Shown here: positions 1-64,000 of the stretch, in pieces
Position numbering within the stretch: position 1 is the first letter of the stretch
Layout: each line of letters begins with the position of its first letter
Made by a program: the position numbers and the translations under genes
Notes under the pieces: model-generated
Told to the model about the DNA's origin: nothing
The model's database searches: none
The model's input: only the letters and a program-made list of their open reading frames with translations
Assembly (NCBI GenBank): GCA_965221905.1
Contig: OZ244922.1
Location: forward strand, 2,148,845 to 2,212,844
Length of the DNA stretch: 64,000 nt
Reading direction: 5' to 3'
Source of the DNA: Chloroflexota bacterium
Lineage (GTDB): Bacteria > Chloroflexota > UBA11872 > VXOZ01

Positions 1-2
1 CC

Positions 3-794
3 CATATTGCTGATCCTGATGTTGCGAAAGAAGCCAAGGCCCTGAGCGAGACTACCAAACTCCACCTTGGTTTCGGCGCGCAGCCTATCCTCCTGCGCAA
101 TCAACTGAACCTTGCCAGCCTGGATGAGTCGCACCGTCAAGCTGTGGTGGCGCGGGTCAAGCGAGCTGTAGACGAAGCCTACGCGATGGGTATGCGCGTG
201 CTCGGACTCTTCGACGGTCCTTCTTCATATCCCGGTGAAGAGTACAAGGCGCAAGCCCTGAGTGCATTCGCCGAGTCCCTCAAAGAAATCTGCTCCTATG
301 CCGAGCAGCAGCGCACCGACTACACGCTCTGGATATCCCTGGAGCAATTCGACCGGGACATTGACAAGAAGAGCCTCGTAGGCCCAATTGAGGATACGCT
401 CCCCCTCTGCAAAGCGGTCCGAGCCCAGTGCGGCAACTTTGGACTCTTAGTGGATCAGGGGCATCTTCCATTGCTGGGTGAGACACCGCAGGCTACCCTC
501 TCTGCGGCACGTGAGTACTTGGGGCACATACACCTTGGCAGTTGCATTAAGAAACCGGGCCACGCGCTCTACGGTGACCAGCACCCGCGCTTCGGCCACG
601 AGGACGGCGAAAACGACACTGCAGAACTTACTGAGTTTCTCCGCACCTTGTTTGAGATTGGCTACTTTGACATGGTCGTGCCCACGGACAAACCACTCTG
701 CACCTTTGAGTTGAAGCCCGCGCCCGGCGAGGATTCACTATCCGTCATGGCAAATGCCAAACGGACGTTCCAAGCAGCCTGGGCACAACTGTAG
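3..794 (+). CDS. Sugar phosphate isomerase/epimerase (xylose-isomerase-like TIM barrel), 5'-truncated by the window edge
   Basis: Reading frame is open from position 3 with no stop, so the start lies upstream of the window. The C-terminal part resembles xylose-isomerase-like TIM-barrel proteins, and a paralog lies at 20404-21222. Confidence 0.5.
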   Translation, partial: HIADPDVAKEAKALSETTKLHLGFGAQPILLRNQLNLASLDESHRQAVVARVKRAVDEAYAMGMRVLGLFDGPSSYPGEEYKAQALSAFAESLKEICSYAEQQRTDYTLWISLEQFDRDIDKKSLVGPIEDTLPLCKAVRAQCGNFGLLVDQGHLPLLGETPQATLSAAREYLGHIHLGSCIKKPGHALYGDQHPRFGHEDGENDTAELTEFLRTLFEIGYFDMVVPTDKPLCTFELKPAPGEDSLSVMANAKRTFQAAWAQL

Positions 795-827
795 ACTTGA
801 TTGAGCAACGAGAAAGAGATGGAAGAC

Positions 828-1808
828 ATGCAGCCGAAAGTCTATATCACGCGCCGAATACCGGAGTCAGGGATCAAGCTTCTCCAAGAGTCGTGCGACG
901 TGGAAATTTGGGATAGCGATGACGTTGTTCCGCGCGACGTGTTCTTAAAGGCAATTTCCGATAAGGACGCCGTGCTCTGCCTCCTAACGGATAAAGTCGA
1001 TGCCGAGACCATGGACGTCGCCAAGAGTGTAAAGATCTTTGCCAACATGGCCGTTGGTTTCGACAATATTGACGTTGAAGAGTGCACCAAGCGCGGCGTC
1101 ATGGCCAGCAATACTCCTGGCGTGCTTACGGACACAACTGCCGACTTTGCTTTCACGCTGCTGATGGCCACTGCACGCCGCATTCGCGAGGGGCATGAGT
1201 TCATTCAAGCCGGGAAGTGGGAAACTTGGGGGCCCCTTTTGCTCATGGGGCAAGATATCCATCACGCCACGCTGGGCTTGATTGGATTGGGCCGTATTGG
1301 GACGGAAATGGCCCGGCGGGGTCAGGGATTCTCAATGCGTGTGCTCTATAACGACGTAGTGCGACGGGAAGACCTTGAGCAGGAACTCAGCCTGGAGTAC
1401 GCCGACTTTGATACGGTGCTGCGGGAATCCGATTTCGTGAGCATGCACGTGCCGTACATGCCTGCGACGCATCATCTAATCAGCACAGAGCAGCTTGCAA
1501 TGATGAAGCAGTCAGCCGTGCTCATAAATACTGCCCGCGGTCCGATTGTCGATCCGCAGGCTCTTTACACTGCACTGAAGTCAGGTGAGATTTGGGCGGC
1601 AGGACTAGACGTCACCGATCCCGAGCCTATCCCGATGGACGATCCGCTGCTCACGTTGGACAACTGCCTGATCGCGCCGCACATTGCCAGTGCCAGCTTC
1701 AATACCCGCAGCGATATGTCTGAGTTGGCCGCGAACAATATCCTGGCCGCACTCTCCGGCGAACGCCCACCCACAATCCTCAACCCCGATGTGCTGGGGA
1801 ATTCCTAG
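828..1808 (+). CDS. D-isomer-specific 2-hydroxyacid dehydrogenase (glyoxylate/hydroxypyruvate reductase-like)
   Basis: N-terminal KVYITRRIP and NAD-binding GLIGLGRIGTEMARR (GxGxxG) are typical of this family. ATG 828 is preferred over the in-frame TTG 801 because it has a GA-rich Shine-Dalgarno upstream. Confidence 0.8.
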   Translation: MQPKVYITRRIPESGIKLLQESCDVEIWDSDDVVPRDVFLKAISDKDAVLCLLTDKVDAETMDVAKSVKIFANMAVGFDNIDVEECTKRGVMASNTPGVLTDTTADFAFTLLMATARRIREGHEFIQAGKWETWGPLLLMGQDIHHATLGLIGLGRIGTEMARRGQGFSMRVLYNDVVRREDLEQELSLEYADFDTVLRESDFVSMHVPYMPATHHLISTEQLAMMKQSAVLINTARGPIVDPQALYTALKSGEIWAAGLDVTDPEPIPMDDPLLTLDNCLIAPHIASASFNTRSDMSELAANNILAALSGERPPTILNPDVLGNS

Positions 1809-1964
1809 TCTGCTTGTTCGTGCTCTGTCGTCTATTCAGACGATTATCAGGAAGGCGACTGAAGGGCATGGCAGTGTCATGGGGCTTGCGCTGGGATCCT
1901 GAGTGCCACGCATGCAGCATGGACGTGCCGCCTAAGACGAGTTCTTATCCTCGGCGGACTGTGT

Positions 1965-3134
1965 CTACCAGGGCAGCACACGCAACCGCTCCCGCGCGGG
2001 AACCCGGAAGACAGGCGGCATAGCGTAGGTCTTCACACGGCTGTGTACGGCAATGCTCTGCAGCAAACCAATGCCAATGAAGGTAGCAACCAGAGCGCTA
2101 CCGCCGTACGAAAGGAATGGCAAGGGTATTCCGGTTACGGGCAAGAGCCCGATGATCATTCCAACGTTTACGAAGGTCTGCAAGAATATCAGCGCCGCCA
2201 CGCCAACTGCAATATTCTGTCCAAAGTGATCGCGGGCGCTTGTAGCAATCATCGTAGCGCGAATGAGCAGCACCGCAAACAGCGTCAGCACAAGCGCGCT
2301 GCCGATAAAACCTAGCTCCTCGGCCAAAACGGCAAAGACAAAGTCCTTGTGTTGCACGCGCAAATACTCGAGCTGTGTTTGCGATCCCTGAAATAGCCCT
2401 CGGCCCCAAAGCTCTCCTGCGCCAACGCTGATTTGCGCCTGGAGCACGTTGTAACCAGCACCGAAGGGGTCGGCCGTCGGATCAAGAAAGGTGGTAACGC
2501 GTTCCCACATGTAGTCTTTAATTCTTATGAGCTGTAAGAAGACAGCGGCTAACAAGCCGATTGCCACACCAATCAAGTACCGGAAGGGCACGCCGGCCAT
2601 GAAGACCATCACCCCCCAGATTCCAAGGAACATAAGCGTCGTGCCGAGATCCGGCTCTCTATAGACCAAGAACGCCGGCACGGCGGTGATAATCATGGAT
2701 CCAAAGAAGCAACGTATATCCTCCGCCCGTTGCGACCCGGCGCTAAAGTAATGCGCTAGTACCACAATCAGAGCTATCTTTGCGAATTCAGAGGGTTGCA
2801 ATGAGAAGGGGCCAATCAAGAACCACCGCTGCGAGCCCCCGATAGATACCCCGGCATAGAGCACCGCAAAGAGCAAGAGCACAGATCCTCCGTAGCCAAT
2901 CCAGGCCAAGCTACCCAGCCAACGGTAGTTCAGCTTAGGGGAAACGGCAAGAATTACAATGCCAATGCCGAGGAACACACTTTGTTTGATGACGTCGATA
3001 GACGTCCCGGAATCGAGGAGCGTTGCACTGCGAATGAGGATTATACCGATAGTCGCAAGAAGCAGAGCTGCGGCCGTGAGCCAGTAGTCGTAGAGCTTCC
3101 ACTTTCGTATTGCAATCATGCTATAGCTTAGCAC
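1965..3134 (-). CDS. rodA: Rod shape-determining protein RodA (SEDS family)
   Basis: Polytopic membrane protein of the FtsW/RodA family. It overlaps the 3' end of mrdA by 14 nt and is the last gene of the mre operon. Confidence 0.85.
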   Translation of the reverse strand: MLSYSMIAIRKWKLYDYWLTAAALLLATIGIILIRSATLLDSGTSIDVIKQSVFLGIGIVILAVSPKLNYRWLGSLAWIGYGGSVLLLFAVLYAGVSIGGSQRWFLIGPFSLQPSEFAKIALIVVLAHYFSAGSQRAEDIRCFFGSMIITAVPAFLVYREPDLGTTLMFLGIWGVMVFMAGVPFRYLIGVAIGLLAAVFLQLIRIKDYMWERVTTFLDPTADPFGAGYNVLQAQISVGAGELWGRGLFQGSQTQLEYLRVQHKDFVFAVLAEELGFIGSALVLTLFAVLLIRATMIATSARDHFGQNIAVGVAALIFLQTFVNVGMIIGLLPVTGIPLPFLSYGGSALVATFIGIGLLQSIAVHSRVKTYAMPPVFRVPARERLRVLPW

Positions 3135-4977
3135 TCCTAGCAGACTCGAAATAGAAGCGGGTCATCTTATCGGCAATCGGGGCTGCAAATTCGGAACCCT
3201 CACCGGCATCGTAGAGCACCACGGCAAAGGCGATCTCGGGTTCATCGAATGGCGCAAACCCGTTAAACAAGGCGTGTGTCGGCAGGAAACCATTCTCATC
3301 ACGAGGGCCGGGGAATTCTGCCGTACCGGTCTTACCGGCTATTCCAAACGGGTTCGCTGCTATCCGGATCGCAGTACCGCGCACCACCACATCGCGCATT
3401 GCGTTTCGGATAACTGCAAGCACCTCTGCGGAGAATGGCAATTGGCGAGCCACTTGCGGTTCGATTGGCTGCCCTTGCGTGCCGTCAGCGCCCCGTATCT
3501 CAGCAGCAATCCTAGGGTACATCAATTTCCCGCCATTTGCAATAGCCGCGGAAAAGTTGGCAAGCTGCAACGGAGTTGATAAGACATCACCTTGCCCAAT
3601 GGCTGTGTTGTATGAGTCGCCTTGGAACCAAGGCTCCTTTTTGATACGCTGCTTCCGTTCAGGTGTTGGAATGAGACCATCCTGTTCACCGGGCAGATCA
3701 ATGCCGGAAATCTGACCAAAGCCGCTTGAAGTCGCGGCCCGAGCAAGCGCTTCCGGCCCGATGCCCTCAAAACCCGTATGGGGATTGCCGCCAACCAGGT
3801 TATAGAAGCACACATCGCAAGAATTGACCAAACCTTCGTAAACATTCAAGAGTCCGTGTCCGCTGCGCTTCCAGCACCCAAACTCCCACCCTCCTGCAAG
3901 GATCAGGCTGCCTCGACACTCAAACTGTGTTTCCAAGTCCATACCATGATTCTCAAGCCACTCAGCAAGGCTTACAAGCTTGAACGTTGAGGCCGGCGGA
4001 TAGAGCCCGCCAATAGCATGGTTGACCAGAGGTCGCGACGGATCGTTGGCTAGTCGCGCATAATCCTCCTCAGAAATAGATTGGGCGAAGAGATTGTTAT
4101 CGAAGCCAGGCAGGCTAACCAGGGCACGAACCGCTCCTGTGGCTACGTCTAGCGCTACAACGGCGCCGGAGGGCGCTCCTGAATCCGAAAGTCCGTCTTG
4201 GAGCATTTGCGTAACCGCAGCCTGGAGATCCAAGTCCAAACCCAACACAAGGTTGTTACCGGGTTGGGATGGCGTCTCATGGAGAACACGGATGGTTCTC
4301 CCATATGCGTTGACCTCCACGTTTCTCTGACCTTTTTTCCCGTGGAGCTCTGCCTCATAGATGGACTCGATGCCTGCAATGCCAACTTGGTCATCGCGTT
4401 CGTAGCCTCGGTTCAGATAGAATTCAGTTCGCTCATGGGGGATAGGGCCCACGTACCCTAAAATGTGACCGTTGCTAACTCCTGCCGAATACTCGCGAAT
4501 AGGGCGGCTTTCCGCGGAAATACCCGGCAGGTTTGCGTTCTCTTCCTCTATGATCATGGCAACGTGACGCGGCACGTCCCGCTTCAAGATGGTCGGTTGA
4601 TAGGGACTCTGCAGGCCCTCAGTCATAAGTTCCATTATGGTTGGCGCAGGCTTCTCCAGCAGTGCTGAGAGTCGGCGGGATACGTTCTCGATCTCGTCTC
4701 GCGGCAAATCGATCATGCGAGCTACAACGCTGAAATTGGGCACATTTATGGCTACCCTTTGTTCATGTCGATCGTACACAACGCCGCGCAGCGGCTTGAC
4801 GGAAAGCACTCGCAGGCTGTTGTTCTCCGCTTGGTTGCGGAGCTCAGGACCGCGAACGATCTGGATGTACCAAAGCCGAACTACGAGTGCAAGAAACGAA
4901 AGGAGCAATACGATTCGCAGCAGGTAGAAGCGAATTACTTCGCGTCGGGTCAGCCTACGCTTCTCCTCAGCCATCAT
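3121..4977 (-). CDS. mrdA: Penicillin-binding protein 2 (peptidoglycan D,D-transpeptidase)
   Basis: N-terminal membrane anchor, a PBP dimerisation region, and transpeptidase motifs STFK, SCD and KTGTA. Sits between mreD and rodA. Confidence 0.85.
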   Translation of the reverse strand: MMAEEKRRLTRREVIRFYLLRIVLLLSFLALVVRLWYIQIVRGPELRNQAENNSLRVLSVKPLRGVVYDRHEQRVAINVPNFSVVARMIDLPRDEIENVSRRLSALLEKPAPTIMELMTEGLQSPYQPTILKRDVPRHVAMIIEEENANLPGISAESRPIREYSAGVSNGHILGYVGPIPHERTEFYLNRGYERDDQVGIAGIESIYEAELHGKKGQRNVEVNAYGRTIRVLHETPSQPGNNLVLGLDLDLQAAVTQMLQDGLSDSGAPSGAVVALDVATGAVRALVSLPGFDNNLFAQSISEEDYARLANDPSRPLVNHAIGGLYPPASTFKLVSLAEWLENHGMDLETQFECRGSLILAGGWEFGCWKRSGHGLLNVYEGLVNSCDVCFYNLVGGNPHTGFEGIGPEALARAATSSGFGQISGIDLPGEQDGLIPTPERKQRIKKEPWFQGDSYNTAIGQGDVLSTPLQLANFSAAIANGGKLMYPRIAAEIRGADGTQGQPIEPQVARQLPFSAEVLAVIRNAMRDVVVRGTAIRIAANPFGIAGKTGTAEFPGPRDENGFLPTHALFNGFAPFDEPEIAFAVVLYDAGEGSEFAAPIADKMTRFYFESARSAKL

Positions 4978-5068
4978 CTCCTCCTGGAGACTTCAGCACC
5001 GCATGGCGACGACTGCGCCGCTTGTCGACCTCTTCGCCACCTGGCGACCTCTTCGTCGCTTGGCAACA

Positions 5069-5584
5069 TTAGCGTCTCCTGGCACTTGAGCTTCCCGAGG
5101 TCACCTCGAGGAGGCGAAATCCTGCCAGCACTATGAGTGGCGCGAAGGCCGCATTCATTAGTGCCGTCGGCAATGCCATTTGCAGGAGCATATCGCCAAA
5201 CGAAAACCGATAGTCGAACGTGATGAGCAAAGCGCCTAAGAGAACGAAATAAACGAGGGCTACCCAAAGAGACGTTACTGCCGCCACTACTATCCGGTTC
5301 GGCTGCACGATGCTTACAGCAAACCCTCCCACAAAGCCCGCCACCGTAAGTGCTAGGGCGCTTAGACCCCAATGGGCATCAGAGAAAGCATCGATTAGTA
5401 ATCCGCCTACAAAGCCCCAGCCCGCGCCGCCCGCCGGCCCATACCAAAGCGCCAACAGCGTAACGACTTGCAGCATAGGCAACCATACGATGCCGAATAG
5501 CGGAAAGTGCCACACCACGCTAGCCTGCACCAAGGCAGCCATCATCATCACGATCACTATGGCGGGGCGGGAGACGTCGTTCAT
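5069..5584 (-). CDS. mreD: Rod shape-determining protein MreD
   Basis: 171-aa multi-pass hydrophobic protein placed directly after mreC with a 4-nt overlap. Confidence 0.7.
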   Translation of the reverse strand: MNDVSRPAIVIVMMMAALVQASVVWHFPLFGIVWLPMLQVVTLLALWYGPAGGAGWGFVGGLLIDAFSDAHWGLSALALTVAGFVGGFAVSIVQPNRIVVAAVTSLWVALVYFVLLGALLITFDYRFSFGDMLLQMALPTALMNAAFAPLIVLAGFRLLEVTSGSSSARRR

Positions 5585-6447
5585 TGAGTCGGCCCTGAGA
5601 AGTCCCGGTCCTCGAGCGGCAGCGGCACAAAATTCGCAACTACCATCACATGTTCCAATTGCGAGAAATCTACCAACGGCTCAATCTCTGCGGTTTGAAA
5701 CTCCTCGTAGTCCTCTTGCTGCACGTTTTTTACTCTACCCAGCACAAAGTCTTTTGGTAGGCCTCCACCCATGCCGCTCGTAACCACAATGTCGCGCTCG
5801 TTGAGCTCTTCGGTCTGCAAGACATAGCGCATTTGGAGATGTCCATCGGGCGTGCCATAGACAATGCCGAAAGTGCGGCGCAGGCCGCCCTGAACGACGG
5901 CATTGACCGCACTGGAGGGGCTGGTAATTAGTTGCACCTTCGACCAATGTGACGAAACTCTGGTGACTTTCCCAATGACACCGAGATGAGTCACAACGAC
6001 CATGCCCTCCTCTACTCCTCCGCTACTGCCAATGTCAATGATGATGACGTCTAGAATATTTGTCGCATCCCTGCCAATTACCTGGGCGGGAAGATGGACC
6101 CACTTTGAGTTTGCTTGAACGTATCCCAGTTGCTCGCGGAGTGTGCGGTTCTCGATTTCAGCACCGCGCAAGCTGATGATTTCCTGATAGAGCTTCTCTA
6201 CGTCTTGTCGCAGCACGGCATTCTCTTCACGGAGATTCCTCGTTTCCTGGAACGAGCCCAAGACGTAGGCGGCGGCTCCGGTGGTCGAATCGAGGGCGCG
6301 TTGCACCGGAACCGCTACAAAAGCTACTGCACTTTCCACAGGTCGCAACCAACCTTGGCGCGAAAGGAAAATAAGCAGAACTGCGGCAACAATGAGGAGT
6401 GCAAGCCTCAAGGCCAAGGCCTGCGGTTGGAGGTTAAAGTCACGCAT
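5581..6447 (-). CDS. mreC: Rod shape-determining protein MreC
   Basis: Single N-terminal TM helix, a coiled-coil region and a C-terminal beta domain; immediately downstream of mreB. Confidence 0.8.
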   Translation of the reverse strand: MRDFNLQPQALALRLALLIVAAVLLIFLSRQGWLRPVESAVAFVAVPVQRALDSTTGAAAYVLGSFQETRNLREENAVLRQDVEKLYQEIISLRGAEIENRTLREQLGYVQANSKWVHLPAQVIGRDATNILDVIIIDIGSSGGVEEGMVVVTHLGVIGKVTRVSSHWSKVQLITSPSSAVNAVVQGGLRRTFGIVYGTPDGHLQMRYVLQTEELNERDIVVTSGMGGGLPKDFVLGRVKNVQQEDYEEFQTAEIEPLVDFSQLEHVMVVANFVPLPLEDRDFSGPTQ

Positions 6448-6470
6448 TGTGTCTCAGCCGGCACCCAATT

Positions 6471-7562
6471 CTAGGGGGCTACATGCGCGTACTCTCGTGC
6501 ATCGGAAACGAAGAGCTTTTGGTAGAATTCGATGTCGTCGAGGCACTCACCTGTGCCAAGTGCAACACAGGTGAGCGCGTTTTCTGCTACGACGACCGGT
6601 ACAAGCGTTTCCTCAGAAATTCGCTTGTCTATTCCCCCGAGGAACGCCCCACCTCCCGTAAGCACAATGCCCCTATCCACAACATCACTCAGCAATTCGG
6701 GTGGGGTTTCTTCAACAGATACCTTTACCGCTTCGACGATATCATGCACTGGCCCTTCAATAGCCTCACGCATCTCTCCTTGAGTCACAAGCACCGTCTT
6801 GGGGAGCCCGGAGAGCATATCCCGACCGCGCATCTCGAAGGTCTTTTCCTGTTCGTCGGGCAAGGGATACGCAGCGCCTATCGCTATCTTGCTTTCCTCA
6901 GCAGTGCGTTCACCAATTAGGAGGTCGTACGCTTGGCGGGCATAGTCAGTAATCGTCTGATCGATCTCATCACCGGCAATGCGAACTGAGCGTCTGACAA
7001 CGATCCCGCCTAGAGATATTACCGCCACCTCTGTGGTACCGCCGCCAATATCCACAATCATGTTGCCTGCGGGTTCGTCGACCGGCAGACCTGCCCCAAT
7101 AGCTGCCGCCATCGGCTCCTCAATCAGATATGCTTCGCGTGCACCTGCATTGATTGCAGCATCTTGCACCGCACGCTTTTCCACTTCGGTCACACCACTG
7201 GGAATACCCACGATGACCCTTGGGCGCGGCACCAATTGCACGGTTGTGTGTACCCGATTGATGACGTAACGAAGCATTGTTTCAACAGTTTCAAAGTCTG
7301 CAATTACGCCATCTTTTAGGGGCCGCACGGCCACGATATTTGAAGGAGTGCGGCCAACCATCCGCTTTGCCTCCGCACCGACGGCGAGCACGCGTTTCGT
7401 CCGCAAATCCATCGCGACCACTGAAGGTTCGGAAACTACAACACCCTTATCTCTTGCATACACCAAGAGATTCGCAGTGCCGAGATCAATTCCAAGATCC
7501 TGGGAGAAAAGACCGAGAAAAGAGCTAAACGGACCGAGAATACTTGATCGCCAAGAAGACAT
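6471..7562 (-). CDS. mreB: Actin-like rod shape-determining protein MreB
   Basis: Carries the GIDLGTANLLVY phosphate-1 motif and is conserved along the whole length with MreB. Has an N-terminal extension of about 20 aa. Confidence 0.9.
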   Translation of the reverse strand: MSSWRSSILGPFSSFLGLFSQDLGIDLGTANLLVYARDKGVVVSEPSVVAMDLRTKRVLAVGAEAKRMVGRTPSNIVAVRPLKDGVIADFETVETMLRYVINRVHTTVQLVPRPRVIVGIPSGVTEVEKRAVQDAAINAGAREAYLIEEPMAAAIGAGLPVDEPAGNMIVDIGGGTTEVAVISLGGIVVRRSVRIAGDEIDQTITDYARQAYDLLIGERTAEESKIAIGAAYPLPDEQEKTFEMRGRDMLSGLPKTVLVTQGEMREAIEGPVHDIVEAVKVSVEETPPELLSDVVDRGIVLTGGGAFLGGIDKRISEETLVPVVVAENALTCVALGTGECLDDIEFYQKLFVSDAREYAHVAP

Positions 7563-7890
7563 TCCTCACCCCACAACCATATGAATTCTAAGAATTCTAG
7601 GGGAGCCAGATCGGAACCAAGGGGAACGGGTTGCACCAGCCACCCGCAAACAATAGTCTTTCATATCGTACCTAATCTCATTCATTCTAGCATACACTTG
7701 GCTTGTCGAAATACCTAGAGAAAAAAACGCTTCAAGAGAGTGGGTAGCATATTTGGTAGTTTCGGCCTCTCCGGCGCTTGTGCTCTGGCGTGCTTTGCCT
7801 GAACATCTGCTTCCCTGTGGTACACTGTTTTTCACACAAAGCACTATCATTTATTCAATCTCTTATCGTGAGTTCGAAAGGAGCTTTTCT

Positions 7891-8271
7891 ATGCGTGTCG
7901 ATCGTCTGTACAGTCCCAAGGGACCGCGGCCTGCGGGGACATACTCCCAGGCGGTGCGTGCGGGCAATCTGCTGTTCATAGCGGGACAGGGCCCTCTCGA
8001 CCCCCAAACCGGTGAAATCAAGGGCGAGACTCTTGCTGAGCAGTGCCAGCTTACGCTGCAAAACATCAAGAATATCGTAGAGGGTCACGGCGGCGACTTT
8101 CGCAATGTCGTAAAGGTAAATGTCTATCTCGCCGACATTAACGACTTTTCTGAGATGGATAAGGTATACAAGACATTCTTCGGCGAGTACCCACCTGCAC
8201 GCACAACGGTAGGCGTGCAAATGAACGACATTCTGGTCGAGATTGAAGCTACTGCAGTCATTGACGACTAA
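7891..8271 (+). CDS. ridA: RidA family reactive-intermediate deaminase (YjgF/TdcF)
   Basis: 126-aa protein with a typical RidA fold sequence (AVRAGNLLFIAGQGP...). AAAGGAG lies 8 nt upstream of ATG 7891; the longer ORF-track start at 7753 lacks homology. Confidence 0.85.
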   Translation: MRVDRLYSPKGPRPAGTYSQAVRAGNLLFIAGQGPLDPQTGEIKGETLAEQCQLTLQNIKNIVEGHGGDFRNVVKVNVYLADINDFSEMDKVYKTFFGEYPPARTTVGVQMNDILVEIEATAVIDD

Positions 8272-8286
8272 TTGTCAATTACGGCG

Positions 8287-9126
8287 CTACCCGACACCGG
8301 ACTCTTCCAGCTTGGTCATTGTTTCGCGGTAGCGCCGATCCATTTCCGGCCCCTGTCGACTCAAGTATTCTTGCTCCAGAGCACGCGCAACCGTAGTAGC
8401 CGCTGCCGCCGGTATGTCTATTTCTGCAAACGTAATCTTGTCATAGCCGCGTTGATACGCGACCACTTCGCCCTTGCTTACAATGAGATTCTGACCGACG
8501 TTGGCCTGCACGATGGGCACGCCGTTCTCGCGAGCGCGGGCTAAGACCGCCTGGTTTTGCGCCTTGCTCTTATTGCCATAGGTCGGGATAAATAGGACTT
8601 GCGCGCCGTCGAGAACTATCGATCGGGCAATGAGAGGTTCCCAGCGGTCGTTGCAGATAAGCATGCCGGCGCGACCAAGGGGTGTGTCAAATGCACGCAG
8701 CTTCTTGCCAATGCGGTTGAAATGCCAGGATGGATGTGTGCCTTCCGCAAATTGGCTCTTCTGATACGTGCCGCATAACTCCCCCGTGTGATCGATAAAG
8801 ACCACCGTATTATAGATTCCGTTATCCGTCCGCTCGGCAAATCCAAAGCAGAGGCATACGCCGAGTGATTGGGCCAGTTGGCGAAAGTGCCTCACGTAGG
8901 GTCCGTCTAACGGTTCCGCGATCTCCAGCATCTCGTCGGCTGACCGTCTACCCTCGATGACGTCGTAGACAACGTAGCCTTCAAGAGCGCCCTCGATTGT
9001 CACGATCACTTCGGGTGCTTCTGCAGCCGCTTCGCGAATGAACCGCTCCATCTTTGCCGCATTATATGGCTTATCCCACTTCTTCGGTCGCAACGAGATT
9101 GCTGCCGTTTTGATCGTCGTGAACAT
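8287..9126 (-). CDS. Carbon-nitrogen hydrolase (nitrilase superfamily)
   Basis: Glu-Lys-Cys triad context, with the catalytic Cys in GMLICNDRWEP. Confidence 0.75.
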   Translation of the reverse strand: MFTTIKTAAISLRPKKWDKPYNAAKMERFIREAAAEAPEVIVTIEGALEGYVVYDVIEGRRSADEMLEIAEPLDGPYVRHFRQLAQSLGVCLCFGFAERTDNGIYNTVVFIDHTGELCGTYQKSQFAEGTHPSWHFNRIGKKLRAFDTPLGRAGMLICNDRWEPLIARSIVLDGAQVLFIPTYGNKSKAQNQAVLARARENGVPIVQANVGQNLIVSKGEVVAYQRGYDKITFAEIDIPAAAATTVARALEQEYLSRQGPEMDRRYRETMTKLEESGVG

Positions 9127-9448
9127 TTCGCACCTACCTTCTCGGCCTTCAAGTAAGCAGTAATCAGAGTGTCTGCATCTCTACGGCAACGCATGTCCCA
9201 AACGCAGAGCGTCCATGTGGTCGCGCACCCCTACGACGAAGCGACAAGTGCGGGATCGACGAGAAATACGAGCTAGAACATGACGGGAACATTGCTAATC
9301 CGGAATCATCGGGAAGCTACGCCGGTTTGAGCGGTGCACAGCCAAATATCAGTGCATGCGCAAAGACTTCTGCTAACAGGACCGAGAAATACTTAGCAAG
9401 AGAAGCCAACGGATTACGTCTAAATGCGAATCAGGCCCACTGCTCTGC

Positions 9449-10930
9449 TCATGCGAGCTCTGCTACTGCCCCTGCGAAGGCATCTATTGCCGATTTAATC
9501 CGTGTAAGGGTTCGCTCCCGGCCAAGTACTACCATAGTCTCAAAGAGCGGCGGCGTGGCAGTCTTGCCCGTAATCGCCACGCGGATGGGCATAAAGAGCT
9601 GTCCTGCCTTCCACTCCAAGTCGGCGGCTAATCCACGCAGGCAGACTTCGATATGCTCAAGATTCCAATCCTCAAGAGACTGGAGATTGTCGTACGCGCG
9701 CTCCAACGCATCCAGTGAATCTGACGGGGACTGCTTTTTCGCAACGAGGAGTTTCGGTTCGGGCGTCACGTCATCAGCAAAGAAAAAGTCAAGCACCGAT
9801 GGCGCTTCAGCGAGATTCTTCAGACGCTCCTGCTCAAGCGCAACTGCGTCGCGAACGTAGGACCGGTCGACTTTGTCCGGATCGATCATGCCGGCCTCCG
9901 CCAGGAATGGGACAGTGCGGTCTGTTAGGTCATCCACGGTAAGGCTGCGGATATAGACGCCATTCAGCCAAATGAGCTTTTGTAGCTCGAACACCGCATT
10001 GGCTCTGTTGACACGCTCCAGGCTAAATGCAGCTATCAACTCATCTAAACTAAATTTCTCTTGGGTATCGCCAGGGTTCCAGCCAAGCAAGGCCAAGAAG
10101 TTCAAGACTGCCTCGGGCAGGTACCCCTGTGTAGCGTAGTCGCCTACCAAGACGGCGCCAGAACGCTTGCCTAGTTTTGTTCGGTCCGGATTTGTGAGTA
10201 AAGGGAGGTGCGCATAGGCCGGCAAATCAAAGCCCAGAGCGCGCGCGATTGGGATTTGCCGGTGCGTATTGTAGAGGTGATCGGCGCCGCGGATGACGTG
10301 GGAAATCTGCATATGGCTGTCATCGATCACAGACGCAAGATTGTACGTGGGCATGCCGTCAGCGCGCACTATCACTAGGTCATCGAGCTCAGAGGACTCG
10401 ACCTTCATGTCTCCACGTACGAGATCGGTAAAGGAGACCGTCCCCTCGCGCGGCGACAGAAAGCGAATCACGGAACGGGTGCTTGATCGCTCTCGCGCCT
10501 CTCGCTCTGCATCAGTGAGATGTAAGCACGTCTCCGGATACCGGAAGGGACGCCGTTCTTTTTGGGCTTCCTTGCGCAGTGCGTCAAGCTCTTCCGGTGT
10601 ACACCAACACCGGTATGCATGACCGTTTTCCAAGAGCTTCTCAGTACAACTTTGATAGAGCGCCAGACGCTCGCTTTGGCGATACGGCCCAAAGTCTCCA
10701 CCTGCCGCATACCCTTCGTCCCAGTCCAAGCCCAGCCAGCGGAAGCTCAACAAAACACCTTCAACATCCTCATCCGTTGAGCGTTTCGCATCGGTGTCAT
10801 CGATGCGAAGAATAAAGGTCCCACCGATCTGGCGGGCAAAGAGGTAATTGTACAGTGCCGTGCGGGCATTGCCTACGTGGAGATTGCCGGTGGGGCTAGG
10901 CGCTATACGCACGCGGACAGGATTAGCCAT
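9449..10930 (-). CDS. gltX: Glutamate--tRNA ligase
   Basis: HIGH-type motif PSPTGNLHVGNARTALYN, and class I GluRS architecture along the full length. Confidence 0.9.
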   Translation of the reverse strand: MANPVRVRIAPSPTGNLHVGNARTALYNYLFARQIGGTFILRIDDTDAKRSTDEDVEGVLLSFRWLGLDWDEGYAAGGDFGPYRQSERLALYQSCTEKLLENGHAYRCWCTPEELDALRKEAQKERRPFRYPETCLHLTDAEREARERSSTRSVIRFLSPREGTVSFTDLVRGDMKVESSELDDLVIVRADGMPTYNLASVIDDSHMQISHVIRGADHLYNTHRQIPIARALGFDLPAYAHLPLLTNPDRTKLGKRSGAVLVGDYATQGYLPEAVLNFLALLGWNPGDTQEKFSLDELIAAFSLERVNRANAVFELQKLIWLNGVYIRSLTVDDLTDRTVPFLAEAGMIDPDKVDRSYVRDAVALEQERLKNLAEAPSVLDFFFADDVTPEPKLLVAKKQSPSDSLDALERAYDNLQSLEDWNLEHIEVCLRGLAADLEWKAGQLFMPIRVAITGKTATPPLFETMVVLGRERTLTRIKSAIDAFAGAVAELA

Positions 10931-11179
10931 GCTATATGTTTAACTCCTCACTGCGGGTTCTACTTTGGAGTATCGCTCGCTCGCCGGTCTGAAACAGGCG
11001 CTGACTTCCTCGATAATCCCCTAATGACACGAGTGATGGCCTGACATGCCAAGAAGGATCCCAACGCCATGATCCCTGAGGACAAAGCCCGTTAAGTCCT
11101 AGCATTCAGGATCTTCCCGTGAGATGTTCGACCTAGGGGCGCAAGCAATCACGCCGGCTGTTCGGATAGCGATAACTGA

Positions 11180-11269
11180 GGCGGAGAGGGTGGGATTCGA
11201 ACCCACGAGGCGCTTGTGGCGCCTACTCGCTCTCCAGGCGAGCGCCTTCGACCACTTGGCTACCTCTCC
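11180..11269 (-). tRNA. tRNA-Ser (anticodon GGA), type II with long variable arm
   Basis: Folded by hand on the reverse complement: acceptor GGAGAGG/CCTCTCC, anticodon stem CTCGC/GCGAG with loop CTGGAGA, long extra arm, T-arm GGTTCGAATCC, discriminator G, CC encoded. Lies upstream of gltX on the same strand. Confidence 0.85.
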
Positions 11270-11454
11270 ACAGCGCATTTGAGCATGATGAGCCGACGTT
11301 ATGTAGCGCTGGCTGCAATTCGCCGAGTTATAGAATCGAAATCTTCCCGGCGAGAATCGAAGCTATCTCAAGGGTTTCCTCATGCATAGATTCTAGCAGC
11401 GCAGCGCCGGTAGCGTCAAAGTCCCACTGCAGAAAGGAGAACAACCGAAAATAA

Positions 11455-13314
11455 ATGCATCGGTTTGCGCACATGCCGAGGGCTTCCTGTCGGTTGACAG
11501 ACGGCTTCAACCAAATCTACCATAACAGTTACAGCGACACCGCATGCAAGCTATTCCTCACGTTCATAATCAAGTGCATGTCTCAGATTGCGGAATCCTC
11601 CTCTACGCTCATAGCAGACGTCGGTACCTTCAGCACGCGTATCTCTCTCCTAGAGCGCGTTGAAGGGGACTTTCGGCTCGCTGGCGCTGCGCATGTGCCT
11701 AGCACGATCGATCCTCCGATATCCGATGCGATGCTCGGCGTTTCGCGCGCTCTTGCGGAACTGGAGCGCACCACAGGATGGTCCGCCGGACAAGAATCCG
11801 TCACCAAGCTCGCAGTCACCAGCGTAGGGCTTACCGTTGTTACCAGTGTGCTGAGCTTGGGCGACAGCCGCACCTTGAATGCGATGCTCGAAACTCTGCA
11901 AGCATCGCCCATTACGCCTATAGACATCTTCGACCTCCATAATCGACCGCCCGATGCCTATCAGTTCGTGTACCAGCGACTCATAGATTCGCCGCTCGAT
12001 GCGCTCATCATCCTCGGCAGCGATGCCGAGCAAGGTTGGGAGATAGAAATTGCACGGATTGGCGAAATCATTCGGAACGTGCTCGGCGCGCATCGCAACG
12101 CATGGAACGCAACCGTAGTCTTTGTTGGTTCCACGGCTCACGCACAGTTCCTGCGAACTTTTCTTGGCGAGCGGGCAATGCTTCATCACATGGAATTGGA
12201 CCCGGGCCAATCAGAGAGCGCCACCCTTGCCTCTCTCGAAGTCCTTGTGCAGTCGCTCGCCAAAGAGAGACGCCGGCTTCGGTTGCCGAATTATACAGGA
12301 TTTGCCGAGTGGGCAGAGACTGATCCAATTGACTATCAGGAAGCCCTGGGCAGTGTCACCCAGCAGCTAGCACAGCGCTACAGCATTCACGTTCTCTCCT
12401 TGGATCTTGGAGCAAGCCACGTTGCTGCGGTTTCGAGCCTACCGAATGGGGATTTGCGCAGAGTATCTCTGGATGGTTTCGGCACCCTGCGCAGTCCGCA
12501 GAATATCCTGATCGAATCCGGTCGCGAGGCCGTTGAGCGCTGGCTGCCGTACGATCTGGATGAAGACCGGCTAGATAGCTTTCTCTTGCACCGGCTTGCA
12601 CATCCCGCCGCTCTGCCGACGACGGTCGAGAGCCTTGTCTTGGAGCACGCCTTTGCGCGGGAAGCCATTCGCAGCGTGGTTGAGCTCATAGACGATCAAA
12701 CAGTAGACGGGCAGAGAACTGCGCCCTGTGCTACCGCGGATGTGGTAATTGGCTGTGGCGCAACACTGGGCGGCGCACCGCGGCTGATACAGGCAGTAAT
12801 GATGATGCTTGACTCCGTACAGCCCACCGGCTTTACGCAATTTGCCCTAGATCGAGCGGGCTCGCTACCGCTACTGCTGCTCGACAAAGCGATTGAAGAA
12901 GGAAATCCCTTTATCGAGCAGGATGTACTCTTGAGTCTCGGCGTTAGCATATCTCCGACGGGCCGCATGACCGAAAATCGCCCGGCCTTGAGTCTGCGCG
13001 TTGGCATTCCTTCTCGTTCTCCTGAGGAGTTTCAACTAAATTTTGGGGCCATGGAGGTTATTCCATGGGAGGGCGGCGCCGGCTCCAAGCTAGAAGTGTG
13101 GCCCGCTACACGGCTCGACCTTGGTGTAGGGCGGGGTCGGGGAGCCGAGCCACGTGCCAACCTCTATGGCGGCGCACTGGGGCTCATTGTTGACGCGCGC
13201 GGGCGCCCTCTCGAGCTTGATGCCAGCAAGGACAAGCGACAGGCTAAGACCCTTGAGTGGATGCAGACGACGGGGTCGTATCCCACATTGTCTTTCTCTG
13301 GGAGATCGAGCTAG
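11455..13314 (+). CDS. Hypothetical protein with actin-like/ASKHA-type ATPase motifs
   Basis: Three motifs match the ASKHA pattern: phosphate-1-like LIADVGTFSTR, phosphate-2-like LSLDLGASHVAAV and adenosine-like VVIGCGATLGGAP. A GGAGA ribosome-binding site lies upstream of ATG 11455. No confident family assignment. Confidence 0.35.
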   Translation: MHRFAHMPRASCRLTDGFNQIYHNSYSDTACKLFLTFIIKCMSQIAESSSTLIADVGTFSTRISLLERVEGDFRLAGAAHVPSTIDPPISDAMLGVSRALAELERTTGWSAGQESVTKLAVTSVGLTVVTSVLSLGDSRTLNAMLETLQASPITPIDIFDLHNRPPDAYQFVYQRLIDSPLDALIILGSDAEQGWEIEIARIGEIIRNVLGAHRNAWNATVVFVGSTAHAQFLRTFLGERAMLHHMELDPGQSESATLASLEVLVQSLAKERRRLRLPNYTGFAEWAETDPIDYQEALGSVTQQLAQRYSIHVLSLDLGASHVAAVSSLPNGDLRRVSLDGFGTLRSPQNILIESGREAVERWLPYDLDEDRLDSFLLHRLAHPAALPTTVESLVLEHAFAREAIRSVVELIDDQTVDGQRTAPCATADVVIGCGATLGGAPRLIQAVMMMLDSVQPTGFTQFALDRAGSLPLLLLDKAIEEGNPFIEQDVLLSLGVSISPTGRMTENRPALSLRVGIPSRSPEEFQLNFGAMEVIPWEGGAGSKLEVWPATRLDLGVGRGRGAEPRANLYGGALGLIVDARGRPLELDASKDKRQAKTLEWMQTTGSYPTLSFSGRSS

Positions 13315-13316
13315 CT

Positions 13317-14405
13317 ATGGCAACCATGCTTGCGCTGCGCGGCACGGCGAACCCACCGACGCCGACCCCACAGATTGGTCGTTATCTCTTGCGGTTACGT
13401 CGGGTTCTGCCAGCCGACGGCGAAATCTCCGTGCAACCCGGGGATAAAGTAGAGCCACACACCGTAGTTGGCGCTTGTTCCATAACCCCACAGCGATCTG
13501 TGATCGACTTGGCAAGCATGCTGGGTGTCTCTCCTGAGGACGTAGAAAAATCGCTCGAAGTTGCTCCTGGCGAGCGCTGCTCGGAAGGCGCGCTGATTGC
13601 CGCCCGGCGCCGCTTGCTGGGACTGCGCACACGTACAGCAATTGCCCCATTCAGCGGTCATATCGGCGCGGTCTCTTCACGTAGCGGTCTTGCTTGGTTC
13701 GAAGGCGAAAGCCGTGAGGTCCGTTTGCCTGCCGGGCTCTACGGTACCGTCATTGACGTTGTACCGCCGCGCGAGGTTGTCATAGAAGCGGACGCGGTAG
13801 TTGTGCGCGGCGTGTACGCTGTTGGAGGGGAAGCGTCCGGCAATCTAACCACGGTCCTTTCCCAAGGGTCCAATAGCGAAGAGCGGCTCATTCTTGTATC
13901 CCGCGAGCCGGCTACCGTTGAAGTTATGCGGCGCGCCGCCCAACTTGAAGCCGCCGCTGTGGTGGCCCCGTCCGCTGCACGCAAGGACATGGCCGTGCTC
14001 GGCATGGACCCGCTGGCCCGCCCGACGTCGCATGGGTGGAAAGGCCCGCCGCTCCTACTGACGGAAGGTTTCGGCGAGCACCCCATGACGGACACGCTCT
14101 GGGAACTCCTTACCGCCCAGCCGGTGCCATGGGCAACTGTGGTTGCTCGACCCGACCTGCACGTCTTCCTGCTGATTCTGCCAATTCGTTCGCTCGCGCC
14201 GAAAGACGCCTGGACGCGCTTCGGCCCCGGCTCTCGGCTCAAGCGCGCCGGCAAGTCGGTGGAACCGGGAGAGGTGCGTTTGGACGCCTTCATGCCGTTC
14301 CCACTGGCTGTCCCCTCCGGTCTGCGGCTCCCCGCCGCAGAGACCATCGATGCCGATGAACGCCGCAGCCGCGTGCCCCTTTCAGAACTGGAGTGGCTGA
14401 TGTAG
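13317..14405 (+). CDS. Hypothetical protein, translationally coupled to the preceding gene
   Basis: ATG 13317 follows the upstream stop by 2 nt and has a GGGAGA ribosome-binding site. No recognisable motifs and no TM helices. The in-frame extension to 13257 is unlikely. Confidence 0.4.
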   Translation: MATMLALRGTANPPTPTPQIGRYLLRLRRVLPADGEISVQPGDKVEPHTVVGACSITPQRSVIDLASMLGVSPEDVEKSLEVAPGERCSEGALIAARRRLLGLRTRTAIAPFSGHIGAVSSRSGLAWFEGESREVRLPAGLYGTVIDVVPPREVVIEADAVVVRGVYAVGGEASGNLTTVLSQGSNSEERLILVSREPATVEVMRRAAQLEAAAVVAPSAARKDMAVLGMDPLARPTSHGWKGPPLLLTEGFGEHPMTDTLWELLTAQPVPWATVVARPDLHVFLLILPIRSLAPKDAWTRFGPGSRLKRAGKSVEPGEVRLDAFMPFPLAVPSGLRLPAAETIDADERRSRVPLSELEWLM

Positions 14406-14539
14406 CCCTGACTGTGGCACGTTGTGCTCAGTTAGGATTGGTCGCCATTTCCATCTCGTAGGGTTTTCTTACCCAGAACTATCCTCTTGCCGTGGGTCTC
14501 CCCAGCTATCTGCCAATACTGCGCAGCAGAGCGCAACCA

Positions 14540-14660
14540 CTTTGCAGTTATAACACATATCTGTTATAGTAACGTATATCTGTACTATATCTATAGATGC
14601 TATTAGGCAGTAGCTCTGTATTACTTCAATTAAGTTGACATGCAAGATCGGCAGAACAGT
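14540..14660 (+). promoter_or_regulatory. AT-rich island with direct repeats upstream of the lamin-tail-domain gene; putative promoter/operator region
   Basis: A low-GC stretch in a high-GC genome: ATATCTGTTATAGTAACGTATATCTGTACTATATCTATAGAT carries ATATCTGT/ATATCTAT repeats, and TTGACA sits at about 14636. Confidence 0.3.
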
Positions 14661-14815
14661 TAAGTGAAACGCCACCGCTGTGCGCGTGTTGAGAGCTTCA
14701 GATGTTGCAAAGGAAGATAGCAATCGACACATCTGCCAGCTCCAAGGAAACGAACTCGCATTGCTACTGCTCGTAAATATGAAGAAGCAATGTATTCGGG
14801 ATGACTTGACCCACA

Positions 14816-17800
14816 GTGGCAAGCCGAAGTCACCTATATTCCTTGGTCCGATTCTGCCTGGCTGCCATGCTTGCTTGGCTCGCATCCGTTCAGGCCACAC
14901 GCGCGGACGGCTCCGTCGTCATCAACGAAATCTCACCGGGCGACGTCGCTGGAACGTCCAGTTGGATTGAGCTGCACAATACTAGCGACTCTGAGACCGC
15001 TGAAATGGGCTTTTGGCGGCTTGACGCTGAGAGTGAATCTGCCGAGAACTCCCACTACATCTCACTCGACGCTGCCATTCCTCCGGGCGGATACCTCGTA
15101 TTTGAGCGCACCACGACGCAGCTGACAATTGCCCGAAGCGGCACTATTCGCCTCTTGGATCTCGACGAGACTGTAGTGGATCAGACCGACTATACGGTTA
15201 CTGAAGGCGGTGTAGCAATTGCACGGATTCCGGATGGCTCGTCTAACTGGGTGGTTGTTTCAAAATCGACTAAGGGATCATCGAACGCAGTTTCTACACC
15301 AACACCGACCCCGACACCCACACCATCGCCTACGCCGTTGCCTACGCCGTTGCCTACACCCACTCAAACGCCTACACCGACCCCAACACCCACACCATTG
15401 CCAACACCCATACCATCTCCTACGCCCACACCTACACCGTCGCCTACGCCGACCCCGACACCGTCGCCCACACCCACACCATCGCCAACACCCATACCAT
15501 CTCCTACGCCGACCCCGACACTGTCGCCTACACCCACACCATCTCCTACGCCGACCCCGACACTGTCGCCTACACCCACACCATCGCCAACATCCATACC
15601 ATTACCTACACCGTCGCCAACGTCCACACCATCACCTACACCTACACCATCGCCAACGCCTACACCTACGCCGTTGCCTACTCCAACCCCTACGCCAACA
15701 CCCACACCGACACCAATGCCGCTTCCCACACCCAACAGTTCAATCGTCATCAACGAAATCTTTTCTCTGCATGCCAGGCAGGTCCAAGCCGAAGCTCTTC
15801 TCAACCGCGGTCTTGCCCGATTTGCTTTCAATTCAATTGGGAAGCAAGTCAATGAATCACAGGGCTGGGTCGAGTTCTATAACAATGGATCTTCTACCGT
15901 GGACGTGAGCCAATGGTTCCTGGATATCGGTGAAGACACCGGCGACAGGCCTTACCAAATTCCGATCGGCACCAAAATCGCACCTGGCGCATTCTTGGTC
16001 TTTAAGGAAGCAACGACTATATTTCGCATATTTCAGCGGGGCAGAATTCGTCTCCTTGATCTCTACGGCACAATTGTCGATGAGCACGACTATGACACCA
16101 ATGGGGCCACGGGAATTGCGCGAATGCCGGATGGTGCGGATAGCTGGGTAGTCGCATCGGCGCCGACTAAGGGAGAGCCAAACATTGTGCCATCCCCCAC
16201 TCCATCGCCAACACCAACCCCGACACCCTTGCCGACACCGAGGCCTGCCCCCAAGCCGCCCCCACCCACTCCGTCGCCACATCCGACACCGCCTCTGCCG
16301 CTGTCGCTTCGCATAACGGAGGTCTACTACGATGGGCAAGTCTCTCGGACAGAGGGCGATGAATTCATCGAGATCCAGAACCAAGGTACTGCCTTGGCGC
16401 ATCTGGCTCAAGTGCGCGTCTTGGTGAAGAGCGAGCAGGCCGATAGTCCCGTTGTTTACGGCTTCTACGCCGACAATGTGCTCTCGCCGGGAGACATCTT
16501 TGTTATTGCAAAGAATGCCCGTCAATTCGAGGAGCAATTCGGCTTTCGCCCAAGTTTTGAAGCCCGTTTCTCGGGAACCGGCTATGAAGATACGGAAAAC
16601 GTGCGCAACATGCTCCATGAGCGTGAATCGTCGCGGCGCACGTGGGCATTGGCCAATACAGGCGCTGTTGTAGCCTTGATCGGCGATCACGGTACGGTCA
16701 TCGATGCCGTAGCTTACGGCCATGATCCCGGCGGGTACCTTGGTCTACAGGGCGACTATCCATCCGCGTCCGGCGGTCAGTCACTCCTGCGTGTGTCTAC
16801 TGTGGGCGTGAGCGGACGCATGCCATCGGCCTTACGGGCAGATACACCTTCACCGGGCATCGTCCCGCCATCTCCCACCCCTACTCTTCCCACTCCCACA
16901 CCGATACCTTTGCCTTTACCGACGCCGAGGCCTGCCCCCAAGCCGCCCCCGCCCACTCCGTCGCCACACCCGACACCGCCTCTGCCGCAGTCTCTGCGCA
17001 TAACGGAAATCTACTACGATGGGCAGGTCCCTCGGACAGAGGGTGATGAGTTCATCGAGATCCAGAACCAAGGTACGACTTTAGCGTACCTGGCTCGAGT
17101 GCGCGTTTTGGTGAAGAGCGGGCAAGCCGATAGTCCCGTTGTTTACGGCTTCTACGCCGACAATGTGCTCTCGCCGGGAGACATCTTTGTTATTGCAAAG
17201 AATGCCCGTCAATTCGAGGAAAAATTCGGCTTTCGACCGAGTTTTGAAGCCCGTTTTTCGGGAACCGGCTATGAAGATACGGAAAACGTGCGAAACATGC
17301 TCCATGAGCGGGATACGTCGCGGCGCACGTGGGCATTGGCCAATACGGGCGCCGTAGTGGCCTTGATCGGCGATCACGGTACGGTCATCGATGCCGTTGC
17401 TTACGGCCATGATCCCGGCGGGTACTTTGGTCTACAGGGCGACTATCCATCCGCGTCCGGCGGTCAATCACTCCTGCGTGTGTCTACCGTGGGCGTGAGC
17501 GGGCGCATGCCGTCGGCTTTACGCGCAGATACACCTTCACCGGGCATCGTCCCGCCATCTCCCACCCCTACTCTTCCCCCGCCCACACCGATACCCTTGC
17601 CTTTACCGACGCCCATTACGCCCACGCCTTCACCGACGCCTTCGCCAACACCGACGCCAGTTCCCCCTTCGCCTACTCCGACGCCTTTGCCTACTTCGAC
17701 GCCTTCGCCAACACCGGCGCCTATTCCTCCCACACCATCACCGACGCCTTCGCCAACGCCCATTCCTCCCACTCCAACGGCAACAGTCCTGCAGTGCCTG

Positions 17801-18445
17801 ACAGAATTTCCGAGTCAGGAGCCGACGCGGCTGGTGCGCGTGGTTGGCACTGTGACGGAGATCCGTGAAATGCCGCAAGAAATTCGCGTCTACCTTGCCG
17901 ACGATTGCGGTGGCGCCGTTTTGCATTTGGCGGTAGATGCTTCGGCTCCTCCGGTCGGCAGCCAAATCCGGGTTACTGCCCTAGGCTCACTAAGGAATTT
18001 GCAGATCGATCTCTATGTTGCGCCTGAAACCAGACTTGAGTTCCTGCCGGGGACGTCTCAACCACAGGCAATCCCCTTCATGCAGGCAATGCTCCAACGT
18101 GCGCTAACCGGGACGCGGGTTCGGTCGGCGGGCAACATCACGCAAACTACTGACATCACAGTGGATGAGATCTATGATTCTGTTGCCAGCTATGTCAGGC
18201 TTGACCCTCACGCGCAAGCAGTCCCAATTGGCCCTGTGGTTTTCTACGGCATCCTTGAATGGCGCGAAACGGTGCCATTGCTCCGCGTACACTACGTCGT
18301 TCCCGCGAAAGCACGCATATCTACGCTCTGGGAGAGTTTTCAGGACTGGCGAGTGACACGCATCGCCGCGCAGTACGTGCGTGACACCGTCAACGCTCTA
18401 ATCATGCGATCACTTACCCGCGGCAGAAGCACCTCTTTGCCATGA
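14816..18445 (+). CDS. Secreted multi-domain protein: four lamin-tail domains, Pro/Thr-rich linkers and a C-terminal OB-fold-like region
   Basis: Signal-peptide-like N-terminus ending VQA. Lamin-tail-domain signatures recur four times ([10 protein letters not shown]...[14 protein letters not shown]...WVEFYNNG, and twice LRITE[VI]YYDGQ...[11 protein letters not shown]). Long (P-[TS])n linkers separate them. The tail [10 protein letters not shown]...[11 protein letters not shown] looks like an OB fold. The start is GTG; alternative starts are possible. Confidence 0.7.
15290..15735 (+). repeat. Low-complexity Pro/Thr/Ser codon repeats (CCN-ACN units) encoding linker 1 of the lamin-tail-domain protein
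   Basis: About 150 aa of (P-T/S)n. The complementary strand gives spurious Gly/Val/Asp-rich ORFs. Confidence 0.8.
16225..17612 (+). repeat. In-frame tandem duplication, period 687 bp, about 2.05 copies at about 95% identity
   Basis: AGGCCTGCCCCCAAGCCGCC occurs at 16241 and again at 16928. The encoded 229-aa units (lamin-tail domain plus flanking PT linker) differ at only about 10 residues. Confidence 0.85.
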
Positions 18446-18703
18446 AGAGCGAAGCTCACACCATTAACTCCACGTGAGGGCTCTGTCTGGGAAACGCGCA
18501 CCCACGGCATGCCTGGCGCAGCCTGGCCAGGCGGCCATATGTGTCTAAGAGGAAGTGGGGACACGACCGGCAACTCTGCCGCTAGAGTTTTGTTCGCTCG
18601 TCGCTAGATTCGTACGAAGCCAGCAACCAACGTCTGTCGGGATCTACCGCATAGGAATGCAAGCGATAGCGGACGACAGGGGAGCGCACGATTGGCGAGT
18701 TCT

Positions 18704-19456
18704 CTAGCTGGTGGGGGCGAGGAGGCGCTTTGCGTTCAAATGTGCAATAGCCTCCTTGTCAGCACAGGAAATCTTCGCCTTTTCCAGCTTGGCAATGCCG
18801 CACGCAGGATACTGAATCGGAACACCGACGCCGAGCAACACCCGTTGCGCATCAGCCGCTGAGACCAATTGCGCAATGGCGCCGAGGCCCTGGAGGCATG
18901 AGGTCTCCAGCCAGAGATTTGGATTGGCGTTCTGCAGACGAATGCCATTCCAAGACTCTTCGCCATAGTTCAGTCCATGGAGCACGAATTGTACACCCGG
19001 GTATTGGGCAAAGAGGTATTCGTAGGCACCAATGGAAGCAACCGGGAACGACCAATCCATGATGGCACGCACTACCAGTGTAACGATCAATCCACTAGCT
19101 TCGGCCGCGGCGCACAACGGCTCAAGCTGCTGCGGCAAGGTGTTGGAATGCATGCTGGGATAGCAGCGCACGCCTCTTGCGCCGCTGTCCGCATAATTGC
19201 TCAACAGGTCGGTATTGCCGGGCTGTGTACTGTCTATCGTTACAAATGGAATGAGTCGGCCGTTGGATGCTGCAGCCGCTTGGAGGATTTCATCATTTCC
19301 AAGACGCCAATCGGATTGCAGAGCCCTGGTCGAGCCCACTACCGCGCATTCAATGCCATGCGAGTCCATGAGCGCGATTACATCAGCCGCGGTACGCTCC
19401 TTGAGAGGCCAATATCCCCAAGCACCGACGAACCCGGACACGTCCCAAACTGTCAT
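18704..19456 (-). CDS. Amidohydrolase-2 family protein lacking the N-terminal HxH metal motif
   Basis: Similar along its length to the neighbouring amidohydrolase, but it begins MTVWDVSGF instead of IDAHVH. Confidence 0.55.
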   Translation of the reverse strand: MTVWDVSGFVGAWGYWPLKERTAADVIALMDSHGIECAVVGSTRALQSDWRLGNDEILQAAAASNGRLIPFVTIDSTQPGNTDLLSNYADSGARGVRCYPSMHSNTLPQQLEPLCAAAEASGLIVTLVVRAIMDWSFPVASIGAYEYLFAQYPGVQFVLHGLNYGEESWNGIRLQNANPNLWLETSCLQGLGAIAQLVSAADAQRVLLGVGVPIQYPACGIAKLEKAKISCADKEAIAHLNAKRLLAPTS

Positions 19457-19480
19457 TGTGCTATCCGTCCCCTCTTGCCG

Positions 19481-20218
19481 CTATGCTTTGAGCGCCAACA
19501 TACGCGCCATATTGCCGCCAAATATCAAGTCTTTGTCGTGCTGGCTAATGGCGGCCCCGCTGACACGCGCCATCTGCACGCTTACCTCTAGCAGCGGCAT
19601 GTCTGTACCGAAGATAACGCGCTCCGGGCCGATGCGTTCTATTGTGTACTCTAACGAGCCGTTGTTGACCGCGCTGCTTGCGGTTTCCAGCAAGAGTGAA
19701 GGATTGCGTTCCGCAGCCTGCACCGCGCGCATCCAGTCGCCCCTCGCCAGCGCCGTGTTGCCTGAGTGCGCCATCATGAGGAATGCCTCCGGCACCCGCG
19801 AGGCCATTACCTCGCACTCTTCGGCCGTGGAGTGCGCCAGAATCGGCATGCGATGCGAGGCCGCCCGTTCCAGCACAGGAAAGACCGAAGGGCGCACCAA
19901 GGGAATCATCGGATATGAGTAGATCTTGATTCCCCGCATGCCATACTCGTGCACACAGCGGTCGATTTCCTCCAGCGCGCCATTGTCGAAGTTCATCGTT
20001 GGAATGCTGACGTAACCCAGAATTCTGTCCGGGTGCTGACGCACCGCTTTGCCCAAGGCGTCATTCCCTTCGCGCATGTCGTGTACGAGCGCCGTAAAGT
20101 CGGTCACGAAGAGCTTGTCGATGCCGTTCTCATCCGCGAGCCGGAGCAGATCATCTACATTCGCGCTAAAGTTATACGCAGTGGAGACCCCAACGTGCAC
20201 GTGTGCATCAATTATCAT
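19481..20218 (-). CDS. Amidohydrolase-2 family metal-dependent hydrolase
   Basis: N-terminal MIIDAHVHVG metal-binding motif, about 245 aa, TIM-barrel hydrolase pattern. Confidence 0.7.
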   Translation of the reverse strand: MIIDAHVHVGVSTAYNFSANVDDLLRLADENGIDKLFVTDFTALVHDMREGNDALGKAVRQHPDRILGYVSIPTMNFDNGALEEIDRCVHEYGMRGIKIYSYPMIPLVRPSVFPVLERAASHRMPILAHSTAEECEVMASRVPEAFLMMAHSGNTALARGDWMRAVQAAERNPSLLLETASSAVNNGSLEYTIERIGPERVIFGTDMPLLEVSVQMARVSGAAISQHDKDLIFGGNMARMLALKA

Positions 20219-20403
20219 TGCATTCTTCTCCTTGTGGGAATAGGCTAGCAGAGCTTATTCCGCAGCGCAAGAATCCCTGCCCGGCTGGTTCCGGTATACT
20301 GTATTGCGGGTCTTGCAGGCGACAAGCACGCAGATCTATCCAAAATCGTTGGCTGCAAGATCATCGAATAGTATATCGTGCATAACAAAGGTGAAAGAAA
20401 GCC

Positions 20404-21222
20404 ATGAAGAAAGCAGTCTGCGGCAACTGCTTCGGAAGAGACATTCCCCTTGTCGATGCGATGAGTATGGCAAAGGCAGCAGGATTTGAGGGCATCGAAC
20501 CGAGCCTTACGATGGACGGGCCGATATCCACGGATTCATCGGAGGATGACCTAAAGCGAATTCGCGATCATGCGGAGCAAACGGTCGAAATCCATGGACT
20601 CATGGGAGGGCAACCGATTCGCAGCGCGCCGCTGACCACAATAGACAAGGACCAAATCAGGCAAGGCGTTGAAAACATCGCGAAGACCCTGCGGGTGGTA
20701 AAGATTCTTGGCGGCACCAGCCTCTTGGTTGTACCTGGTACCGTGAGTAAGGACGTACGCTACGACATCGCGTACGAAGGCACGTTGGAAGGATTGAAGC
20801 AAGTTGCGCCCATCGCCGAGGATTTGCAGATTTCGGTTGCGGTAGAGAACGTCTGGAATAAGTTTCTGCTGTCGCCTCTGGAGATGCGTAACTTGATCGA
20901 CGAGGTGAACAGCCCGTACGTGGGCTGCTATTTTGACGTAGGGAATTTCCTGGGGTGGGCCATCCCGCAGCATTGGATCGAAATCTTGGCCCATCGCATT
21001 AAGAAGGTACATGTGAAAGACTTCAAGGTTGACGTTGGCAACCGGCACGGTTTCGTGACGCTCTTGCAAGGGGACGTTGACTGGAAGGCAGTGCGACATT
21101 CACTCCGCGCCATAGGGTATAATAGTTATCTGTCCGCCGAGATACCGCTTCATGACACGTTCCCCGAGAAAAGTCTTCTTGACATTAGTACCAGCCTAGA
21201 TACTATCATTGCCAGCGCGTAG
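20404..21222 (+). CDS. Sugar phosphate isomerase/epimerase (xylose-isomerase-like TIM barrel)
   Basis: AP-endonuclease-2/xylose-isomerase-like fold motifs; paralog of the partial gene at the window start. Confidence 0.7.
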   Translation: MKKAVCGNCFGRDIPLVDAMSMAKAAGFEGIEPSLTMDGPISTDSSEDDLKRIRDHAEQTVEIHGLMGGQPIRSAPLTTIDKDQIRQGVENIAKTLRVVKILGGTSLLVVPGTVSKDVRYDIAYEGTLEGLKQVAPIAEDLQISVAVENVWNKFLLSPLEMRNLIDEVNSPYVGCYFDVGNFLGWAIPQHWIEILAHRIKKVHVKDFKVDVGNRHGFVTLLQGDVDWKAVRHSLRAIGYNSYLSAEIPLHDTFPEKSLLDISTSLDTIIASA

Positions 21223-21462
21223 ACTTCGCTAGCGCGTAGACTTCGCTAGCGCACAGACTTCCGCAGGTCATTCAGTCTCTCGATTTGCAAGGCACAGTAT
21301 TGTTGTCAGAGTCGCATGCACCGAATGTTCTCGCACATGACTCTGTGCGCAACCTGACCTTCAAATCGGAATGTCGCCTCCAGGGTACGTTGTTAGGGGC
21401 GCGAACGTATCCTGGTGGGCGGCATTGATCTAAGACTGCTCTGAGAAGACCGAGTTCAATGG

Positions 21463-21828
21463 CTATTGCGCCCGGATGATCTTGCCATCCGGGTCAAGTT
21501 CCACTATTCGAAATGCCCTACCCGCGCGATAAGACTGGCATTGATTCTCGGGCACATCGTCCACCGGCTGACGCGGCGTATGCACGATGTCGGCTACCCA
21601 CCCATCCATCAGGTTTTCCGTGAGGCAAGGGCCGGCGGAAAAGTCTACCCCATCCGCCTTCTTCTGCGCGTAAAGCGCTTGAGCAAGGACAATGGCGCGC
21701 TCACGCTCTTCTACTAAGTCCTCACCCGAGCTTGCAAGACGCACCAGCACAAAGACAAAAAGCAATACGAGCGCAAACGCAATGATAAGTGGCAGTATGC
21801 GGTAACGAAAAACGTCACTTACCCGCAT
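21463..21828 (-). CDS. Small membrane-anchored hypothetical protein
   Basis: One N-terminal TM helix. Overlaps the sulfatase gene's 3' end by 14 nt, so probably co-transcribed. Confidence 0.4.
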   Translation of the reverse strand: MRVSDVFRYRILPLIIAFALVLLFVFVLVRLASSGEDLVEERERAIVLAQALYAQKKADGVDFSAGPCLTENLMDGWVADIVHTPRQPVDDVPENQCQSYRAGRAFRIVELDPDGKIIRAQ

Positions 21829-23371
21829 CGGACCCGCCCACGAATTGGTAGTTCTTCAGTTGTTCGCGCTGCCGCCCGTCAACGGGGTAATGCTCGGTCC
21901 ATTGCGCAAATTGCCAGCCCCTGCCCACGGTTTCCTTATTCTCCACTTCGTCGAGGCGCAACCAGGCGTGGGTTGGCTGGGGATACAGCGCCCATTCATC
22001 ACCGTCCAGCGGATCTGAGTAGCAGGCGGCTTGGAAATGCGCGAACAGTGCATCTATGAGCGTCTGCTTCACGTCAGAAAGCCCTGGTTCGTGGGCATAG
22101 TTCACGAGTTCGTTGCCGCCATCGCGGTAGTTGAGCAAAATCTCCATGCGGTCCGGGGCGCTGTAGATGTATTTCCACTCTTCATTCATCGCGCAGTACA
22201 TGCCTAGTTGCTTCTCTCTGATCTGACCGAAGAGATAGGGTCTGTCAAACGCTCCACCATCGCGGGCCGCGGTCAGGAGCGACTCGCCGTCGCATTCAGG
22301 CTGCCGGTGTTCCACGCCCGCGGCGGAAAGCATAGTCGGCGCGACGTCCTGCAAACCCACCAAATGCTCCCGTACTACGCCTTCCGGCAGCGTGCCCGGC
22401 CACGAAAGAATGTACGGAATGTGACACGCCGGCTCGTGATAGTTGCGCTTGCCGAATGCATGGTGATCGCCAAGAAACTCGCCATGGTCGGCCACGAACA
22501 TGATCAAGGTGTTTTCCCGCTGTTTGGAGGCATCCAACGCTGCAAGAATCTCGCCGACCCAGCTATCAACGAACGAAACGCACGAATAATAATATGCCTT
22601 CATTGTGCGCAGCAAGTTATCATCCGGAAAGAGATCCATCCACTTGCTGCGATTCTGATTCCGCTGATACCACGTGTGCCACCCGATCTCGGCTTCACTC
22701 CGCACCGGTAGGGGCATGTCGGTGCTGCGGTATAGTCTATGCCAGGGCGACGGAGGGTCGAACGGAGGATGCGGCTTTATGAATGAGGTCCAACAGAAGA
22801 ACGGCGCATTCTCATGAGCACGCTCTTCAATAAAGTCAACGGTTCGTTGTGCCGTCCAGGCTGTCGTATGCAGGCGCTCGGGTAACTGTGAAACCTGCGG
22901 AATGTAATAGAGTTCGTGCCTAATGCCGTGCGGTTCTTCCACGTGGCCGTATCCGGCTGCCAACACGTGCTGCAGGAACTCGTCATTTTCCACACTGCGG
23001 GGGACTTCCTCGCTCAGCCACATGCGATCGAAGCCGTGGTGCTCACGTACGGGAGAAAAGTGCATTTTGCCGATGGCCTGCGTAAAGTACCCCGCCGCAC
23101 GCAGCCGCGTCATCAACGTGGGGTGATCTGCGGGAAGCGGGTAGCCGTTGTCAAAGATGCCCGTGCGCAGAGGAAGCTGTCCCGTCATGCAAATCGCACG
23201 TGCCGAGACGCAGACCGGCGATTCTGTGTAGCCGGAGGCGAAGCGCACGCCCTCCGCGCAAAGACGGTCGAGATTTGGAGTTTGGATCAACTCATTGCCG
23301 GCAGCGTGCAGCGCGTCAAATCGCAACTGGTCGCACATAATTAGGAGCAAATTCGGTTGAGCGCGGCGCAT
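21815..23371 (-). CDS. Sulfatase-family (alkaline phosphatase superfamily) hydrolase with non-canonical C-V-S-A-R active-site motif
   Basis: N-terminal LLLIMCDQLRFDAL metal-site region. The signature region reads SPVCVSARAICMTGQ where C-x-P-x-R is expected. Confidence 0.7.
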   Translation of the reverse strand: MRRAQPNLLLIMCDQLRFDALHAAGNELIQTPNLDRLCAEGVRFASGYTESPVCVSARAICMTGQLPLRTGIFDNGYPLPADHPTLMTRLRAAGYFTQAIGKMHFSPVREHHGFDRMWLSEEVPRSVENDEFLQHVLAAGYGHVEEPHGIRHELYYIPQVSQLPERLHTTAWTAQRTVDFIEERAHENAPFFCWTSFIKPHPPFDPPSPWHRLYRSTDMPLPVRSEAEIGWHTWYQRNQNRSKWMDLFPDDNLLRTMKAYYYSCVSFVDSWVGEILAALDASKQRENTLIMFVADHGEFLGDHHAFGKRNYHEPACHIPYILSWPGTLPEGVVREHLVGLQDVAPTMLSAAGVEHRQPECDGESLLTAARDGGAFDRPYLFGQIREKQLGMYCAMNEEWKYIYSAPDRMEILLNYRDGGNELVNYAHEPGLSDVKQTLIDALFAHFQAACYSDPLDGDEWALYPQPTHAWLRLDEVENKETVGRGWQFAQWTEHYPVDGRQREQLKNYQFVGGSDAGK

Positions 23372-23994
23372 AGTCAGGACTCCTCCTTATGTTCCGGTTC
23401 CCATTGCACAACTACAGATGACGAGCAAGTTGATTCGGCACGCTCTCGACACTCCCCTTACCGCCAATTTCGACTTTTGGGGTGATCATCTCCAACAAGA
23501 GAATCCAAGGCTGGCAACTGAGTTTTCAAGGAGTTGTCAGGTTTCGTCGGACTGTGCTAGTTTTCTAGTCGTTGCCTTCTATGCGTGCCTGGAGAGACCG
23601 CAAGACGCGGTTGCCGACCACATTGTCAACTATATTCTAACGTGTCTTGCACTTTGGAACACACCCATGCGCTCTGCAAATCGGTTCATTTGCATCTTGT
23701 GCAGCCATCAGTATAATAGACCGAAGTGCGCGCAAATAGGGCGGATTTCCGGTCACCAATTTGCATCGCGCAGCCGTTGAGAGTGCAATACCAGCGTTAG
23801 AGAATGCACCAATACGTGACAGAGCGAACAAATAAGAATCTACTGCATATTGACCTCCCTGGCGCCCTGCCAGGGCGTTCACTGTCTATGTTAATTCTTG
23901 ATGACTTCAGGGCTTCGATGGCTTTTACTATTGGTTCAACGCTCCCGCGGGACACTAGTCCTGCCGGCGATTTCCGATTTCGAGGAGACTGGGC

Positions 23995-24534
23995 ATGACC
24001 TCTCGTGCCATGCGTCTGACGATAGGTGCTCTTGTTGTCGTTATAGGGCTCCTAGTCATTGGAGGTGTAGCATGGGTGAGCCTGGCCGCTGAAGGCCCGG
24101 AGCAGCCCATTGCCTTTATGCACACAGTGCATGTCGAGCAAAACGACATTGACTGCGTTTTTTGTCACCGTAATGTGGAAACCGGCGCCGAGGCAACAAT
24201 TCCAGCCGTTGAACAATGCATGCTTTGTCACAGTGTCATAAATGGCGAAAACCCGAAGGTAACCAACCCCTTGCATATAGCGGAGATTGCTAAGCTGCAA
24301 GCTAACTGGGAGAACAGAGAGCCCATCGATTGGGTGCGTGTTCACGTATTGCCGGACCACGTGCGTTTCGTGCACGCATCCCATATCAAAGCAGGATTTG
24401 AGTGCGCTACGTGCCATGGTGACATCGGCTCGATGGAACGTGTTAAGCAGGTCCGCTCGCTCAACATGGGCGACTGTTTGGGCTGCCATCGGGAAAACAA
24501 CGCGCCGACCGACTGCACGATCTGTCACCGTTAG
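23995..24534 (+). CDS. actA: Pentaheme cytochrome c, ActA-like subunit of an alternative complex III
   Basis: N-terminal TM anchor and five CxxCH motifs: CVFCH, CMLCH, CATCH, CLGCH, CTICH. Confidence 0.75.
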   Translation: MTSRAMRLTIGALVVVIGLLVIGGVAWVSLAAEGPEQPIAFMHTVHVEQNDIDCVFCHRNVETGAEATIPAVEQCMLCHSVINGENPKVTNPLHIAEIAKLQANWENREPIDWVRVHVLPDHVRFVHASHIKAGFECATCHGDIGSMERVKQVRSLNMGDCLGCHRENNAPTDCTICHR

Positions 24535-24540
24535 AGGAGA

Positions 24541-26799
24541 ATGATGCGACGACGTGACGTCCTGAAATTAGCCGGCACTTCAGGCTTGGGTATGAGTGCT
24601 GTGGCCTTCGCGGGCTGCGGTACGCCGGATCGTGAATTCCACATTCAGAGTCCGGTGGAAATACCGGAAGATACGGTGACGGGTCTCGATACGTGGTATG
24701 CGAGCATTTGCCAAGATTCCGGCGATGGCTGCGGCATTATCGTGCGGGTCAAGAGCGGCCGCGCACGCAAGATTGAAGGCAATCCCGACTATCCCCTCAA
24801 CCGCGGCAAGAGTTCCGCCAAGGCGCAAGCGGCCCTGCAAACGCTGTACAATCCCGATCGTATTCCCAACCCGATGGTCCCGAGACGCAGTCGAGGCTCC
24901 GGTCAATATCGGTTCATGCGTTGGGAGGAAGTGCTGCCGGAGTTCCAGGAAAAGCTTGGCGCTGCCCAAGAGGGCGGCATAGTCATGATTACAGAGCCCG
25001 TCAACGGGCACATGGGTATGATCCTCGAACGGTTTACCCAGAGTATCGGCGCGCGCTGGCTGACGTACGAGCCACTTGAGCAGGCTGCGGTACGACAGGC
25101 CAGCCAGCAGGTGTTTGGGACCACGCGTGTGCCGCAGTTCGATATTGCGAATTCCGCTTACTTGCTTTCCATCGGCGGCAACTTTCTGGAAGGCGGCGAT
25201 GCGCCGGTGCACTACGGCCAAGCCTACGGCAATTTCCGACAAGGAGCGGGCCGTTCTCGGGGCACGTTTGCGCATTTCGATACGCACCTAACGATGACAG
25301 CGGCCAATGCCGACGAATGGCATCCCGTGAACCCCGGCACTGAGGGCATTCTGGCGCTGAGCATTGCGCACGCCGTATTGGATGGCAACGCGGTGCCCGC
25401 CGCGCTCCAACCTCTGACCGGTGGCGAGGGTAATCTGGATGCATATGCGGCCGAAAAAGTCGCTGCAGCAATCGGCGTGCCGGCTGAGGTTATTACGAGG
25501 GTTGCCCATGACTTTGCCGCGGCGCCGACCGCGGTAGCAATGGGCGGCGGCAGCGCTGCCGGCCATACAAACGGGGTCTTCAACATGGCCGCCGTCTTCG
25601 CACTCAATTTGCTGAAAGGCAACGTGGGACAAAGTGGCGGCGTGCTGCTGAATGCCCCGTCGCCCCTGCCGGATATACCCGCTGAAGCGCCAGTGACCTC
25701 GTTCCAAGAGTGGGAGACGTTTCTCAGCGAAATAGACGGCGGCAACGTACCGCAAGTGCTCTTGATACATGGCGCCAATCCCGTGTTTGGCCTTCCTGGG
25801 GTCCTGAACGCGGCCAATTTGCTGGATCGGATACCCTACATCGTCAGCTTTTCGAATGTATTAGACGAGACTACGGCATTGGCAGACTTGATCTTGCCGG
25901 ATCACCATTACCTGGAAAGTTGGGGCACAAGCGTGCCCCCGTTAGGCGCTGAGTATTCCACTCTAGGAATTCAGCAACCGGTTATCCGCCCGTACCACCA
26001 AGAGTTCGAAGGGGAAGCCGGTACGCGTGCCTTCGGCGACGTGCTGCTCGGTTTGGCACAGTTCTTTGGCGGAACAATGGCCGAAGCACTGCCATGGGAA
26101 TCGATGAGAGATGCTATTCGCGCCAGTGCTGATGTCCTTCAAGCCCGAGGCGACGGCTCAGTGACAAGCGATGATCCGGAAGTTTTCTGGCTGTCGGTAT
26201 TGCAACGCGGCGGCTGGTGGGTGCCGTCTGAAAGTGTGTCGGCAGACGCACCGGACCTGACCGGCTTGTCCGTGACAGAAGCGGATTTCAGTAGTGCTGA
26301 CCAAGAGTATCCGTATCATCTCATCGTTACTCCATCAGTATTGCTAGGGGAAGGCAGCGGCAGTCTGGCTGCGTCACCGTGGCTGCAATCAACCAGTGAC
26401 CCCATGACAACAGGTGTCTGGGGAACATGGATTGCCCTTAGCCCAAAGACCATGGAAGCATTGGGCATTCTGGAAAACGACATCGTGCGCATTACGTCGG
26501 TGGCAGGCTCACTAATGGCTCCCGCGTACCCCTATCCTGGAATAGGCGAGGGCGTGGTGAACGTGCCGCTCGGCCAAGGGCACAAGGAGCTTGGGCGGTA
26601 TGCCGAGAACCGTGGGGATAACCCACTGCGTATTTTGGCGCCGGTCATCCAGGAGCAAACCGGGGCTCTAGCCTGGTCGGCTACACGGGTTCGGATCGCG
26701 CCAACAGGACGGCGGACCCGTCTGGCGCGTATCGAGGGTATCACCGCGCCGGTGCAGATGCCCGATGAGCAGACGTTCCAAATCACGAACGAGAGCTAA
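24541..26799 (+). CDS. actB: Molybdopterin-oxidoreductase-like subunit (ActB1-like), Tat-exported
   Basis: Twin-arginine signal MMRRRDVLKLAGTSGLG...AFAGC and MopB-superfamily length and pattern. Confidence 0.7.
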   Translation: MMRRRDVLKLAGTSGLGMSAVAFAGCGTPDREFHIQSPVEIPEDTVTGLDTWYASICQDSGDGCGIIVRVKSGRARKIEGNPDYPLNRGKSSAKAQAALQTLYNPDRIPNPMVPRRSRGSGQYRFMRWEEVLPEFQEKLGAAQEGGIVMITEPVNGHMGMILERFTQSIGARWLTYEPLEQAAVRQASQQVFGTTRVPQFDIANSAYLLSIGGNFLEGGDAPVHYGQAYGNFRQGAGRSRGTFAHFDTHLTMTAANADEWHPVNPGTEGILALSIAHAVLDGNAVPAALQPLTGGEGNLDAYAAEKVAAAIGVPAEVITRVAHDFAAAPTAVAMGGGSAAGHTNGVFNMAAVFALNLLKGNVGQSGGVLLNAPSPLPDIPAEAPVTSFQEWETFLSEIDGGNVPQVLLIHGANPVFGLPGVLNAANLLDRIPYIVSFSNVLDETTALADLILPDHHYLESWGTSVPPLGAEYSTLGIQQPVIRPYHQEFEGEAGTRAFGDVLLGLAQFFGGTMAEALPWESMRDAIRASADVLQARGDGSVTSDDPEVFWLSVLQRGGWWVPSESVSADAPDLTGLSVTEADFSSADQEYPYHLIVTPSVLLGEGSGSLAASPWLQSTSDPMTTGVWGTWIALSPKTMEALGILENDIVRITSVAGSLMAPAYPYPGIGEGVVNVPLGQGHKELGRYAENRGDNPLRILAPVIQEQTGALAWSATRVRIAPTGRRTRLARIEGITAPVQMPDEQTFQITNES

Positions 26800-26820
26800 C
26801 TTCAGCGGGGAGAAACGGCG

Positions 26821-27624
26821 TTGAGACAAGGTGCAGAAGGACAAGAACAAGACACAAGCAAGCCGGTGACAAGCATTGGCCGACGCTGGGGTATGGTGGT
26901 GGACCTAGACCGCTGCACCGGCTGCCAGGCTTGCGTTGTCGCCTGCCATGCCGAGAACAATATCGCATTAAACCTTGAAGACATTGTGCTCCAGCAGCGA
27001 GCGATGAACTGGATTCGCATCGAGCGCTATTGGGAAGGGGAATACCCCAATGTCAAAGCGCGTTTTCTGCCCATGTTCTGTCAGCATTGCAACAACGCTC
27101 CCTGCGAGCCCGTGTGTCCTGTATACGCGACGTACCATAACCAAGAGGGTCTGAACGTTCAGGTTTACAACCGTTGCATTGGCACGCGCTATTGCGCTAA
27201 CAACTGCCCCTACCATGCGCGGTTCTTCAATTTCTGGGAACGCGATCTCGAAGAAGAGCAAAGAGAGTATCTCAATCCCAACGTTACCGTTCGCACCAAG
27301 GGCATCATGGAAAAGTGCACCTTCTGTGTGCAGCGCATCCGCAAGAGCGAATGGGAGCGTCGGCAAGCAGATGAACAATTGCAGGATGGGGACGTAACGC
27401 CGGCATGCGTGCAAGCTTGCCCGACCGGTACGCTAGTATTCGGCAATCTGGAAGATGAAGAGTCTCAAGTATCTCAATTAGCAGAGAACAAGCGACACTA
27501 CCGCGTACTGGAAAACCTTGGCACTGATACCAATGTGATCTACTTGAAGAAGGTTGATCCGCATGCAAGCGAGACAGCACCACACGCTGGAACCGCTGCC
27601 AACACCGGCAGAAATAGCGCGTGA
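26821..27624 (+). CDS. 4Fe-4S ferredoxin-type iron-sulfur subunit (ActB2-like, NrfC/PsrB family)
   Basis: Multiple Cys clusters: CTGCQACVVAC, CQHCNNAPCEPVCP, CIGTRYCANNCP, CTFCVQR...CVQACP. Confidence 0.75.
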   Translation: MRQGAEGQEQDTSKPVTSIGRRWGMVVDLDRCTGCQACVVACHAENNIALNLEDIVLQQRAMNWIRIERYWEGEYPNVKARFLPMFCQHCNNAPCEPVCPVYATYHNQEGLNVQVYNRCIGTRYCANNCPYHARFFNFWERDLEEEQREYLNPNVTVRTKGIMEKCTFCVQRIRKSEWERRQADEQLQDGDVTPACVQACPTGTLVFGNLEDEESQVSQLAENKRHYRVLENLGTDTNVIYLKKVDPHASETAPHAGTAANTGRNSA

Positions 27625-28933
27625 CACATTTAGTCGGGCGTTAGGGAGCAGTGGTGCGTACCGCGTCACGTTGCTCGTCCTTTTCCTGCTCTTTGTTGGC
27701 GGGGTAGCCGGCTTTGCCATGCGGCTCAGCGCCGGCATGGAGGACCGCGGGCCGTGGGGCTACTACGCGGCTGTTTTCGGGTTCCTCTTCACGGTTGGGC
27801 AGGCAGCGCCCATGGTGGCGTTCGTGCCGCGTCTTGCCCGTGCGCGCTGGCATGGGCCGCTCGTACGCGCAGCGCAAGTGGTGGCGGTAGCGGGACTGCT
27901 AAATGTGCTGCTCTTCATACCGCTGCTGTGGCTGGTGCCTTCTAGTGCAGTGCGGACCACGGTGTGGTTCGACTGGCCGTGGGGCGCGCCGCATTTCTTC
28001 GATACGATCTTCGTTCTCATGCTTGTGATGAATGGGTTTGCGTTTCTCTGGGTACAGGCAATGCCGGACCTCGCGTCTCTGCGCGTGCAGAGCGGGGGCA
28101 CCCACCGTTTGGCGCGGCTGCTTTCGGGGTCGTTCATTGGTACGCCCAAGCAGTGGAAAGTGCAACGCATTGCCTTAGCTGTGTTGGGCGGCTGCTATGT
28201 GATGAACTTCATATTCGTGCAATCTCTGATCAGTCTTGACTACGTGATGACACTCGTGCCGGGGTGGAAGAGCTCAATGTTCCCGGCCTTCTACAGCATC
28301 AACGGATTGCTCGCCGCCACGGCGATGACGATCGTCGTAATGGCGGTCATTCGACGGTTTTATGGACTGCAACGGTACATCACTGTTGACCAGTTTTGGA
28401 ACGTGGCAAAGATCATGTTTGCGCTCAATTTGGCCTGGGCCTATCACTGGTGGTCGGACTTTCTCACAACCTGGTACGGTCGCATACCGCGGGAGACCGT
28501 CGTCACGATCGGTACGCGGAGCTTTGGAGAGAACACTGGGCTATTCGCCATTGCATTTATTAGTTGCTTCTTGTTGCCGCTGCTGATTTTGATGTGGAAC
28601 CCTTGGCGCAAGAGCGTTGCCGGCCCAACGATTGTGGCGAGCCTTTCACTCTTTGGCATCTTCATTCAACGCATAATCGACTATGTGCCCGCATATCTCT
28701 CGACCCAGGACCCACTGGACCACGAGTTGCACGAGGCAATTGCAATCCCTTGGCCCGGTTTGCCGGACGTCCTTATCATCGTCGGTGGGTTGGCAGGAGC
28801 CATATTCCTCGTGACATGGGCAGTGAAGGCTCTAGGGCCGCTCTCGAACTGGGAAATGCAGGAGGGCGTACTTCTGCGCCGCAATGAGAAATTCTTGAAT
28901 ACTGAGGTGCCGTATGTCATCAAGCCACAGTAG
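27563..28933 (+). CDS. actC: NrfD/PsrC-family integral membrane quinol-interacting subunit (ActC-like)
   Basis: About 10 TM helices, NrfD-like. ATG 27563 (or TTG 27554) overlaps the upstream gene by about 60 nt. Confidence 0.7.
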   Translation: MQARQHHTLEPLPTPAEIARDTFSRALGSSGAYRVTLLVLFLLFVGGVAGFAMRLSAGMEDRGPWGYYAAVFGFLFTVGQAAPMVAFVPRLARARWHGPLVRAAQVVAVAGLLNVLLFIPLLWLVPSSAVRTTVWFDWPWGAPHFFDTIFVLMLVMNGFAFLWVQAMPDLASLRVQSGGTHRLARLLSGSFIGTPKQWKVQRIALAVLGGCYVMNFIFVQSLISLDYVMTLVPGWKSSMFPAFYSINGLLAATAMTIVVMAVIRRFYGLQRYITVDQFWNVAKIMFALNLAWAYHWWSDFLTTWYGRIPRETVVTIGTRSFGENTGLFAIAFISCFLLPLLILMWNPWRKSVAGPTIVASLSLFGIFIQRIIDYVPAYLSTQDPLDHELHEAIAIPWPGLPDVLIIVGGLAGAIFLVTWAVKALGPLSNWEMQEGVLLRRNEKFLNTEVPYVIKPQ

Positions 28934-28992
28934 GAAATCCTGCTCGCTGCAACTACTGTCTTTCGTGCGGGCGATGAAGGAGATTAATCCCA

Positions 28993-30360
28993 ATGCATGA
29001 GCGCCCCCGGCTCACGCCAATTCAGATAAACCGTGACCTGCTTCGGTCGGTGTTTGAAACGCCGCTGATTTTCTATGTGCTGCTGCTGCTCTTATTGGGT
29101 TTGGTGGGACTCGGCGTGATTGCAGCCACGTTGCTGGTTACGTATGGCTTGGGCGTCACCGGCCTCAATCATCCGGTCTTCTGGGGCTTCTTCATCATCA
29201 ACTTCGTGTTCTGGGTCGGTATCAGCCACGCCGGCACGATGATCTCTGCAATTTTACGGCTTACGTCAGCGGAATGGCGCCGTCCGGTAGTGCGCGCTGC
29301 TGAAGTAATGACGGTATTCTCCCTGATGACTGCTGCGCTCTTCGTGGTGCTCCATACGGGGCGTCCCTGGCGCACGCTCTACTGGGCATTCCCGTATGAC
29401 TTTGTGCGCGGCATATGGCCCGACGTGCGTTCCCCGCTCGTCTGGGACCCCAGCGCCATTTTCACGTACCTTACCGGTAGTATTCTCTTTGTCTACGCCG
29501 CACTGATTCCGGACCTCGCCTTGGCGCGCGATAAGACGACCGGTTGGCGGCGCATGCTCTATGGAGTTCTCTGTCTTGGCTGGCGCGGCAACGCTCGGCA
29601 GTGGAAGCTGCTTAATGCTACGGGCTTGTTGCTCTCTGCACTGATCCTACCGGTGTTTGTATCCGTGCACAGTATTGTGTCTTGGGACTTTGGCATGTCC
29701 CTCGTACCTGGTTGGCACGTGCACATCTTTGCCCCGTATTTCGTTGTAGGAGCCGTGCTATCCGGTGTAGCAGCCGTGATCGCCTTGATGGCGGTAATGC
29801 GCTCTCTATTCCGCCTCCACGACTACATTCGCCCCGAACACTTCGACATGATCGGGCGTCTACTCATAGTTGTTGCTTTGGCCTGGGCGTACTTCTACTT
29901 TATTGATGTAGTCTTCGCGCTATTGAGTAAAGAAGAAGCGGAATACCAGGTGATGAAGCTGCGGCTCTCGCCGCCCTATCTCTACCTGTTCCTCTTGATG
30001 ATCACGTGTAACGTATTCCTGCCGGTGCCAATCTGGATGTTTAGGAGATTCCGCAGAAATATCGGCATCATGGTTTTGACAGCCATCGTCGTCAACATTG
30101 GCATGTGGCTGGAGAGGTTCCTGATCATTGTTCCAACCTTGCAACGACGGCATCCCGATGCGTTCGCCTGGGGAAATTACTCGGCTAGCCTCGTCGAAAT
30201 AGCTCTGGTGATCTTCTCGTTCGCCAATGTATGTCTGTTATTGTTACTTTTTTCCAAGATATTTCCCGTTATTCCCATATGGGAGGAAAAAGAGGGTCAT
30301 ATCTGGAAGCGCGAATTCCGTATTGGCAAACTCCGCTTGCCTGCAATAGTGAGAGAATAG
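28993..30360 (+). CDS. Second NrfD-family integral membrane subunit (ActF-like)
   Basis: A polytopic membrane protein paralogous to the preceding one. Confidence 0.6.
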   Translation: MHERPRLTPIQINRDLLRSVFETPLIFYVLLLLLLGLVGLGVIAATLLVTYGLGVTGLNHPVFWGFFIINFVFWVGISHAGTMISAILRLTSAEWRRPVVRAAEVMTVFSLMTAALFVVLHTGRPWRTLYWAFPYDFVRGIWPDVRSPLVWDPSAIFTYLTGSILFVYAALIPDLALARDKTTGWRRMLYGVLCLGWRGNARQWKLLNATGLLLSALILPVFVSVHSIVSWDFGMSLVPGWHVHIFAPYFVVGAVLSGVAAVIALMAVMRSLFRLHDYIRPEHFDMIGRLLIVVALAWAYFYFIDVVFALLSKEEAEYQVMKLRLSPPYLYLFLLMITCNVFLPVPIWMFRRFRRNIGIMVLTAIVVNIGMWLERFLIIVPTLQRRHPDAFAWGNYSASLVEIALVIFSFANVCLLLLLFSKIFPVIPIWEEKEGHIWKREFRIGKLRLPAIVRE

Positions 30361-30370
30361 GGAGGCAACC

Positions 30371-30883
30371 ATGCCCAGTGTTCTGGGGTTATTTCAAACG
30401 GCAGACACCGCGGCAGCAGCTGCGGACCGACTACAGGCCTCAGGGTTCGGCCCAACTGACTATGAGGTACTAACAGGCGCACCCTATCCGGAAGGTGCCT
30501 TTGGCGAAGATTCCGGAGACCATCGTCTATTCATATTCCCTCTTGGCGGCGCCATAATAGGGTTCGCGGTCGGCTTGATGGTGACGGCCGGCACGCAGCT
30601 ATCTTTTCCGCTCGTTACGGCGGGAAAGCCCATTCTTGGCATACCGCCAATGTTCATCATCATGTATGAAGGCACGATGCTCGGGGCGCTCATCTTTACT
30701 ATCATGGGCGTCATATTCGAGTCTCGTCTCCCAAATCTCACAAATGATCTCTATGATTCGCGGATAACTGAAGGCTATGTGGGGTTGGTGGTTCGTTGCG
30801 ATGACGATGCGCAGGCAGATACCGCCCAGTCAACCCTCACCGATGCAGGCGCTGAAGAAGTGAAGCAGCAAGGACGGAGCTAA
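30371..30883 (+). CDS. actD: ActD-like subunit of alternative complex III (DUF3341-like)
   Basis: N-terminal MPSVLGLFQTADTAAAAADRLQASGF followed by a two-TM region, the typical ActD pattern. Confidence 0.6.
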   Translation: MPSVLGLFQTADTAAAAADRLQASGFGPTDYEVLTGAPYPEGAFGEDSGDHRLFIFPLGGAIIGFAVGLMVTAGTQLSFPLVTAGKPILGIPPMFIIMYEGTMLGALIFTIMGVIFESRLPNLTNDLYDSRITEGYVGLVVRCDDDAQADTAQSTLTDAGAEEVKQQGRS

Positions 30884-30888
30884 CCCGA

Positions 30889-31452
30889 ATGCGAGACCGG
30901 CTACATTCACATGGCCTGTTCCGCTCAATGCGTGACCTTGTGCGCCGGCGCTGGTTGGTACTGGGTATTCTACTTGGCATAATGCTTGCCGCTTTATTGA
31001 CCTCGTGCAATGGCTACGTCTGGGACATCTTTCCCGAGATGCACTACCAGGCGTCCTACCGGCTGCAGGAACCGCCACGGCGAATGCCTCCCACCGATTC
31101 TGTGCCGATAACAGGAAAAGCGCGCGAGTACAGATTCGCGGAAGCCGCAGAGGTAGCCAATCCCCTCACAAGCACGCCTGAAGGCATAGAAGCCGGCAAC
31201 CGGTTGTTCCAGACCAATTGCAAACACTGTCACGGTGCGGAAGGCCTAGGAGACGGTCCGGCGGGCGCCTACTTCGATCCGCCGCCGCAACCGATGCAGG
31301 GCGAGCGCGTGACCGATCGCAGTGATGGTGAGATCTACTGGATCCTAGCGAACGGCTCGGGCAACATGCCCAAGTTTGGCCACCTGTTGGCCCCTGAAGA
31401 ACGCTGGGAGCTTATCCTCTTCATACGGTCATTGCAGCAAGAAGACGGTTAA
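30889..31452 (+). CDS. actE: Monoheme cytochrome c subunit (ActE-like), membrane/lipid-anchored
   Basis: A single CKHCH heme motif, an N-terminal hydrophobic anchor with LLTSC, and a second axial Met context. Confidence 0.65.
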   Translation: MRDRLHSHGLFRSMRDLVRRRWLVLGILLGIMLAALLTSCNGYVWDIFPEMHYQASYRLQEPPRRMPPTDSVPITGKAREYRFAEAAEVANPLTSTPEGIEAGNRLFQTNCKHCHGAEGLGDGPAGAYFDPPPQPMQGERVTDRSDGEIYWILANGSGNMPKFGHLLAPEERWELILFIRSLQQEDG

Positions 31453-31473
31453 CGCTACTGGAGAAGGCGACTC

Positions 31474-31761
31474 ATGGACCATGCATTAGCACTACCGATT
31501 TGGGACGAATTAGACACCGGATTTATATTTTTTTGGCTGGCGCTCGCTATGATGGTCGCCACGGCCGTTTCCTTCTTGCTGGCACACGCCATCATCCCGT
31601 CTCTGGTGGGTACACGCGATCTCCCGCAGGGGTTTGCGAGACTTCGGCCCGTGTTTTACGGTGCCACAATTGTTGGGCTCATTCTTGCTCTCTTCTTGTA
31701 CTACACCACGTGGCAGACCGTTTCCGTATACCTGGACATCTATCCGCGTAAGTGGATCTAA
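31474..31761 (+). CDS. Small two-TM membrane protein at the end of the act cluster (possible ActG-like subunit)
   Basis: 95 aa with two hydrophobic helices; position in the operon. Confidence 0.35.
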   Translation: MDHALALPIWDELDTGFIFFWLALAMMVATAVSFLLAHAIIPSLVGTRDLPQGFARLRPVFYGATIVGLILALFLYYTTWQTVSVYLDIYPRKWI

Positions 31762-31840
31762 GCTACCAGCGGGAAGCTCCAGAGGTCTTGGCAATTCGGC
31801 CAAGAGGCTGTTGGAGGCGCAGTACAATACGTCATTGGGT

Positions 31841-31870
31841 GAGGATTTCTCTTGGATATCCTCATTTTTG
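31841..31870 (+). terminator. Putative intrinsic terminator after the act cluster
   Basis: Hairpin GAGGAT-N11-ATCCTC followed by ATTTTTGTC. Confidence 0.35.
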
Positions 31871-31962
31871 TCTTGCCGAACCCGCACAATTGCCTAGGCC
31901 AGTCGAGCGATTTTGCCCTAAGACCCCAAAACCCAGGTAACCACCCTTGGCAATTCGCGTAC

Positions 31963-31993
31963 CTTGACAGCCTCTCAATTTATTTGCTACTAT
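31963..31993 (+). promoter_or_regulatory. Sigma-70-like promoter for the rhodanese gene (TTGACA-N18/19-TACTAT)
   Basis: Consensus -35 TTGACA and -10 TACTAT about 55 nt upstream of ATG 32048. AAGGAG ribosome-binding site at 32034-32039. Confidence 0.45.
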
Positions 31994-32047
31994 GTAGAGC
32001 AACTTGATCAACTTAATGCGGTTCTTACAATACAAGGAGCATGAAAC

Positions 32048-32887
32048 ATGGCTGAATACGCCGACTCAAATGTCCTCGTTTCGACAGACTGGGTAGCCCA
32101 GCACGGCAACGACGCGAATGTACGGCTCGTAGAGGTAGACGTGGATACCACCGCCTATGAGACGGGTCACATCGCCGGTGCAGTGGATTGGGGCTGGCAG
32201 TCCGATCTGAACGATCCCGTCCGGCGCGACCTTATCGGCAAGGAAGACCTGGAGCGGCTCCTGGGCCAGAGCGGAATCACTGCCGATACCACAGTGGTTC
32301 TCTATGGCGACAACAACAATTGGTTTGCTGCTTTCGCTCATTGGATCCTCAAGATATACGGCCACAAAGATGCGCGCTTGATGAATGGGGGCCGTGTGAA
32401 GTGGCTGGAGGAAGGCCGTCCAGCCTCATCCGATATTCCCCATATCGCGGCAACCACCTACACTGCGCAAGACCCGGACGCCGCCCTGCGCGCCTACCAA
32501 GGCGACGTGCAAGACCGCTTGGGCAATCCAAGCGTCGGTATGGTTGACGTGCGTTCACCGCAGGAATTCACTGGGGAAATTCTGGCGCCCCCAGGCTTGC
32601 CGGAAACCGCCCAGCGCGGCGGCCACATTCCCGGCGCCGCCAATATCCCGTGGGCTTCCGCCGTCGCGGAAGACGGCACCTTCAAGTCTGCCGACGAACT
32701 GAGCGAGATTTATGGCGGCAAAGGCATCGTTCCCGACAAGGAGATCGTTACCTACTGCCGGATTGGCGAACGCTCGTCGCACACCTGGTTCGTGCTCAAG
32801 TATCTGCTCGGCTACCCGGACGTGCGCAACTATGATGGCTCCTGGACCGAATGGGGCAGCATGATTGGCGTGCCTATAGAGAAGTAG
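32048..32887 (+). CDS. Two-domain rhodanese (thiosulfate/3-mercaptopyruvate sulfurtransferase family)
   Basis: Tandem rhodanese domains with an active-site loop CRIGERSSH in the C-terminal domain. Confidence 0.8.
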   Translation: MAEYADSNVLVSTDWVAQHGNDANVRLVEVDVDTTAYETGHIAGAVDWGWQSDLNDPVRRDLIGKEDLERLLGQSGITADTTVVLYGDNNNWFAAFAHWILKIYGHKDARLMNGGRVKWLEEGRPASSDIPHIAATTYTAQDPDAALRAYQGDVQDRLGNPSVGMVDVRSPQEFTGEILAPPGLPETAQRGGHIPGAANIPWASAVAEDGTFKSADELSEIYGGKGIVPDKEIVTYCRIGERSSHTWFVLKYLLGYPDVRNYDGSWTEWGSMIGVPIEK

Positions 32888-32990
32888 CAAACACTGGCGC
32901 TCTAGACGAGTTAAGGCATGACACAACCTTGTACGGTCGACTGGAAAGTACATCGAAAAGTCTTCGACGTAGTAGAGGGAGAACACAACG

Positions 32991-34187
32991 ATGAGATCGA
33001 TTAAGTGCTCCGCAGTAACCGCGTCGGCGAAATGGCGCCGGCTCTTGGCCCCATTGCTTGCCATCCTTGCTGTAGGTTTGTTGGCTTCCGCCTGTGGCAC
33101 GTACGTCATTCAGCCGGAGGCGCCCGTTTCCACTGCCAAATACGAAGTCTGGGCCATGGACCAGACCAACAACATAATCCACATTATCAATCCGCAGCTT
33201 GAAGTAGTGGAGACAGTCGATCTTTCTGAAGCGGGCTTGGAAAGAACACACTGGATCAACTTCACGAGCGACTCCAAATACGCCTGGATAGCCAGCACAG
33301 TCTCCGGCAACACGGCCGTCATCAGGGCGGAAGACCGGCAGGTGATCGCCACGTTCGACACGGGTCCTGCGAGTCATGCCGCGGACATTTACCCGGACGA
33401 TAGCGGCGTTCTCGTCTCCGTGATCAAAAGCGGTGAGCTGGTTGAGGTTGTAGCGGACCACGCTACGGAGACGTTCTCCATAGGCCGCATCCTTAAGATT
33501 GCGGAGGACCCGCTCGTGAAGGAACGGGCAGACGAGTTCCCCTCTGCGAATCCGATTTCATCTGCGTTCACCCGAGACGGGCGCTACGCATATGTGACGC
33601 TGGGTCCTGCCCTTGCCGATGGCGGGCTGGTCATACTGGATTTGGAGACTTTCACCTTGGTCAAGGCGTACTCGCCGGAAGAGGTCAAGGTGAATCTGAT
33701 GAGCGTCCTCTCGCCCGATGGCACAAAGATGTACGTCACCGGGGGCTCGCGGGACGCGAAGAGCCTCTTCTACGTATTTGATACCGCAACGCATGAGGTA
33801 GTCGCCAAGGACGCAACCCGTGGCGCCGAGGCGCACGGCATGGCGCTGACGCCCGACGGCTCCGAAATTTGGATTACCAACCGCTGGACCGGCAACGTCG
33901 GCATCATTAGCACCGAGTTCGACGAATTCATCGAGCGGATACCTTTTGTCGGGGAAGCGCCGGACCTCCTGGTCTTCTCACCTGACGGTGTCTTCGCATT
34001 CATCCTTTTGCGGGGTGGCGGACCTACGGATGCCGGCGCTATGTCCGGCGCCGGCGAACTGCCCGCAGTGGTGGTTGTAGCGGTGGAGACCAGGCAGGTC
34101 ATGGACATCCTGATTCAAGGTGAGCTTACGGATGAAGGCGAACTGCCGGCGCTGGACTACCACGGCATAGCAATCAGGCAGTTGTAA
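32991..34187 (+). CDS. Beta-propeller repeat protein (YVTN/YncE-like), putative lipoprotein
   Basis: Signal peptide with lipobox-like LLASAC. Repeated blade-like segments (YVT, DGSEIWITN, and similar). Confidence 0.5.
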   Translation: MRSIKCSAVTASAKWRRLLAPLLAILAVGLLASACGTYVIQPEAPVSTAKYEVWAMDQTNNIIHIINPQLEVVETVDLSEAGLERTHWINFTSDSKYAWIASTVSGNTAVIRAEDRQVIATFDTGPASHAADIYPDDSGVLVSVIKSGELVEVVADHATETFSIGRILKIAEDPLVKERADEFPSANPISSAFTRDGRYAYVTLGPALADGGLVILDLETFTLVKAYSPEEVKVNLMSVLSPDGTKMYVTGGSRDAKSLFYVFDTATHEVVAKDATRGAEAHGMALTPDGSEIWITNRWTGNVGIISTEFDEFIERIPFVGEAPDLLVFSPDGVFAFILLRGGGPTDAGAMSGAGELPAVVVVAVETRQVMDILIQGELTDEGELPALDYHGIAIRQL

Positions 34188-34221
34188 GCCAGCCAAGATG
34201 AATACAATTCGGTAACAGTAC

Positions 34222-34253
34222 AAAGGCCGGTCTCAGGCCTGAGACCGGCCTTT
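34222..34253. terminator. Perfect 16-bp palindrome, putative bidirectional terminator
   Basis: AAAGGCCGGTCTCAGG/CCTGAGACCGGCCTTT lies 35 nt after the plus-strand stop at 34187. No strong U-tract. Confidence 0.4.
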
Positions 34254-34377
34254 GACTCTGGGAATTCACCGCCTTTTGAAAGCGGAGAGCGGCATCGCTC
34301 TATGTAGAGTAGGCTGCACTGTTTCCGGCCTACTGCGATATTCGGTCACTTTCACATTGGACGAACCTAAGCGACCG

Positions 34378-34418
34378 AAGGCTCTAGCTCTCGCTAAATA
34401 AGCGAGAGCTAGAGCCTT
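34378..34418. terminator. Perfect 18-bp palindrome with AAATA loop, putative terminator for the minus-strand gene
   Basis: AAGGCTCTAGCTCTCGCT-AAATA-AGCGAGAGCTAGAGCCTT lies 70 nt downstream of the stop at 34489 on the minus strand. Confidence 0.4.
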
Positions 34419-34488
34419 CCCTATCTTGTCTTCTCTACGCCTCTTCGCCAGAATGGGAGCATCGCGCGGAATAGGCGTAGGAGTACTG

Positions 34489-36417
34489 CTAGTACAGCTT
34501 TGTTAGCGATACGCCAGTGTAATACATCTTGAGAATATGGTCGTAGGTCATCCCTTGCTCGGCGAGCACTTTTGTACTCTGCAGTGGCATACCGACGCCG
34601 TGGCCGTGCAGTGTAGAACCCTCACTCACCGGGTCGGGCACGCCAACCGCCCACGGAAAGCCCGACCCACCCCACACATCATGCCAGGAGCGAGTCCTGC
34701 CGTCTGCCCGCGAGTAGTACGCCGCGCGGATCACCTTGCCGTCATACGTCAAGAACTGGCCGCGCGTGGCGTTAGCCGCGGCCTCAAGGTTCTTTCCTAG
34801 GGTCTCACGGTAATACCCCAAGTACCACTGATGGGAGCCAACGTAAGGAGGCACATACTTGTGCGATGCGCCGATATCGAACGGCTCTTTATTGCAAAGA
34901 CACCCAAGCCCCGGCCACTGTGGATTCAAGTGTGAAAGCGCGTAGGTGCGGAAGGCAACCGTGGCTGCCTTTAGTCCTTCTGCTGGGAAAGACTCCGGCT
35001 CTTCGCCAATGCCCTTCACGTAATACTCCATGGGCAACTCATTGATCGCCCACAAACGTTCGGAATACGTCGAGTAGCGCACTTCGACAACCTGCCGGTA
35101 CTGCTGATACTGCGGTATATCGACGACTTGAAGAATCGTGTTGCCTTCAGCAATGAAGCGAACCAGGCTTGCCACTTGCGCTACACGCTCGTCGTCTACG
35201 GTCAGGCGATACTGCGATTCCTGGGGCAGGTGTGTCACCGTGACAATCTGATTAGCCTCAAAACTGTACGCAACAGCCCCATTCTCGTCTTCCGCGCGAA
35301 AACTGCCGTTACCTGAGATGCGCATGCTCTGCTCAGTGGTCGAGAATACGCCCACCCGGATCGTCATGCCGTCCGCGTCGGTGATTAGCGTGGTAACGGG
35401 CGCCGGAGGTGGGACAGGCGTGGGAGTGGGCAATGGGCCCTGCACGGCGAGAGCCTGGCGGGTCGTCGCTGAGGAATCGCGCAATGCCGCCCAGCCTCGA
35501 CCCTCCTCCCACAAGTCCCATTGCAGCGTATAATGACCAGCCTGTGCCGGCGTAGATAAAGACATACTTAGCGACGCCACGCTCCCTGCTGGCACCAGGC
35601 TAGGAAGAGCCACCCGCTCACCTTCCAAGACAGTTACCCCATTCCCATCGAGCCAGCGATACCCAACGCTGACGGCTTTCGGTCCCTGCACCGCCCACCG
35701 CCCGATGCCTACGTTTTGCACTGCGATCTGAAGGCTTAGAGTTTGATTGGTAAGCGGCGTAGCAGGCAGTCCGGTGACCCAGAATTGACCGCGCGGACCC
35801 ACCTTTTCCCCTAATTCCTCACCAAGCAGGCCAAGCGTTATCTGATAGATCTCCGGCAACTGCGGATGATACTCAAAACGCGACCGCTGAAAATACTGGA
35901 CGCTTCTGCCATTCTCTTCGACTATCTCCGAGACAGGATACCCAAAGATGTCCAGCCCTCCACGGGTATTAAAGAAACGCAAAAAGGCACCATTTACGAC
36001 GTGTCCAGTTTCCGGGAAATACCGTTGGTCTGCCGTCGTGACGACCGGTGCCGCCTTAGGGAATTCTCGATCGCTGGTGAGAATATCGCCGAGTAGGCCG
36101 AGCTGTACCTCATAGCGCGTGCCGGCGTGTTCAGGGTGGTACTCGAACCGGGCGCGCTGAAAATACTGCACCGTAAAGCCGTGTTCTTGAATCTCAGGCG
36201 TAATAGGATAGCCAAAGATATCCAATCCGCCGCGCTCTTCGAAGAAACGCTTGAACCCGAAAGAGACCGACATGTCGGTCTCGGGAAAGAAAACTGTATG
36301 ATCGGTGGCGGACAACGACTGGGGCCACAGCGAGGCAACCAATGCAAGGACAAGAATAAGCCCTGCGCGATAGGAAAATCGGCGAATAGCACTTGCAAGA
36401 GTGCAAGTCATCGACAT
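34489..36417 (-). CDS. SpoIID/LytB-domain protein with N-terminal LGFP-like repeats
   Basis: The C-terminal AAYYSRADGRTRSWHDVWGG...PWAVGVPDPVS matches the SpoIID/LytB signature. The N-terminal half has repeated FFEERGGLDIFGYPITPE...QYFQRARFEYHP units that resemble LGFP repeats. Signal peptide present. Confidence 0.7.
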   Translation of the reverse strand: MSMTCTLASAIRRFSYRAGLILVLALVASLWPQSLSATDHTVFFPETDMSVSFGFKRFFEERGGLDIFGYPITPEIQEHGFTVQYFQRARFEYHPEHAGTRYEVQLGLLGDILTSDREFPKAAPVVTTADQRYFPETGHVVNGAFLRFFNTRGGLDIFGYPVSEIVEENGRSVQYFQRSRFEYHPQLPEIYQITLGLLGEELGEKVGPRGQFWVTGLPATPLTNQTLSLQIAVQNVGIGRWAVQGPKAVSVGYRWLDGNGVTVLEGERVALPSLVPAGSVASLSMSLSTPAQAGHYTLQWDLWEEGRGWAALRDSSATTRQALAVQGPLPTPTPVPPPAPVTTLITDADGMTIRVGVFSTTEQSMRISGNGSFRAEDENGAVAYSFEANQIVTVTHLPQESQYRLTVDDERVAQVASLVRFIAEGNTILQVVDIPQYQQYRQVVEVRYSTYSERLWAINELPMEYYVKGIGEEPESFPAEGLKAATVAFRTYALSHLNPQWPGLGCLCNKEPFDIGASHKYVPPYVGSHQWYLGYYRETLGKNLEAAANATRGQFLTYDGKVIRAAYYSRADGRTRSWHDVWGGSGFPWAVGVPDPVSEGSTLHGHGVGMPLQSTKVLAEQGMTYDHILKMYYTGVSLTKLY

Positions 36418-36438
36418 TCAGTCCTCCAGTATTATGCT

Positions 36439-37356
36439 CTAGTTTTGTATCACATCCGGCTTGCGCAACAGCAGGCAGACGCCCCCGGCCTTATCCATCT
36501 CATCGTCGTTAAGGAAGCCGCAAATTCGTGAGGGCATCACCGCACTGATCCAGCCGATAAAGAGACGGGAGTATCGGTATTTTGTTGGAAATTGGAGTAG
36601 CCTGAATACACGCTCCATGCGCACGCCAAAATACTCTCTCTTCACTACATTCAGTCCGGTAGGCTCTATGACACGCTCTTCCAACGCAGCACTATTGTAA
36701 ATCCGCTGGTATTGCTCTAAATCGGGTTCGGACCCAGGCGGACGATATACTTGGCCGAACGGCAACGTAAGCGCCATCAGGCCGCCGGGAGCGAGCACAC
36801 GCGCCATCTCGCGTGCGACGTCGCTATCGCCGTCTTCAGGAATGTGCTCCAGGACGGAAACAGAGCAAACGCGTGCAAAAGAACCATCTTCGTACGGCAT
36901 GGCGCGCGCATCATGCAACTGAGGCTTAATGCTTCGCGCCGCAGCCGTCATCCCGGCACGCGTTGCCATGGTAGGCAGGTCCATTACTAGTGGGTCTTGA
37001 TCCAGCGCCACGACCTCTGCTCCATGGTGTGCGAAGAGAATCGTAAGCGGTGAGCGACTTGCCCCCACGTCAAGCAGTGTTCGGCCTTCGAACGGCTGCA
37101 ATGCATTCGCGGTCCAAGGGTATTCCAGGTAGCGACTCATGGGCAAGCCATAGAGAAAACTCAGCGGTCGCAGCCGACCGTGAAACCGATAGAAGTCAAG
37201 CGGAGAGATAGCCTGCATTGCAGAAGCCTCCTGGGGGAGAAGGGGACGGGGATTGCCGTCTTGGTTTGGAGAGGCAGCGTCGAAGTTACTCTCTAAGAAG
37301 ACCCGTGCAAAGCTCTGCGGAACCGGAGGAACTTTGGCAAAAGGGATAGTTTCCAC
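36439..37356 (-). CDS. Class I SAM-dependent methyltransferase
   Basis: LLDVGASRSPLTILFAHHGAEVVALDQD matches Rossmann motif I, with an acidic motif II. Confidence 0.6.
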   Translation of the reverse strand: METIPFAKVPPVPQSFARVFLESNFDAASPNQDGNPRPLLPQEASAMQAISPLDFYRFHGRLRPLSFLYGLPMSRYLEYPWTANALQPFEGRTLLDVGASRSPLTILFAHHGAEVVALDQDPLVMDLPTMATRAGMTAAARSIKPQLHDARAMPYEDGSFARVCSVSVLEHIPEDGDSDVAREMARVLAPGGLMALTLPFGQVYRPPGSEPDLEQYQRIYNSAALEERVIEPTGLNVVKREYFGVRMERVFRLLQFPTKYRYSRLFIGWISAVMPSRICGFLNDDEMDKAGGVCLLLRKPDVIQN

Positions 37357-37505
37357 CCCCGTCCTAGCCCTCTCCCTCAGGAGACGGGACTGTCAGGACT
37401 TGGAAAGTGAAGCGTCGTCCCCGCCAGTACATTTTGCAAGGGTCTCCTTAAGGGTATCACGAACGGGGCTCCCGGCGACTGCCAGCCGACGGAGCCGCAA
37501 CGCGA

Positions 37506-39293
37506 TTACAGCATATCGGAACGTGATTCTGCACTAGCACGCACCCGTGCACAGAACTCCGCAATAGGCAGCGCACCACAATTCTCGCCTGTGCGCAGGC
37601 GCACACTTACGGCGCCATCGTTGATCTCACGGTCTCCTACCACAGCCATATACGGTATCTTCTGAAGCTGCGCGTCCCGTATCTTGGCATTCATTCGTTC
37701 GGAACGGGTGTCTACCTCGGCGCGCAAATTAGCCTCGGAAAGTGCGGCGGCGACTGAGGTTGCATACTCGTTATGCCGGTCGGCAATAGGGATGATTACT
37801 ACTTGAACCGGCGCCAACCAAACGGGAAATGCGCCACCGTAGTGTTCGAGCAATATGCCAAAGAATCGCTCAATAGAGCCATAAAGCGCGCGGTGAATCA
37901 TGAAGGGACGACGGGCAGTGCCATCCTCCCCAACGTACTCCAACCCAAAAGTCTGCGGCAACCAGAAGTCGAACTGGATCGTGGATAGTTGCCAAGGACG
38001 ACCCAGCACGTCAACTATTTTTATGTCAACTTTTGGCCCGTAGAAGGCAGCTTCGCCCTCCATGCGCTTGTAAGAGAGGTCCAGTCCTTCAAGTGCGTCA
38101 ACCAGGCCGGCCTCGGCCATTTCCCAATCTCGCGCCTCACCTGCGTACTTGCTCGTTTCTCCTTGCTGCCACGTGCTCAGTTCCAACTGAAGGTCTTCAA
38201 AGCCATAGGTATCGAGAATCTCCAAGCAGAACTTGAGGACACGAACCAGCTCACTACTCATCTGGTCCGGGCGGCAGAAGAGGTGGGCATCGTCTTGGGT
38301 GAAGCCGCGCACCCGTAACAGCCCGTGCAGCACGCCGGACCGCTCATAGCGGTACACTGTCCCAGCCTCCGTGTATCGCAGCGGTAAGTCGCGGTAACTG
38401 CGCGTGCGGCTCTTGTATACCTGAATGTGGAAGGGACAATTCATCGGTTTTAGGTAGTATTGCTGGTCGTCGACCTCGACCGGCGCGTACATGCTCTCCG
38501 CAAACCAGTTCAAGTGGCCGCTTGTGCGCCAGAGATTGGCCTTGCCGATGTGCGGCGTGTAGACGAATTCGTACCCTCCGGCCCGATGACTCTCACGCCA
38601 GTAGTCTTCCATGATGCTGCGCACGTAACCGCCCTTGGCGTGCCACAGCACCAGACCCGGGCCGATTTCATCGGAAAAGCTAAAGAGATCGAGCTCACGG
38701 CCCAGCCGCCGATGGTCGCGCCGCTCCGCCTCTTCCAAGAACTTCAAGTAGGCTTTGAGTTCTTTCTTTGTCTCCCAGGCAGTTCCGTACACCCGCTGCA
38801 ATTGCTGGCGGTTCTCATCGCCCCGCCAATAGGCGCCAGCCGTGCGGAGCAGCTTGAACGCACCCACGGCACCAGTCCTATCAACGTGGGGGCCCTCACA
38901 AAGATCGATGAAGTCACCATTCCGATAGATGCTCACGTCTCCAACATTAGCGTCCCGTTCTAAGTCTTCGATCAGCTCGATCTTGTACATCTGATCTTGT
39001 TCGCGAAAGAACGTCTTCGCTTCTGCCACCGGCATGGTGGAGTGCGCAAAGGGCTGATCTTGGTCGATGATTTGCTGCATACGCAGGCTCAATTCATCAA
39101 TGTCCTCCGGAGTGAGCGTGCGGGGCAGGTCGAAATCATAGTAGAAGCCATCCTCTATCGCCGGGCCAATAGCTAGTTTGGCTTCCGGCATGTACTCCAG
39201 CATGGCCGTTGCCAGCACGTGGGCGGCCGAATGGCGAACTGTCTGCAGGCGTTCTACACATTGCTTTGCGTCAGCTTCTCGTACTTTCGGCAT
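37506..39293 (-). CDS. thrS: Threonine--tRNA ligase (lacks N-terminal TGS domain)
   Basis: Editing-domain HxxxH (HSAAH), class II core with QDDAHLFC, and a C-terminal anticodon-binding domain. GGAGA ribosome-binding site 7 nt upstream. Confidence 0.9.
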   Translation of the reverse strand: MPKVREADAKQCVERLQTVRHSAAHVLATAMLEYMPEAKLAIGPAIEDGFYYDFDLPRTLTPEDIDELSLRMQQIIDQDQPFAHSTMPVAEAKTFFREQDQMYKIELIEDLERDANVGDVSIYRNGDFIDLCEGPHVDRTGAVGAFKLLRTAGAYWRGDENRQQLQRVYGTAWETKKELKAYLKFLEEAERRDHRRLGRELDLFSFSDEIGPGLVLWHAKGGYVRSIMEDYWRESHRAGGYEFVYTPHIGKANLWRTSGHLNWFAESMYAPVEVDDQQYYLKPMNCPFHIQVYKSRTRSYRDLPLRYTEAGTVYRYERSGVLHGLLRVRGFTQDDAHLFCRPDQMSSELVRVLKFCLEILDTYGFEDLQLELSTWQQGETSKYAGEARDWEMAEAGLVDALEGLDLSYKRMEGEAAFYGPKVDIKIVDVLGRPWQLSTIQFDFWLPQTFGLEYVGEDGTARRPFMIHRALYGSIERFFGILLEHYGGAFPVWLAPVQVVIIPIADRHNEYATSVAAALSEANLRAEVDTRSERMNAKIRDAQLQKIPYMAVVGDREINDGAVSVRLRTGENCGALPIAEFCARVRASAESRSDML

Positions 39294-39349
39294 GAATCAT
39301 TCTCCTCACTTAGTATTATGTCTTGTTGCGAACTCTAACTCTTGGAAAT

Positions 39350-39384
39350 AGAAAAAACCTCTCGTGTCAGGTTTGTACGAGAGG
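39350..39384 (-). terminator. Intrinsic terminator inside the thrS 5' leader (transcription attenuator)
   Basis: Minus-strand reading: CCTCTCGT-N11-ACGAGAGG followed by TTTTTTCTATTT. It ends about 57 nt upstream of the thrS start, and no gene lies upstream of it on that strand. Confidence 0.6.
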
Positions 39385-39578
39385 CCTCAAGCGCTATCTG
39401 CTGTTTCTAGGTTTCGTGCTATTGTCCCCTCGTCACCTGCATGGAGAATTCACTCGTGGTGATATAGGCGATGCATCGCTGAAGATGTATTGAACCACCT
39501 AAACGATACACTACTCAGCATCTCCTCGTTGCGCCCCTATGGGCGCGCTTTGGACGGACAATCAAACCGTACTCATGA

Positions 39579-39607
39579 ATGGTACCGGAGCTTGCCACTA
39601 GTGTCAA
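39579..39607 (-). promoter_or_regulatory. Putative sigma-70-like promoter for the thrS leader (TTGACA-N17-TACCAT)
   Basis: Minus-strand motifs with 17-nt spacing. Would give a leader of about 280 nt. Coordinates are accurate to within 2 nt. Confidence 0.4.
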
Positions 39608-39757
39608 CATTGCTGTGGATCGGGAAAAGTGACTAAACTCCAACGAAAGTCCTCATCCATGACACCGGTCCAAACCTCTTGCTACCAAGGGGGACAGAGG
39701 CTAAAATTGGCGGACAGGGACTAATCCTGAGAACCAATAGGCGAAAGAGGGCATACG

Positions 39758-41041
39758 ATGCAGGTAGATCTCGCATACGGCCGCACTGGACTCAAGGTTT
39801 CGCTTCCGGATGAGCGCGTGGATATTGTAGAGCCGGTCAATCTCTCTGGTGTCGCAGAGTCCTCCGCGGCTCTACGCGACGCACTGCGCAATCCAATTGG
39901 AACAAAACCGCTGTGTGAGATCGCTGGAGCGGAGGATACGGTCGCAATCGTGTTTTGCGACATTACGCGTCCGGCGCCGAATCAACTTATGATACCGGCA
40001 ATTCTGGCCGAACTCACGCACGTGCCCCGAGAAAACATCGTGCTCATCAATGCTACCGGCATGCATCGTCCCAACACCGAGGCTGAATTGTGCGAAATGT
40101 TGGGCGAGGATATTGTGGCCAAGTACCGCATTGTCAACCATGATTCAACGGATGCGTCCCAGTTGCGTTTCCTTGGAGAGACATCCTTTGGCGGCCCGGT
40201 GTGGATCAACACGCACTACCTCGACGCCTCGGTTCGCATACTCACCGGCTTCATCGAGCCGCACTTCTTTGCGGGCTTCAGTGGGGGCGCAAAGCTAATC
40301 TTGCCCGGCATTGCCGGGGCTGAATCGGTGATGCATAACCACAACGCGGAAATGATCGGTCATCCCAAAGCAACCTGGGGGCATCTGGAAGACAATCCCA
40401 TCCACTGCGAGCAGCGCGAGGCGGCCGCCCTATGCCCGCCCGATCTCAGCCTCAACGTGACGATCAACAAACGCAAAGAGATCACGGGCGTCTTTGCCGG
40501 CGAAATGGTCCAGGCACATGAAGCCGGTTGCGCGTTTGCGCGTCGCTCTGTCATGCGACCGGTAGCAGAGCCATACGACATCGTGATTACGACGAATAGC
40601 GGGTATCCCCTCGACCTAAACCTCTACCAAGCCGTGAAAGGCATGTCGGCTGCGTATCAGGTGGTGAAACAGGGAGGCGCAATCGTCATTGCGGCTGAAT
40701 GTGTGGAAGGCATAGGTCACGGGCATTTCGAGGACCTACTGCAGGAGCGGGAATCTCCCACCGCTTTGCTGGATCTGATCAACAGCCCAGGATTCTCCCG
40801 ATTCGATCAATGGGAAGCCCAGATCCTGGCGCAGATTCTCCTGAAGGCTGAAGTGCATCTATTTGCGGAAACTCTCTCAGACCGAGCCATACGCGATGCG
40901 CATCTAATCCCATGCCGCTCGATAGAAGAAACAGTGGCCGCGCTGCAAGAGAGATACGGGCCAAGTGCGAGCATTTGTGTGCTGCCTATGGGGCCTCTGA
41001 CCATACCCTACGTTGCGGAACCGGCAGTGGCTGCGGTCTAG
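39758..41041 (+). CDS. larA: Lactate racemase-like protein (LarA family, nickel-pincer cofactor-dependent)
   Basis: LarA N-terminal (DUF2088-like) and C-terminal domain pattern, including NATGMHRPNT and conserved His/Lys positions. GAAAGAGGG ribosome-binding site upstream. Confidence 0.65.
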   Translation: MQVDLAYGRTGLKVSLPDERVDIVEPVNLSGVAESSAALRDALRNPIGTKPLCEIAGAEDTVAIVFCDITRPAPNQLMIPAILAELTHVPRENIVLINATGMHRPNTEAELCEMLGEDIVAKYRIVNHDSTDASQLRFLGETSFGGPVWINTHYLDASVRILTGFIEPHFFAGFSGGAKLILPGIAGAESVMHNHNAEMIGHPKATWGHLEDNPIHCEQREAAALCPPDLSLNVTINKRKEITGVFAGEMVQAHEAGCAFARRSVMRPVAEPYDIVITTNSGYPLDLNLYQAVKGMSAAYQVVKQGGAIVIAAECVEGIGHGHFEDLLQERESPTALLDLINSPGFSRFDQWEAQILAQILLKAEVHLFAETLSDRAIRDAHLIPCRSIEETVAALQERYGPSASICVLPMGPLTIPYVAEPAVAAV

Positions 41042-41069
41042 GGCACTCTAGAGTGGGTCCTGAGAAGTG

Positions 41070-42221
41070 TTAGACCCTGCGTCTCGCGCCGCTGTATCCT
41101 TCCGATTCGAGCGCCGTTGAGGGCGGAGCCAGGCGGGCCCCAGGGTCCACGTCAAGAGACATATCTGAAACCAGCCCTTGTTGGAGACGGTAGAAGCCGC
41201 ATGCGCCGATCATGGCGGCGTTATCAGTGCAGAACGCAAGATCGGGAATCCGCACCGGCACCGGCGTATGGGCAAGTATCTCTTCGCGCAAGAGACTATT
41301 GGCTGCCACGCCACCAACAACGAGTATAATCTTGACCTTGAACTCTCTGGCCGCTTCCACGGTCTTTGCAACCAATACGTCCGCCACAGACTGTTGGAAG
41401 CTGGCTGCAATCTGGGCCACATAGAGCGGCACGTCCCTATTCACAATGCCTCCGGGAGCTGCCAGCAGTGGATCAGAAAGGTCTTGGTCCTTCATACGAC
41501 TTTGCATGTAGCGCAAGACGGCGGTCTTCAGGCCGCTAAAGCTGAACTCGTAGGTTCCTTGCATCCAGGCTCGGGGCAAGTCCACCATATTGCGCCGTCC
41601 CCGTAACCCATAACGCGACAATTGCTCAGCGGCCAATTGCACCGACGGCCCGCCCGGATAGGGCAGCCCCAGAATGCGTCCCACTTTATCAAATGCCTCT
41701 CCCGCGGCGTCATCGCGCGTGGCGCCAATCAGGCCGTAGTCTCCGTGCCCGCGCATAAGCACAAGCTCCGTATGTCCGCCGGATACCACCAGCGCAAGCA
41801 AGGGAAACTGCGGCTCATCTTCCGGCACGTTGCGGCGCGCTCGGCGCGAGCGTGAGAGCCATGCAGCGTAAACATGACCTTCAAGATGGTTCACGCCAAT
41901 GAAAGGAACACCTAACGAAAACGCTAGGGACTTGGCAAAATTCACACCTACCAGGAGTGCACCCGCCAGACCGGGCCCATAGGTGACCGCTATCCCGTCA
42001 ATCTCTTCCCATACTACGTCCGCCGCAGCCAGAGCCTCAGTTACGACCGGCAAAATAGCTCTTAAATGCTGCCGCGAGGCTAACTCAGGGACAACACCGC
42101 CGTATTTCTGATGAATCTCGACCTGCGAAGCTACAATGTTGGAATGGACGTAACGACCGTCTTCAACAATCGCTGCGGCAGTTTCATCACACGAGGTCTC
42201 AATCGCGAGCAGAGTTGTCAA
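41070..42221 (-). CDS. tsaD: tRNA N6-adenosine threonylcarbamoyltransferase TsaD
   Basis: Kae1/TsaD family, with LAIETSCDETAAAIV and the metal-binding HxxxH (HLEGH). Confidence 0.9.
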   Translation of the reverse strand: MTTLLAIETSCDETAAAIVEDGRYVHSNIVASQVEIHQKYGGVVPELASRQHLRAILPVVTEALAAADVVWEEIDGIAVTYGPGLAGALLVGVNFAKSLAFSLGVPFIGVNHLEGHVYAAWLSRSRRARRNVPEDEPQFPLLALVVSGGHTELVLMRGHGDYGLIGATRDDAAGEAFDKVGRILGLPYPGGPSVQLAAEQLSRYGLRGRRNMVDLPRAWMQGTYEFSFSGLKTAVLRYMQSRMKDQDLSDPLLAAPGGIVNRDVPLYVAQIAASFQQSVADVLVAKTVEAAREFKVKIILVVGGVAANSLLREEILAHTPVPVRIPDLAFCTDNAAMIGACGFYRLQQGLVSDMSLDVDPGARLAPPSTALESEGYSGARRRV

Positions 42222-42939
42222 GGAAACCTCCTGTTTCAGGGTATGTGGTTGCCCAAGAGTGCTTCTGCCTGAGGCCTGCCACCCGCTCCTGAAACATGCT
42301 CTGAAAAGTATCCACGTTTATGTCTTCACTCCACATCACCAATGCATCTTCTTGGTTATCGCTGTAGTATCGCGGTCGAATGCCTGTGGAGCGGAACGAA
42401 TATTTCTTATACAATGAGCGCGCCAAACCGTTGGAAACGCGGACCTCTAAGGTCACCCAGCGCGCCGCAAGGCCGATGGCTATGTCGATGAGTGCCGTGA
42501 GCATAAGTTCGCCGATGTTTTGGCCGCGTACGTCCGGTCGAGACGCAATAGTAGTAATGTGCGCCTCATCCACCATGAGCCACAGCCCGCCATATGCTAC
42601 TAAAGTCGGCTTTCCGTAACGCCACTCCATTTCGCGCTCTTTGTCCACAGACGGAAAGAGAGAGAGTGGAAATGGTTTTGGCCTCTTAAGACTCGATGGA
42701 GTTCCTTGATTATCCTTCCTTGCATCCGCGACCGCATCCAAGTCGCGTATGACTAAGTACCGCGCAAGTTTGTTTTCCACTATTTCCCGGCGATAGGCGT
42801 TGCGCGGCCAAGGCAAGGTGAACGAGGCTTCTTCGATTCCGCGAATCTCGGCCATGTCCTCCAATGACATTGGCTCAATCCGCAGGTTCATCGGGTGGGG
42901 CTCGGGGCGCCCGTCGTAGATAGCTTTAGGTTGTTCCAT
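42199..42939 (-). CDS. rimI: GNAT acetyltransferase RimI-like, with terminal extensions and a low-complexity insertion
   Basis: GNAT motifs, position between tsaB and tsaD, and a 23-nt overlap with the tsaD start. Confidence 0.6.
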   Translation of the reverse strand: MEQPKAIYDGRPEPHPMNLRIEPMSLEDMAEIRGIEEASFTLPWPRNAYRREIVENKLARYLVIRDLDAVADARKDNQGTPSSLKRPKPFPLSLFPSVDKEREMEWRYGKPTLVAYGGLWLMVDEAHITTIASRPDVRGQNIGELMLTALIDIAIGLAARWVTLEVRVSNGLARSLYKKYSFRSTGIRPRYYSDNQEDALVMWSEDINVDTFQSMFQERVAGLRQKHSWATTYPETGGFLDNSARD

Positions 42940-43173
42940 TTCACCACTCAGAAGTGCGACCTAATCATTGGTTGGGATGGCTAGGAACCTTAGTTGCATT
43001 GCTGTGTCACTCCCCGCAAGGAAGATCGACCCGATACGGTTCTATCGCCGTTGCGTTGGCTATTTCTCCGATTGACAGGCAACAGCCTAGACCACTGACA
43101 ACTACCCCAACTCTTTTGCTTCTTTCGCTCCCTTAACGCTGTCGCTGCAGCCCGAAGATCACCGTCTGTCCGG

Positions 43174-43974
43174 CTAGGGAGCCGGTTCGCCATCCATCGG
43201 GTTAATCCGGTGACGCGGCACTTTGGCTGCAGGACGCCGCAAGTATTCAGGCTCGGCTGTGAGCGGGTCTACTGTCCCGCCCTTTGCAAGATAATCAGCT
43301 CCAAGTACAGCAACTGCCCCTGCTCGGCGAACACTGAAGAGGCCGGAGGGGAAGACGAGCAGCTTTTTTGTAACATTTTCCTCAAGCTGCCCTCGGAGCT
43401 CCGGCGATATTTCTCCACAGATAATCGTCCGCTTCACAATTCTCTTGGATATGTCGGATACTCCCAGAATTGCAAAGTCCTCGAGGCGACGCCAATTCTT
43501 ACCGACTGAGCGATACCAGCCTACGTAGTATTCGCCGCGTCCGGCCCCAAGCAATGCGCAAACGTGAGCATTGGACTTTTGCAGGTGAGGAAAGGCGACA
43601 GCATCCAAGGTGGACACGGTCACGAGCGGCACACCCAGTGTCATGCAAAAGCCCTTTGCCGTTGCCATGCCCACACGCAAACCCGAAAACGAGCCAGGTC
43701 CCGAGACAACAGCTACCGCGCTAATTGGGATTTTACTCCGGGTAACGGCATGGAAACCCTGCACCGATGCAGCCCTTGCATCATCTGCAATGGGCGCTGG
43801 GGAGTCGGGCGCTTCGCCACTGCCGGCAATCATCGACCAAAGCCAGCTTATGCTCTCCATGAGCTGCTCGGTAGCATGGAACCCCGCAACCCAGTTGATT
43901 TCTCCCAAGATACGTTCGTTAGCGAAAAATGCCACACCAAGTTGACGGGTAGACGTATCAATTGCCAAAAGCAT
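43174..43974 (-). CDS. tsaB: tRNA threonylcarbamoyladenosine biosynthesis protein TsaB
   Basis: YeaZ-like inactive Kae1 paralog, MLLAIDTSTRQLGVA. Confidence 0.8.
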   Translation of the reverse strand: MLLAIDTSTRQLGVAFFANERILGEINWVAGFHATEQLMESISWLWSMIAGSGEAPDSPAPIADDARAASVQGFHAVTRSKIPISAVAVVSGPGSFSGLRVGMATAKGFCMTLGVPLVTVSTLDAVAFPHLQKSNAHVCALLGAGRGEYYVGWYRSVGKNWRRLEDFAILGVSDISKRIVKRTIICGEISPELRGQLEENVTKKLLVFPSGLFSVRRAGAVAVLGADYLAKGGTVDPLTAEPEYLRRPAAKVPRHRINPMDGEPAP

Positions 43975-43998
43975 TGCAAAAAACTTATACCTGTTTAA

Positions 43999-44499
43999 CT
44001 AAAATCCGAACGCTAGCCTGCGATACTCGTGAAGAACTTCCTGAAAACGGTCGCCTTCCGATTCAAAGTGCAGTTCCCGCTTTGTATCCGTCATAATTTC
44101 AATATTTATGAGTAGCCAATTTTCCGGCAAAAAGTCTCGCACTTTGCGGGCCCATTCAATCACACAAATGCCATCACCTTCAAGATATTCTTCAAGCCCC
44201 AAACTCCACAAGGAGTCGTCTGAGCCGACGCGGTAGAGATCGATGTGATAGAAAGGAAACTTGCCGGACTGATATTCTTTGATAAGCGTATAGGAGGGAC
44301 TGGTAACGTGCTCCTTTACCTCCAAGCCAAGAGCGACACCTTGCGCAAATACCGTCTTGCCTGAGCCCATAGTGCCTTCAAGCAGGACAACACTGCCAGG
44401 CTTAACCAGCGTTCCCAGCCGCAGACCTAGGCGCTGGGTCTGCGTTTCACTGTGACTAATGCAATCGAGCTTCTGTTCCACACCTTTACTGGTAGACAC
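43999..44499 (-). CDS. tsaE: tRNA threonylcarbamoyladenosine biosynthesis ATPase TsaE
   Basis: P-loop GTMGSGKT and YjeE family size. Confidence 0.8.
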   Translation of the reverse strand: MSTSKGVEQKLDCISHSETQTQRLGLRLGTLVKPGSVVLLEGTMGSGKTVFAQGVALGLEVKEHVTSPSYTLIKEYQSGKFPFYHIDLYRVGSDDSLWSLGLEEYLEGDGICVIEWARKVRDFLPENWLLINIEIMTDTKRELHFESEGDRFQEVLHEYRRLAFGF

Positions 44500-44511
44500 A
44501 AGTGTACCCCT

Positions 44512-45537
44512 TCAATGGGCGGGAGGAAGAACCCCGGCATTGCCAAAATGGTCGTATCCTCTATGGGGAATTGGCAACACTTTGCCACCCTCATCGCACA
44601 CAGCAACCTCTCCGCTCTCACCAGCTACGATTCTACCGATAACTGTGCTTTGTACGAACCCCTCCGCTGCCAAGTAGCTCTGCGCCCGTTGCATCGTGTC
44701 TGGCGGCGCGGTAAACAACAATTCAAAGTCCTCGCCGCCGCCTATGGCCCGTGTACGAAAGGAACCTCCCAGCACTTTTGGGAGTTCCGGGTCGGTAGGG
44801 ACACTTGAAAGCATGATCTCCGCACTCACCCCGCTAGTTGCACAGAGCTTCTGCAAGTCTGCTACCAAACCGTCACTAATATCCATGCCACACCGCACTC
44901 CGGCTTCGATAAGCGCCCGGCCTTCGCGCAACCGCGGGACCGGCCGCCGCTGCGCAGATTTGAACCGTGCCCCATAATCCGTACCGCGGCTTTCGCCTTG
45001 CTCAAGGAGCACCAGCCCCGCTGCCGCGTTTCCCAAGACTCCTGTAACGGCTACCTGATCGCCAACTTGTGCGGTGGAACGCCGGAGAGTGCGCTCTCGA
45101 CTCTCCACTTCTCCAATCACCGCCACATTTATTGTCACCTGCGCGCTCGAAGATAGATCCCCGCCAACGATTGGAGTTTCTGCATCTTCAGCCAACAGTG
45201 ACATACCCCGGTAAAACGCTGAAACGTCCGAAGCCTTGACTCCCGGTGGCAAACAAAGGGTAACGAGCGCTCCGCGCGGTACACCACCCATTGCTGCAAT
45301 GTCGCTAAGATTTACAGCGAGCGCTTTCCATCCAATGTCTTCCCAACTAAACGTGCGCAGCCGAAAATCGACATCCTCCACAAGGGCGTCAGTGGTGGCG
45401 ATTATCCATCCTTCGCCCTGCCGCCACAAAGCCGCATCGTCCTGAAAGCCCAACGCCATGTCCGGTGACGTGAATACTTTCTCCGCAATACGGCCAATGA
45501 GCCCAAGCTCACCTATATCCTCAAGCGTCTCAGCCAT
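44512..45537 (-). CDS. thiL: Thiamine-monophosphate kinase
   Basis: AIR-synthase-related fold, with LIGRIAE...GFQDDAAL. Confidence 0.8.
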   Translation of the reverse strand: MAETLEDIGELGLIGRIAEKVFTSPDMALGFQDDAALWRQGEGWIIATTDALVEDVDFRLRTFSWEDIGWKALAVNLSDIAAMGGVPRGALVTLCLPPGVKASDVSAFYRGMSLLAEDAETPIVGGDLSSSAQVTINVAVIGEVESRERTLRRSTAQVGDQVAVTGVLGNAAAGLVLLEQGESRGTDYGARFKSAQRRPVPRLREGRALIEAGVRCGMDISDGLVADLQKLCATSGVSAEIMLSSVPTDPELPKVLGGSFRTRAIGGGEDFELLFTAPPDTMQRAQSYLAAEGFVQSTVIGRIVAGESGEVAVCDEGGKVLPIPHRGYDHFGNAGVLPPAH

Positions 45538-46056
45538 TCTTCCTCGCCATGTATACAGCCGAGTTCAGAATAGCAGGCATGCCGAGCACGGGCAAATCGC
45601 AGGCGAATTGATGGCGCATCTATGGTGTCGTACAAGCTTGCTCGCGAACACCTGCACGCAACGTTCCTATTGAGCGAAAGGACAACCATCGTATCCGCTT
45701 AGCGATTTCGCGCCTCAGTGTGACCACGTATGCTACCATTCTCACAGTTTGGCGCGGTACGGGACACTTTGGGCATGTTGGTAAAGGGCGCTCTGCTGAC
45801 GGCGAAAAGGTGGACGAAACATCCGGCGAGCAAGAGCGCAATAATCTCGGATCGCCCGCCAGTAGACAGATGCGCCCGGTAGCAATCACGAGTATTGCTC
45901 GAAGTTTCCAGGTTCTTGAGCCGACGTTTAGTATCCAGTCGGTGGATGTCCGAACGACTGTCTAGCGGGCGGGAAGCAGACTGTCTGGCCGCTATTCTAG
46001 GGGTTGTCCAGTTGCTGCTTATGTAAATTAGTAAGTAAAGGAAAGGGAATTCGCCA

Positions 46057-47163
46057 ATGGCAGAAGCATTGAGAAAATGGTTACGGGAAGAAATACGCAG
46101 CCTGGCGGGTTTGCATGGCCCCTCCGGTCGTGAGCAAGCAGTCGTTGCCGCCCTGGCCGAGCGCTTGCGCCCGCTCGCGGAATCGGTTCACATAGACCAA
46201 ATGGGCAACGTTTTCGCAAATTGTGGAGGGCCGGCGGACGCGCCCCTGATACTGTTGGACGCTCATGCGGATGAAATCGGCTGCCTCGTGCGCAGTATTG
46301 AGCCGGAGGGCTTCTTACGCATTTTCAAGGTAGGCGGCATCCTTGACGGCCTGCTCACTGGGCGCAAGGTCTCAGTAAACGGCCTGCGGGGCGTGATCGG
46401 AGTGAAGGCCGGGCACCTGCAGTCACAGGAAGAACAGCGCACAGTCGTGCCGGTAAAGGATCTTTACGTAGACATTGGGTTCTCTTCTGCTGAAGAGGTA
46501 AGGCAAGCGGGAATTGCTGTCGGCGACCCGGTGACGTACGTCAGTGAAGTCGAGGAATTAGCGAATCCAAACCGCCTCTGCGGCAAAGCAATTGATAACC
46601 GCGCCGGCTGCGCGGTGTTGCTCAAGGCAATCGAGCTACTAACGAAGGATTCTCTTCCCTTCCGTCTCGTAGCTCAGTTTACGGTGCAAGAGGAGACGGG
46701 ACTACACGGCGCCGGACCGGCGGCGTTCAATTTCGAACCCCACCTTGCGATTGCGATCGACACCGTGCCTTGCGGCGATACGCCCGACGTGAAGTTCCAT
46801 AGCGAGCTTCCCATCGCCCTGGGAAGAGGACCGGTGATCCAGGCCGCAAGCAGCAGCTTATACGGAGGCATGATTACACCCGAAGCGGTGCTGGCTTTCG
46901 CAGTACGCACTGCCAAGCAGATTGGAATTCCGTATCAGGAAGCAATCCTCGAAGGCGGAAGCACCAACGCAACTGCCATTCACTACTCTCGGAACGGCAT
47001 CCCGGCAATCGCGATCACAATTCCCCGTCGTTACTCGCACTCGCCCATAGAGGTGGTCGATTTAAACGACGTCACGGCCACGCTGCAACTTGTGGTAGTA
47101 ATGGCACAGAAGGCTGACAGAGAAGGCTTTGCATTTGTCTCTAGCGGGCCGAAGACGGGCTAG
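46057..47163 (+). CDS. M42 family metallopeptidase (glutamyl aminopeptidase/FrvX-like)
   Basis: M42 family length and motifs, including conserved metal-binding His/Asp/Glu positions. Confidence 0.7.
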   Translation: MAEALRKWLREEIRSLAGLHGPSGREQAVVAALAERLRPLAESVHIDQMGNVFANCGGPADAPLILLDAHADEIGCLVRSIEPEGFLRIFKVGGILDGLLTGRKVSVNGLRGVIGVKAGHLQSQEEQRTVVPVKDLYVDIGFSSAEEVRQAGIAVGDPVTYVSEVEELANPNRLCGKAIDNRAGCAVLLKAIELLTKDSLPFRLVAQFTVQEETGLHGAGPAAFNFEPHLAIAIDTVPCGDTPDVKFHSELPIALGRGPVIQAASSSLYGGMITPEAVLAFAVRTAKQIGIPYQEAILEGGSTNATAIHYSRNGIPAIAITIPRRYSHSPIEVVDLNDVTATLQLVVVMAQKADREGFAFVSSGPKTG

Positions 47164-47987
47164 TCCTGCCCGGAGGCATTGCCTGGCGCCCCGTGTGTAG
47201 GAGTGGCCCCGCGCCAAAAGTGATTGACTGGGCTATGGCCGGACCCGATGGAATAGGAGTGTCGCAGCGCTCCCGTCAAGTATTCCTTTGCCTCACCTAC
47301 GGCGTCAGGAAGAGAGAGACCCCGTGCCAGGTAGGCGGCGATGGCAGACGCCAGCGTGCAGCCTGTGCCGTGGTCGTTGCGCGTGATTACCCTTTCCTTC
47401 TCAAACGTGTAGTAGTTTGTGCCGTCGAATAGCACGTCACGCGCGGAACCGGCAGCGTGTCCGCCTTTGATAAGTGCCGCTCGGCACCCCAATCCAACGA
47501 TCGCCTGCGCTGCCTGGCGCATTTCACGCTCCTCTCGCACCGGCGTGTCGAGCAGCCGTTCCACTTCAGGCAGATTGGGTGTGACGACAGTGGCGAGAGG
47601 GAAAAGCGTCTCGCGGTAGGCGGCAACCGCAGTATCGTCCACAAGCGGATCGCCGCTCTTTGCGGTCATCACCGGATCCACCACAAGCGCCTGTGGGATG
47701 TCTGCTTTCATCGAATCCGCAACCACGTTGATGATCTCGGCGTTGGCCAGCATCCCGGTCTTGATCGCATCGGCGCCAATGTCCGACCGCACCGAGTCTA
47801 TCTGCGCCACCACCAGCGCGGGGGGCAATGCCATCCAATCTTGCACGCCGCAGGTGTTTTGGGCAGTAACGGCGGTCACCACAGTACTACCGTAGACGCC
47901 AAGCGCACTGAAGGTCTTCAAGTCCGCCTGCAATCCGGCGCCTGCTCCAGAATCTGAACCCGCAATGGTCAGGACACGCTTCGCCAT
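47160..47987 (-). CDS. thiD: Hydroxymethylpyrimidine/phosphomethylpyrimidine kinase
   Basis: VLTIAGSDSGAGAGLQADLKT. Start taken at MAKRV (GGAGG ribosome-binding site 6 nt upstream) rather than at the upstream in-frame M. Confidence 0.8.
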   Translation of the reverse strand: MAKRVLTIAGSDSGAGAGLQADLKTFSALGVYGSTVVTAVTAQNTCGVQDWMALPPALVVAQIDSVRSDIGADAIKTGMLANAEIINVVADSMKADIPQALVVDPVMTAKSGDPLVDDTAVAAYRETLFPLATVVTPNLPEVERLLDTPVREEREMRQAAQAIVGLGCRAALIKGGHAAGSARDVLFDGTNYYTFEKERVITRNDHGTGCTLASAIAAYLARGLSLPDAVGEAKEYLTGALRHSYSIGSGHSPVNHFWRGATPTHGAPGNASGQD

Positions 47988-48394
47988 TGTTTCCTCCGCA
48001 CTATTGCGCAATCTTGCGCAACCACTGTCATCCCTCGCTCACGCGCCGCAGCAATCGCAGTATCGGATTCCGAACCCGGTTGCATCCACACATTCAGGAT
48101 TCCCAGCGCAAAACACGTTTCGACGGTCTGCTCGGTTACGGCGGGAGGCACCACCGTCACGACAACATCGGGCCTTTTAGGCAGGTCTGCCAGGGCGGAA
48201 AACAGCTCATCTCCTGCCACGACACCGCCCTTCGGATTCACGCCCTGCACCTGATACCCCGATTCAAGCAATGCCAGAAACACACGGTGACCGAATTTAA
48301 GCGGATCATGAGAAACGCCTACCACGGCCCACGAGCGCAGATTGATAAGCCTCGACACGCTTGCTTCATGATCCGACGTAGACCGGACAGTCAT
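47969..48394 (-). CDS. CoA-binding domain protein
   Basis: The Rossmann-like CoA-binding domain pattern WAVVGVSHDPLKFGHRV. Its 3' end overlaps the thiD start by about 19 nt. Confidence 0.6.
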   Translation of the reverse strand: MTVRSTSDHEASVSRLINLRSWAVVGVSHDPLKFGHRVFLALLESGYQVQGVNPKGGVVAGDELFSALADLPKRPDVVVTVVPPAVTEQTVETCFALGILNVWMQPGSESDTAIAAARERGMTVVAQDCAIVRRKQWRSVS

Positions 48395-48646
48395 TGCACT
48401 CTACCCAACTCCACCGATAAATCTTCCAAGACGAACCCACCGGCTCGAATGCGCCGAAGAAGCCGACCTCACTCAGATTACGACTTCTAAATGGCAAAGG
48501 TCGAAAGAGCCCCATCTATTGCAGTATCGGAAGTGCCCGGCCGTCCTCATCGAAACGACAATATAACCGAATGAGTGTGTCCTTACGTTGCCCTGGAATA
48601 GTCCCCGCAAGCTCTCCAGTTAGCGACAAGCCCGCTCGCTCGAACC

Positions 48647-48991
48647 CTACCGCACGTCCTCGCGGAACTTCTCAATGCGTGATAACTGGCAGGTCAACCA
48701 AACGTCTTTAGGCATGATGGGGTGGGCATATGCCGTTATCACTGTCTCACCTGAACCCTCTAAACGGTCAAGGAGACCTGTAAATTCCAATTCCAGAAAG
48801 GCCAACGTGAGTTTCGCCCTTGGCAACGTAGCAAGTCTCGCCTGCAGCAGCACAATGTTGGATTCTACAACATCAAAGGGCTCGTAGATGTGTCCGAATG
48901 CAAGAGAAGGATCATTGATCAGCCGCTGGGTGGTCCGTCGGAAAGCTGGTCGTGCCACTAATACCTTCTCTCTTCCAAGACCTATCGACAC
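48647..48991 (-). CDS. Hypothetical protein (114 aa)
   Basis: ORF only; no recognisable motif. Confidence 0.3.
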   Translation of the reverse strand: MSIGLGREKVLVARPAFRRTTQRLINDPSLAFGHIYEPFDVVESNIVLLQARLATLPRAKLTLAFLELEFTGLLDRLEGSGETVITAYAHPIMPKDVWLTCQLSRIEKFREDVR

Positions 48992-49047
48992 GCGGTCCCA
49001 TCGCCTCTACTGATCACAGAAGTCCAATTAGCTAACCTGCTGCATCG

Positions 49048-49076
49048 TTGACACGTGGCTGGCTCCAGTATACTAT
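49048..49076 (+). promoter_or_regulatory. Sigma-70-like promoter for dnaN (TTGACA-N17-TACTAT)
   Basis: Consensus -35 and near-consensus -10 about 83 nt upstream of the GTG start. A 7-bp stem hairpin (CCGCCAA-GGAAAT-TTGGCGG) at 49089-49108 falls in the predicted 5'UTR. Confidence 0.5.
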
Positions 49077-49158
49077 GGGCTACACAGGCCGCCAAGGAAA
49101 TTTGGCGGCGGTCTAGTTTTGTCAATATATATCGAAGTACGTATGCGGAGCGCGATTA

Positions 49159-50286
49159 GTGAAAATCTCGTGCCTACAAGAAAACCTCGCCAAAGGCCTC
49201 GCCATCGTTGGCCGGGCAGTGGCAACGCGCAGCCCCCTCCCTGTACTGAGCAATGTCTTGATCGCTACCGACCAAGGGCGTCTAAAGCTCTCGGCAATGA
49301 ATCAAGAGATTGGAATCGTCCATTGGATTGGCTGTAAGGTCGAGACAGAGGGCGAAGTCACAGTGCTCGCGCGGTTGCTTAGCGAGTTTATCGGTTCGCT
49401 GCCCAATGAACGTGTGGATTTGGAACTAGATAGTGAAAACCTTACGCTGCACCTCAATTGTGGACGGTACCAGGCAAACGTCAAGGGGATCGCAGCGGAG
49501 GAATTCCCCCCAATTCCGTTGGGTGACGGGGACCCCACGCTTGTGCTGGACGCAACGCTGCTGCGGGAGAGCATCGAGCAGGTGGCCATGGCGGCAGCCA
49601 GCGATGACCCCCGTCAATACCTTCAAGGAGTGGCGGTAATCATCGAGCCGGATAAGGTCGTGCTTGTAGCGTCAGACGGGTTTCGCATGGCCGTGCGTAC
49701 GCTCGCGGTCGAGAGCGGCGTTAGCGAGAAAACCGAGTTCATTGTACCTGCCCGCAGCTTGACGGAGCTATCGCGCGTCTTGACCGATAGCGAGCATCCG
49801 GTAGAGATTCGCCTTACCCAGAATCGCAACCAAGTAATCTTCAGTACCGGTGACGTACACCTGGTCTCACGCCTCATCGAAGGCACTTTCCCCAACTACA
49901 CGCAGATGATTCCTGCCGACCACCAGACGGACATTCAGGTCTCCACGGCTGATCTCATGCAATGTACTCGCATGGCGTCGTTCTTTGCGCGCGATGGGGC
50001 CAATGTGATCAAACTGGAAGCCACACCGGACGATGAGAAAGGCAACCTTACCATTACGGCAACCGCCACCGAACTTGGCGATAACCGCTCAGACCTGGAG
50101 GCGCAGGTCACTGGTGAGGAAACGCTCATCGCATTCAATGCTCGCTATCTACTCGATTGCATAAATGCCATTAATTCACCTGACATGAAAATCGAGCTTG
50201 CAGGTTCGACCAGCCCGGGGGTTATTCGCCCTACTGACGATACTGACTATGTCCATGTGATTATGCCTATGCACACAGTACGGTGA
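49159..50286 (+). CDS. dnaN: DNA polymerase III beta sliding clamp
   Basis: Three-domain beta clamp: LQENLAKGLAIVGRAV...LPVLSNVLI. GTG start. Confidence 0.85.
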   Translation: MKISCLQENLAKGLAIVGRAVATRSPLPVLSNVLIATDQGRLKLSAMNQEIGIVHWIGCKVETEGEVTVLARLLSEFIGSLPNERVDLELDSENLTLHLNCGRYQANVKGIAAEEFPPIPLGDGDPTLVLDATLLRESIEQVAMAAASDDPRQYLQGVAVIIEPDKVVLVASDGFRMAVRTLAVESGVSEKTEFIVPARSLTELSRVLTDSEHPVEIRLTQNRNQVIFSTGDVHLVSRLIEGTFPNYTQMIPADHQTDIQVSTADLMQCTRMASFFARDGANVIKLEATPDDEKGNLTITATATELGDNRSDLEAQVTGEETLIAFNARYLLDCINAINSPDMKIELAGSTSPGVIRPTDDTDYVHVIMPMHTVR

Positions 50287-50288
50287 GT

Positions 50289-51224
50289 ATGCGTACAGAG
50301 GTCGAACAGAATCTCATGATTCGGGAAGACACGCTGCCCTCGTCTGAGCGAGGCAATGTGATTCGAACCGCAGTTTGCCAGTATGCGCCGGTGCTCGGGG
50401 ACTTGCCTGCCAATGTTGAAAAGGGCGCACAGGCGATTCAAGAAGCGGCCGATAACGGCGCCGACCTGATCGTACTACCTGAGATGGCAAACAGTGGCTA
50501 TGTCGTGTTTTCCAGCGACGAAGCACGTGCGCTAGCGGAGCGACCGGATGAAAGCCCTGCCATGGCACGCTGGCAGCAGCTCGCGCAAGAGTATGACACA
50601 CATATCGTCGCCGGCATTGGCGAAAAAGTTAGTGAAACTGAGCTCTATAATTCGGCTCTCGTCATTGGCCCCGCCGGCATTCTCGGCACATACCGCAAGA
50701 CGCATCTCTTCTATGAGGAAAAACTCTACTACAGGCCTGGCAACTTGGGCTATCCGGTCTTTGACCTGCCGTTCGGTCGTGTCGGCATTCTGATTTGCTA
50801 TGACCTTAGGTTTCCTGAGGCAAGCCGCATTCTGGCGCTGCGGGGGGCTGACATGATCTGCGTACCTACGAATTGGGTAAGCATGATGACCCCGGATAGA
50901 CTGTGGGATTCGCAAGGGTACTGTCAGGCGAACTATGTGGCTCTTGCCAATGCCGTGATGAACCAGGTGTTCATGGCGTGCGCCGACCGCGTAGGCAAAG
51001 AGCGCGGCGTTCAGTTTCTGGGCTGCAGCCTCATCATCGATCCCGCAGGCACGCCCCTGGCCGGCCCGGCCAGCACCGACGGTGATGAAGTGCTGGTAGC
51101 GGAAATGAACCTCTCCTCCGCCCGCAGAGCGAAGCATAGAAACGAACTCAACCATGCCTGGCTCGACCGTAGAACAGACCTCTATAGCTCTACGCTTGGT
51201 TATGAAGCAGATCCACACCCATAG
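50289..51224 (+). CDS. Carbon-nitrogen hydrolase (nitrilase superfamily)
   Basis: Catalytic Cys in GILICYDLRFPE. The ATG lies 2 nt after the dnaN stop, so the two are translationally coupled. Confidence 0.75.
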   Translation: MRTEVEQNLMIREDTLPSSERGNVIRTAVCQYAPVLGDLPANVEKGAQAIQEAADNGADLIVLPEMANSGYVVFSSDEARALAERPDESPAMARWQQLAQEYDTHIVAGIGEKVSETELYNSALVIGPAGILGTYRKTHLFYEEKLYYRPGNLGYPVFDLPFGRVGILICYDLRFPEASRILALRGADMICVPTNWVSMMTPDRLWDSQGYCQANYVALANAVMNQVFMACADRVGKERGVQFLGCSLIIDPAGTPLAGPASTDGDEVLVAEMNLSSARRAKHRNELNHAWLDRRTDLYSSTLGYEADPHP

Positions 51225-51445
51225 AGTGTCACTTCTTGAAGACTTAGAGAAGAGCTACCCTCATTGGTGAGACCTCGTCTGGTGTAAACGGATCAGTTAC
51301 TTCTCAGCCGGGGACTTCCACATAGAGGAGGAGCGTCTTGCTAGTGTGCGGCAAAGAAGCTTGTTCGCAGAGAGGAAGCGCAATTTGCCAGCTACCTATC
51401 AATCCCCTTATTCCCATTCAAGGCACTAGGAGCTAGCGTATTCAA

Positions 51446-53803
51446 GTGAGTCTGCCGACATTCCACGTAGCTCACAAGTCTGTGCCGTCTTCCGTGCCTG
51501 GGCAGACACCGTTCCTTACTTGCGAGAGCAAGTGTAACTTGACGGTACCTGGAGTGAAGACACTCAGGGCATCAAGAGTTGCCACCCGAGCACTCAGGCA
51601 AGTCTTTTGCATCTTGGGTCTGCTCCTCGCAGGAAGCGTTATACTAGCATCCTGCGGCGACAGAGATAAAGAGGCCGAGACTCCATCCGCCGCGATCCCG
51701 CCATCTGCCGCCAATCTAACCGAGGCATCTACTCTCCTCTCATCACTGCCTTGCTTTACCGACCTCACCGCAGCGCACAAGGCTGGTCCCGTTGCAAGTC
51801 CAACACCGGAGACCATTAGGATCCAGATGCTCGAGCGTCCATACCGCATAGTCCCCAATGATATCGTGCTCAAGCGGGGTCGCAGCTATCGGCTCATCAT
51901 ACAGGCCAACGAGGAGTGGCAGCACTTCGCCTCAGGCGTACTAACCTATGACATTAACCTTCCCCCTCACGGCCAAGCGGAGGTTCTCCTGCAGCCACAG
52001 CAACTCGGCGTGTTTCCAATCTCAAATCATCGTCACATTCCGGAGAGCATCCTTAGAAGCACCATAACCGTAGTACCAGCGAGCATTGAAGTCTCCACAT
52101 GGAATCCACTCTGTGCGGAACTCTCCGTTGAATCTCCACCGACCGGCGCTGACTTGAGCACACCATTCGTTATCCAAGGCTCCGTGATCCATCCCGGCGA
52201 CAGTAGTCTTCGCGTAACGCGCATAGAGGCCTGGAGTAACGATATTCTGGTGGGTAGTACCGCAAGTGAGCAGCTTATTCCTCGCGGCAATAGCAGCGAA
52301 TTCTTCCTCACCGTCCTAGACCTGCCTCCAGGCGACCACTCCCTACTGCTCAAGGCTTCTCTTCAGAACGGCGCTCTCGCAGCTACTGCGACCATGCAAA
52401 TCTCTACACCCGCAGAAAGCCCACCTACTGCTTTGCTGCCTGGCTATCGTGGCAACATCGATCTTCCTGCCGAAGGCGGCTTTCTCAGTCTTCCCGTTAC
52501 AATTCAAGGCTGGGTCGTCATACCGGGAAGCAAGAGTGGCACCGGTGTTGGATCTGTTGAAATCTGGAACGGACCACGTGAAACGGGTACGTTTCTCACT
52601 GAAGCAGTCTACGGCACGTATCGCCCTGATGTAGCCGAAGCACTAGGTGACCCTAACTACTCCAGCAGCGGGTTTTACGCCGAAGTCTTCGACCTACCTG
52701 CCGGCCCCGTTGAGCTCCACCTTTACGTACGCGACCGCGAAGCCGGTGAGTACGTGTCCCCCCGATTTCGCCAATCTTCGCTTACCCGCAGCGTCTCCCT
52801 CGCTGAAGGCAAAGTCACCGATGCAGACTGGCCTGTGGCCCTGGCAGCCGCTCCAGACGGCAGGCTCTTCTATGCTGAACTCCTCACCGGCAACATACGC
52901 ATTTGGCGCGACGGTCAGCTTCTCCCGGTTCCCTTCGGCTCTATCGTTGACGTCTCAAATCATGGAGAGTCCGGTCTCCTTGGCCTTGCCCTTCATCCAG
53001 AATTCCCGCAAGAGCCGTATGTCTATGCCATGTACACGGTAGATTATCCGGAGACGGGCTTCCCTCTTATCCAGCGCGTCGTTCGTTTTCGCGACGATAA
53101 CGGAACCGGCAGGGATTACACTGTGATCATCGAAAACCTCCCCGCAACAACAACGGGTCTTCACAACGGCGGTCGCATTGCCTTTGGGCCGGATGGCAAG
53201 CTTTATCTCACAATTGGCGATACTGACATACCGGACCTAGCCCAAGACCCCACAAATCTGGCAGGCTCCATCCTGCGATTCAATCCCGATGGCACCATCC
53301 CCAACGATAATCCCATTCCTGGTTCTCCTATTTACGCCATGGGATTGCGAAATGTCTTTGGTCTTGCATTCCAGCCGGAGAGCGGATACTTGTTCGCGAC
53401 TGAGAACGGGCCGGGCGGATTTGACGAGGTAAATAGGATTCAAGCCGGCCATAACTACGGCTGGCCGGGCTATATGGGTGTAACCAATGAGAAGGGTTTT
53501 ACCGATCCAATCATAGTCTTTGGCACGTGGCCGAATCCGACCTACGGCCCCACCGGGGCGGCCTTCGCACCTGGAAATCCGGAACTCTTCCTCTTCTGCG
53601 CCTTCCACGTGCCCTCGCTCCATGCGCTGCAATTGGGTGGTCCTGACTACAGCACGGTAGAACGCGAACTGGTGTTGTCGAAGCACTGTATTCTGGACGC
53701 AGCGGCCTCTGACGACGGTTGGATCTACTACAGCACTACCTCCGCCATCTTCAGAGCACGGCTTGATGACCTGTTGCAACTTCACGAGTATGAGGCACAA
53801 TGA
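51446..53803 (+). CDS. Lipoprotein, paralog 1 of 3: cupredoxin-like domain, Ig-like region and PQQ-type sugar dehydrogenase (SGDH) beta-propeller
   Basis: Lipobox ILASCGD. The N-terminal PTPETIRIQMLERPYRIVPNDIVL... is cupredoxin-like and has no Cys. The C-terminal AWPVALAAAPDGRLFYAELLTGNIRI...HNGGRIAFGPDG...NYGWP matches glucose/sorbosone dehydrogenase. Confidence 0.65.
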   Translation: MSLPTFHVAHKSVPSSVPGQTPFLTCESKCNLTVPGVKTLRASRVATRALRQVFCILGLLLAGSVILASCGDRDKEAETPSAAIPPSAANLTEASTLLSSLPCFTDLTAAHKAGPVASPTPETIRIQMLERPYRIVPNDIVLKRGRSYRLIIQANEEWQHFASGVLTYDINLPPHGQAEVLLQPQQLGVFPISNHRHIPESILRSTITVVPASIEVSTWNPLCAELSVESPPTGADLSTPFVIQGSVIHPGDSSLRVTRIEAWSNDILVGSTASEQLIPRGNSSEFFLTVLDLPPGDHSLLLKASLQNGALAATATMQISTPAESPPTALLPGYRGNIDLPAEGGFLSLPVTIQGWVVIPGSKSGTGVGSVEIWNGPRETGTFLTEAVYGTYRPDVAEALGDPNYSSSGFYAEVFDLPAGPVELHLYVRDREAGEYVSPRFRQSSLTRSVSLAEGKVTDADWPVALAAAPDGRLFYAELLTGNIRIWRDGQLLPVPFGSIVDVSNHGESGLLGLALHPEFPQEPYVYAMYTVDYPETGFPLIQRVVRFRDDNGTGRDYTVIIENLPATTTGLHNGGRIAFGPDGKLYLTIGDTDIPDLAQDPTNLAGSILRFNPDGTIPNDNPIPGSPIYAMGLRNVFGLAFQPESGYLFATENGPGGFDEVNRIQAGHNYGWPGYMGVTNEKGFTDPIIVFGTWPNPTYGPTGAAFAPGNPELFLFCAFHVPSLHALQLGGPDYSTVERELVLSKHCILDAAASDDGWIYYSTTSAIFRARLDDLLQLHEYEAQ

Positions 53804-54082
53804 GTTACTGTGGTGGCAAGCCAACGATACGTCTTCATTCGCCAGGCAAAAGGGCAAAGTGCCGGGCAATTTGGGGAAGGTGAAGTGCTCTAATTCTTGT
53901 CCTTAGTCAGACACACTCTCTACAACGTGAATAAGCGCCTGTAGACACAGGCTCTGTTTCAAAGTCATTAGAGTTGGCGAAGTGCCGAATTATCGCAATT
54001 GCAGGATCACAGAATGTCGCACCTTTCGCAATTGAGTTGCACAGATGTGACTGATCAAGATAAGTAAGGAGAACCTAGCAAG

Positions 54083-56347
54083 TTGCTGGTGGAGGAACGC
54101 GGTGGCTACTCTCACACGGTGAATTCTTACACTTACATCCTTAGCATGATTGTCTTAGGGTCGATCCTGTTGGCGTCATGTGGCGACGGTGGGGAAAAAA
54201 TCGCTGCGCCCACAGCGTTTCTTCCTTCGCCAGAACCGGATGCTACACGTCTACCCAGCCAGGCTCCGTTTGCACCCCTCCCGCCGCTATTGCCATGCCA
54301 CATTGAGCTTGTTGAAGCGGAAAAGGCTGAACCCATTGTTAGCCCCACGCCAGAGACAATCAGACTGCAAGTGCTTGATCGTCCTTACCGAATAGTTCCT
54401 AACGACATCGTCCTCATTCGTAATCGTAGCTATCGACTAATCTTGCAAGCGCACAACGATTGGCTCCAATTTTCCGTAGGCATCTTGAGCCACGACCTTC
54501 TCATACCACCAAACGGAGAAGCCGAGACAATTGTGCAACCCAAAGTCCTAGGCATCTATCCAATCTCGAATGTTCGTCACCTACCTGAAACCGACTTGGC
54601 AAGCACCATTACGGTGGTTCCTGAAGGCGCATCCGTGTCAACGTGGCATCCGTATTGCGCCGAACTGTCCGTTCTAGCTCCACCGCCAGACGCCACTGTG
54701 AGTGCGCCATTCGTCATTCAGGGTTCAGTCGTGGAACCCAGCGTTGGCGATCTTCGCGTTACGCGTATCGAGGCCTGGAGCGATGGCAGGAAAGTAGGCG
54801 AAACGTCAAGAGAGCACTTCATATCCCAAGACTCATACGAAGACTTCCTCCTTACCATTCCATACTTGCCTCCAGGCACCCACTCACTGCTCCTCCAGGC
54901 TTATCTTCAAAACGGAAGTCTGGCCGTTACGGCATCTTTGCCACTCTCCATACTCGCTGAACCTGCCTCTACCACTCCATCCCAAGGTTACCGTGGCAGC
55001 ATAGACATCCCTGACGAGAACCGTCTCCTTAGCCTTCCTGTCACAGTTCAAGGCTGGGCAGTCATTCCTGGCAGTAGGAACGGCACTGGTGTCGGTTCGG
55101 TCGAAGTCTGGAACGGGCCGCGCGAGACCGGTTCATTTCTCACCGAAGCTATTTACGGCACGTATCGCCCTGATGTAGTTCAAGTCCTCGGCGATCCCCG
55201 TTTTGCGAGCAGCGGATTCTACGCTAGAATTCCCAATCTCTCTGCAGGTCCCGCCAACCTCCATATCTACATCCGTGACCGCGAATCCGGCGACTACGTG
55301 TCCCCCCACCTCTTTCAATCGCCTTTAGTACGCAGTTTCTCCCTAGCAGAGGGCAAAGTCACCGATGCGGCCTGGCCTGTGGCCCTTGCGGCCGCCCCAG
55401 ACGGCCGGCTCTTCTTTGCCGAGCTACTCACCGGCAATATTCGCATCCTGCAAGGTGATAAAATTCTCCCAGAACCCTTTGCTACACTTAGGGATGTATC
55501 GAACTATTGGGAGTCTGGCCTTATGGGGCTTGCCCTCCATCCAAACTTCCCACAAGAACCATACGTCTACGCAATGTACGTCGTGGAAAACCCTGAGACA
55601 GGTCTGCCCAGCGGCCAGCGCGTCGTGCGCTTTCGTGATGTCAACAATGCCGGTCAAGACTACACAGTGATCCTCGACAATCTGCCCTCTACGACCACCA
55701 ATAGACACAATGGCGGACGTATTGCCATAGGTCCCGACGGCAACCTCTATCTCTCTATCGGTGACATTGACATTCCTAGCCTCGCTCAAGACACCACGAG
55801 CCCCGTTGGTTCTATTCTTCGCATAAGTGCTGATGGCAGCATTCCCGATGACAATCCTATTTCCGGTTCACTTGTCTACGCCAGTGGTTTGCGCAATGTA
55901 TTTGGCCTCGCCTTCCAACCAGAGACTGGATATCTCTTTGCGACCGACAACGGCCCGGGCGGTTTCGATGAAGTGAACAAGATCGAAGCCGGCCACAACT
56001 ACGGCTGGCCTCTTCATATGGGCGTAACACGTTCAGAGGGTTATACCGACCCTATCGCCGTTTATGGTAACTGGCCTGAGAGACCCATCGGGCCTACCGG
56101 CGTGACCTTTAGTCCTGAACGACCGGACTTGCTGCTCTTTTGCGCTTACCACGACTTCTTCCTGCGCGCGGTGCGATTGAGCGGTCCAGAGTTCGAGTCC
56201 GCTGAGAGTACCACGGTACTGTCGAGAAACTGCGCGCTTGACGTGACTTACAGCGCTGACGGTTGGCTCTACTACAGCACAGTGTCCGCAATCTTCCGAG
56301 CGCGGCTCGATGACCTCGTGCGACTCCAAGAGGCAGACGCCAAGTGA
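54083..56347 (+). CDS. Lipoprotein, paralog 2 of 3: cupredoxin-like domain, Ig-like region and PQQ-type sugar dehydrogenase (SGDH) beta-propeller
   Basis: Same architecture. AAGGAGA ribosome-binding site before TTG 54083. Lipobox ILLASCGD. Confidence 0.65.
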   Translation: MLVEERGGYSHTVNSYTYILSMIVLGSILLASCGDGGEKIAAPTAFLPSPEPDATRLPSQAPFAPLPPLLPCHIELVEAEKAEPIVSPTPETIRLQVLDRPYRIVPNDIVLIRNRSYRLILQAHNDWLQFSVGILSHDLLIPPNGEAETIVQPKVLGIYPISNVRHLPETDLASTITVVPEGASVSTWHPYCAELSVLAPPPDATVSAPFVIQGSVVEPSVGDLRVTRIEAWSDGRKVGETSREHFISQDSYEDFLLTIPYLPPGTHSLLLQAYLQNGSLAVTASLPLSILAEPASTTPSQGYRGSIDIPDENRLLSLPVTVQGWAVIPGSRNGTGVGSVEVWNGPRETGSFLTEAIYGTYRPDVVQVLGDPRFASSGFYARIPNLSAGPANLHIYIRDRESGDYVSPHLFQSPLVRSFSLAEGKVTDAAWPVALAAAPDGRLFFAELLTGNIRILQGDKILPEPFATLRDVSNYWESGLMGLALHPNFPQEPYVYAMYVVENPETGLPSGQRVVRFRDVNNAGQDYTVILDNLPSTTTNRHNGGRIAIGPDGNLYLSIGDIDIPSLAQDTTSPVGSILRISADGSIPDDNPISGSLVYASGLRNVFGLAFQPETGYLFATDNGPGGFDEVNKIEAGHNYGWPLHMGVTRSEGYTDPIAVYGNWPERPIGPTGVTFSPERPDLLLFCAYHDFFLRAVRLSGPEFESAESTTVLSRNCALDVTYSADGWLYYSTVSAIFRARLDDLVRLQEADAK

Positions 56348-56572
56348 CCAGAGGCATGTGGGAGAATACTGCCATACCGTCCACCGAGAGTCTTTACAGA
56401 GCATCGGATCAAAAGATTTCAAGAAGCTTTGGGTCTTGTGGTACTCGCCGCTTGACAAATCTTCTTCAATTGAGAAGGAATGGCGAGTTGGAGGAAAGCG
56501 CCGGGCGCAGCGGAAGCAGCCAAGAGGGTGGTCCGGAAAGTACCTTGAGCAATATCCATCACTCTGCTTGGC

Positions 56573-58906
56573 GTGAAGAGAAAATTAGTGAGTAGAATAC
56601 GCGAAAAGAATGAGGAGCAAGCAATGGTTGAAGCAGAAGTCGCAAGAAGCGACTTACGATGCTGGTTGCGGCCCTGGCTCGCTTTTCTTCTCTGCTGCAT
56701 GTTAGTGGCCGTAACGATTCTCTTGGCGTCCTGCGGAGACGACCAAGAAGACTCTGAATCAGCGTCGTCGCCCCGGGCCTCAGTAGCAGGAGAAGCTACT
56801 GCCACGCCCATTGAGCAGTTTTTTGCGTGCTATATACACTTGAATTCGGCAAGTGTAGGTGAACCGTTGGTCACTCCAACCCCAGAGACAATCAGGATTC
56901 AGATGCTCGAGCGTCCTTACCGCATTATTCCTAACGACATTGTCCTCATACAAAACCGACCGTATCGCCTAATCATCCAGGCTGGCGAGGAGTGGCACCA
57001 GTTTGCCACGGAAGTCTTGAGCCAAGACGTATTGCTGCCACCAGGTGGCGAAGCGGAGATCCTTGTTCAACCACAGTTACTTGGCATATTCCCAATCCAT
57101 AACAACCGCCGCATTCAAGAAAGCTTACTGCCAAGCACAATCACGGTAGTACCCGAGGGAATTGAGCCTTCCACGTGGTACCCTTTTTGTGCCGAGTTCT
57201 CCGTGCATTCTCCGCCGCCCGATGCAAGCCTGAGTACACCGTTTGTCATTGAAGGTACTGTTGGGCCAGTAATACTGCAACCAACCATAATGGAGCCGGT
57301 TGGTCAGTTTCTCTTTGTCTCTCGTATTGAAGCGTGGAACAACGGGCGAATTGTTGGTACTGCCACAAGTGAGCAATTTAGGTCCCGCGGCCTCGACAGT
57401 GACTTCTACATTACCATTCCGAACCTGCCTCCTGGCACCCACATTTTACACCTCCAAGCTTCCCTTCAGAACGGCTCCATTGCTGCAACGGCAACTCTCC
57501 CCCTTGTGATTCCGGTAGACACATCGAGTGGGTCCCTCCTCCCAGGCTATCGTGGCAACATCGATCTCCCAATCGACAACGCGTTTCTTGATCTTCCTAT
57601 CACCATCCAGGGCTGGGTGGTCAACCCCGGCAGTGAAGACGGCACAGGCGTTGGTTCCGTAGAAATCTGGAACGGCCCTCGCGAGAGCGGTCAATTCCTC
57701 ACGGAGGCCGTTTACGGCACGTACCGCCCTGATGTAGCAGAATCACTGGACGATCCCACCTACGCCAGCAGCGGCTTCATCGCTCAACTCTCCAATGTGC
57801 CCGCCGGCCCTGTCAACCTCCACCTATACGTCCGTGACCGCGAGTCAGGTGATTATGTATCGCCGCGTTTCCGACAGTCGCCACTAATGCGTAGCGTTTC
57901 CCTGGCGGAGGGTAAAGTCGCCGATGCGGCCTGGCCTGTGGCCCTGGCTGCCGCTCCGGACGGGAGGCTCTTCTACGCTGAACTCCTCACCGGCAACATC
58001 CGTATTGTGAAAGACGGCCAAGTCCTACCGAAACCCTTCGCGACCCTCGAAAACGTCTCGAATTTCCGGGAGTCCGGCTTCATGGGCCTTGCTCTTCACC
58101 CGGACTTTGCCACTACCCCCTATGTCTATGCCATGTACGTCGTGGACAATCCCAGTACTGGCATCCCCAGCGGCCAGCGCGTTGTCCGCTTCCGCGACGT
58201 AGATGATATCGGCCAGGAATACACCGTGATTATCGACAACCTTCCCGCGCTAACGATCTCCTTCCATAATGGTGGGCGCATTGCTTTCGGCCCCGATGGG
58301 ATGCTTTATGTCTCCATCGGCGACACCGGCGAAGGCGAGCTTGCTCAGGACCCCAAGAGACTTGAGGGCTCCATTCTGCGCTACAATCCCGATGGCAGCA
58401 TCCCAAGCGACAATCCCATCCCAGGTTCTCCGGTCTATGCCATCGGTTTGCGCAATGTCTTTGGTCTCGCCTTCCAACCTGAGACCGGATTCCTCTACGC
58501 TACAGACAACGGCCCCGGCGGCTTCGACGAAGTAAACAAGATCGAAGCCGGTCTAAATTACGGGTGGCCGGGTCACATGGGGGTGGACAGCCCGGAAGGT
58601 TATACTGATCCAGTTGCAGTCTACGGCAACTGGCCCGAAACACCCATCGGGCCTACCGGTGCGACCTTTAGTCCTGAGCAACCGGACTTGCTGCTGTTCT
58701 GCGCTTATCACGGCTTTTTCCTACGCGCTGTGCGATTGAACGGTCCAGAATACGCAACAGCGCAAAGCACGACCGTGCTATCGAACAATTGCGCACTCGA
58801 CGTGACCTACAGCAGTGACGGTTGGCTGTATTACAGCACCATTTCTGAAATCTATCGTGCGCGACTGGAAGACCTCTTGCGCCTGCGTGAGGAGAATGCT
58901 CAATGA
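56573..58906 (+). CDS. Lipoprotein, paralog 3 of 3: cupredoxin-like domain, Ig-like region and PQQ-type sugar dehydrogenase (SGDH) beta-propeller
   Basis: Same architecture. The start may be ATG 56624 (GAGGAG ribosome-binding site) rather than GTG 56573. Lipobox ILLASCGD. Confidence 0.65.
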   Translation: MKRKLVSRIREKNEEQAMVEAEVARSDLRCWLRPWLAFLLCCMLVAVTILLASCGDDQEDSESASSPRASVAGEATATPIEQFFACYIHLNSASVGEPLVTPTPETIRIQMLERPYRIIPNDIVLIQNRPYRLIIQAGEEWHQFATEVLSQDVLLPPGGEAEILVQPQLLGIFPIHNNRRIQESLLPSTITVVPEGIEPSTWYPFCAEFSVHSPPPDASLSTPFVIEGTVGPVILQPTIMEPVGQFLFVSRIEAWNNGRIVGTATSEQFRSRGLDSDFYITIPNLPPGTHILHLQASLQNGSIAATATLPLVIPVDTSSGSLLPGYRGNIDLPIDNAFLDLPITIQGWVVNPGSEDGTGVGSVEIWNGPRESGQFLTEAVYGTYRPDVAESLDDPTYASSGFIAQLSNVPAGPVNLHLYVRDRESGDYVSPRFRQSPLMRSVSLAEGKVADAAWPVALAAAPDGRLFYAELLTGNIRIVKDGQVLPKPFATLENVSNFRESGFMGLALHPDFATTPYVYAMYVVDNPSTGIPSGQRVVRFRDVDDIGQEYTVIIDNLPALTISFHNGGRIAFGPDGMLYVSIGDTGEGELAQDPKRLEGSILRYNPDGSIPSDNPIPGSPVYAIGLRNVFGLAFQPETGFLYATDNGPGGFDEVNKIEAGLNYGWPGHMGVDSPEGYTDPVAVYGNWPETPIGPTGATFSPEQPDLLLFCAYHGFFLRAVRLNGPEYATAQSTTVLSNNCALDVTYSSDGWLYYSTISEIYRARLEDLLRLREENAQ

Positions 58907-59155
58907 ACGTCCTTAGAGCACAATGAGTGCTACGTCTCTTCTCGCGAGACTGCGGAAAACATCGAATCCTCTGCGACACATGGCAAGTCTGAGACCTAGT
59001 TATGAGACGCTCTGCTGCTAGCTGCTGGGCTGGCAGTGCGGACATCTTCCCGTAGACGACCTGTCCTTTGGCAAAACCAATGCAGGCAATCGAGTACTCG
59101 CTTATGATGGGTGAAGTTGATTGATCCCCGTATTCGACGATGGAGGCACAATTCC

Positions 59156-60055
59156 ATGAATCTCACTTCCTCTACCCTTCGCGGCGTTAACGTCGCCATC
59201 GTGACACCGTTTCAATCCAATCACGACTTGGATTTGGCCGGGGTCAAGCGGCTAACGCGGTTTCTGATTGACGCCGGAGTCCACGGCATTATGACAACCG
59301 GCGGCAATGGCGAGTTCCCCCATATGCTGCGGGAGGAGAAGAAAGCGGTAACGGCAGCCATCGTGGAGGAAGCTGCCGGTGAAATTCCTATCATTGCCGG
59401 AACCGCGGCCGCCGGCACCAGGGAAGCGGTGCTCTTGGGTCAAGATGCGCAAGAGGTTGGCGCGGATGGCACCATTGTTACTGCGCCGTACTACTTCCAG
59501 GTCTCAGAAGATGCTCTGTTTGTACACTACGAGACGATTGCACGTGAAGTGGACTTGCCGATGGTCTTGTACAACAATCCGCTCTACACCGGCAATGAAA
59601 TCACGCCCGGCCTGATTGACCGATTGGCGGCGGTTCCCAACGTGATCGGCCTCAAGCAGAGCAACGCGGACTTTGGCATCCTCATGGAAAATATCCGCAT
59701 GAACGGCGACAAGGTGGCGGTTCTCACCGGCATAGACAGCCAATTCTACGCTGCCATGGCATCGGGAGCGACCGGCATCTTCTCTACCGCGGCCTGTGTG
59801 ATTCCGCGAGAGATGGTAGCAATCTACGACTTAGTGCAGGCCGGTGACTTCGCAGAGGCGCGCCAACTCCAATTGAAACTGCAGGCCCTGAATCGCTACT
59901 TGGAGTACGATCCCGGTTACGTAGGGCCCTGCAAAGCGGCCCTGCGCATGCTGGGGCTGCCCGCCGGCCCGGTCCGCGGTCCGTTGCCGGAAGTCACCCC
60001 CGATGAGGAGGCAGGAGTCCGCAGCGGACTAGAGGCGCTTGGGTTGCTGGCCTAA
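59156..60055 (+). CDS. Dihydrodipicolinate synthase/N-acetylneuraminate lyase family (DapA-like) class I aldolase
   Basis: GVNVAIVTPF...GIMTTGGNGEF and conserved Lys region. ATG 59156 with GGAGG ribosome-binding site; the GTG 59111 extension is unlikely. Confidence 0.7.
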   Translation: MNLTSSTLRGVNVAIVTPFQSNHDLDLAGVKRLTRFLIDAGVHGIMTTGGNGEFPHMLREEKKAVTAAIVEEAAGEIPIIAGTAAAGTREAVLLGQDAQEVGADGTIVTAPYYFQVSEDALFVHYETIAREVDLPMVLYNNPLYTGNEITPGLIDRLAAVPNVIGLKQSNADFGILMENIRMNGDKVAVLTGIDSQFYAAMASGATGIFSTAACVIPREMVAIYDLVQAGDFAEARQLQLKLQALNRYLEYDPGYVGPCKAALRMLGLPAGPVRGPLPEVTPDEEAGVRSGLEALGLLA

Positions 60056-61950
60056 GCCTCGATAGCTTCCGCAATCACGCGGCCCTCGGCATTGCGCGGT
60101 TGCGGCACACCCAAGAGGTGGGCAACCGTGGGTGCAATGTCCACACTGCGCGCCTGTCCCTGAAGGCCCAGCCCGCTGCGAATGTGGGGGCCGTTGATGA
60201 TGAACGTCGTATGCTGACCGCCAATTCCCAAACTAACGGCGGGCAGATGCCGGCCGTGACATGCGTCGAATTCAGGATGCACGGCCCACACGACATCACC
60301 CACGAGATCGCCCCATAGATTGAGCATCTCGGCGTTCTCTCGCGTGACGGCGAGGGCGAAGGGTTGCTTGCCGGTGCCGGGGTCCACGTAGGTCGTCAGG
60401 GCATGGATAATCTGCTGCTGCACTTTATCGAAGTCTTCCGGTTCAACGATCCCTCCAGGATCGCGCCCCTTCAGATTGATGAAGACATGTATCGTCCCGA
60501 CCGGAATGGCTGCGCTCCGGCTGAGATCGGTCTCCCCAGTGGCCGGGTCTAAGACAAGCAGACCGACCTTTTCGAGAACGTCCGCCGCGGCAATGGGCGG
60601 CACAAAGTCCGGTGTGCCGCCGTGGTCGGACGTGACCACTACAACCGTTTCGTCGTCCTGCAGCTCCAGTAGCCTCCCTACCCAGCGATCAACCGAGGCA
60701 ATCAGGCGGGTCATGCCCTCAAGCGAGCGGGCAACGACACTCTCCGGCGCACCGCAGCGCGGGTCCGTCTGGGCCATAAAGAAGTGGTTGCCATAGTCGA
60801 GCGAATGGACCTCCGTAAAGAGCACGTCCCAATCGCGCGTGGCGCAGAGGTGATGGGCGACGTCGGCTAAGCAGGCGTGGTGCATGTCCAATAGCTCGAA
60901 GAACGTCTCGTCGTCAACCAGACCCAAGGTGTCACGCCCGGGATTCTGCAGAAATGGACCCACGTGGGTATCGATTTCCGTCGCGACCTCCTCAGGGTAC
61001 GTATACCCTTCAGTCGCCCAAACCTGCGGCATGAAGACTTCAAACGTGTCACCATCAGGCGTGAGCGTGATGAGCTTGAATCGCACATACCCGGTAAGCG
61101 GGCGGCTACCGATTGTGAATTGCTGCCGTGACCAGTCACTCCAGTCGGCAACTGCCAGGTCCGCAATTGCCTGGCTGCCGTCGCGACTTGTGCAGATACG
61201 AACCCGGTCGTAGCCTGCGGCGGATTGCGCGTAGACGAGGCCATAGAAGGTCCGTGCTACCGCCCCCTCGGTGCCCCAGGCGGTCAAATCTGAGCGGCCG
61301 CGAGCCAATGGCTGGACCGTGAGTTCCACCTCAAGAGCAGGCTTTGCCGAATCGGGCAGGTGCGACCATTGATCGCCGTCGACTGGTCGCAGGTCAACAT
61401 GGTCGACGTCTTCACCAGCTTGCAGCGTGCTGGGATCCACCGCCGCCGCATCAACCCCTCCACCAATGGGACGGGGACTCCAATTCCCCGAAACCCACAG
61501 ATGGTATCCCGCAATCTGATGGTGGTTAGCCACGCCCGGCCCCGTGCCTTCAACTTGGACACCCTTGGTAATCGTCGGCGGCCAAGACATTTCCCATTTC
61601 ACCAGAATAGGTGTCTTGTCCGCGCGCTCCAATGTATTCCAAAAATACTCAGCTTTGGATAGCTGCGTATTGACTCCCCAAACCGTTTCTGTCAGCGGTT
61701 TGCCGCGCGCGCGGATATTGAAGTCCATCACCTCATGGGTACCAGGCCACGCACCGGTCGAGATGGAGGTCCAGCCTGGCGGCGTGAGCGTGGGGAACAC
61801 TCCCAGCATCGGCCGCCACGCGCCGGTGTCCATCAAACGCTTGAGATTCGGCGTAGCACCCTTGTCCGCCATGTGACGGACAATCTCCATGCTTGCCCCG
61901 TCAATGCCAATTATGATTGCTCGTTCGGCCATTGCCGCCATAGTCATCAC
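60052..61950 (-). CDS. Alkaline-phosphatase-superfamily protein (type I phosphodiesterase/nucleotide pyrophosphatase-like)
   Basis: N-terminal IIIGIDGASMEIV..., metal-site residues, and a C-terminal VVVTSDHGG. Confidence 0.65.
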   Translation of the reverse strand: MMTMAAMAERAIIIGIDGASMEIVRHMADKGATPNLKRLMDTGAWRPMLGVFPTLTPPGWTSISTGAWPGTHEVMDFNIRARGKPLTETVWGVNTQLSKAEYFWNTLERADKTPILVKWEMSWPPTITKGVQVEGTGPGVANHHQIAGYHLWVSGNWSPRPIGGGVDAAAVDPSTLQAGEDVDHVDLRPVDGDQWSHLPDSAKPALEVELTVQPLARGRSDLTAWGTEGAVARTFYGLVYAQSAAGYDRVRICTSRDGSQAIADLAVADWSDWSRQQFTIGSRPLTGYVRFKLITLTPDGDTFEVFMPQVWATEGYTYPEEVATEIDTHVGPFLQNPGRDTLGLVDDETFFELLDMHHACLADVAHHLCATRDWDVLFTEVHSLDYGNHFFMAQTDPRCGAPESVVARSLEGMTRLIASVDRWVGRLLELQDDETVVVVTSDHGGTPDFVPPIAAADVLEKVGLLVLDPATGETDLSRSAAIPVGTIHVFINLKGRDPGGIVEPEDFDKVQQQIIHALTTYVDPGTGKQPFALAVTRENAEMLNLWGDLVGDVVWAVHPEFDACHGRHLPAVSLGIGGQHTTFIINGPHIRSGLGLQGQARSVDIAPTVAHLLGVPQPRNAEGRVIAEAIEA

Positions 61951-62235
61951 TCCTCTTCAGAGAAATCTACACTCAAGCTGGGAACTGCACTTGCAAATTG
62001 CGGTTCATTCTTTCAATCTATAGTTCCGGACAATGCTTTCCGATAGTAGATATGCACGTGCCGCTTGTTTGGCCCTCTTAGAATGCGGTATACACCCGAT
62101 TCTGACTTGCCATGACCTGCGCACCTAGGGAAAGCAGGCTGCCGCGCGTGGGGTGTTCTTAACACACAGGCCAATAGCAAACTTGCACGGGACTTCTACA
62201 GGCGGCAGCAGCCAAAGAGGTCGCAATTTGAGCCC

Positions 62236-63336
62236 CTAGACCATTACCTCTTCCCTTGAAATCACCCGTCCGCTCTTGCTTGAACGAATGGCCGCAGCAG
62301 TCATCGCAATGGTATTGAGGTTGTCCCGCGGCGTCACCGCGGGCTCGCGTCCGTGCGCGGAAGCGGCGATCAGATCGCCAAGCGGGCCCTGGAAAGCATC
62401 ATTAAACCATGCGCCCTCAAGCTGGAAAGTCTGCACATTGCGAGGATCATCGGCACGAACGACTGAGACCTCACTACTCGTACCCCACACACTGCCTTCC
62501 GTACCGTCGATCCACCAGTTGTAGCTGTGGGCTCCCGATGCGCGCACTATGTTATTGAATACCAAGCTTGCCATCAGACCAACCCGACCGCCCACTTCCC
62601 CAAACTCGACATTGGCTGAGTAGATGAGCGGATCCGGCCCGTTTTGGTCCGGCAACATGGCGGTTGTGCAGTGGAGTTGCGTCCATTCACGGTTACCTGC
62701 CATTGGAGACGCGGCAAAGTAACGGCAAAGGTCGAGGTAGTGTACGCCATGGTCGCCGATATTGAAATTGGCCATGTTCGTCCACCAACGGTCCGGCTGA
62801 TCCTGAAACGAGCGCCTGAGGTGCTGGATGCTATATATCTGCCCCAGCACGCCTTGGTCCATGAACACGCGCAACGCTTTGTGCTCCGGCGCCCAGCGTG
62901 CCTGCTGGTTTACCGCCAGCAGGATTCCTGCATCTTCTGCTATGGCGATGAGTTCCTCTGCCAGGGAATATTCCATGTGCAGTGGCTTCTGCGTTAGAAC
63001 CGGTCGAGGAGCGTGAGAAATCGCCTGCAGTGTTTCTTTGCGGGCGGCGGGATGCAAGGCCATATCAATGACCTTCACCTCTTCGCGCTCCAAGAGGGCA
63101 TGTATGTCCGTCGTCCAAAACGGTATGTGCCAGCGCTCCGCCGTGTTCCGCGCCGCTTCCTCATCCACGTCGCAGCATGCAACGATGTTGTAGCCTGCCT
63201 TCTGGTAGGCCGGCAAATGAGCGCCGTTCGCAATGCCGCCGCAGCCAATCAGCCCGACACCGTATTGAGTCAGGTCGATATCCGGCGGCGGCCCAGGTCG
63301 GTACTGCTCCAATTGAAGGGCCAAATTTGCCATCAA
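62236..63336 (-). CDS. Gfo/Idh/MocA family NAD(P)-dependent oxidoreductase
   Basis: N-terminal Rossmann GVGLIGCGGIANGAHLPA with a C-terminal alpha/beta domain. Confidence 0.75.
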   Translation of the reverse strand: MMANLALQLEQYRPGPPPDIDLTQYGVGLIGCGGIANGAHLPAYQKAGYNIVACCDVDEEAARNTAERWHIPFWTTDIHALLEREEVKVIDMALHPAARKETLQAISHAPRPVLTQKPLHMEYSLAEELIAIAEDAGILLAVNQQARWAPEHKALRVFMDQGVLGQIYSIQHLRRSFQDQPDRWWTNMANFNIGDHGVHYLDLCRYFAASPMAGNREWTQLHCTTAMLPDQNGPDPLIYSANVEFGEVGGRVGLMASLVFNNIVRASGAHSYNWWIDGTEGSVWGTSSEVSVVRADDPRNVQTFQLEGAWFNDAFQGPLGDLIAASAHGREPAVTPRDNLNTIAMTAAAIRSSKSGRVISREEVMV

Positions 63337-63441
63337 AAGACTCCATTATTCCAAGAGCCGACAGTCAGCGATCAATTGAGACAACGAGCCCGTCGCATTG
63401 TAATTAGATGCTATCCGGCGGGCAAACCCCTCGGCAGGAAC

Positions 63442-63963
63442 TCACGGAGTCTCAAGCAAATCTTGTCCAACTGGGCTATGCCGCTCGTACCTGCGGTTGC
63501 GGTAAAGAAGCGGCAGTTGCTCACTGCCCACACCGGCAGCCTCCACTCGACCTATGAAGAGCACGCAGTTCCCTGCTACATGCTTGGCAAAGACAGTGCA
63601 ATCGAGCCAGCAGACGCTGTCCTCAAAAATGGGGGATCCGGTCACGGCAAAGCGATGGGGAATGCGGTCGAATACCGAACTCTTCACAGCTCCGGGACGC
63701 GCAAAATCCGCACCTATCGAGTGTTGCCCTGCGCCTAGCACATTGACGGCAAACGTACCGACTGCCTCAATCCGGCCGCACGTCGCATTGCTCTCGCCAA
63801 CACTTATGAGGATAAGCGGCGGTTCCGTAGCAATCGAAGTGAATGAACTGGCGGTCATGCCGTGGAAGCCGCTAGCATCCCGCACCGTAACTACCGTGAC
63901 AGGCTGCGCAACCTGACGCATCACGGTTCGAAAAGTATCAGAGTCAATCGGCATGTCGTTCAC
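63442..63963 (-). CDS. Flavin reductase-like domain protein (NAD(P)H:flavin oxidoreductase)
   Basis: FRTVMRQVAQPVTVVTV...GMTASSFTSIATEPPLILISV pattern. Confidence 0.75.
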   Translation of the reverse strand: MNDMPIDSDTFRTVMRQVAQPVTVVTVRDASGFHGMTASSFTSIATEPPLILISVGESNATCGRIEAVGTFAVNVLGAGQHSIGADFARPGAVKSSVFDRIPHRFAVTGSPIFEDSVCWLDCTVFAKHVAGNCVLFIGRVEAAGVGSEQLPLLYRNRRYERHSPVGQDLLETP

Positions 63964-64000
63964 GCATCCTATGTGAAGGTATAGTTTCCACTCATAGTAT

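Follow-up and report, generated by a model that had tools for sequence, protein, structure and literature searches.

What do two adjacent genes of a Chloroflexota genome encode, when neither has an orthologue of known function by profile comparison or annotation, and do their products act together? The preliminary description of this locus had taken the two genes, here ORF1 and ORF2, as a likely two-component unit. They lie within a window of 64 kb, which is the whole stretch of DNA that was analysed, and are arranged with their neighbours as follows.

1965-7562, minus strand: mreB-mreC-mreD-mrdA-rodA.
9449-10930, minus strand: gltX.
11180-11269, minus strand: tRNA-Ser(GGA), divergent from ORF1.
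11455-13314, plus strand: longest possible reading frame of ORF1, 619 aa if starting at 11455.
11494..11523, plus strand: promoter-like TTGACA-18 nt-TACCAT, 10/12 matches to the consensus, upstream of the probable ORF1 start.
11578..13314, plus strand: ORF1, a divergent long-form GlmL/MutL-family ASKHA protein, 578 aa from the probable start ATG 11578.
13300..13305, plus strand: GGGAGA, a Shine-Dalgarno-like site for ORF2 read from the sequence, within the end of ORF1 and ending 11 nt before ATG 13317.
13317..14405, plus strand: ORF2, 362 aa, a diverged protein from a large partner family that has no annotation.

The members of this two-gene cassette are real genes. About 20 clusters of homologues that are 76–97% identical exist for each of ORF1 and ORF2, and purifying selection is strong on both, with dN/dS values of 0.074 (ORF1) and 0.079 (ORF2) against a relative that is 79–83% identical. 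The start of ORF1 is probably ATG 11578, as judged from homologue lengths; among the 19 close homologues of full length, 15 have 578 aa and start at the Met of this codon, so that the 619 aa first given for the protein is probably too long. ORF2 is 362 aa rather than 363. The promoter-like TTGACA-18-TACCAT falls inside the 41-codon extension of ORF1 and is a candidate promoter by its match to the consensus. One homologue (P0014) has the extension too, and there the residues over both hexamers (RLTD and YH) are kept and the remainder has diverged. The junction of the two genes consists of TAG at 13312-13314, 2 nt and ATG 13317, and GGGAGA 11 nt upstream of this ATG agrees with the earlier proposal that ORF2 has its own ribosome-binding site. 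Coordinates and strands also bear out the divergent transcription of ORF1 from tRNA-Ser, with gltX adjoining, and the location of the mreBCD-mrdA-rodA operon 4 kb from the pair.

That ORF1 is an ASKHA-fold relative of the GlmL/MutL/EutA/DdrA reactivase branch is supported by profile matches and by its predicted structure, in line with the preliminary description, which had called the protein actin-like and had noted a loose resemblance of its phosphate-1 motif to that of the GlmL/MutL/EutA-type family. The same description saw no recognisable family signature in either protein; this holds for ORF2, which matches no Pfam or NCBIfam family, and fails for ORF1, which passes Pfam PF13941 (MutL) with 35.8 bits (E 5.1e-9) at a gathering score of 27. 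The match covers model positions 277–429 of 450 only, and the N-terminal half of ORF1 is linked to the MutL family via alignment with typical members. The window's clade is about 26% identical to these typical members, whose identities with one another are 64% and 52%. Typical MutL-like partners of ORF2-like proteins match PF13941 end to end (residues 14–485, E 6e-129), and their homology with ORF1 extends over the full length, as the clade profile finds them at E of about 1e-100 over profile positions 8–569. ORF1 has no match at E<=1 to NCBIfam NF040745 (accessory_GlmL, an equivalog model with a cut-off of 475 bits) and none to TIGR01319 (glmL_fam, subfamily, cut-off 204 bits) or to the Or-4 model NF040744 (cut-off 600 bits), and the typical partners also stay under these cut-offs, with 202–230, 136–171 and 216 bits respectively. 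The top Foldseek match of the ORF1 AF2 model (pLDDT 64.5) is the glycerol dehydratase reactivase 1nbw_A (E 8.7e-7, identity 10%, TM-score about 0.19), followed by PilM, Ppx, GlpK and FtsA; the matches are ASKHA proteins at a probability of 1.0, and the predicted structure has the two RNase-H-like lobes of this fold. No PDB chain is matched by ORF1 at the sequence level. The Pfam models Actin, MreB_Mbl, FtsA and PilM_2 do not match ORF1 at E<=1 and do match the genuine MreB of the window. The motifs and domains of ORF1 are listed below.

11617..11640, plus strand: phosphate-1 motif DVGTFSTR, aa 14-21; D14, G16 and T20 are invariant in the alignment (A7), and typical partners have DCGSTTTK.
11800..12192, plus strand: predicted inserted three-layer alpha/beta (flavodoxin-like) domain, aa ~75-205.
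12400..12432, plus strand: degenerate phosphate-2 motif LDLGASHVAAV, aa 275-285, aligning to VDIGGATTDVFSV of typical members.
12748..12780, plus strand: adenosine motif IGCGATLGGAP, aa 391-401, aligning to GSGGVLSHAP; G394 and P401 are invariant and G392 nearly so.
12970..13311, plus strand: C-terminal beta-rich extension, aa ~465-578, outside the 450-position Pfam MutL model.
13117-13206, plus strand: best-conserved core of this extension, D514-R543, LDLGVGRGRG...GG.LGLIVDARGRP.

The three motifs named in the preliminary description are thus present, and each aligns with its counterpart (phosphate-1, phosphate-2 or adenosine) in typical proteins of the MutL family. Measured against the ASKHA pattern (DxGxT; DxGGxT.D; GxG), phosphate-1 and adenosine are kept and phosphate-2 is altered, ORF1 having DLGASHVA where the family has DIGGATTD; D276 and G278 remain, but neither the second Gly nor the TTD triplet is retained. 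The inserted domain is without the SSAGGGLQMM loop and the LSGGxDGG motif of the family. Several glycine-rich motifs that typical members keep invariant have been lost in the window's clade, and this degeneracy of the nucleotide-binding motifs had been overlooked earlier. The C-terminal domain of about 110 residues carries an invariant D-G-G-G...D-R-G-R-P signature, and P509, D514, G516, G518, G520, G535, D539, R541, R543, R554 and W561 are invariant in all long-form members.

ORF2 has relatives in 705 50%-identity clusters, found with its profile at E<=1e-10, in at least 594 species (a lower bound). A family HMM that was built including ORF2 scores it at E 1e-96. Typical members are recovered by a clade-only profile/HMM with E-values of 1e-29 to 7e-34, and in the other direction their own profiles recover clade relatives with about 1e-47 to 1e-89. 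Proteins of the family are about 370–375 aa, and membership is judged by a full-length profile match, the GGE..G and TEGFG motifs and a position directly downstream of a long-form MutL gene; ORF2 shows all three. Its regions are as follows.

13374..13691, plus strand: possible N-terminal barrel-sandwich-hybrid (lipoyl-like) region, aa ~20-125, limits approximate, with no conserved modifiable lysine.
13824..13841, plus strand: GGEASG, aa 170-175, invariant in the clade; G170 and G175 are nearly invariant in 50 diverse members.
14061..14075, plus strand: TEGFG, aa 249-253; in the family both Gly (G251, G253) are invariant and the other three residues (T249, E250, F252) nearly invariant.
14214..14402, plus strand: possible C-terminal KOW/SH3-like region, aa ~300-362, with weak KOW matches (Spt5, NusG, uL24).

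G143 is invariant among the same 50 diverse members, as are G251 and G253, and R309, G317, P354 and N357 of the C-terminal region are nearly invariant. There are weak signs of a succession of lipoyl-like barrel-sandwich, alpha/beta and KOW-like regions. Family members give weak matches to Biotin_lipoyl, RnfC_N and NQRA_N, and a PDB profile search returned weak matches to NusG-DII and GcvH, with individual stretches at E>1; the KOW/SH3-like character of the C-terminal region is likewise weakly indicated. Since the ORF2 structure model has a pLDDT of 36.7, these domain assignments rest on weak matches.

The two genes belong together well beyond this genome, as the preliminary description had supposed. 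A MutL-like gene of about 600 aa is found directly upstream on the same strand for 47 of the 77 ORF2-like genes whose upstream DNA is long enough, with gaps mostly between -40 and +80 nt, and the 2-nt gap of the window is kept in all clade relatives. The pair is also found in relatives at 59% and 38% identity, two pairs stand in tandem at four Bacillota loci, and one protein (P0140) is a fusion with MutL at 17–489 (E 3e-110) and an ORF2-like region at 656–905. The pairwise identity matrices of the two families correlate with r=0.93 over 44 pairs, though shared phylogeny and the outlying clade confound this value. The partnership is not universal, as 25 of the 77 ORF2-like genes (Poribacteria, WOR-3, Stahlbacteria) have no MutL-like gene within 8 kb. 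The pair is spread over hundreds of bacterial and a few archaeal species.

A check of co-occurrence and gene neighbourhoods, proposed in the preliminary description, finds the pair across many phyla next to DUF6754 and predicted membrane proteins. The recurrent cluster is c164-c133-MutL-ORF2-DUF6754(PF20539)-c211-c282-c222, observed in FCB-group phyla, Bacillota, Synergistia and others; the neighbours of the pair are DUF6754 and five other unannotated proteins, mostly predicted membrane proteins, with 3 predicted membrane-spanning segments in DUF6754, 5–6 in c211, 2 in c282, 4–5 in c222 and 1–2 in c164. The 80 loci examined are those most similar to one typical member (P0041) and are a non-random sample of at least 594. 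DUF6754 is present in 19 of the 28 pair loci having at least 4 kb on both sides, where it and more predicted membrane proteins form an operon-like cluster with the pair. The same accessory set stands at one locus (L001) beside a protein (P0023) that has the degenerate phosphate-2 motif of the window. The six accessory families have no match in the 64-kb window nor in a 22-kb locus (L002), and DUF6754 has none among the called genes within 10 kb on each side in two further clade genomes. Membrane genes could lie elsewhere in the window's genome, of which 64 kb were covered. DUF6754 and PF13941 are not mentioned in the literature searched, where the cluster is undescribed. An Rnf/Nqr-type complex, which the RnfC_N/NQRA_N-like matches had brought into question, was considered and rejected: an hhalign comparison between the ORF2 family and E. 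coli RsxC aligned 42 columns of a hairpin with a probability of 42%, the alignment being confined to these, and c211 against RsxA and c222 against RsxE gave probabilities below 1%.

The reading that we favour, tentatively and at somewhat less than even probability, is that ORF1 and ORF2 are the two subunits of one cytoplasmic complex, which in the window's clade has been stripped of its membrane partners and is probably a poor ATPase. In typical members the ATPase would use a nucleotide-driven conformational change, like chaperone-type ASKHA proteins, with the partner and the membrane proteins as the targets or the intermediaries of its action. Neighbouring glycine-cleavage genes, peptidases and amidohydrolases may point to a role in handling amino acids or peptides at the membrane; this synteny is mostly in related FCB-group phyla and so may be inherited gene order, not function. 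The window's Chloroflexota clade would retain the soluble pair only. Two glycine-rich loops are gone from its ORF1, together with the GGxTTD portion of phosphate-2, so weak nucleotide binding or poor hydrolysis is probable in the clade, and the pair would be a scaffold or regulator rather than a motor. However, D14, G16, T20, D276, G278 and G394 are kept, and motif loss is no proof of a lost ATPase.

A wider proposal is possible but doubtful: that the MutL-like protein forms, with its partner, the cytoplasmic core of an undescribed, multi-phylum, ASKHA-driven membrane machine, of which the Chloroflexota pair would be a stripped-down, catalytically decayed and membrane-independent descendant. 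Such a machine would also contain DUF6754, another three integral-membrane proteins and two accessory proteins of small size; its engine would be an actin-fold (ASKHA) ATPase, not an ABC, P-type or AAA+ protein; and it may be a new kind of transporter, or a device for envelope assembly, linked to the use of amino acids or peptides.

Among the alternatives, the pair may be a two-subunit reactivating chaperone for an adenosylcobalamin-dependent enzyme, like DdrAB/GdrAB or in the presumed role of GlmL, with ORF1 as the ATPase alpha subunit, ORF2 as a beta subunit that swaps with a client subunit, and the client encoded elsewhere. Known reactivases are alpha2-beta2 complexes that act by ATP-dependent beta-subunit swapping (PMC7674605), and GlmL/MutL is described as a glutamate mutase chaperone (PMC4682846); the PF13941 match, the top structural match to 1nbw_A and the likeness of the inserted domain to B12-binding and flavodoxin-type domains, among many others, agree with this. 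We nevertheless consider it unlikely. The likeness is generic to the flavodoxin fold, with no DxHxxG motif seen in that stretch; the GlmL, Or-4 and TIGR01319 models are unmatched by ORF1, and the typical partners stay below the cut-offs (230 against 475, 216 against 600 and 170 against 204 bits); and the nucleotide-binding motifs are degenerate in the window's clade. No B12-enzyme Pfam family was found among the 28 window ORFs scanned, and no B12 enzyme among the gene families that recur in at least 8 of the 80 loci, where predicted membrane proteins are the conserved neighbours. The earlier suggestion of a reactivase with no adjacent client keeps a small probability but is not supported, as a B12 enzyme is nowhere a conserved neighbour and DUF6754 with membrane proteins recurs instead.

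It is equally improbable that the pair is an ATP-dependent hydantoinase/oxoprolinase-type enzyme feeding amino-acid (e.g. glycine) catabolism, in which ORF1 would phosphorylate an amide or lactam to activate it and ORF2 would complete the reaction. Weak Hydantoinase_A and Hydant_A_N matches occur in typical MutL-like partners, but these are whole-protein scores near the cut-off without an individually significant stretch, ORF1 has no PF01968/PF05378 match and ORF2 no Pfam match to Hydantoinase_B. The gcvT-H-PA-PB (glycine-cleavage) genes are neighbours in other phyla (12–17 loci), peptidases S58 and M55, asparaginase II and an amidohydrolase are encoded close to the pair at one Bacillota-like locus, and RidA, CN-hydrolase and two Amidohydro_2 genes lie near the pair within the window; the hydrolases of the window, however, are not conserved beside the pair outside the clade. 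The 2–4 integral-membrane partners are unexpected for such an enzyme, and the catalytic motifs are decayed in the window's clade.

A role of ORF1 as an actin-like filament former that acts with ORF2 in cell shape or segregation, tied to mreBCD-mrdA-rodA, is very unlikely. The ASKHA fold, the presence of FtsA and PilM among the structural matches and the 4-kb distance to mreBCD in 4 of 4 clade genomes agree with it, as does one unrelated locus (L084) where mreBCD lies 4.6 kb downstream and a gene for a bactofilin upstream, but MreB, MreC, PBP2 and RodA occur in none of the 80 other loci. Proximity to MreB is confined to the window's clade and one other locus, ORF1 matches no Actin, MreB_Mbl, FtsA or PilM Pfam model, and four unrelated genes and a tRNA gene separate the pair from mreB on the opposite strand, so the cytoskeletal or segregation module that had been suggested is not borne out. 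An actin-superfamily survey also places the family of ORF1 with non-polymerising enzymes and chaperones (PMC5597319). Finally, that ORF2 is a NusG/Spt5-like transcription factor functionally unrelated to ORF1 has hardly any probability, for although JGI names several family members "transcription antitermination factor NusG" and the family profile weakly matches KOW domains and Thermotoga NusG domain II, individual stretches have E >1, no NGN/NusG Pfam match exists in ORF2 or nine family members scanned, and tight pairing or fusion with a MutL-like protein beside predicted membrane proteins does not fit such a factor. We infer that the pair does not serve to reactivate a B12 enzyme and is not a filament system, and return to the two-subunit cytoplasmic complex as the preferred reading.

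GlmL/MutL-type proteins are usually annotated as helpers of B12 enzymes. The long-form branch is unconnected with glutamate mutase operons, is far commoner than annotation implies (594 or more species representatives, and 705 clusters of the partner at 50% identity), and has a dedicated partner that is unnamed in databases, usually together with membrane proteins of unassigned function; public annotations as "glutamate mutase L" or "NusG" are corrected by this. If the pair does drive a membrane complex, the actin fold would be put to a new use there, and the finding would give names to "hypothetical" genes conserved at 50–65% identity across phyla. The window's copy is a natural experiment: although the membrane genes are missing and the nucleotide motifs have decayed, the pair is still under strong purifying selection, and it can therefore reveal which part of the function does not depend on ATP turnover and membrane partners.

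Compared with known systems, ORF1 resembles GlmL/MutL (PF13941; NF040745; TIGR01319) in passing PF13941 and in the corresponding positions of its ASKHA motifs. It and its relatives differ in being about 580–620 aa, against about 450–460 aa in the Pfam and NCBIfam GlmL models, because of the conserved C-terminal domain, in falling below the NCBIfam GlmL and TIGR01319 cut-offs, and in pairing with a protein of about 370 aa from an unannotated family; the window's clade also lacks several motifs that are invariant in typical members. They stand away from glmS/glmE, and no adenosylcobalamin enzyme adjoins them among the window ORFs and recurrent families surveyed. DdrAB/GdrAB (PDB 1nbw) gives the best structural match and shares a large ASKHA subunit with inserted domains and a smaller obligatory partner (PMC7674605), but the similarity is limited to the identity and TM-score given above. 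That system has a client-mimicking small subunit and its client in the operon, whereas no dehydratase or other client lies near the pair and ORF2, at 362 aa, has an apparently different domain make-up from the small beta subunit, on weak evidence. Or-4 (NF040744) and EutA belong to the same ASKHA branch as ORF1, but no aminomutase or ethanolamine lyase genes are near the pair. Another counterpart is the unnamed DUF6754 cluster, with whose two soluble members the window's pair shares full-length homology, the MutL-then-partner order and the tight spacing; the pair differs in being about 26% identical to typical members, in its degenerate motifs and in having none of the six accessory families in the 64 kb.

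The cassette consists of ORF1, encoding a MutL-like ASKHA protein, and ORF2, the partner gene directly 3' of it; both lie among the following features.

1965-7562, minus strand: mreB-mreC-mreD-mrdA-rodA
9449-10930, minus strand: gltX
11180-11269, minus strand: tRNA-Ser(GGA)
11455-13314, plus strand: ORF1, longest reading (ORF call)
11494-11523, plus strand: promoter-like TTGACA-18-TACCAT, within the 41-codon 5' extension of ORF1
11 nt 5' of the ATG at 13317, plus strand: GGGAGA in the Shine-Dalgarno position, found in the sequence
13317-14405, plus strand: ORF2, 362 aa (ORF call)

The TAG stop codon of ORF1 (13312-13314) is followed two bases on by the ATG of ORF2, and with GGGAGA 11 nt upstream this bears out the tight coupling noted in the preliminary description. 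The lengths given there, 619 and 363 aa, are corrected to a probable 578 aa and to 362 aa. Full-length close homologues of ORF1 number 19, and 15 of these have 578 aa and begin at the Met of 11578. In P0014, a homologous protein whose gene call likewise includes the extension, RLTD and YH over both hexamers are kept and the remaining extension has diverged. Because of these homologue starts, the promoter-like site and the conservation in P0014, the probable ORF1 start is placed at 11578. Both genes are under strong purifying selection, with dN/dS values of 0.074 (ORF1) and 0.079 (ORF2) in the comparison with a 79-83% identical relative. One named homologue, at 80% identity, makes Chloroflexota the probable host. 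The 2-nt gap is kept in all three other genomes examined from the clade of close relatives, as is the upstream synteny rodA...mreB-ridA-CN_hydrolase-gltX; the downstream genes vary. Relatives of ORF1 at 59% and 38% identity both have an ORF2-like gene directly downstream. Both genes of the cassette are real, and they are inherited together.

ORF1 is a GlmL/MutL-family ASKHA protein. It scores 35.8 bits against Pfam MutL (PF13941, gathering score 27), covering model positions 277-429 only, so the earlier statement that, three ASKHA-like motifs in the first apart, neither protein has a recognisable family signature does not hold for ORF1; it stands for ORF2, which matches no Pfam or NCBIfam family. 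The ORF1 clade profile retrieves typical MutL-family proteins of ~610 aa (E~1e-100, profile positions 8-569), which themselves span the whole PF13941 model (E 6e-129). ORF1 has no match to the NCBIfam models GlmL, Or-4 and TIGR01319, and the typical partners score under all three cut-offs. At the sequence level, no PDB chain was matched by the ORF1 family. The AF2 model of ORF1 is of medium confidence (pLDDT 64.5), and its significant Foldseek matches are all ASKHA proteins, headed by the glycerol dehydratase reactivase alpha subunit 1nbw_A (E 8.7e-7) and followed by LsrK, PilM, Ppx/GppA, glycerol kinase and FtsA; domain packing in the model is unreliable because the TM-scores are ~0.2. A C-terminal extension of ~110 residues lies outside the Pfam model and carries residues invariant in every long-form member (P509, D514, G516, G518, G520, G535, D539, R541, R543, R554 and W561). 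Homology to typical members, that is, less divergent long-form proteins outside the clade, shows that the three ASKHA motifs had been placed correctly.

Sequence features of typical members and of the window copy.
Phosphate-1: typical DCGSTTTK; window DVGTFSTR
Phosphate-2: typical DIGGATTD; window DLGASHVA
Adenosine: typical GSGGVLSHAP; window GCGATLGGAP
Gly-rich loop: typical SSAGGGLQMM; window, lost in a deletion of nine residues
Second Gly-rich motif: typical LSGGxDGG; window LGSDAEQG
19-residue insert: typical, present; window, absent

Judged from sequence, this decay in the window's clade suggests weak or no ATP hydrolysis.

ORF2 is a member of a large unnamed partner family. Its clade profile retrieves 705 clusters (50% identity) at E<=1e-10, rising to 1472 at E<=1e-3; the proteins are mostly ~350-390 aa long and publicly named 'hypothetical protein' or, at JGI, 'NusG'. 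The N-terminal part of family members weakly matches Biotin_lipoyl, RnfC_N and NQRA_N; with the family profile, the weak N-terminal matches are to GcvH and domain II of Thermotoga NusG, and the weak C-terminal ones to KOW domains from Spt5, NusG and uL24. The lipoyl/biotin lysine is not kept across the family sequences; the motifs GGE..G and TEGFG are conserved throughout, window copy included. An AF2 model from a 14-sequence clade alignment was unusable (pLDDT 36.7), and a word-indexed homologue search with a diverse ORF2 alignment returned almost exclusively clade members and no new names. That ORF2 is a metabolic enzyme of known structure (3,5-diaminohexanoate dehydrogenase, for example) was rejected, the PDB matches being weak lipoyl- or KOW-like stretches only.

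A search with 13 closer sequences as query, each species represented by a single genome, found an ORF2-like gene in at least 594 species, among them Poribacteria, WOR-3, Zixibacteria, Eisenbacteria, Fermentibacteria, Cloacimonadota, Bacillota, Synergistia and one archaeon. The 80 best loci, those nearest one typical member, were examined with six-frame ORFs as gene calls. Here 77 ORF2-like genes have 1.9 kb or more of upstream DNA; for 47 of them a MutL-like gene lies immediately upstream on the same strand, and for five more it is one gene away. The two are fused in P0140 (1003 aa; MutL at 17-489, E 3e-110, and an ORF2-like region at 656-905); an apparent 1262-aa MutL fusion in locus L004 was rejected as an ORF-calling artefact of GC-rich DNA. 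Between the two families, pairwise identities show a correlation of r=0.93, a value confounded by phylogeny. Two pairs stand in tandem in four Bacillota loci. Bacillota-type tandem loci are L029, L044, L056, L083 and L089, where one of the partners is longer (~450 aa) and has an additional lipoyl-like stretch at the N-terminus; this arrangement suggests a hetero-oligomer of paralogous pairs. At L085:8179-9963 the MutL-like gene is called in two pieces (85 and 490 aa) in an otherwise complete cluster, a split that may come from a frameshift or an assembly error, or may mark a pseudogene.

The pair usually adjoins genes for predicted membrane proteins. The recurrent order, co-directional and tightly packed, is c164 - c133 - MutL-like - ORF2-like - DUF6754 (PF20539) - c211 - c282 - c222, the c-numbers being neighbour-gene families. 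Predicted membrane-spanning segments number ~3 in DUF6754, 5-6 in c211, 2 in c282, 4-5 in c222 and 1-2 in c164. Of the 28 pair loci flanked by 4 kb or more on each side, 19 carry DUF6754 and 9 are without any member of the four-gene block DUF6754-c211-c282-c222, which is sometimes ahead of the pair or repeated two to three times (repeats at L053 and L072). The eight-gene cluster recurs across phyla in loci L005-L083 (e.g. L035:5370-12492 and L070:5349-12471), and six of its eight families are absent from every protein-family database searched. No consistent match to c133, c164, c211, c282 or c222 was found in Pfam, NCBIfam, PADLOC or PDB. PDB profile searches covered c282 and DUF6754, of which the latter gave only an Fn3-like N-terminal stretch (E 0.003). 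The literature searched makes no mention of DUF6754, PF20539 or PF13941, and searches for GlmL returned mostly noise.

Directly upstream in 12-17 loci, mostly of FCB-group phyla, lies gcvT-gcvH-gcvPA-gcvPB, which may reflect a link in function or simply a gene order passed on by descent. Same-strand gcv genes occur at L014, L024, L026, L035, L051, L053, L054, L059, L060, L066, L070 and L079 (position ~900-5400 per locus), mostly in Eisenbacteria, Fermentibacteria and relatives. In one Bacillota-like locus the cluster is surrounded by genes for S58 and M55 peptidases, an amidohydrolase and asparaginase II. ORF2-like genes without MutL (WOR-3, Stahlbacteria) are often next to a PorV/PorQ-family outer-membrane protein gene (NF033709, 150 bits), which follows directly at L017, L018, L019, L041, L043, L045 (8309-9190), L061 and L064; in some WOR-3 loci (L006, L009) a TMEM260-like O-mannosyltransferase with TPR repeats precedes. 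Rfam searches at gathering scores of 12 loci and the window found no relevant riboswitch or RNA upstream of the clusters.

The window's clade lacks the accessory genes locally, and its motifs have decayed: the six accessory families have no match in the 64-kb window or in locus L002. At L001, c133-DUF6754-c211-c282-c222 lies upstream of a gene whose product is 27% identical to the window ORF1 and shares its degenerate phosphate-2 motif.

Elsewhere in the window, 14816-18445 (plus strand) encodes a protein of 1209 aa whose start resembles a signal peptide; it has four matches to the Lamin Tail Domain, long linkers rich in Pro and Thr, and an internal repeat of ~220 aa in two nearly identical copies. 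Its relatives in clade genomes have other lengths or another site (a 504-aa LTD protein in L091). The row of genes at 23995-30360 (plus strand) resembles an alternative-complex-III or polysulfide-reductase-like module: it encodes a multihaem protein of cytochrome c7/c3-like type, a 752-aa molybdopterin oxidoreductase, two more ORFs and a membrane subunit of NrfD type. At 51446-58906 (plus strand) lie three paralogues in tandem (754-785 aa), each with a GSDH (glucose/sorbosone dehydrogenase) beta-propeller in the C-terminal half and an N-terminal half of ~430-460 aa without assignment.

The ORF1 and ORF2 proteins would form one complex. In typical complexes, conformational changes driven by nucleotide would act on the membrane proteins or together with them, perhaps to handle amino acids or peptides; the window version would turn over little ATP and serve as a scaffold or regulator. 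A B12 reactivase keeps some weight through family membership and the 1nbw match, although B12 enzymes are missing from the conserved neighbours and none turned up among the window's annotated ORFs. A role in cytoskeleton or cell shape is unlikely, and the proximity of mreBCD is treated as clade-specific synteny: MreB, MreC, PBP2 and RodA occur in 0/80 other loci, and outside this clade MreB lies near the pair at one other locus. That arrangement, in the unrelated 5.2-Mb genome of L084 (3502-3879, 15738-18189), echoes the window's, with c164-c133-MutL-ORF2-DUF6754 between a bactofilin gene and mreB-mreC-mreD, and is not seen in the 80 other loci. A hydantoinase-like enzyme is an unlikely reading, its matches being sub-threshold and its context loose, and ORF2 as NusG is contradicted by its lack of an NGN domain. 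An Rnf/Nqr analogy, prompted by the barrel-sandwich soluble subunit with two ~210-aa polytopic subunits and one bitopic subunit, was rejected: hhalign against RsxC aligned a 42-column hairpin only, c211 or c222 against RsxA or RsxE gave <1% probability, and c211 and c222 are mutually unrelated. Anti-phage defence was likewise rejected, with no PADLOC match for ten system proteins.

The closest named family is GlmL/MutL, for which ORF1 passes the Pfam threshold; unlike GlmL/MutL, it falls outside the NCBIfam equivalog and subfamily models and is without the defining genomic context. By anatomy, the undescribed DUF6754-associated cluster is closest to the window cassette, and on context alone the broader system may be of a new kind.

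Follow-up and report, generated by a model that had tools for sequence, protein, structure and literature searches.

A secreted Chloroflexota protein with four lamin-tail domains and a predicted tandem OB-fold tail, without a nuclease domain

What might a secreted protein do that carries lamin-tail domains (LTDs) and OB-like folds and no nuclease? The question is raised by a gene in the 64,000-nt stretch of Chloroflexota DNA that was analysed here (the window). Its product resembles the part of an extracellular nuclease that precedes the catalytic domain.

Gene organisation and domain architecture

The gene has the coordinates proposed in the initial annotation, as the ORF list shows (Table 1), and the reading frame is uninterrupted across 3.6 kb in the window. 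The GTG start is kept in the syntenic loci. The mature protein has a mass of about 125 kDa, so the description of it as "giant" was overstated. Heuristic inspection predicts a signal peptide with a basic n-region, a hydrophobic core and a small-residue cleavage region (maximum KD12 2.12), followed by LTD1 from aa 31. The signal peptides of the orthologues have the same layout and end in ...A(A/T)RADG. The window protein has no lipobox, and regex and hydropathy searches of it and six orthologues found no LPXTG motif, TM segment, lipobox Cys or PEP-CTERM. A GlyGly-CTERM is also absent, there being no GG motif within the last 45 aa of the window protein, and no TM anchor was found (maximum KD15 0.77 in the last 45 aa; maximum KD19 1.26 over the mature protein).

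Table 1. Features of the gene and its upstream region (window coordinates)
Feature	Position	Strand	Evidence
Promoter-like site TTTGCA, 18 nt, TG-TATAGT (putative function)	14541..14570	+	consensus scan
Complete gene, secreted multi-LTD / tandem-OB protein	14816..18445	+	ORF list; GTG start, stop 18443-18445, 1209 aa
Sec-type signal peptide, aa 1-30 (predicted)	14816..14905	+	sequence inspection and hydropathy
LTD1, short lamin-tail domain, aa 31-160	14906..15295	+	PF00932, 36.6 bits alone
Pro/Thr(Ser) linker 1, aa 161-306	15296..15733	+	76-100% P/T/S per 25-aa block
LTD2, short, aa 307-458, with ~30-aa N-terminal insertion	15734..16189	+	PF00932, 34.4 bits alone
Pro-rich linker 2, aa 459-495	16190..16300	+	composition
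In-frame tandem duplication, linker + long LTD, unit 687 nt	16226..17587	+	blastn
LTD3, long lamin-tail domain, copy A, aa 496-676	16301..16843	+	PF00932, 41.3 bits alone
Pro-rich linker 3, aa 677-723	16844..16984	+	composition
LTD4, long lamin-tail domain, copy B, aa 724-904	16985..17527	+	PF00932, 39.1 bits alone
Pro/Thr linker 4, aa 905-988	17528..17779	+	composition
Tail OB fold 1 (predicted), aa 989-1078, strands ~aa 1005-1068	17780..18049	+	
Tail short helix and second OB-like barrel (predicted), aa 1079-1165	18050..18310	+	AF2 strands, Foldseek
Basic C-terminal helix (predicted) and end motif RSLTRGR..LP, aa 1166-1209	18311..18442	+	AF2

The Pfam LTD model (PF00932) matches the whole protein in four stretches with 135.2 bits, against a cutoff of 34.3, and each domain also passes when scanned singly, LTD2 only barely. 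The four LTDs recognised initially are thus upheld by the HMM check, and the Pro/Thr linkers between them are real as well, four in number and 335 aa in sum (28% of the protein). The LTDs, two short and two long, are Ig-like, and all are acidic (pI 4.2-5.4). LTD1 has a pI of 4.17 and a dN/dS of 0.28 relative to the orthologue at locus L006, and LTD2 shares 42-45% identity with it. The DNA of linker 1 consists of degenerate tandem repeats of 12-102 nt, and at locus L002 this linker is about 126 nt shorter. The repeat composition accounts for the antisense ORFs that overlie the Pro/Thr-coding DNA, such as 15364-15852 and 15857-16723 on the minus strand.

LTD3 and LTD4 form a single tandem duplicate that has diverged. 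The two copies (16226-16900 and 16913-17587), which include the 3' part of linker 2, are 93.0% identical over 675 nt in an ungapped blastn alignment, and the domains share 94% of their amino acids, with a dS of 0.24 and a dN/dS of 0.11. The 687-nt duplication is unique to the window; all other loci have a single copy of the long LTD. This subtype is the best-conserved module among the orthologues, with 79 of 190 columns invariant. A PDB profile search with the long LTD returned chance-level matches only, to plant HMA domains at E ~0.05.

The tail (~221-223 aa) has no Pfam match even at E<=10, whether searched alone or as nine aligned tails, and no match in NCBIfam or in a PDB sequence profile search, which leaves it with no sequence link to OB families or solved structures. 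An AF2 model built with four close sequences had a pLDDT of 39 and became usable after divergent tails from an exhaustive HMMER search were added (pLDDT 80.2, pTM 0.69, with the second barrel and helix moderately confident only). The model shows a closed barrel of five beta-strands that superposes on known OB folds. The strands of the second barrel lie at 113-122, 139-141, 151-162 and 165-175 (model residues), with low confidence for the loop 123-150, and the C-terminal helix spans model residues 183-212 (pLDDT 55-74). The best Foldseek matches are tandem-OB DNA binders at E ~2e-5, with alignments spanning 190-212 columns of Teb1 AB, HIN-200 and RPA70 A/B, and a viral fold library likewise returns OB proteins. 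The tail is therefore predicted, from one structural model, to comprise two barrels, the first an OB fold and the second OB-like, followed by a basic helix. The model and fold search back the OB-fold-like segment of the initial annotation, and the "about 150 aa of unknown sequence" that it placed at the C-terminus would instead be the second barrel and the helix. BLASTP finds no significant similarity between the two barrels (E=0.43), so an origin by internal duplication cannot be shown.

The most conserved tail motif is FYGI(L/I)EW...LRVHYV, in which F1143, W1149, R1157 and H1159 are invariant. R1008, R1017 and H1037 are also conserved, and E1148 and D1029 are further invariant residues. In the first barrel C994 and C1031 are invariant, which is consistent with an extracellular disulfide. 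The tail as a whole is charge-neutral in the window (pI 7.0) and has a pI of 9.3-11.0 in most orthologues; the first barrel is acidic (pI 4.75). The C-terminal segment has a pI of 11.6 in the window and 9.8-11.9 in the orthologues, the last 45 aa being basic in every one, and it has too little hydrophobicity for a TM segment.

Signal peptide, LTDs, linkers and OB tail account for all of the sequence. No catalytic family matches the window protein in Pfam or NCBIfam at E<=1, in agreement with the absence of a nuclease domain first reported. The NCBIfam scan gave nothing above noise, with a best E of 0.089 and 12.5 bits where the cutoff is 80, and matched no nuclease model; the C-terminal region proved to hold no known catalytic domain on the Pfam, NCBIfam and structure-prediction checks.

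The region upstream of the gene is AT-richer than its surroundings (GC 0.44-0.46 vs ~0.58-0.60). An AT-rich island with direct repeats had been noted there and taken to suggest dedicated regulation; the AT-richness stands and the regulation is not supported, since the repeats are short (14 nt and 10 nt), occur in two copies each and are conserved in close strains only. The promoter-like site overlaps an inverted repeat, the palindrome TATAACACAT/ATCTGTTATA (14549-14568). Its TATAGT/TATACT core and part of the palindrome are kept in L005, L006 and L009, and elsewhere the 410-nt intergenic region has diverged. We infer an ordinary promoter, for which conservation of a -10-like core would be expected. 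The 5' leader has no Rfam match, and a riboswitch or special regulatory island was dropped on this null result. The gene forms a monocistronic unit, its downstream neighbour is convergent, and no operon partners are present at the locus. Core metabolism and cell-shape genes flank it, and no linked nuclease, competence or DNA-uptake genes occur in the window or the syntenic loci.

A small family in syntenic Chloroflexota loci

The family has eight representatives among 1.84 billion proteins and turned up nowhere but in a handful of syntenic Chloroflexota MAGs and metagenome contigs related to them. Intact orthologues of 982-1055 aa, with three or four LTDs and the tail, occur at five Chloroflexota MAG loci (L006, L008-L011), three of which have been deposited as chromosomes; at a sixth locus, L007, the contig end truncates it. 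Every member with an intact N-terminus has two or three short LTDs, one long LTD and the tail. A partial orthologue, MYB76167.1, is named "lamin tail domain-containing protein" by NCBI. Word-indexed searches with the tail, LTD3 or a 7-sequence long-LTD profile gave four to five fragmentary close relatives each and no outgroup architecture. Homologues bearing an EEP domain, which the initial annotation had suggested looking for, were not found at family level: no member of the tail family or the long-LTD family has one, and all full-length matches end at the tail. Catalytic Pfam domains are likewise absent from the five orthologues at E<=0.01 and from P0010, P0011 and P0013 at E<=0.1. The relatives come from sponge-type metagenomes (L007 and the SB06xx bins, which include sponge-specific Entoporibacteria; PMC7883664).

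The gene evolves at 3-5x the rate of its neighbours, yet under purifying selection (dN/dS 0.3-0.5). Relative to L006, dN/dS is below 1 in every module; the values per module are 0.09-0.49, vs 0.08-0.18 in the neighbours, with the tail among the fastest-evolving modules (0.33-0.49). The result was repeated in two further genome pairs. Other loci are less complete. The gene is split into two or three ORFs in L002, L003 and L005, which are low-coverage long-read contigs, and L001 has the tail only, adjoining a UvrD-like gene, with homology beginning at 17753, within linker 4. In L004 the gene is disrupted and most of it is replaced by DprA and an R-M pair; the gene is therefore dispensable. On the sequence evidence of the intact orthologues and the dN/dS values, the gene is real and functional.

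Possible function

The reading that we favour, tentatively and by analogy, is that this is a Sec-exported, non-enzymatic, modular surface or matrix binder resembling the substrate-binding half of ExeM/Xds, with extracellular DNA (eDNA) possibly its ligand. The protein would be a multivalent binder and not an enzyme, and it possibly binds DNA or matrix. The Pro/Thr spacers, likely extended and possibly glycosylated, would hold the LTDs apart, and the LTD array would add contacts or reach. An anionic polymer would be the most likely ligand of the tail, with extracellular DNA as first candidate, since an LTD and two OB folds form the non-catalytic half of ExeM/Xds/NucH-type nucleases. The tail may also oligomerise via its C-terminal helix and so raise valency, because its OB and C-terminal-helix unit most resembles the RPA32/RPA14 and Stn1/Ten1 modules, which associate via C-terminal helices. 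The variable LTD number and linker length, together with the fast evolution, fit a surface-exposed accessory protein. The basic character of most orthologous tails and of every C-terminal 45-aa segment favours this reading, and the conserved R1008, R1017, H1037, F1143, W1149, R1157 and H1159 bear indirectly on DNA or RNA binding by the tail. The acidic LTDs, the acidic first barrel and the neutral window tail speak against non-specific binding of DNA by the larger part of the protein. OB folds bind proteins and sugars too, and several of the best-matching ones (RPA14, Ten1) make mainly protein-protein contacts. The lack of a linked nuclease, competence or DNA-uptake gene and the dispensability in L004 also count against the binder explanation.

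It is possible, though we would not expect it, that DNA is not the ligand and that the protein is an envelope-tethered adhesin. The OB and basic-helix tail would then fasten the protein non-covalently to the cell that makes it, at its wall polymer, S-layer or membrane surface; the final linker would be a wall-spanning stalk, and the outward-facing LTDs would bind host (sponge) matrix, particles or other cells. Gram-positive Pro/Thr-stalked wall-anchored adhesins begin with a signal peptide, carry Ig-like binding domains towards the N-terminus and have long Pro/Thr-rich spacers, and the order of domains, stalk and C-terminal module in the window protein mirrors theirs. Unlike them, it lacks the LPXTG, TM and basic-tail sorting signal and has a C-terminus predicted to be folded, with OB and helix. 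The strongly basic last 45 aa of all orthologues, together with the absence of other anchor signals, suit such tethering, as does the variation of LTD number and linker length around a constant core of long LTD and tail. The sponge-type origin of the relatives and a rate of evolution typical of exposed surface proteins point the same way. However, the tail is among the fastest modules, which one would not expect of a module anchored to a conserved polymer of the cell itself, and its fold neighbours are all nucleic-acid-type OBs, none of them carbohydrate-binding.

A bolder form of the preferred binder reading is improbable. It holds that the tail founds an extracellular RPA-like tandem-OB DNA-binding module and that sponge-associated Chloroflexota use the protein as a dedicated, nuclease-free "DNA fishing line" or as a cross-linker of the eDNA matrix. 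On Pro/Thr stalks of at least 100 nm it would keep eDNA, DNA-coated particles or phage off the cell, with valency set by LTD duplication and C-terminal-helix oligomerisation.

The missing activity could instead lie in a second polypeptide, the LTD-OB protein recruiting DNA, or a different phosphorylated polymer, for a secreted nuclease or phosphatase with a gene of its own, as a two-polypeptide ExeM. The domains do match the N-terminal half of ExeM, LTDs recur in fusions with hydrolases from several superfamilies, and hydrolases of secreted type are encoded elsewhere in the window, with a sulfatase at 21815-23371 and a type I phosphodiesterase at 60052-61950. This arrangement nevertheless seems quite unlikely, as there is no adjacent or co-oriented hydrolase gene next to the monocistronic gene and its convergent neighbour, and the left flank differs among loci (about 5 kb of other genes in L011, DprA and the R-M pair in L004).

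An unrecognised catalytic site in the tail or the long LTD is very improbable. The tail does lie outside any described family and has invariant H1037, H1159, E1148, D1029 and R1157, but its predicted fold is a plain OB barrel, no top structural neighbour aligns via a catalytic domain, and the known modules leave no part of the sequence over. That the gene is decaying or an assembly artefact of low-complexity repeats, without function, as the split ORFs, the lone tail in L001 and the replacement in L004 might suggest, is largely refuted by the intact window ORF and five orthologues and by dN/dS below 1 in every module and in three genome pairs, and has hardly any probability left, since the long-LTD copies differ at 7% of 675 nt and so are not a collapsed or expanded assembly error, and the broken contigs have 3-8x coverage per their names and flanking genes that are split too.

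Comparison with known systems

LTDs are widespread in secreted prokaryotic proteins, and a natural protein with LTDs and OB folds in several copies and no hydrolase offers a clean way to ask what these modules bind alone. If the ligand is DNA, an uncultivated Chloroflexota lineage, probably sponge-associated, would have in it a structural protein that binds eDNA, which would also exemplify extracellular OB folds serving matrix building and not catalysis. With a ligand other than DNA, the tail would define a new C-terminal anchoring or oligomerisation module. The impact is local and not general, because the family is very small and lineage-restricted.

The OBs of RPA32/RPA14, Stn1/Ten1, Teb1, RPA70 A/B and HIN-200 belong to intracellular proteins of eukaryotes or archaea. 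Their identity to the tail is 7-24%, and whole-tail TM-scores are ~0.3 because the two barrels are oriented differently. In the predicted model the resemblance to RPA-type proteins is one of fold, and not demonstrable homology or a shared ligand.

PF00932 domains occur in secreted bacterial and archaeal proteins, at times as multiple tandem repeats (Mans et al. 2004, as cited in PMC6085458). The window protein shares the domain with such generic multi-LTD proteins, whereas in its family the array is always coupled to the orphan tandem-OB tail. Haloarchaeal LTDs accompany hydrolases in eDNA proteins, as in the thermonuclease-LTD protein Hvo_1477 and the MBL-LTD proteins ComA/Hlac_1867 (PMC5118699). 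These too are extracellular LTD proteins, implicated in eDNA metabolism and biofilm; they carry a nuclease or MBL domain, which the window protein lacks.

In the literature searched, no paper describes a nuclease-less LTD and OB architecture, and LTD and OB occur together in the ExeM paper only. ExeM consists of a signal peptide, an LTD, a YhcR-like region with two putative OB folds, an EEP domain and a C-terminal anchor, and its OB region is essential for activity, the LTD being partly dispensable (PMC6085458). The comparison with ExeM drawn at the outset is therefore apt. Like the ExeM/Xds/NucH nucleases (Shewanella ExeM, Vibrio Xds), which are extracellular proteins that handle a polymer, the window protein has a predicted signal peptide followed by an LTD and is probably extracellular; in the predicted fold its tail is a tandem OB, while in sequence none of the nine tails matches a Pfam OB family at E<=10. 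It differs from them in lacking EEP, GlyGly-CTERM and TM anchor, its only Pfam or NCBIfam match being LTD; it has four LTDs against one in ExeM, and long Pro/Thr linkers. Its OB tail is C-terminal and, in the Pfam comparison, shows no sequence kinship to YhcR-type OB families. Multiple LTDs and a predicted double OB without a nuclease are a variant on the ExeM-type binding modules, a known theme; by analogy the window protein, while not a member of the ExeM family, may work like the binding half of ExeM.

Domain architecture and the tail fold

The lamin-tail domain (LTD) gene encodes a multi-domain protein that is exported and has no enzyme domain; its Ig-like LTDs are set on long spacers, and it ends in a predicted tandem OB fold followed by a basic helix. 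It is a bona fide LTD-containing protein. PF00932 matches it with 135.2 bits in four stretches (gathering score 34.3), and each segment passes this cutoff alone (LTD1 36.6, LTD2 34.4, LTD3 41.3 and LTD4 39.1 bits), LTD2 only marginally. Four Pro/Thr(Ser) linkers, 335 aa in total, separate the globular segments; the DNA encoding them consists of degenerate tandem repeats with a strong C over G skew. Pfam and NCBIfam contain no other family for the protein at E<=1, and the last ~220 aa have no family match even at E<=10. The exact reading frame, the four LTDs, the linkers and the lack of a nuclease domain all stand as the initial annotation had them. Two ORFs antisense to the gene were rejected as genes, being by-products of the Pro/Thr-coding repeat composition.

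The N-terminus has a Sec signal peptide layout (basic n-region, hydrophobic core, VQA/TRA cleavage region) that is common to the orthologues. The mature protein has no TM-like segment, LPXTG, lipobox, PEP-CTERM or GlyGly-CTERM. LTD1 and LTD2 are of a short type and share 42-45% identity, and LTD3 and LTD4 are of a long type of ~180 aa. Each of the latter, with its preceding linker, is one copy of a 687-nt unit duplicated in tandem and in frame. The copies are 47 substitutions apart (dS 0.24), which rules against an assembly artefact, and their dN/dS of 0.11 indicates that both are held by purifying selection.

AlphaFold failed on the tail (aa 989-1209) with four near-identical sequences (pLDDT 39). 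An alignment that adds the divergent tails of eight proteins found by HMMER gave a model with pLDDT 80.2 and pTM 0.69, comprising a well-defined five-stranded barrel (aa ~1005-1068, pLDDT 85-94), a short helix with a less confident second barrel (aa ~1101-1163), and a long C-terminal helix (aa ~1171-1200). Foldseek ranks tandem-OB DNA binders highest (Teb1 AB, AIM2/IFI16/p202 HIN, RPA70 A/B and Pot1; 190-212 aligned columns), and a viral fold library also returns OB proteins. Since the fold searches agree among themselves, the tail is better described, at the fold level only, as a predicted OB, OB-like and helix arrangement. The OB-like segment proposed initially is thus retained, and the ~150 aa then called unknown are modelled as the second barrel and helix. 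Tail profile searches detected neither a Pfam OB family nor a PDB sequence, and the two halves of the tail have no detectable similarity to each other. The protein appears to share the OB fold, and no OB sequence family can be assigned to it.

Distribution and module variation

Searched exhaustively with HMMER, 1.84 billion cluster representatives include only eight proteins that match the tail profile, and in homologue searches both tail and long LTD are restricted to one lineage. The exact window protein is absent from a 15-billion-protein collection. Scanning GTDB with one genome per species gave six loci. All lie in Chloroflexota MAGs, of which three are deposited as chromosomes. Five carry intact orthologues of 982-1055 aa (L006, L008-L011), and the sixth (L007) ends at a contig edge. 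All intact orthologues have a signal peptide, two or three short LTDs, a single long LTD and, behind a Pro/Thr linker, the tail; their linker totals are 247-351 aa. Module number varies, since the long LTD is doubled in the window and the short LTDs number three in L008 and L010. Each of the extra short LTDs of L008, L010 and L011 is directly preceded by a Cys (e.g. PECPSN, LQCSTD, PPECSRD) and contains another within a TCW motif, which suggests one disulfide per domain; the window LTDs have no Cys. The partial orthologue MYB76167.1 is named 'lamin tail domain-containing protein' by NCBI. One MAG belongs to the SB06xx sample series, from which sponge-specific Entoporibacteria were also obtained (PMC7883664), so that the lineage is likely of sponge-microbiome origin.

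Locus, upstream region and constraint

The window overall is core chromosome (MreB/MreC, PBP2, RodA, GltX, ThrRS, DnaN, TsaD). The monocistronic LTD gene and its downstream neighbour converge, and no nuclease, competence or dedicated secretion gene is linked to it. Synteny is kept, with a PF13941-like 619-aa ORF and a 382-aa ORF upstream and two Amidohydro_2 genes, AP_endonuc_2 and a sulfatase downstream. The upstream pair directly precedes the gene in L002, L003, L006, L008, L009 and L010, and in L011 ~5 kb of other genes intervene. Elsewhere in the window, three tandem paralogues each end in a glucose/sorbosone dehydrogenase domain, and another cluster resembles alternative complex III in layout.

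Features at the LTD locus, in the rest of the window and on related contigs
Feature	Sequence	Position	Strand	Remarks
619-aa and 382-aa ORFs	window	11455-14405		58-nt overlap; weak PF13941 'MutL' match on the 619-aa ORF (35.8 bits); no Pfam match on the 382-aa ORF
Sigma-70-like site	window	14541-14570		overlaps 10+10-nt palindrome
LTD gene	window	14816-18445	+	GTG start, 1209 aa (ORF list)
Antisense ORF	window	15364-15852	-	162 aa, GVGVGV-type repeats
Antisense ORF	window	15857-16723	-	288 aa
Linker and long-LTD unit, copy 1	window	16226-16900		675 nt aligned to copy 2, ungapped, 93.0% identity
Linker and long-LTD unit, copy 2	window	16913-17587
Start of homology to L001	window	17753		within last Pro/Thr linker
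Oxidoreductase cluster	window	23995-31452		cytochrome c7/c3-like protein, molybdopterin oxidoreductase, 4Fe-4S protein, NrfD-like membrane protein
Three paralogous ORFs	window	51446-58906		785/754/777 aa; C-terminal PF07995; N-terminal 430-460 aa without Pfam match at 1e-5
Tail alone	L001	3409-4128		~15 Pro/Thr linker residues before it
Disrupted LTD locus	L004	1389-5104
Remaining long LTD	L004	2578-3081
Tail C-terminus remnant	L004	4982-5104		41 aa
24-nt tandem repeat	L009	5059-5261		~8 copies

The 410-nt intergenic region upstream is AT-richer than the genes. Divergent loci keep only a -10-like TATAGT/TATACT core and part of the palindrome, and the direct repeats (14 nt and 10 nt) occur in two copies each in close strains only. 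Rfam has no match in this region, whose features are those of an ordinary promoter that may include an operator; the AT-rich island and its repeats do not support the dedicated regulation first proposed from them. The L009 orthologue is preceded by a 1.2-kb expanded intergenic region with a tandem repeat (CCATGTCATACCGGGTGCAGCCAC) absent from the window.

Across the MAGs, flanking proteins share 74-97% identity versus 44-61% for the tail. Between window and L006, dN/dS is 0.08-0.18 for neighbours, 0.28 for LTD1, 0.49 for the tail and 0.09-0.19 for the other LTDs. Comparing L007 with L008 and L010 with L011, it is 0.04-0.17 for neighbours (orf121 0.26), 0.33-0.42 for the tail and 0.30-0.33 for the long LTD. 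By these comparisons the gene is functional, but the constraint on it is markedly weaker than on its neighbours, or in part diversifying.

The gene is dispensable, since in a related strain (L004, a 15x contig) DprA, an Eco47II-type restriction enzyme and an N6/N4 methyltransferase replace most of it, leaving no more than one long LTD and a piece of the tail's C-terminus; the locus acts as a hotspot for insertions. In L001, a 4x long-read contig, the tail lies beside UvrD-like helicase fragments, and the junction is either a chimeric assembly at a low-complexity repeat or a real rearrangement. Several 3-8x long-read contigs have the gene split by frameshifts together with its neighbours, which is attributed to consensus errors.

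Candidate functions and comparison with known nucleases

The LTD protein would act as a multivalent binder, tentatively of extracellular DNA (eDNA) or an anionic polymer, and the DNA- or matrix-binding scaffold suggested in the initial annotation is plausible. ExeM combines a signal peptide, an LTD, two putative OB folds within one region, an EEP domain and an anchor; the OB region is required for its activity, to which the LTD also contributes (PMC6085458). LTDs stand alongside MBL and thermonuclease domains in haloarchaeal proteins associated with extracellular DNA (PMC5118699). Together with the ExeM/Xds parallel, these make eDNA the leading candidate ligand. This reading is weakened by the acidity of the LTDs (pI 4.2-5.4) and of the first OB fold, and by the neutral window tail. 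Most orthologous tails are basic (pI 9.3-11.0), as are all C-terminal helices (pI 9.8-11.9).

The main rival, somewhat less probable, is a self-anchoring adhesin, whose tail would bind the cell envelope and whose LTDs would bind host or particle surfaces. A split enzyme, with the LTD protein serving a separate enzyme partner, is improbable, a cryptic enzyme is more doubtful still, and a decaying gene or an artefact is scarcely credible.

All long tail-profile matches end at the tail, therefore no family member has a downstream catalytic domain. The homologues with an EEP domain that the initial annotation suggested looking for did not appear, Pfam giving three or four LTDs and no further family in each intact orthologue and likewise in three related database proteins (P0010, P0011 and P0013).

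Functionally, the preferred binder reading puts the protein nearest to the non-catalytic half of ExeM/Xds-type nucleases. The protein itself lies outside the ExeM/NucH family because it has no EEP domain, family-level profile match or C-terminal anchor. No description of a nuclease-less LTD and OB architecture was found in the searchable literature, where both terms occur only in the ExeM paper (PMC6085458). Its modules are known ones; new are the way they are arranged and the orphan tail. The family it belongs to is very small and restricted to its lineage.

Follow-up and report, generated by a model that had tools for sequence, protein, structure and literature searches.

A predicted transcription attenuator upstream of thrS in one clade of Chloroflexota, with a candidate leader-peptide mechanism

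Introduction

How is thrS, the gene of threonyl-tRNA synthetase (ThrRS), controlled in a Chloroflexota lineage in which an intrinsic terminator lies between its promoter and its start codon? The question arises from an initial annotation of a 64-kb stretch of Chloroflexota DNA (hereafter, the window), which took this arrangement as the sign of transcription attenuation and put forward a T-box leader as a candidate, with another leader-RNA mechanism as a fallback. A full-text literature search retrieved no report of a thrS leader of any type but the T-box in Chloroflexota. The locus is analyzed here together with its closest relatives and with more distant thrS loci of the same phylum.

The thrS Locus and the Extent of Its Leader

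In the window, thrS and a larA homolog form a divergent pair separated by a 463-nt intergenic gap. The thrS gene lies on the (-) strand, with its ATG at 39293 and its stop at 37506, and encodes 595 amino acids; together with its own Shine-Dalgarno (SD) sequence, GAGGAG (39307-39302, (-) strand), this regulated gene occupies 37506-39307. The encoded ThrRS carries tRNA_SAD, tRNA-synt_2b (class II core), and HGTP_anticodon domains, and the domain search found no TGS domain in it. The larA homolog (39758-41041, (+) strand) carries Lar_N and LarA_C domains, and domain content and coordinates, thus, agree with the gene neighborhood first described. A predicted larA promoter (TTGCTA, 17-nt spacer, TAAAAT; 39679-39707, (+) strand) was found by a consensus scan within a block conserved among relatives; it is located in the same intergenic region, outside the attenuator.

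All leader features described below are on the (-) strand, that of thrS. The predicted promoter of the leader and thrS (39579-39607) comprises a -35 box TTGACA (39607-39602), a 17-nt spacer, and a -10 box TACCAT (39584-39579). It had been noticed in the initial annotation, and it stands: it scores 10 of 12 consensus matches in a consensus scan, and it is kept in all 14 related loci in the form TTGACA, a spacer of 17 or 18 nt, and TA(G/C)CAT. Transcription would start about 7 nt downstream of the -10 box. Next comes a variable 5' untranslated section (39528-39578), the least conserved of the leader, with many indels; it holds a small GC hairpin formed by GCGCCC (39546-39541) and GGGCGC (39536-39531), with some changes on both sides in the leader alignment.

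At the other end of the leader, the terminator stem pairs GGCCUCUCGU (39386-39377) with ACGAGAGGUU (39365-39356) across an 11-nt loop, and the hairpin runs into a U6 tract at 39357-39352, the end of which is 58 nt 5' of the thrS ATG. The fold has a free energy of -15.4 kcal/mol (z = -4.2; none of 200 shuffles was as stable), and the helix is 97% paired over 14 leaders. A simple consensus terminator scan overlooks this hairpin, for the sole reason that its loop limit is 8 nt. The rho-independent terminator first reported on the thrS strand is confirmed, its distance of about 57 nt to the thrS start was accurate to within a nucleotide, and the proposed leader of about 280 nt between promoter and thrS is present and conserved among relatives.

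Relatives and Conservation of the Leader

The nearest species-representative genome is the metagenome-assembled genome OZ244798.1, with a ThrRS identity of 85%. A ThrRS protein search returned about 20 clusters at 83-97% identity, the next drop being to 63%. The sample was made of 13 clade loci, locus L001, and the window, and provided 13 distinct leaders from 7 lineages, with ThrRS 82-86% identical; conservation figures refer to 14 related Chloroflexota loci, and ORF counts to the 13 distinct leaders. The larA and thrS genes are divergent in every related locus of the sample. The leader always adjoins thrS in the same orientation, even where extra DNA is present towards larA (L167 and L168).

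Over the 14 related loci, leaders are on average 0.61 identical in pairwise comparisons. The corresponding value is 0.34 upstream of the -35 box, 0.39 from the terminator to the thrS start, and 0.55 at the third codon positions of thrS. The leader contains long invariant blocks, and the promoter, the terminator, and several internal blocks are conserved throughout the 14 loci. Since the flanking non-coding DNA is saturated while the leader keeps an identity of 0.61 with invariant blocks, the leader can be regarded as real and under selection. Strong conservation sets in at an invariant AGGAG rather than at the transcription start. Searches with an nhmmer profile and a covariance model, both built from the 14 leaders, yielded no further copies, either at 160 distant thrS loci or elsewhere in the 64-kb window; according to these searches, the element is confined to one Chloroflexota clade among the loci compared.

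The Antiterminator/Terminator Switch

The 3' part of the leader holds four segments that can pair as 1:2, 2:3, and 3:4, the last being the intrinsic terminator. Segment 1, UUCUC in the window (39444-39448) and CUCUC in most relatives, pairs with segment 2; this pairing (alignment columns 150-154 with 167-171) is 94% conserved as paired positions, and the resulting hairpin is weak in the window (-5.8 kcal/mol). Segment 2 (39426-39439), the 5' strand of the predicted antiterminator, is composed of CAGG (39439-39436), UG, and ACGAGGGG (39433-39426), the consensus being CAGG-UG-ACGAGAGG, in which the 8-nt part ACGAGAGG pairs with the 5' half of the terminator. Segment 3, GGCCUCUCGU (39377-39386), is common to the antiterminator and the terminator. 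Segment 4 (39352-39365) is the 3' half of the terminator, ACGAGAGGUU (39365-39356) with the U-tract (39357-39352), and has the consensus form ACGAGAGG followed by the U-tract.

The pairing between segments 2 and 3 is kept without exception. The 8-nt part of segment 2 forms 8 of 8 pairs with CCUCUCGU in 14 of 14 leaders, and the variants ACGAGGGG, ACGGGAGG, and AUGAGAGG keep the pairing through G-U pairs. For the 2:3 antiterminator, 99.1% of the alignment cells are paired, compared with 31-51% in a control in which the partner was slid. The helix can be lengthened by CCUG in the terminator loop (39371-39368), which pairs with the CAGG of segment 2 in 91% of cells; the conservation of CCUG is otherwise unexplained. 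In the window, the nascent segment without the 3' terminator strand has the antiterminator as its minimum-energy fold (-21.4 kcal/mol), and the difference between the antiterminator and terminator states at full length ranges from -7 to +10 kcal/mol across homologs.

An alternative structure that captures the 5' half of the terminator, which the initial annotation had suggested looking for, therefore occurs in all 14 leaders, and the presence of this partner in every homolog supports its reading of a terminator between promoter and gene as attenuation of thrS. The leader is, as predicted from these aligned structures, a conserved transcription attenuator of thrS.

The Leader Open Reading Frame

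What this switch would sense is suggested by a short open reading frame (ORF) that precedes it. The invariant AGGAG at which conservation sets in (columns 69-73 of the leader alignment) is the core of a putative SD sequence, GAGGAG (39522-39527), and is separated by 10 nt in 12 of the 13 leaders, and by 11 nt in one, from a GUG that is an invariant start codon in 13 of 13. In the window, the ORF (39419-39511) begins with this GUG (39511-39509), runs for 30 codons to a UAG (39421-39419), and would encode the peptide (M)YRLGGSIHLQRCIAYITTSEFSMQVTRGQ. Read from the GUG, frame 0 reaches its stop only after 26-30 codons in each of the 13 leaders; in the other two frames, stops are scattered from codon 3 to codon 47.

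The proposed regulatory codons are AUC ACC ACG (Ile-Thr-Thr, codons 17-19; 39455-39463), of which AUCACC is invariant and ACC ACG (39460-39455) makes up a tandem of Thr codons in the window. Thr codon 18 (ACC) is invariant, codon 19 (ACG) is found in 8 of 13 leaders, and codon 20 (ACU) in 3 of 13, and some lineages have a single Thr codon or two non-adjacent ones at the sensing site (ITA, ITK). In four neighboring genes, Thr is most often encoded by ACC and ACG. The initial annotation had stated that no Thr-rich leader peptide is present. This does not hold in view of the conserved, SD-preceded GUG ORF (39511-39419) of 30 amino acids with its tandem Thr codons, which escaped notice because its start codon is GUG; with 3 Thr among 30 residues, the window peptide is not Thr-rich in the sense of Escherichia coli thrL.

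Relative to the first base of segment 2, the stop codon of the ORF is at -2, +9, or +12 nt in all 13 leaders. In six leaders from three lineages, a 2-nt insertion immediately behind ACC shifts the frame, and all six have as their stop a UGA or UAA inside GGUGACG; in L168, a G-to-A change turns UGA into UAA, and the stop is kept. Where the insertion is lacking, in seven leaders from four lineages, the stop is without exception a UAG or UAA at +9 or +12. Within the insertion group, a stop in the +9 to +12 register occurs in 2 of 6 only, and this register is unconstrained. In L172, where the stop is not at the UGA, the UGA is lost. In the third register, used by no leader, stops are scattered. 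The association between frame and stop (7/7 versus 2/6) has a Fisher p of about 0.02, a value uncorrected for phylogeny over 7 lineages.

General coding statistics are weak. When columns were shuffled, the avoidance of stops in frame 0 was not significant (P = 0.18), codon-position periodicity is weak (0.24, 0.27, and 0.33), and synonymous sites in the conserved blocks (UAU, CGA, UGC, AUC, and ACC) never vary. In addition, the start codon is embedded in a hairpin, P3/P3a (39467-39515), in which the start codon and codons 2-3 pair with codons 12-15. This hairpin folds with -18.7 kcal/mol (z = -4.2); P3 has 91.7% of its cells paired, with fixed G-U pairs, and the P3a tip is variable and covarying, with 4 of 5 pairs changed on both sides. 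As the start codon is located within a stable, invariant hairpin and the synonymous sites are fixed, the conservation of this region could be purely at the RNA level. To judge by the alignment, RNA-level constraints on the leader certainly exist, and in principle they might account for all of these observations but one, the way in which the stop position follows the frame.

Other coding or DNA-level interpretations of the same region were discarded. A small ATG ORF (MLSSVSF..., 39521-39450) is not conserved and is stopped after 7 codons in L001. A His-containing ORF (MHCPYHH) that starts at an AUG inside P3 lacks both an SD sequence and a conserved frame. The CGATGCATCG palindrome was also considered as a DNA-level operator and rejected: its fixed G-U pairs would be C-A mismatches in the opposite strand, and this speaks for the RNA level. 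No convincing Thr-rich leader ORF was found before thrS in distant loci, and no tRNA(Thr) gene was seen in the sequences examined.

Proposed Mechanism

The reading that best accommodates the switch and the ORF is that the thrS leader is a classical ribosome-mediated (leader-peptide) transcription attenuator, to which we attach a probability of roughly 0.6. The promoter, SD sequence, GUG, ORF, Thr codons, stop position, three alternative pairings, and terminator can all be seen in the sequence and in its comparison among relatives; translation of the ORF and stalling at its Thr codons are what we infer from them.

In the 13 leaders, the first base of ACC is 13-15 nt from segment 1 and 27-29 nt from segment 2, and the ORF stop is 37-49 nt from segment 3. 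A ribosome covers about 12 nt 3' of its A-site codon, and segment 1 would therefore be located at the edge of a stalled one. These distances match the trp paradigm, and the geometry, thus, fits leader-peptide attenuation.

According to this mechanism, the leader SD sequence and the GUG would open the 30-codon ORF, in which the regulatory codons Ile17-Thr18-Thr19 precede segments 1-4. With plentiful Thr-tRNA(Thr), the ribosome would reach the stop codon, within or directly beside segment 2, and would cover this segment, which would then lie in its mRNA channel; the 3:4 terminator would form, and transcription would end at a point 58 nt short of thrS. If charged tRNA(Thr) becomes scarce (e.g., when ThrRS is limiting), the ribosome would stall with ACC or ACG in its A site, masking segment 1; segment 2, 27-29 nt downstream of ACC, would remain available for pairing with segment 3. 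Formation of the 2:3 antiterminator would allow RNA polymerase to read through into thrS, so that too little ThrRS, by way of a shortage of charged tRNA(Thr), would raise thrS transcription. Given the weak 1:2 hairpin of the window (-5.8 kcal/mol), an untranslated leader may default to read-through. P3 could possibly serve as an RNA polymerase pause or synchronizing hairpin, or as a limit on re-initiation.

Alternative Readings

The most serious alternative, which we consider doubtful but well worth weighing, retains the same expression platform and treats the ORF as incidental: AGGAG, P3, AUCACC, and CUCUC would form an aptamer or a protein site, recognizing a metabolite, ThrRS itself (autogenous control), or tRNA(Thr) in a manner other than that of a T-box. 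The invariance of the P3 sequence, including its fixed G-U pairs and synonymous sites, exceeds what pairing or coding needs, and the weak coding statistics point the same way. AGGAG can pair with CUCU/CUCC to close the P3 domain (87.5% paired), and the domain often lies within a long-range helix in single-sequence minimum-energy folds. However, 94.6% of cells are paired when the CUCU/CUCC partner is slid by two columns, and the long-range helix fails its controls. This helix (P1), between the 5' untranslated region and the antiterminator segment, would have closed a riboswitch-like aptamer and looked good in single-sequence folds and duplex predictions, but it averages -15.1 kcal/mol with its own partner versus -14.5 kcal/mol with cross-lineage partners, it is no better than with shuffled 5' regions in 7 of 13 leaders, the window included, and, in the window, 69% of the shuffles equal it; it was rejected.

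Resemblances to tRNA have also been considered in connection with an RNA-only or protein-binding sensor. AUCACCA, which contains a Thr codon followed by a purine, resembles the CACCA 3' end of tRNA, and GGU or UGU, both of them Thr anticodons, stands before segment 2 in 12 of 13 leaders. Nevertheless, manual inspection of the leader alignment revealed no conserved 7-nt anticodon-like loop (NU-NGU-AN) and no conserved UGGN. An anticodon-arm mimic at GGU/UGU and an acceptor-end mimic at CACCA were discarded, as no consistent stem-loop is formed and L172 breaks the pattern. A metabolite riboswitch finds no match to an Rfam class in the window, the leader, L163, or L170, and its candidate closing helix is at control level. 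The absence of any Rfam family match, the lack of a second copy in the 64-kb window or at the 160 other thrS loci, and the fixed SD-GUG spacing and a stop position that follows the 2-nt indel, which an incidental ORF leaves unexplained, make such a sensor less probable than leader-peptide attenuation.

The invariant core, made up of P3 with the embedded start codon and of the peptide sequence R-C-I-A-x-I-T, might also do more than count Thr codons: it could act as a nascent-peptide arrest element, or as a hybrid sensor whose RNA or protein ligand (ThrRS, tRNA(Thr), or a metabolite) decides whether the leader ORF is translated. This we hold to be improbable; if true, it would constitute a new sensing principle for an aminoacyl-tRNA synthetase (aaRS) gene and would have displaced the T-box in this clade. 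The R-C-I-A-x-I-T motif would occupy the exit tunnel when the ribosome is at the Thr codons.

Less probable still is that the element represents a separate small RNA gene, or a terminator with no relation to thrS, and that the thrS promoter is located downstream of the hairpin. A terminated leader RNA of ~220 nt would exist in any case and could act in trans, but the 58-nt gap between the U-tract and thrS is unconserved and has no promoter-like site, the element is always found directly before thrS in the same orientation despite a changing distance to larA, and an antiterminator kept in 14 loci is sensible only if read-through matters.

The T-box candidate comes last. T-boxes are common in this phylum: among 153 more distant loci, a regular expression for the core GGGUGGNACCGCG has hits 5' of thrS in at least 28, the nearest outgroup included, with GGGUGGNACC(G/A)CG in 24 of the 153 and a near variant in four more, among them the nearest outgroup at 62% identity (L002, L006, and L023). 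These leaders are canonical Thr T-boxes with the specifier ACC. As positive controls, L012, L013, and L018 score 97-106 bits 5' of thrS with the Rfam T-box model (RF00230). Such cores and matches indicate that the T-box is the usual thrS leader in the phylum, one that this clade has exchanged for another element. In the focal clade, the RF00230 scan proposed in the initial annotation has now been run, and it gave no match in the whole window at the gathering score (93 bits; Rfam 15), nor, at E<=10, did it match the leader of the window or those of L163 and L170, three divergent members. The T-box core was not seen on inspection of the focal-clade leader alignment, and in sequence these leaders bear no resemblance to the canonical T-boxes that precede thrS in the nearest outgroup.

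The structural hallmarks are missing too. The predicted antiterminator is a continuous 8-bp helix plus CAGG:CCUG, with no 7-nt bulge; the bases 5' of it are GGUGA, UGUGA, GGUAA, or CGGGA, with no conserved UGG, and a UGGN after the leader SD sequence was rejected, being present in only about half of the leaders. No conserved UGGN, Stem I, K-turn, specifier-loop, or distal-platform arrangement was recognized in the leader alignment, and no K-turn motif is conserved downstream of the transcription start in the related loci. The tip of the only long hairpin (P3a) is not conserved, and this leaves no tRNA-elbow platform. ACC followed by a purine is invariant, but 8-10 nt away from the next helix. 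Mutually exclusive terminator and antiterminator structures before an aaRS gene are indeed present, but they are common to all attenuators and are not specific to T-boxes. A highly divergent T-box sensing uncharged tRNA(Thr), for which the target gene, the terminator/antiterminator output, the leader length, the invariant ACC plus purine, and the T-boxes of other Chloroflexota would all be compatible, can be virtually discounted, given the lack of an RF00230 match at E<=10 beside controls at 97-106 bits, of the bulge and UGG, of a conserved hairpin tip, and of similarity to the outgroup T-box leaders. At the level of sequence and structure models, the T-box reading is already refuted. Without Stem I, UGGN, or a match to the model that finds the positive controls, the candidate put forward in the initial annotation is abandoned; its fallback, another leader-RNA mechanism, was right in spirit, except that the leader peptide, the best-fitting mechanism, had been excluded.

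Comparison with Known Systems

The thrS leader matches no Rfam family, and it is most likely a further case of an already known type of mechanism, classical attenuation; its features can be set against those of several leaders. The closest counterparts of the proposed leader-peptide attenuator are the classical attenuators of aaRS genes, namely that of pheST in gamma-proteobacteria and those predicted for trpS and leuS in Streptomyces (PMC1262725). Like these, with pheM as the leader ORF of E. coli pheST, the leader described here precedes an aaRS gene, contains a short ORF with cognate codons, and can form mutually exclusive antiterminator and terminator hairpins followed by a U-tract. It differs in the amino acid (Thr), in the phylum (Chloroflexota), and in the absence of sequence homology. 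There are 1-3 regulatory codons here, compared with 5 Phe codons in pheM, and, unlike in pheST, trpS, and leuS, the start is a GUG inside a conserved hairpin and the peptide is longer (26-30 amino acids).

The leaders of biosynthetic operons offer a second point of comparison. With thrL (Rfam Thr_leader), the element shares Thr and Ile as sensing codons, although the leader peptide of the window is far less Thr-rich: thrL has 8 Thr and 4 Ile in 21 amino acids. With the trp leader, it shares a stop codon that abuts segment 2, regulatory codons that lie within or directly ahead of segment 1, and a stretch of roughly 40 nt between the stop and segment 3. In contrast to the thr and trp operon leaders, the controlled gene is that of a synthetase rather than a biosynthetic operon, no Rfam leader family is matched, and the 1:2 hairpin is weak.

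In terms of physiology, the nearest relative is the Thr T-box of other Chloroflexota, which has the same target (thrS), the same terminator/antiterminator output, and, in sister lineages, the same genomic position; the signal, the supply of charged tRNA(Thr), is very likely the same. It is the sensor that differs, as the leader has no Stem I, specifier-loop architecture, T-box sequence, or UGGN bulge, and under the preferred leader-peptide model tRNA charging would be read indirectly, via the translating ribosome. The translational operator of E. coli thrS, through which ThrRS regulates its own synthesis by means of anticodon-arm mimics, is likewise a case of leader-based thrS control. However, the E. 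coli operator controls how translation begins at the thrS SD sequence, whereas in the present locus the surroundings of this SD sequence are unconserved, and the last part of the conserved element is a transcription terminator located 45 nt before it.

If the leader-peptide model is right, a Chloroflexota lineage has swapped an ancestral thrS T-box for a leader-peptide attenuator that responds to the same signal, which would provide a clean natural case of regulatory replacement at a single locus. The thrS gene would join the short list of classically attenuated synthetase genes (pheST, trpS, and leuS). The model would also imply that transcription-translation coupling is tight enough for attenuation in Chloroflexota, a phylum in which we found no earlier examination of this point. 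More generally, leader ORFs that start with GUG and contain few sensing codons are easily overlooked, both by eye and by gene callers.

P3 and sequences flanking the leader

The conserved hairpin P3 (window 39467-39515, minus strand), which spans the start codon region of the leader ORF in the thrS attenuator, carries in its 3' strand a perfect 12-bp DNA palindrome, GCGATGCATCGC, whose counterpart in the relatives is ACGATGCATTGC. The palindrome could be regarded as a candidate DNA-binding site, but the G-U pairs of the hairpin are fixed, and on this pattern we argue for P3 acting at the RNA level.

On the other side of the intergenic region, the divergent larA promoter region (window 39679-39756, plus strand; TTGCTA - 17 nt - TAAAAT) lies in a block that is kept in relatives. 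Within this block, near the larA start, a conserved motif on the minus strand, CGCCAATT(N)TAGCC, may be a regulator site.

Insertions occur around the leader in two close relatives. In locus L167, an additional 140-aa ORF (667-1089), for which no Pfam match was found, separates larA from the thrS leader, which still adjoins thrS despite this insertion on the larA side. In L168, the read-through region from the leader terminator to thrS (~1335-1500) holds about 120 extra nt that consist of long inverted repeats (GGTCATTCCCGCGAAAGCGGGAATCC ... GGATTCCCGCGTGCGCGGGAATGAC), a stretch that looks like a small REP/MITE-type insertion.

ThrRS domains and tRNA genes

The window ThrRS (thrS, 37506-39293, minus strand) is devoid of the N-terminal TGS domain and starts at the editing (tRNA_SAD) domain, as do the enzymes of its Chloroflexota relatives (~592-600 aa).

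The sole tRNA gene of the 64-kb window, tRNA-Ser(GGA) (11180-11269, minus strand), is also its only Rfam match at gathering score. In many distant Anaerolineae/Chloroflexota loci the T-box-thrS unit directly follows a tRNA-Val(GAC) gene of the same orientation (L003, 364-438; L004, 542-618; L008, 2576-2651; L012, 9-84; L013, 1705-1778; L020, 590-664), and tRNA-Val / T-box / thrS is a recurrent arrangement there.
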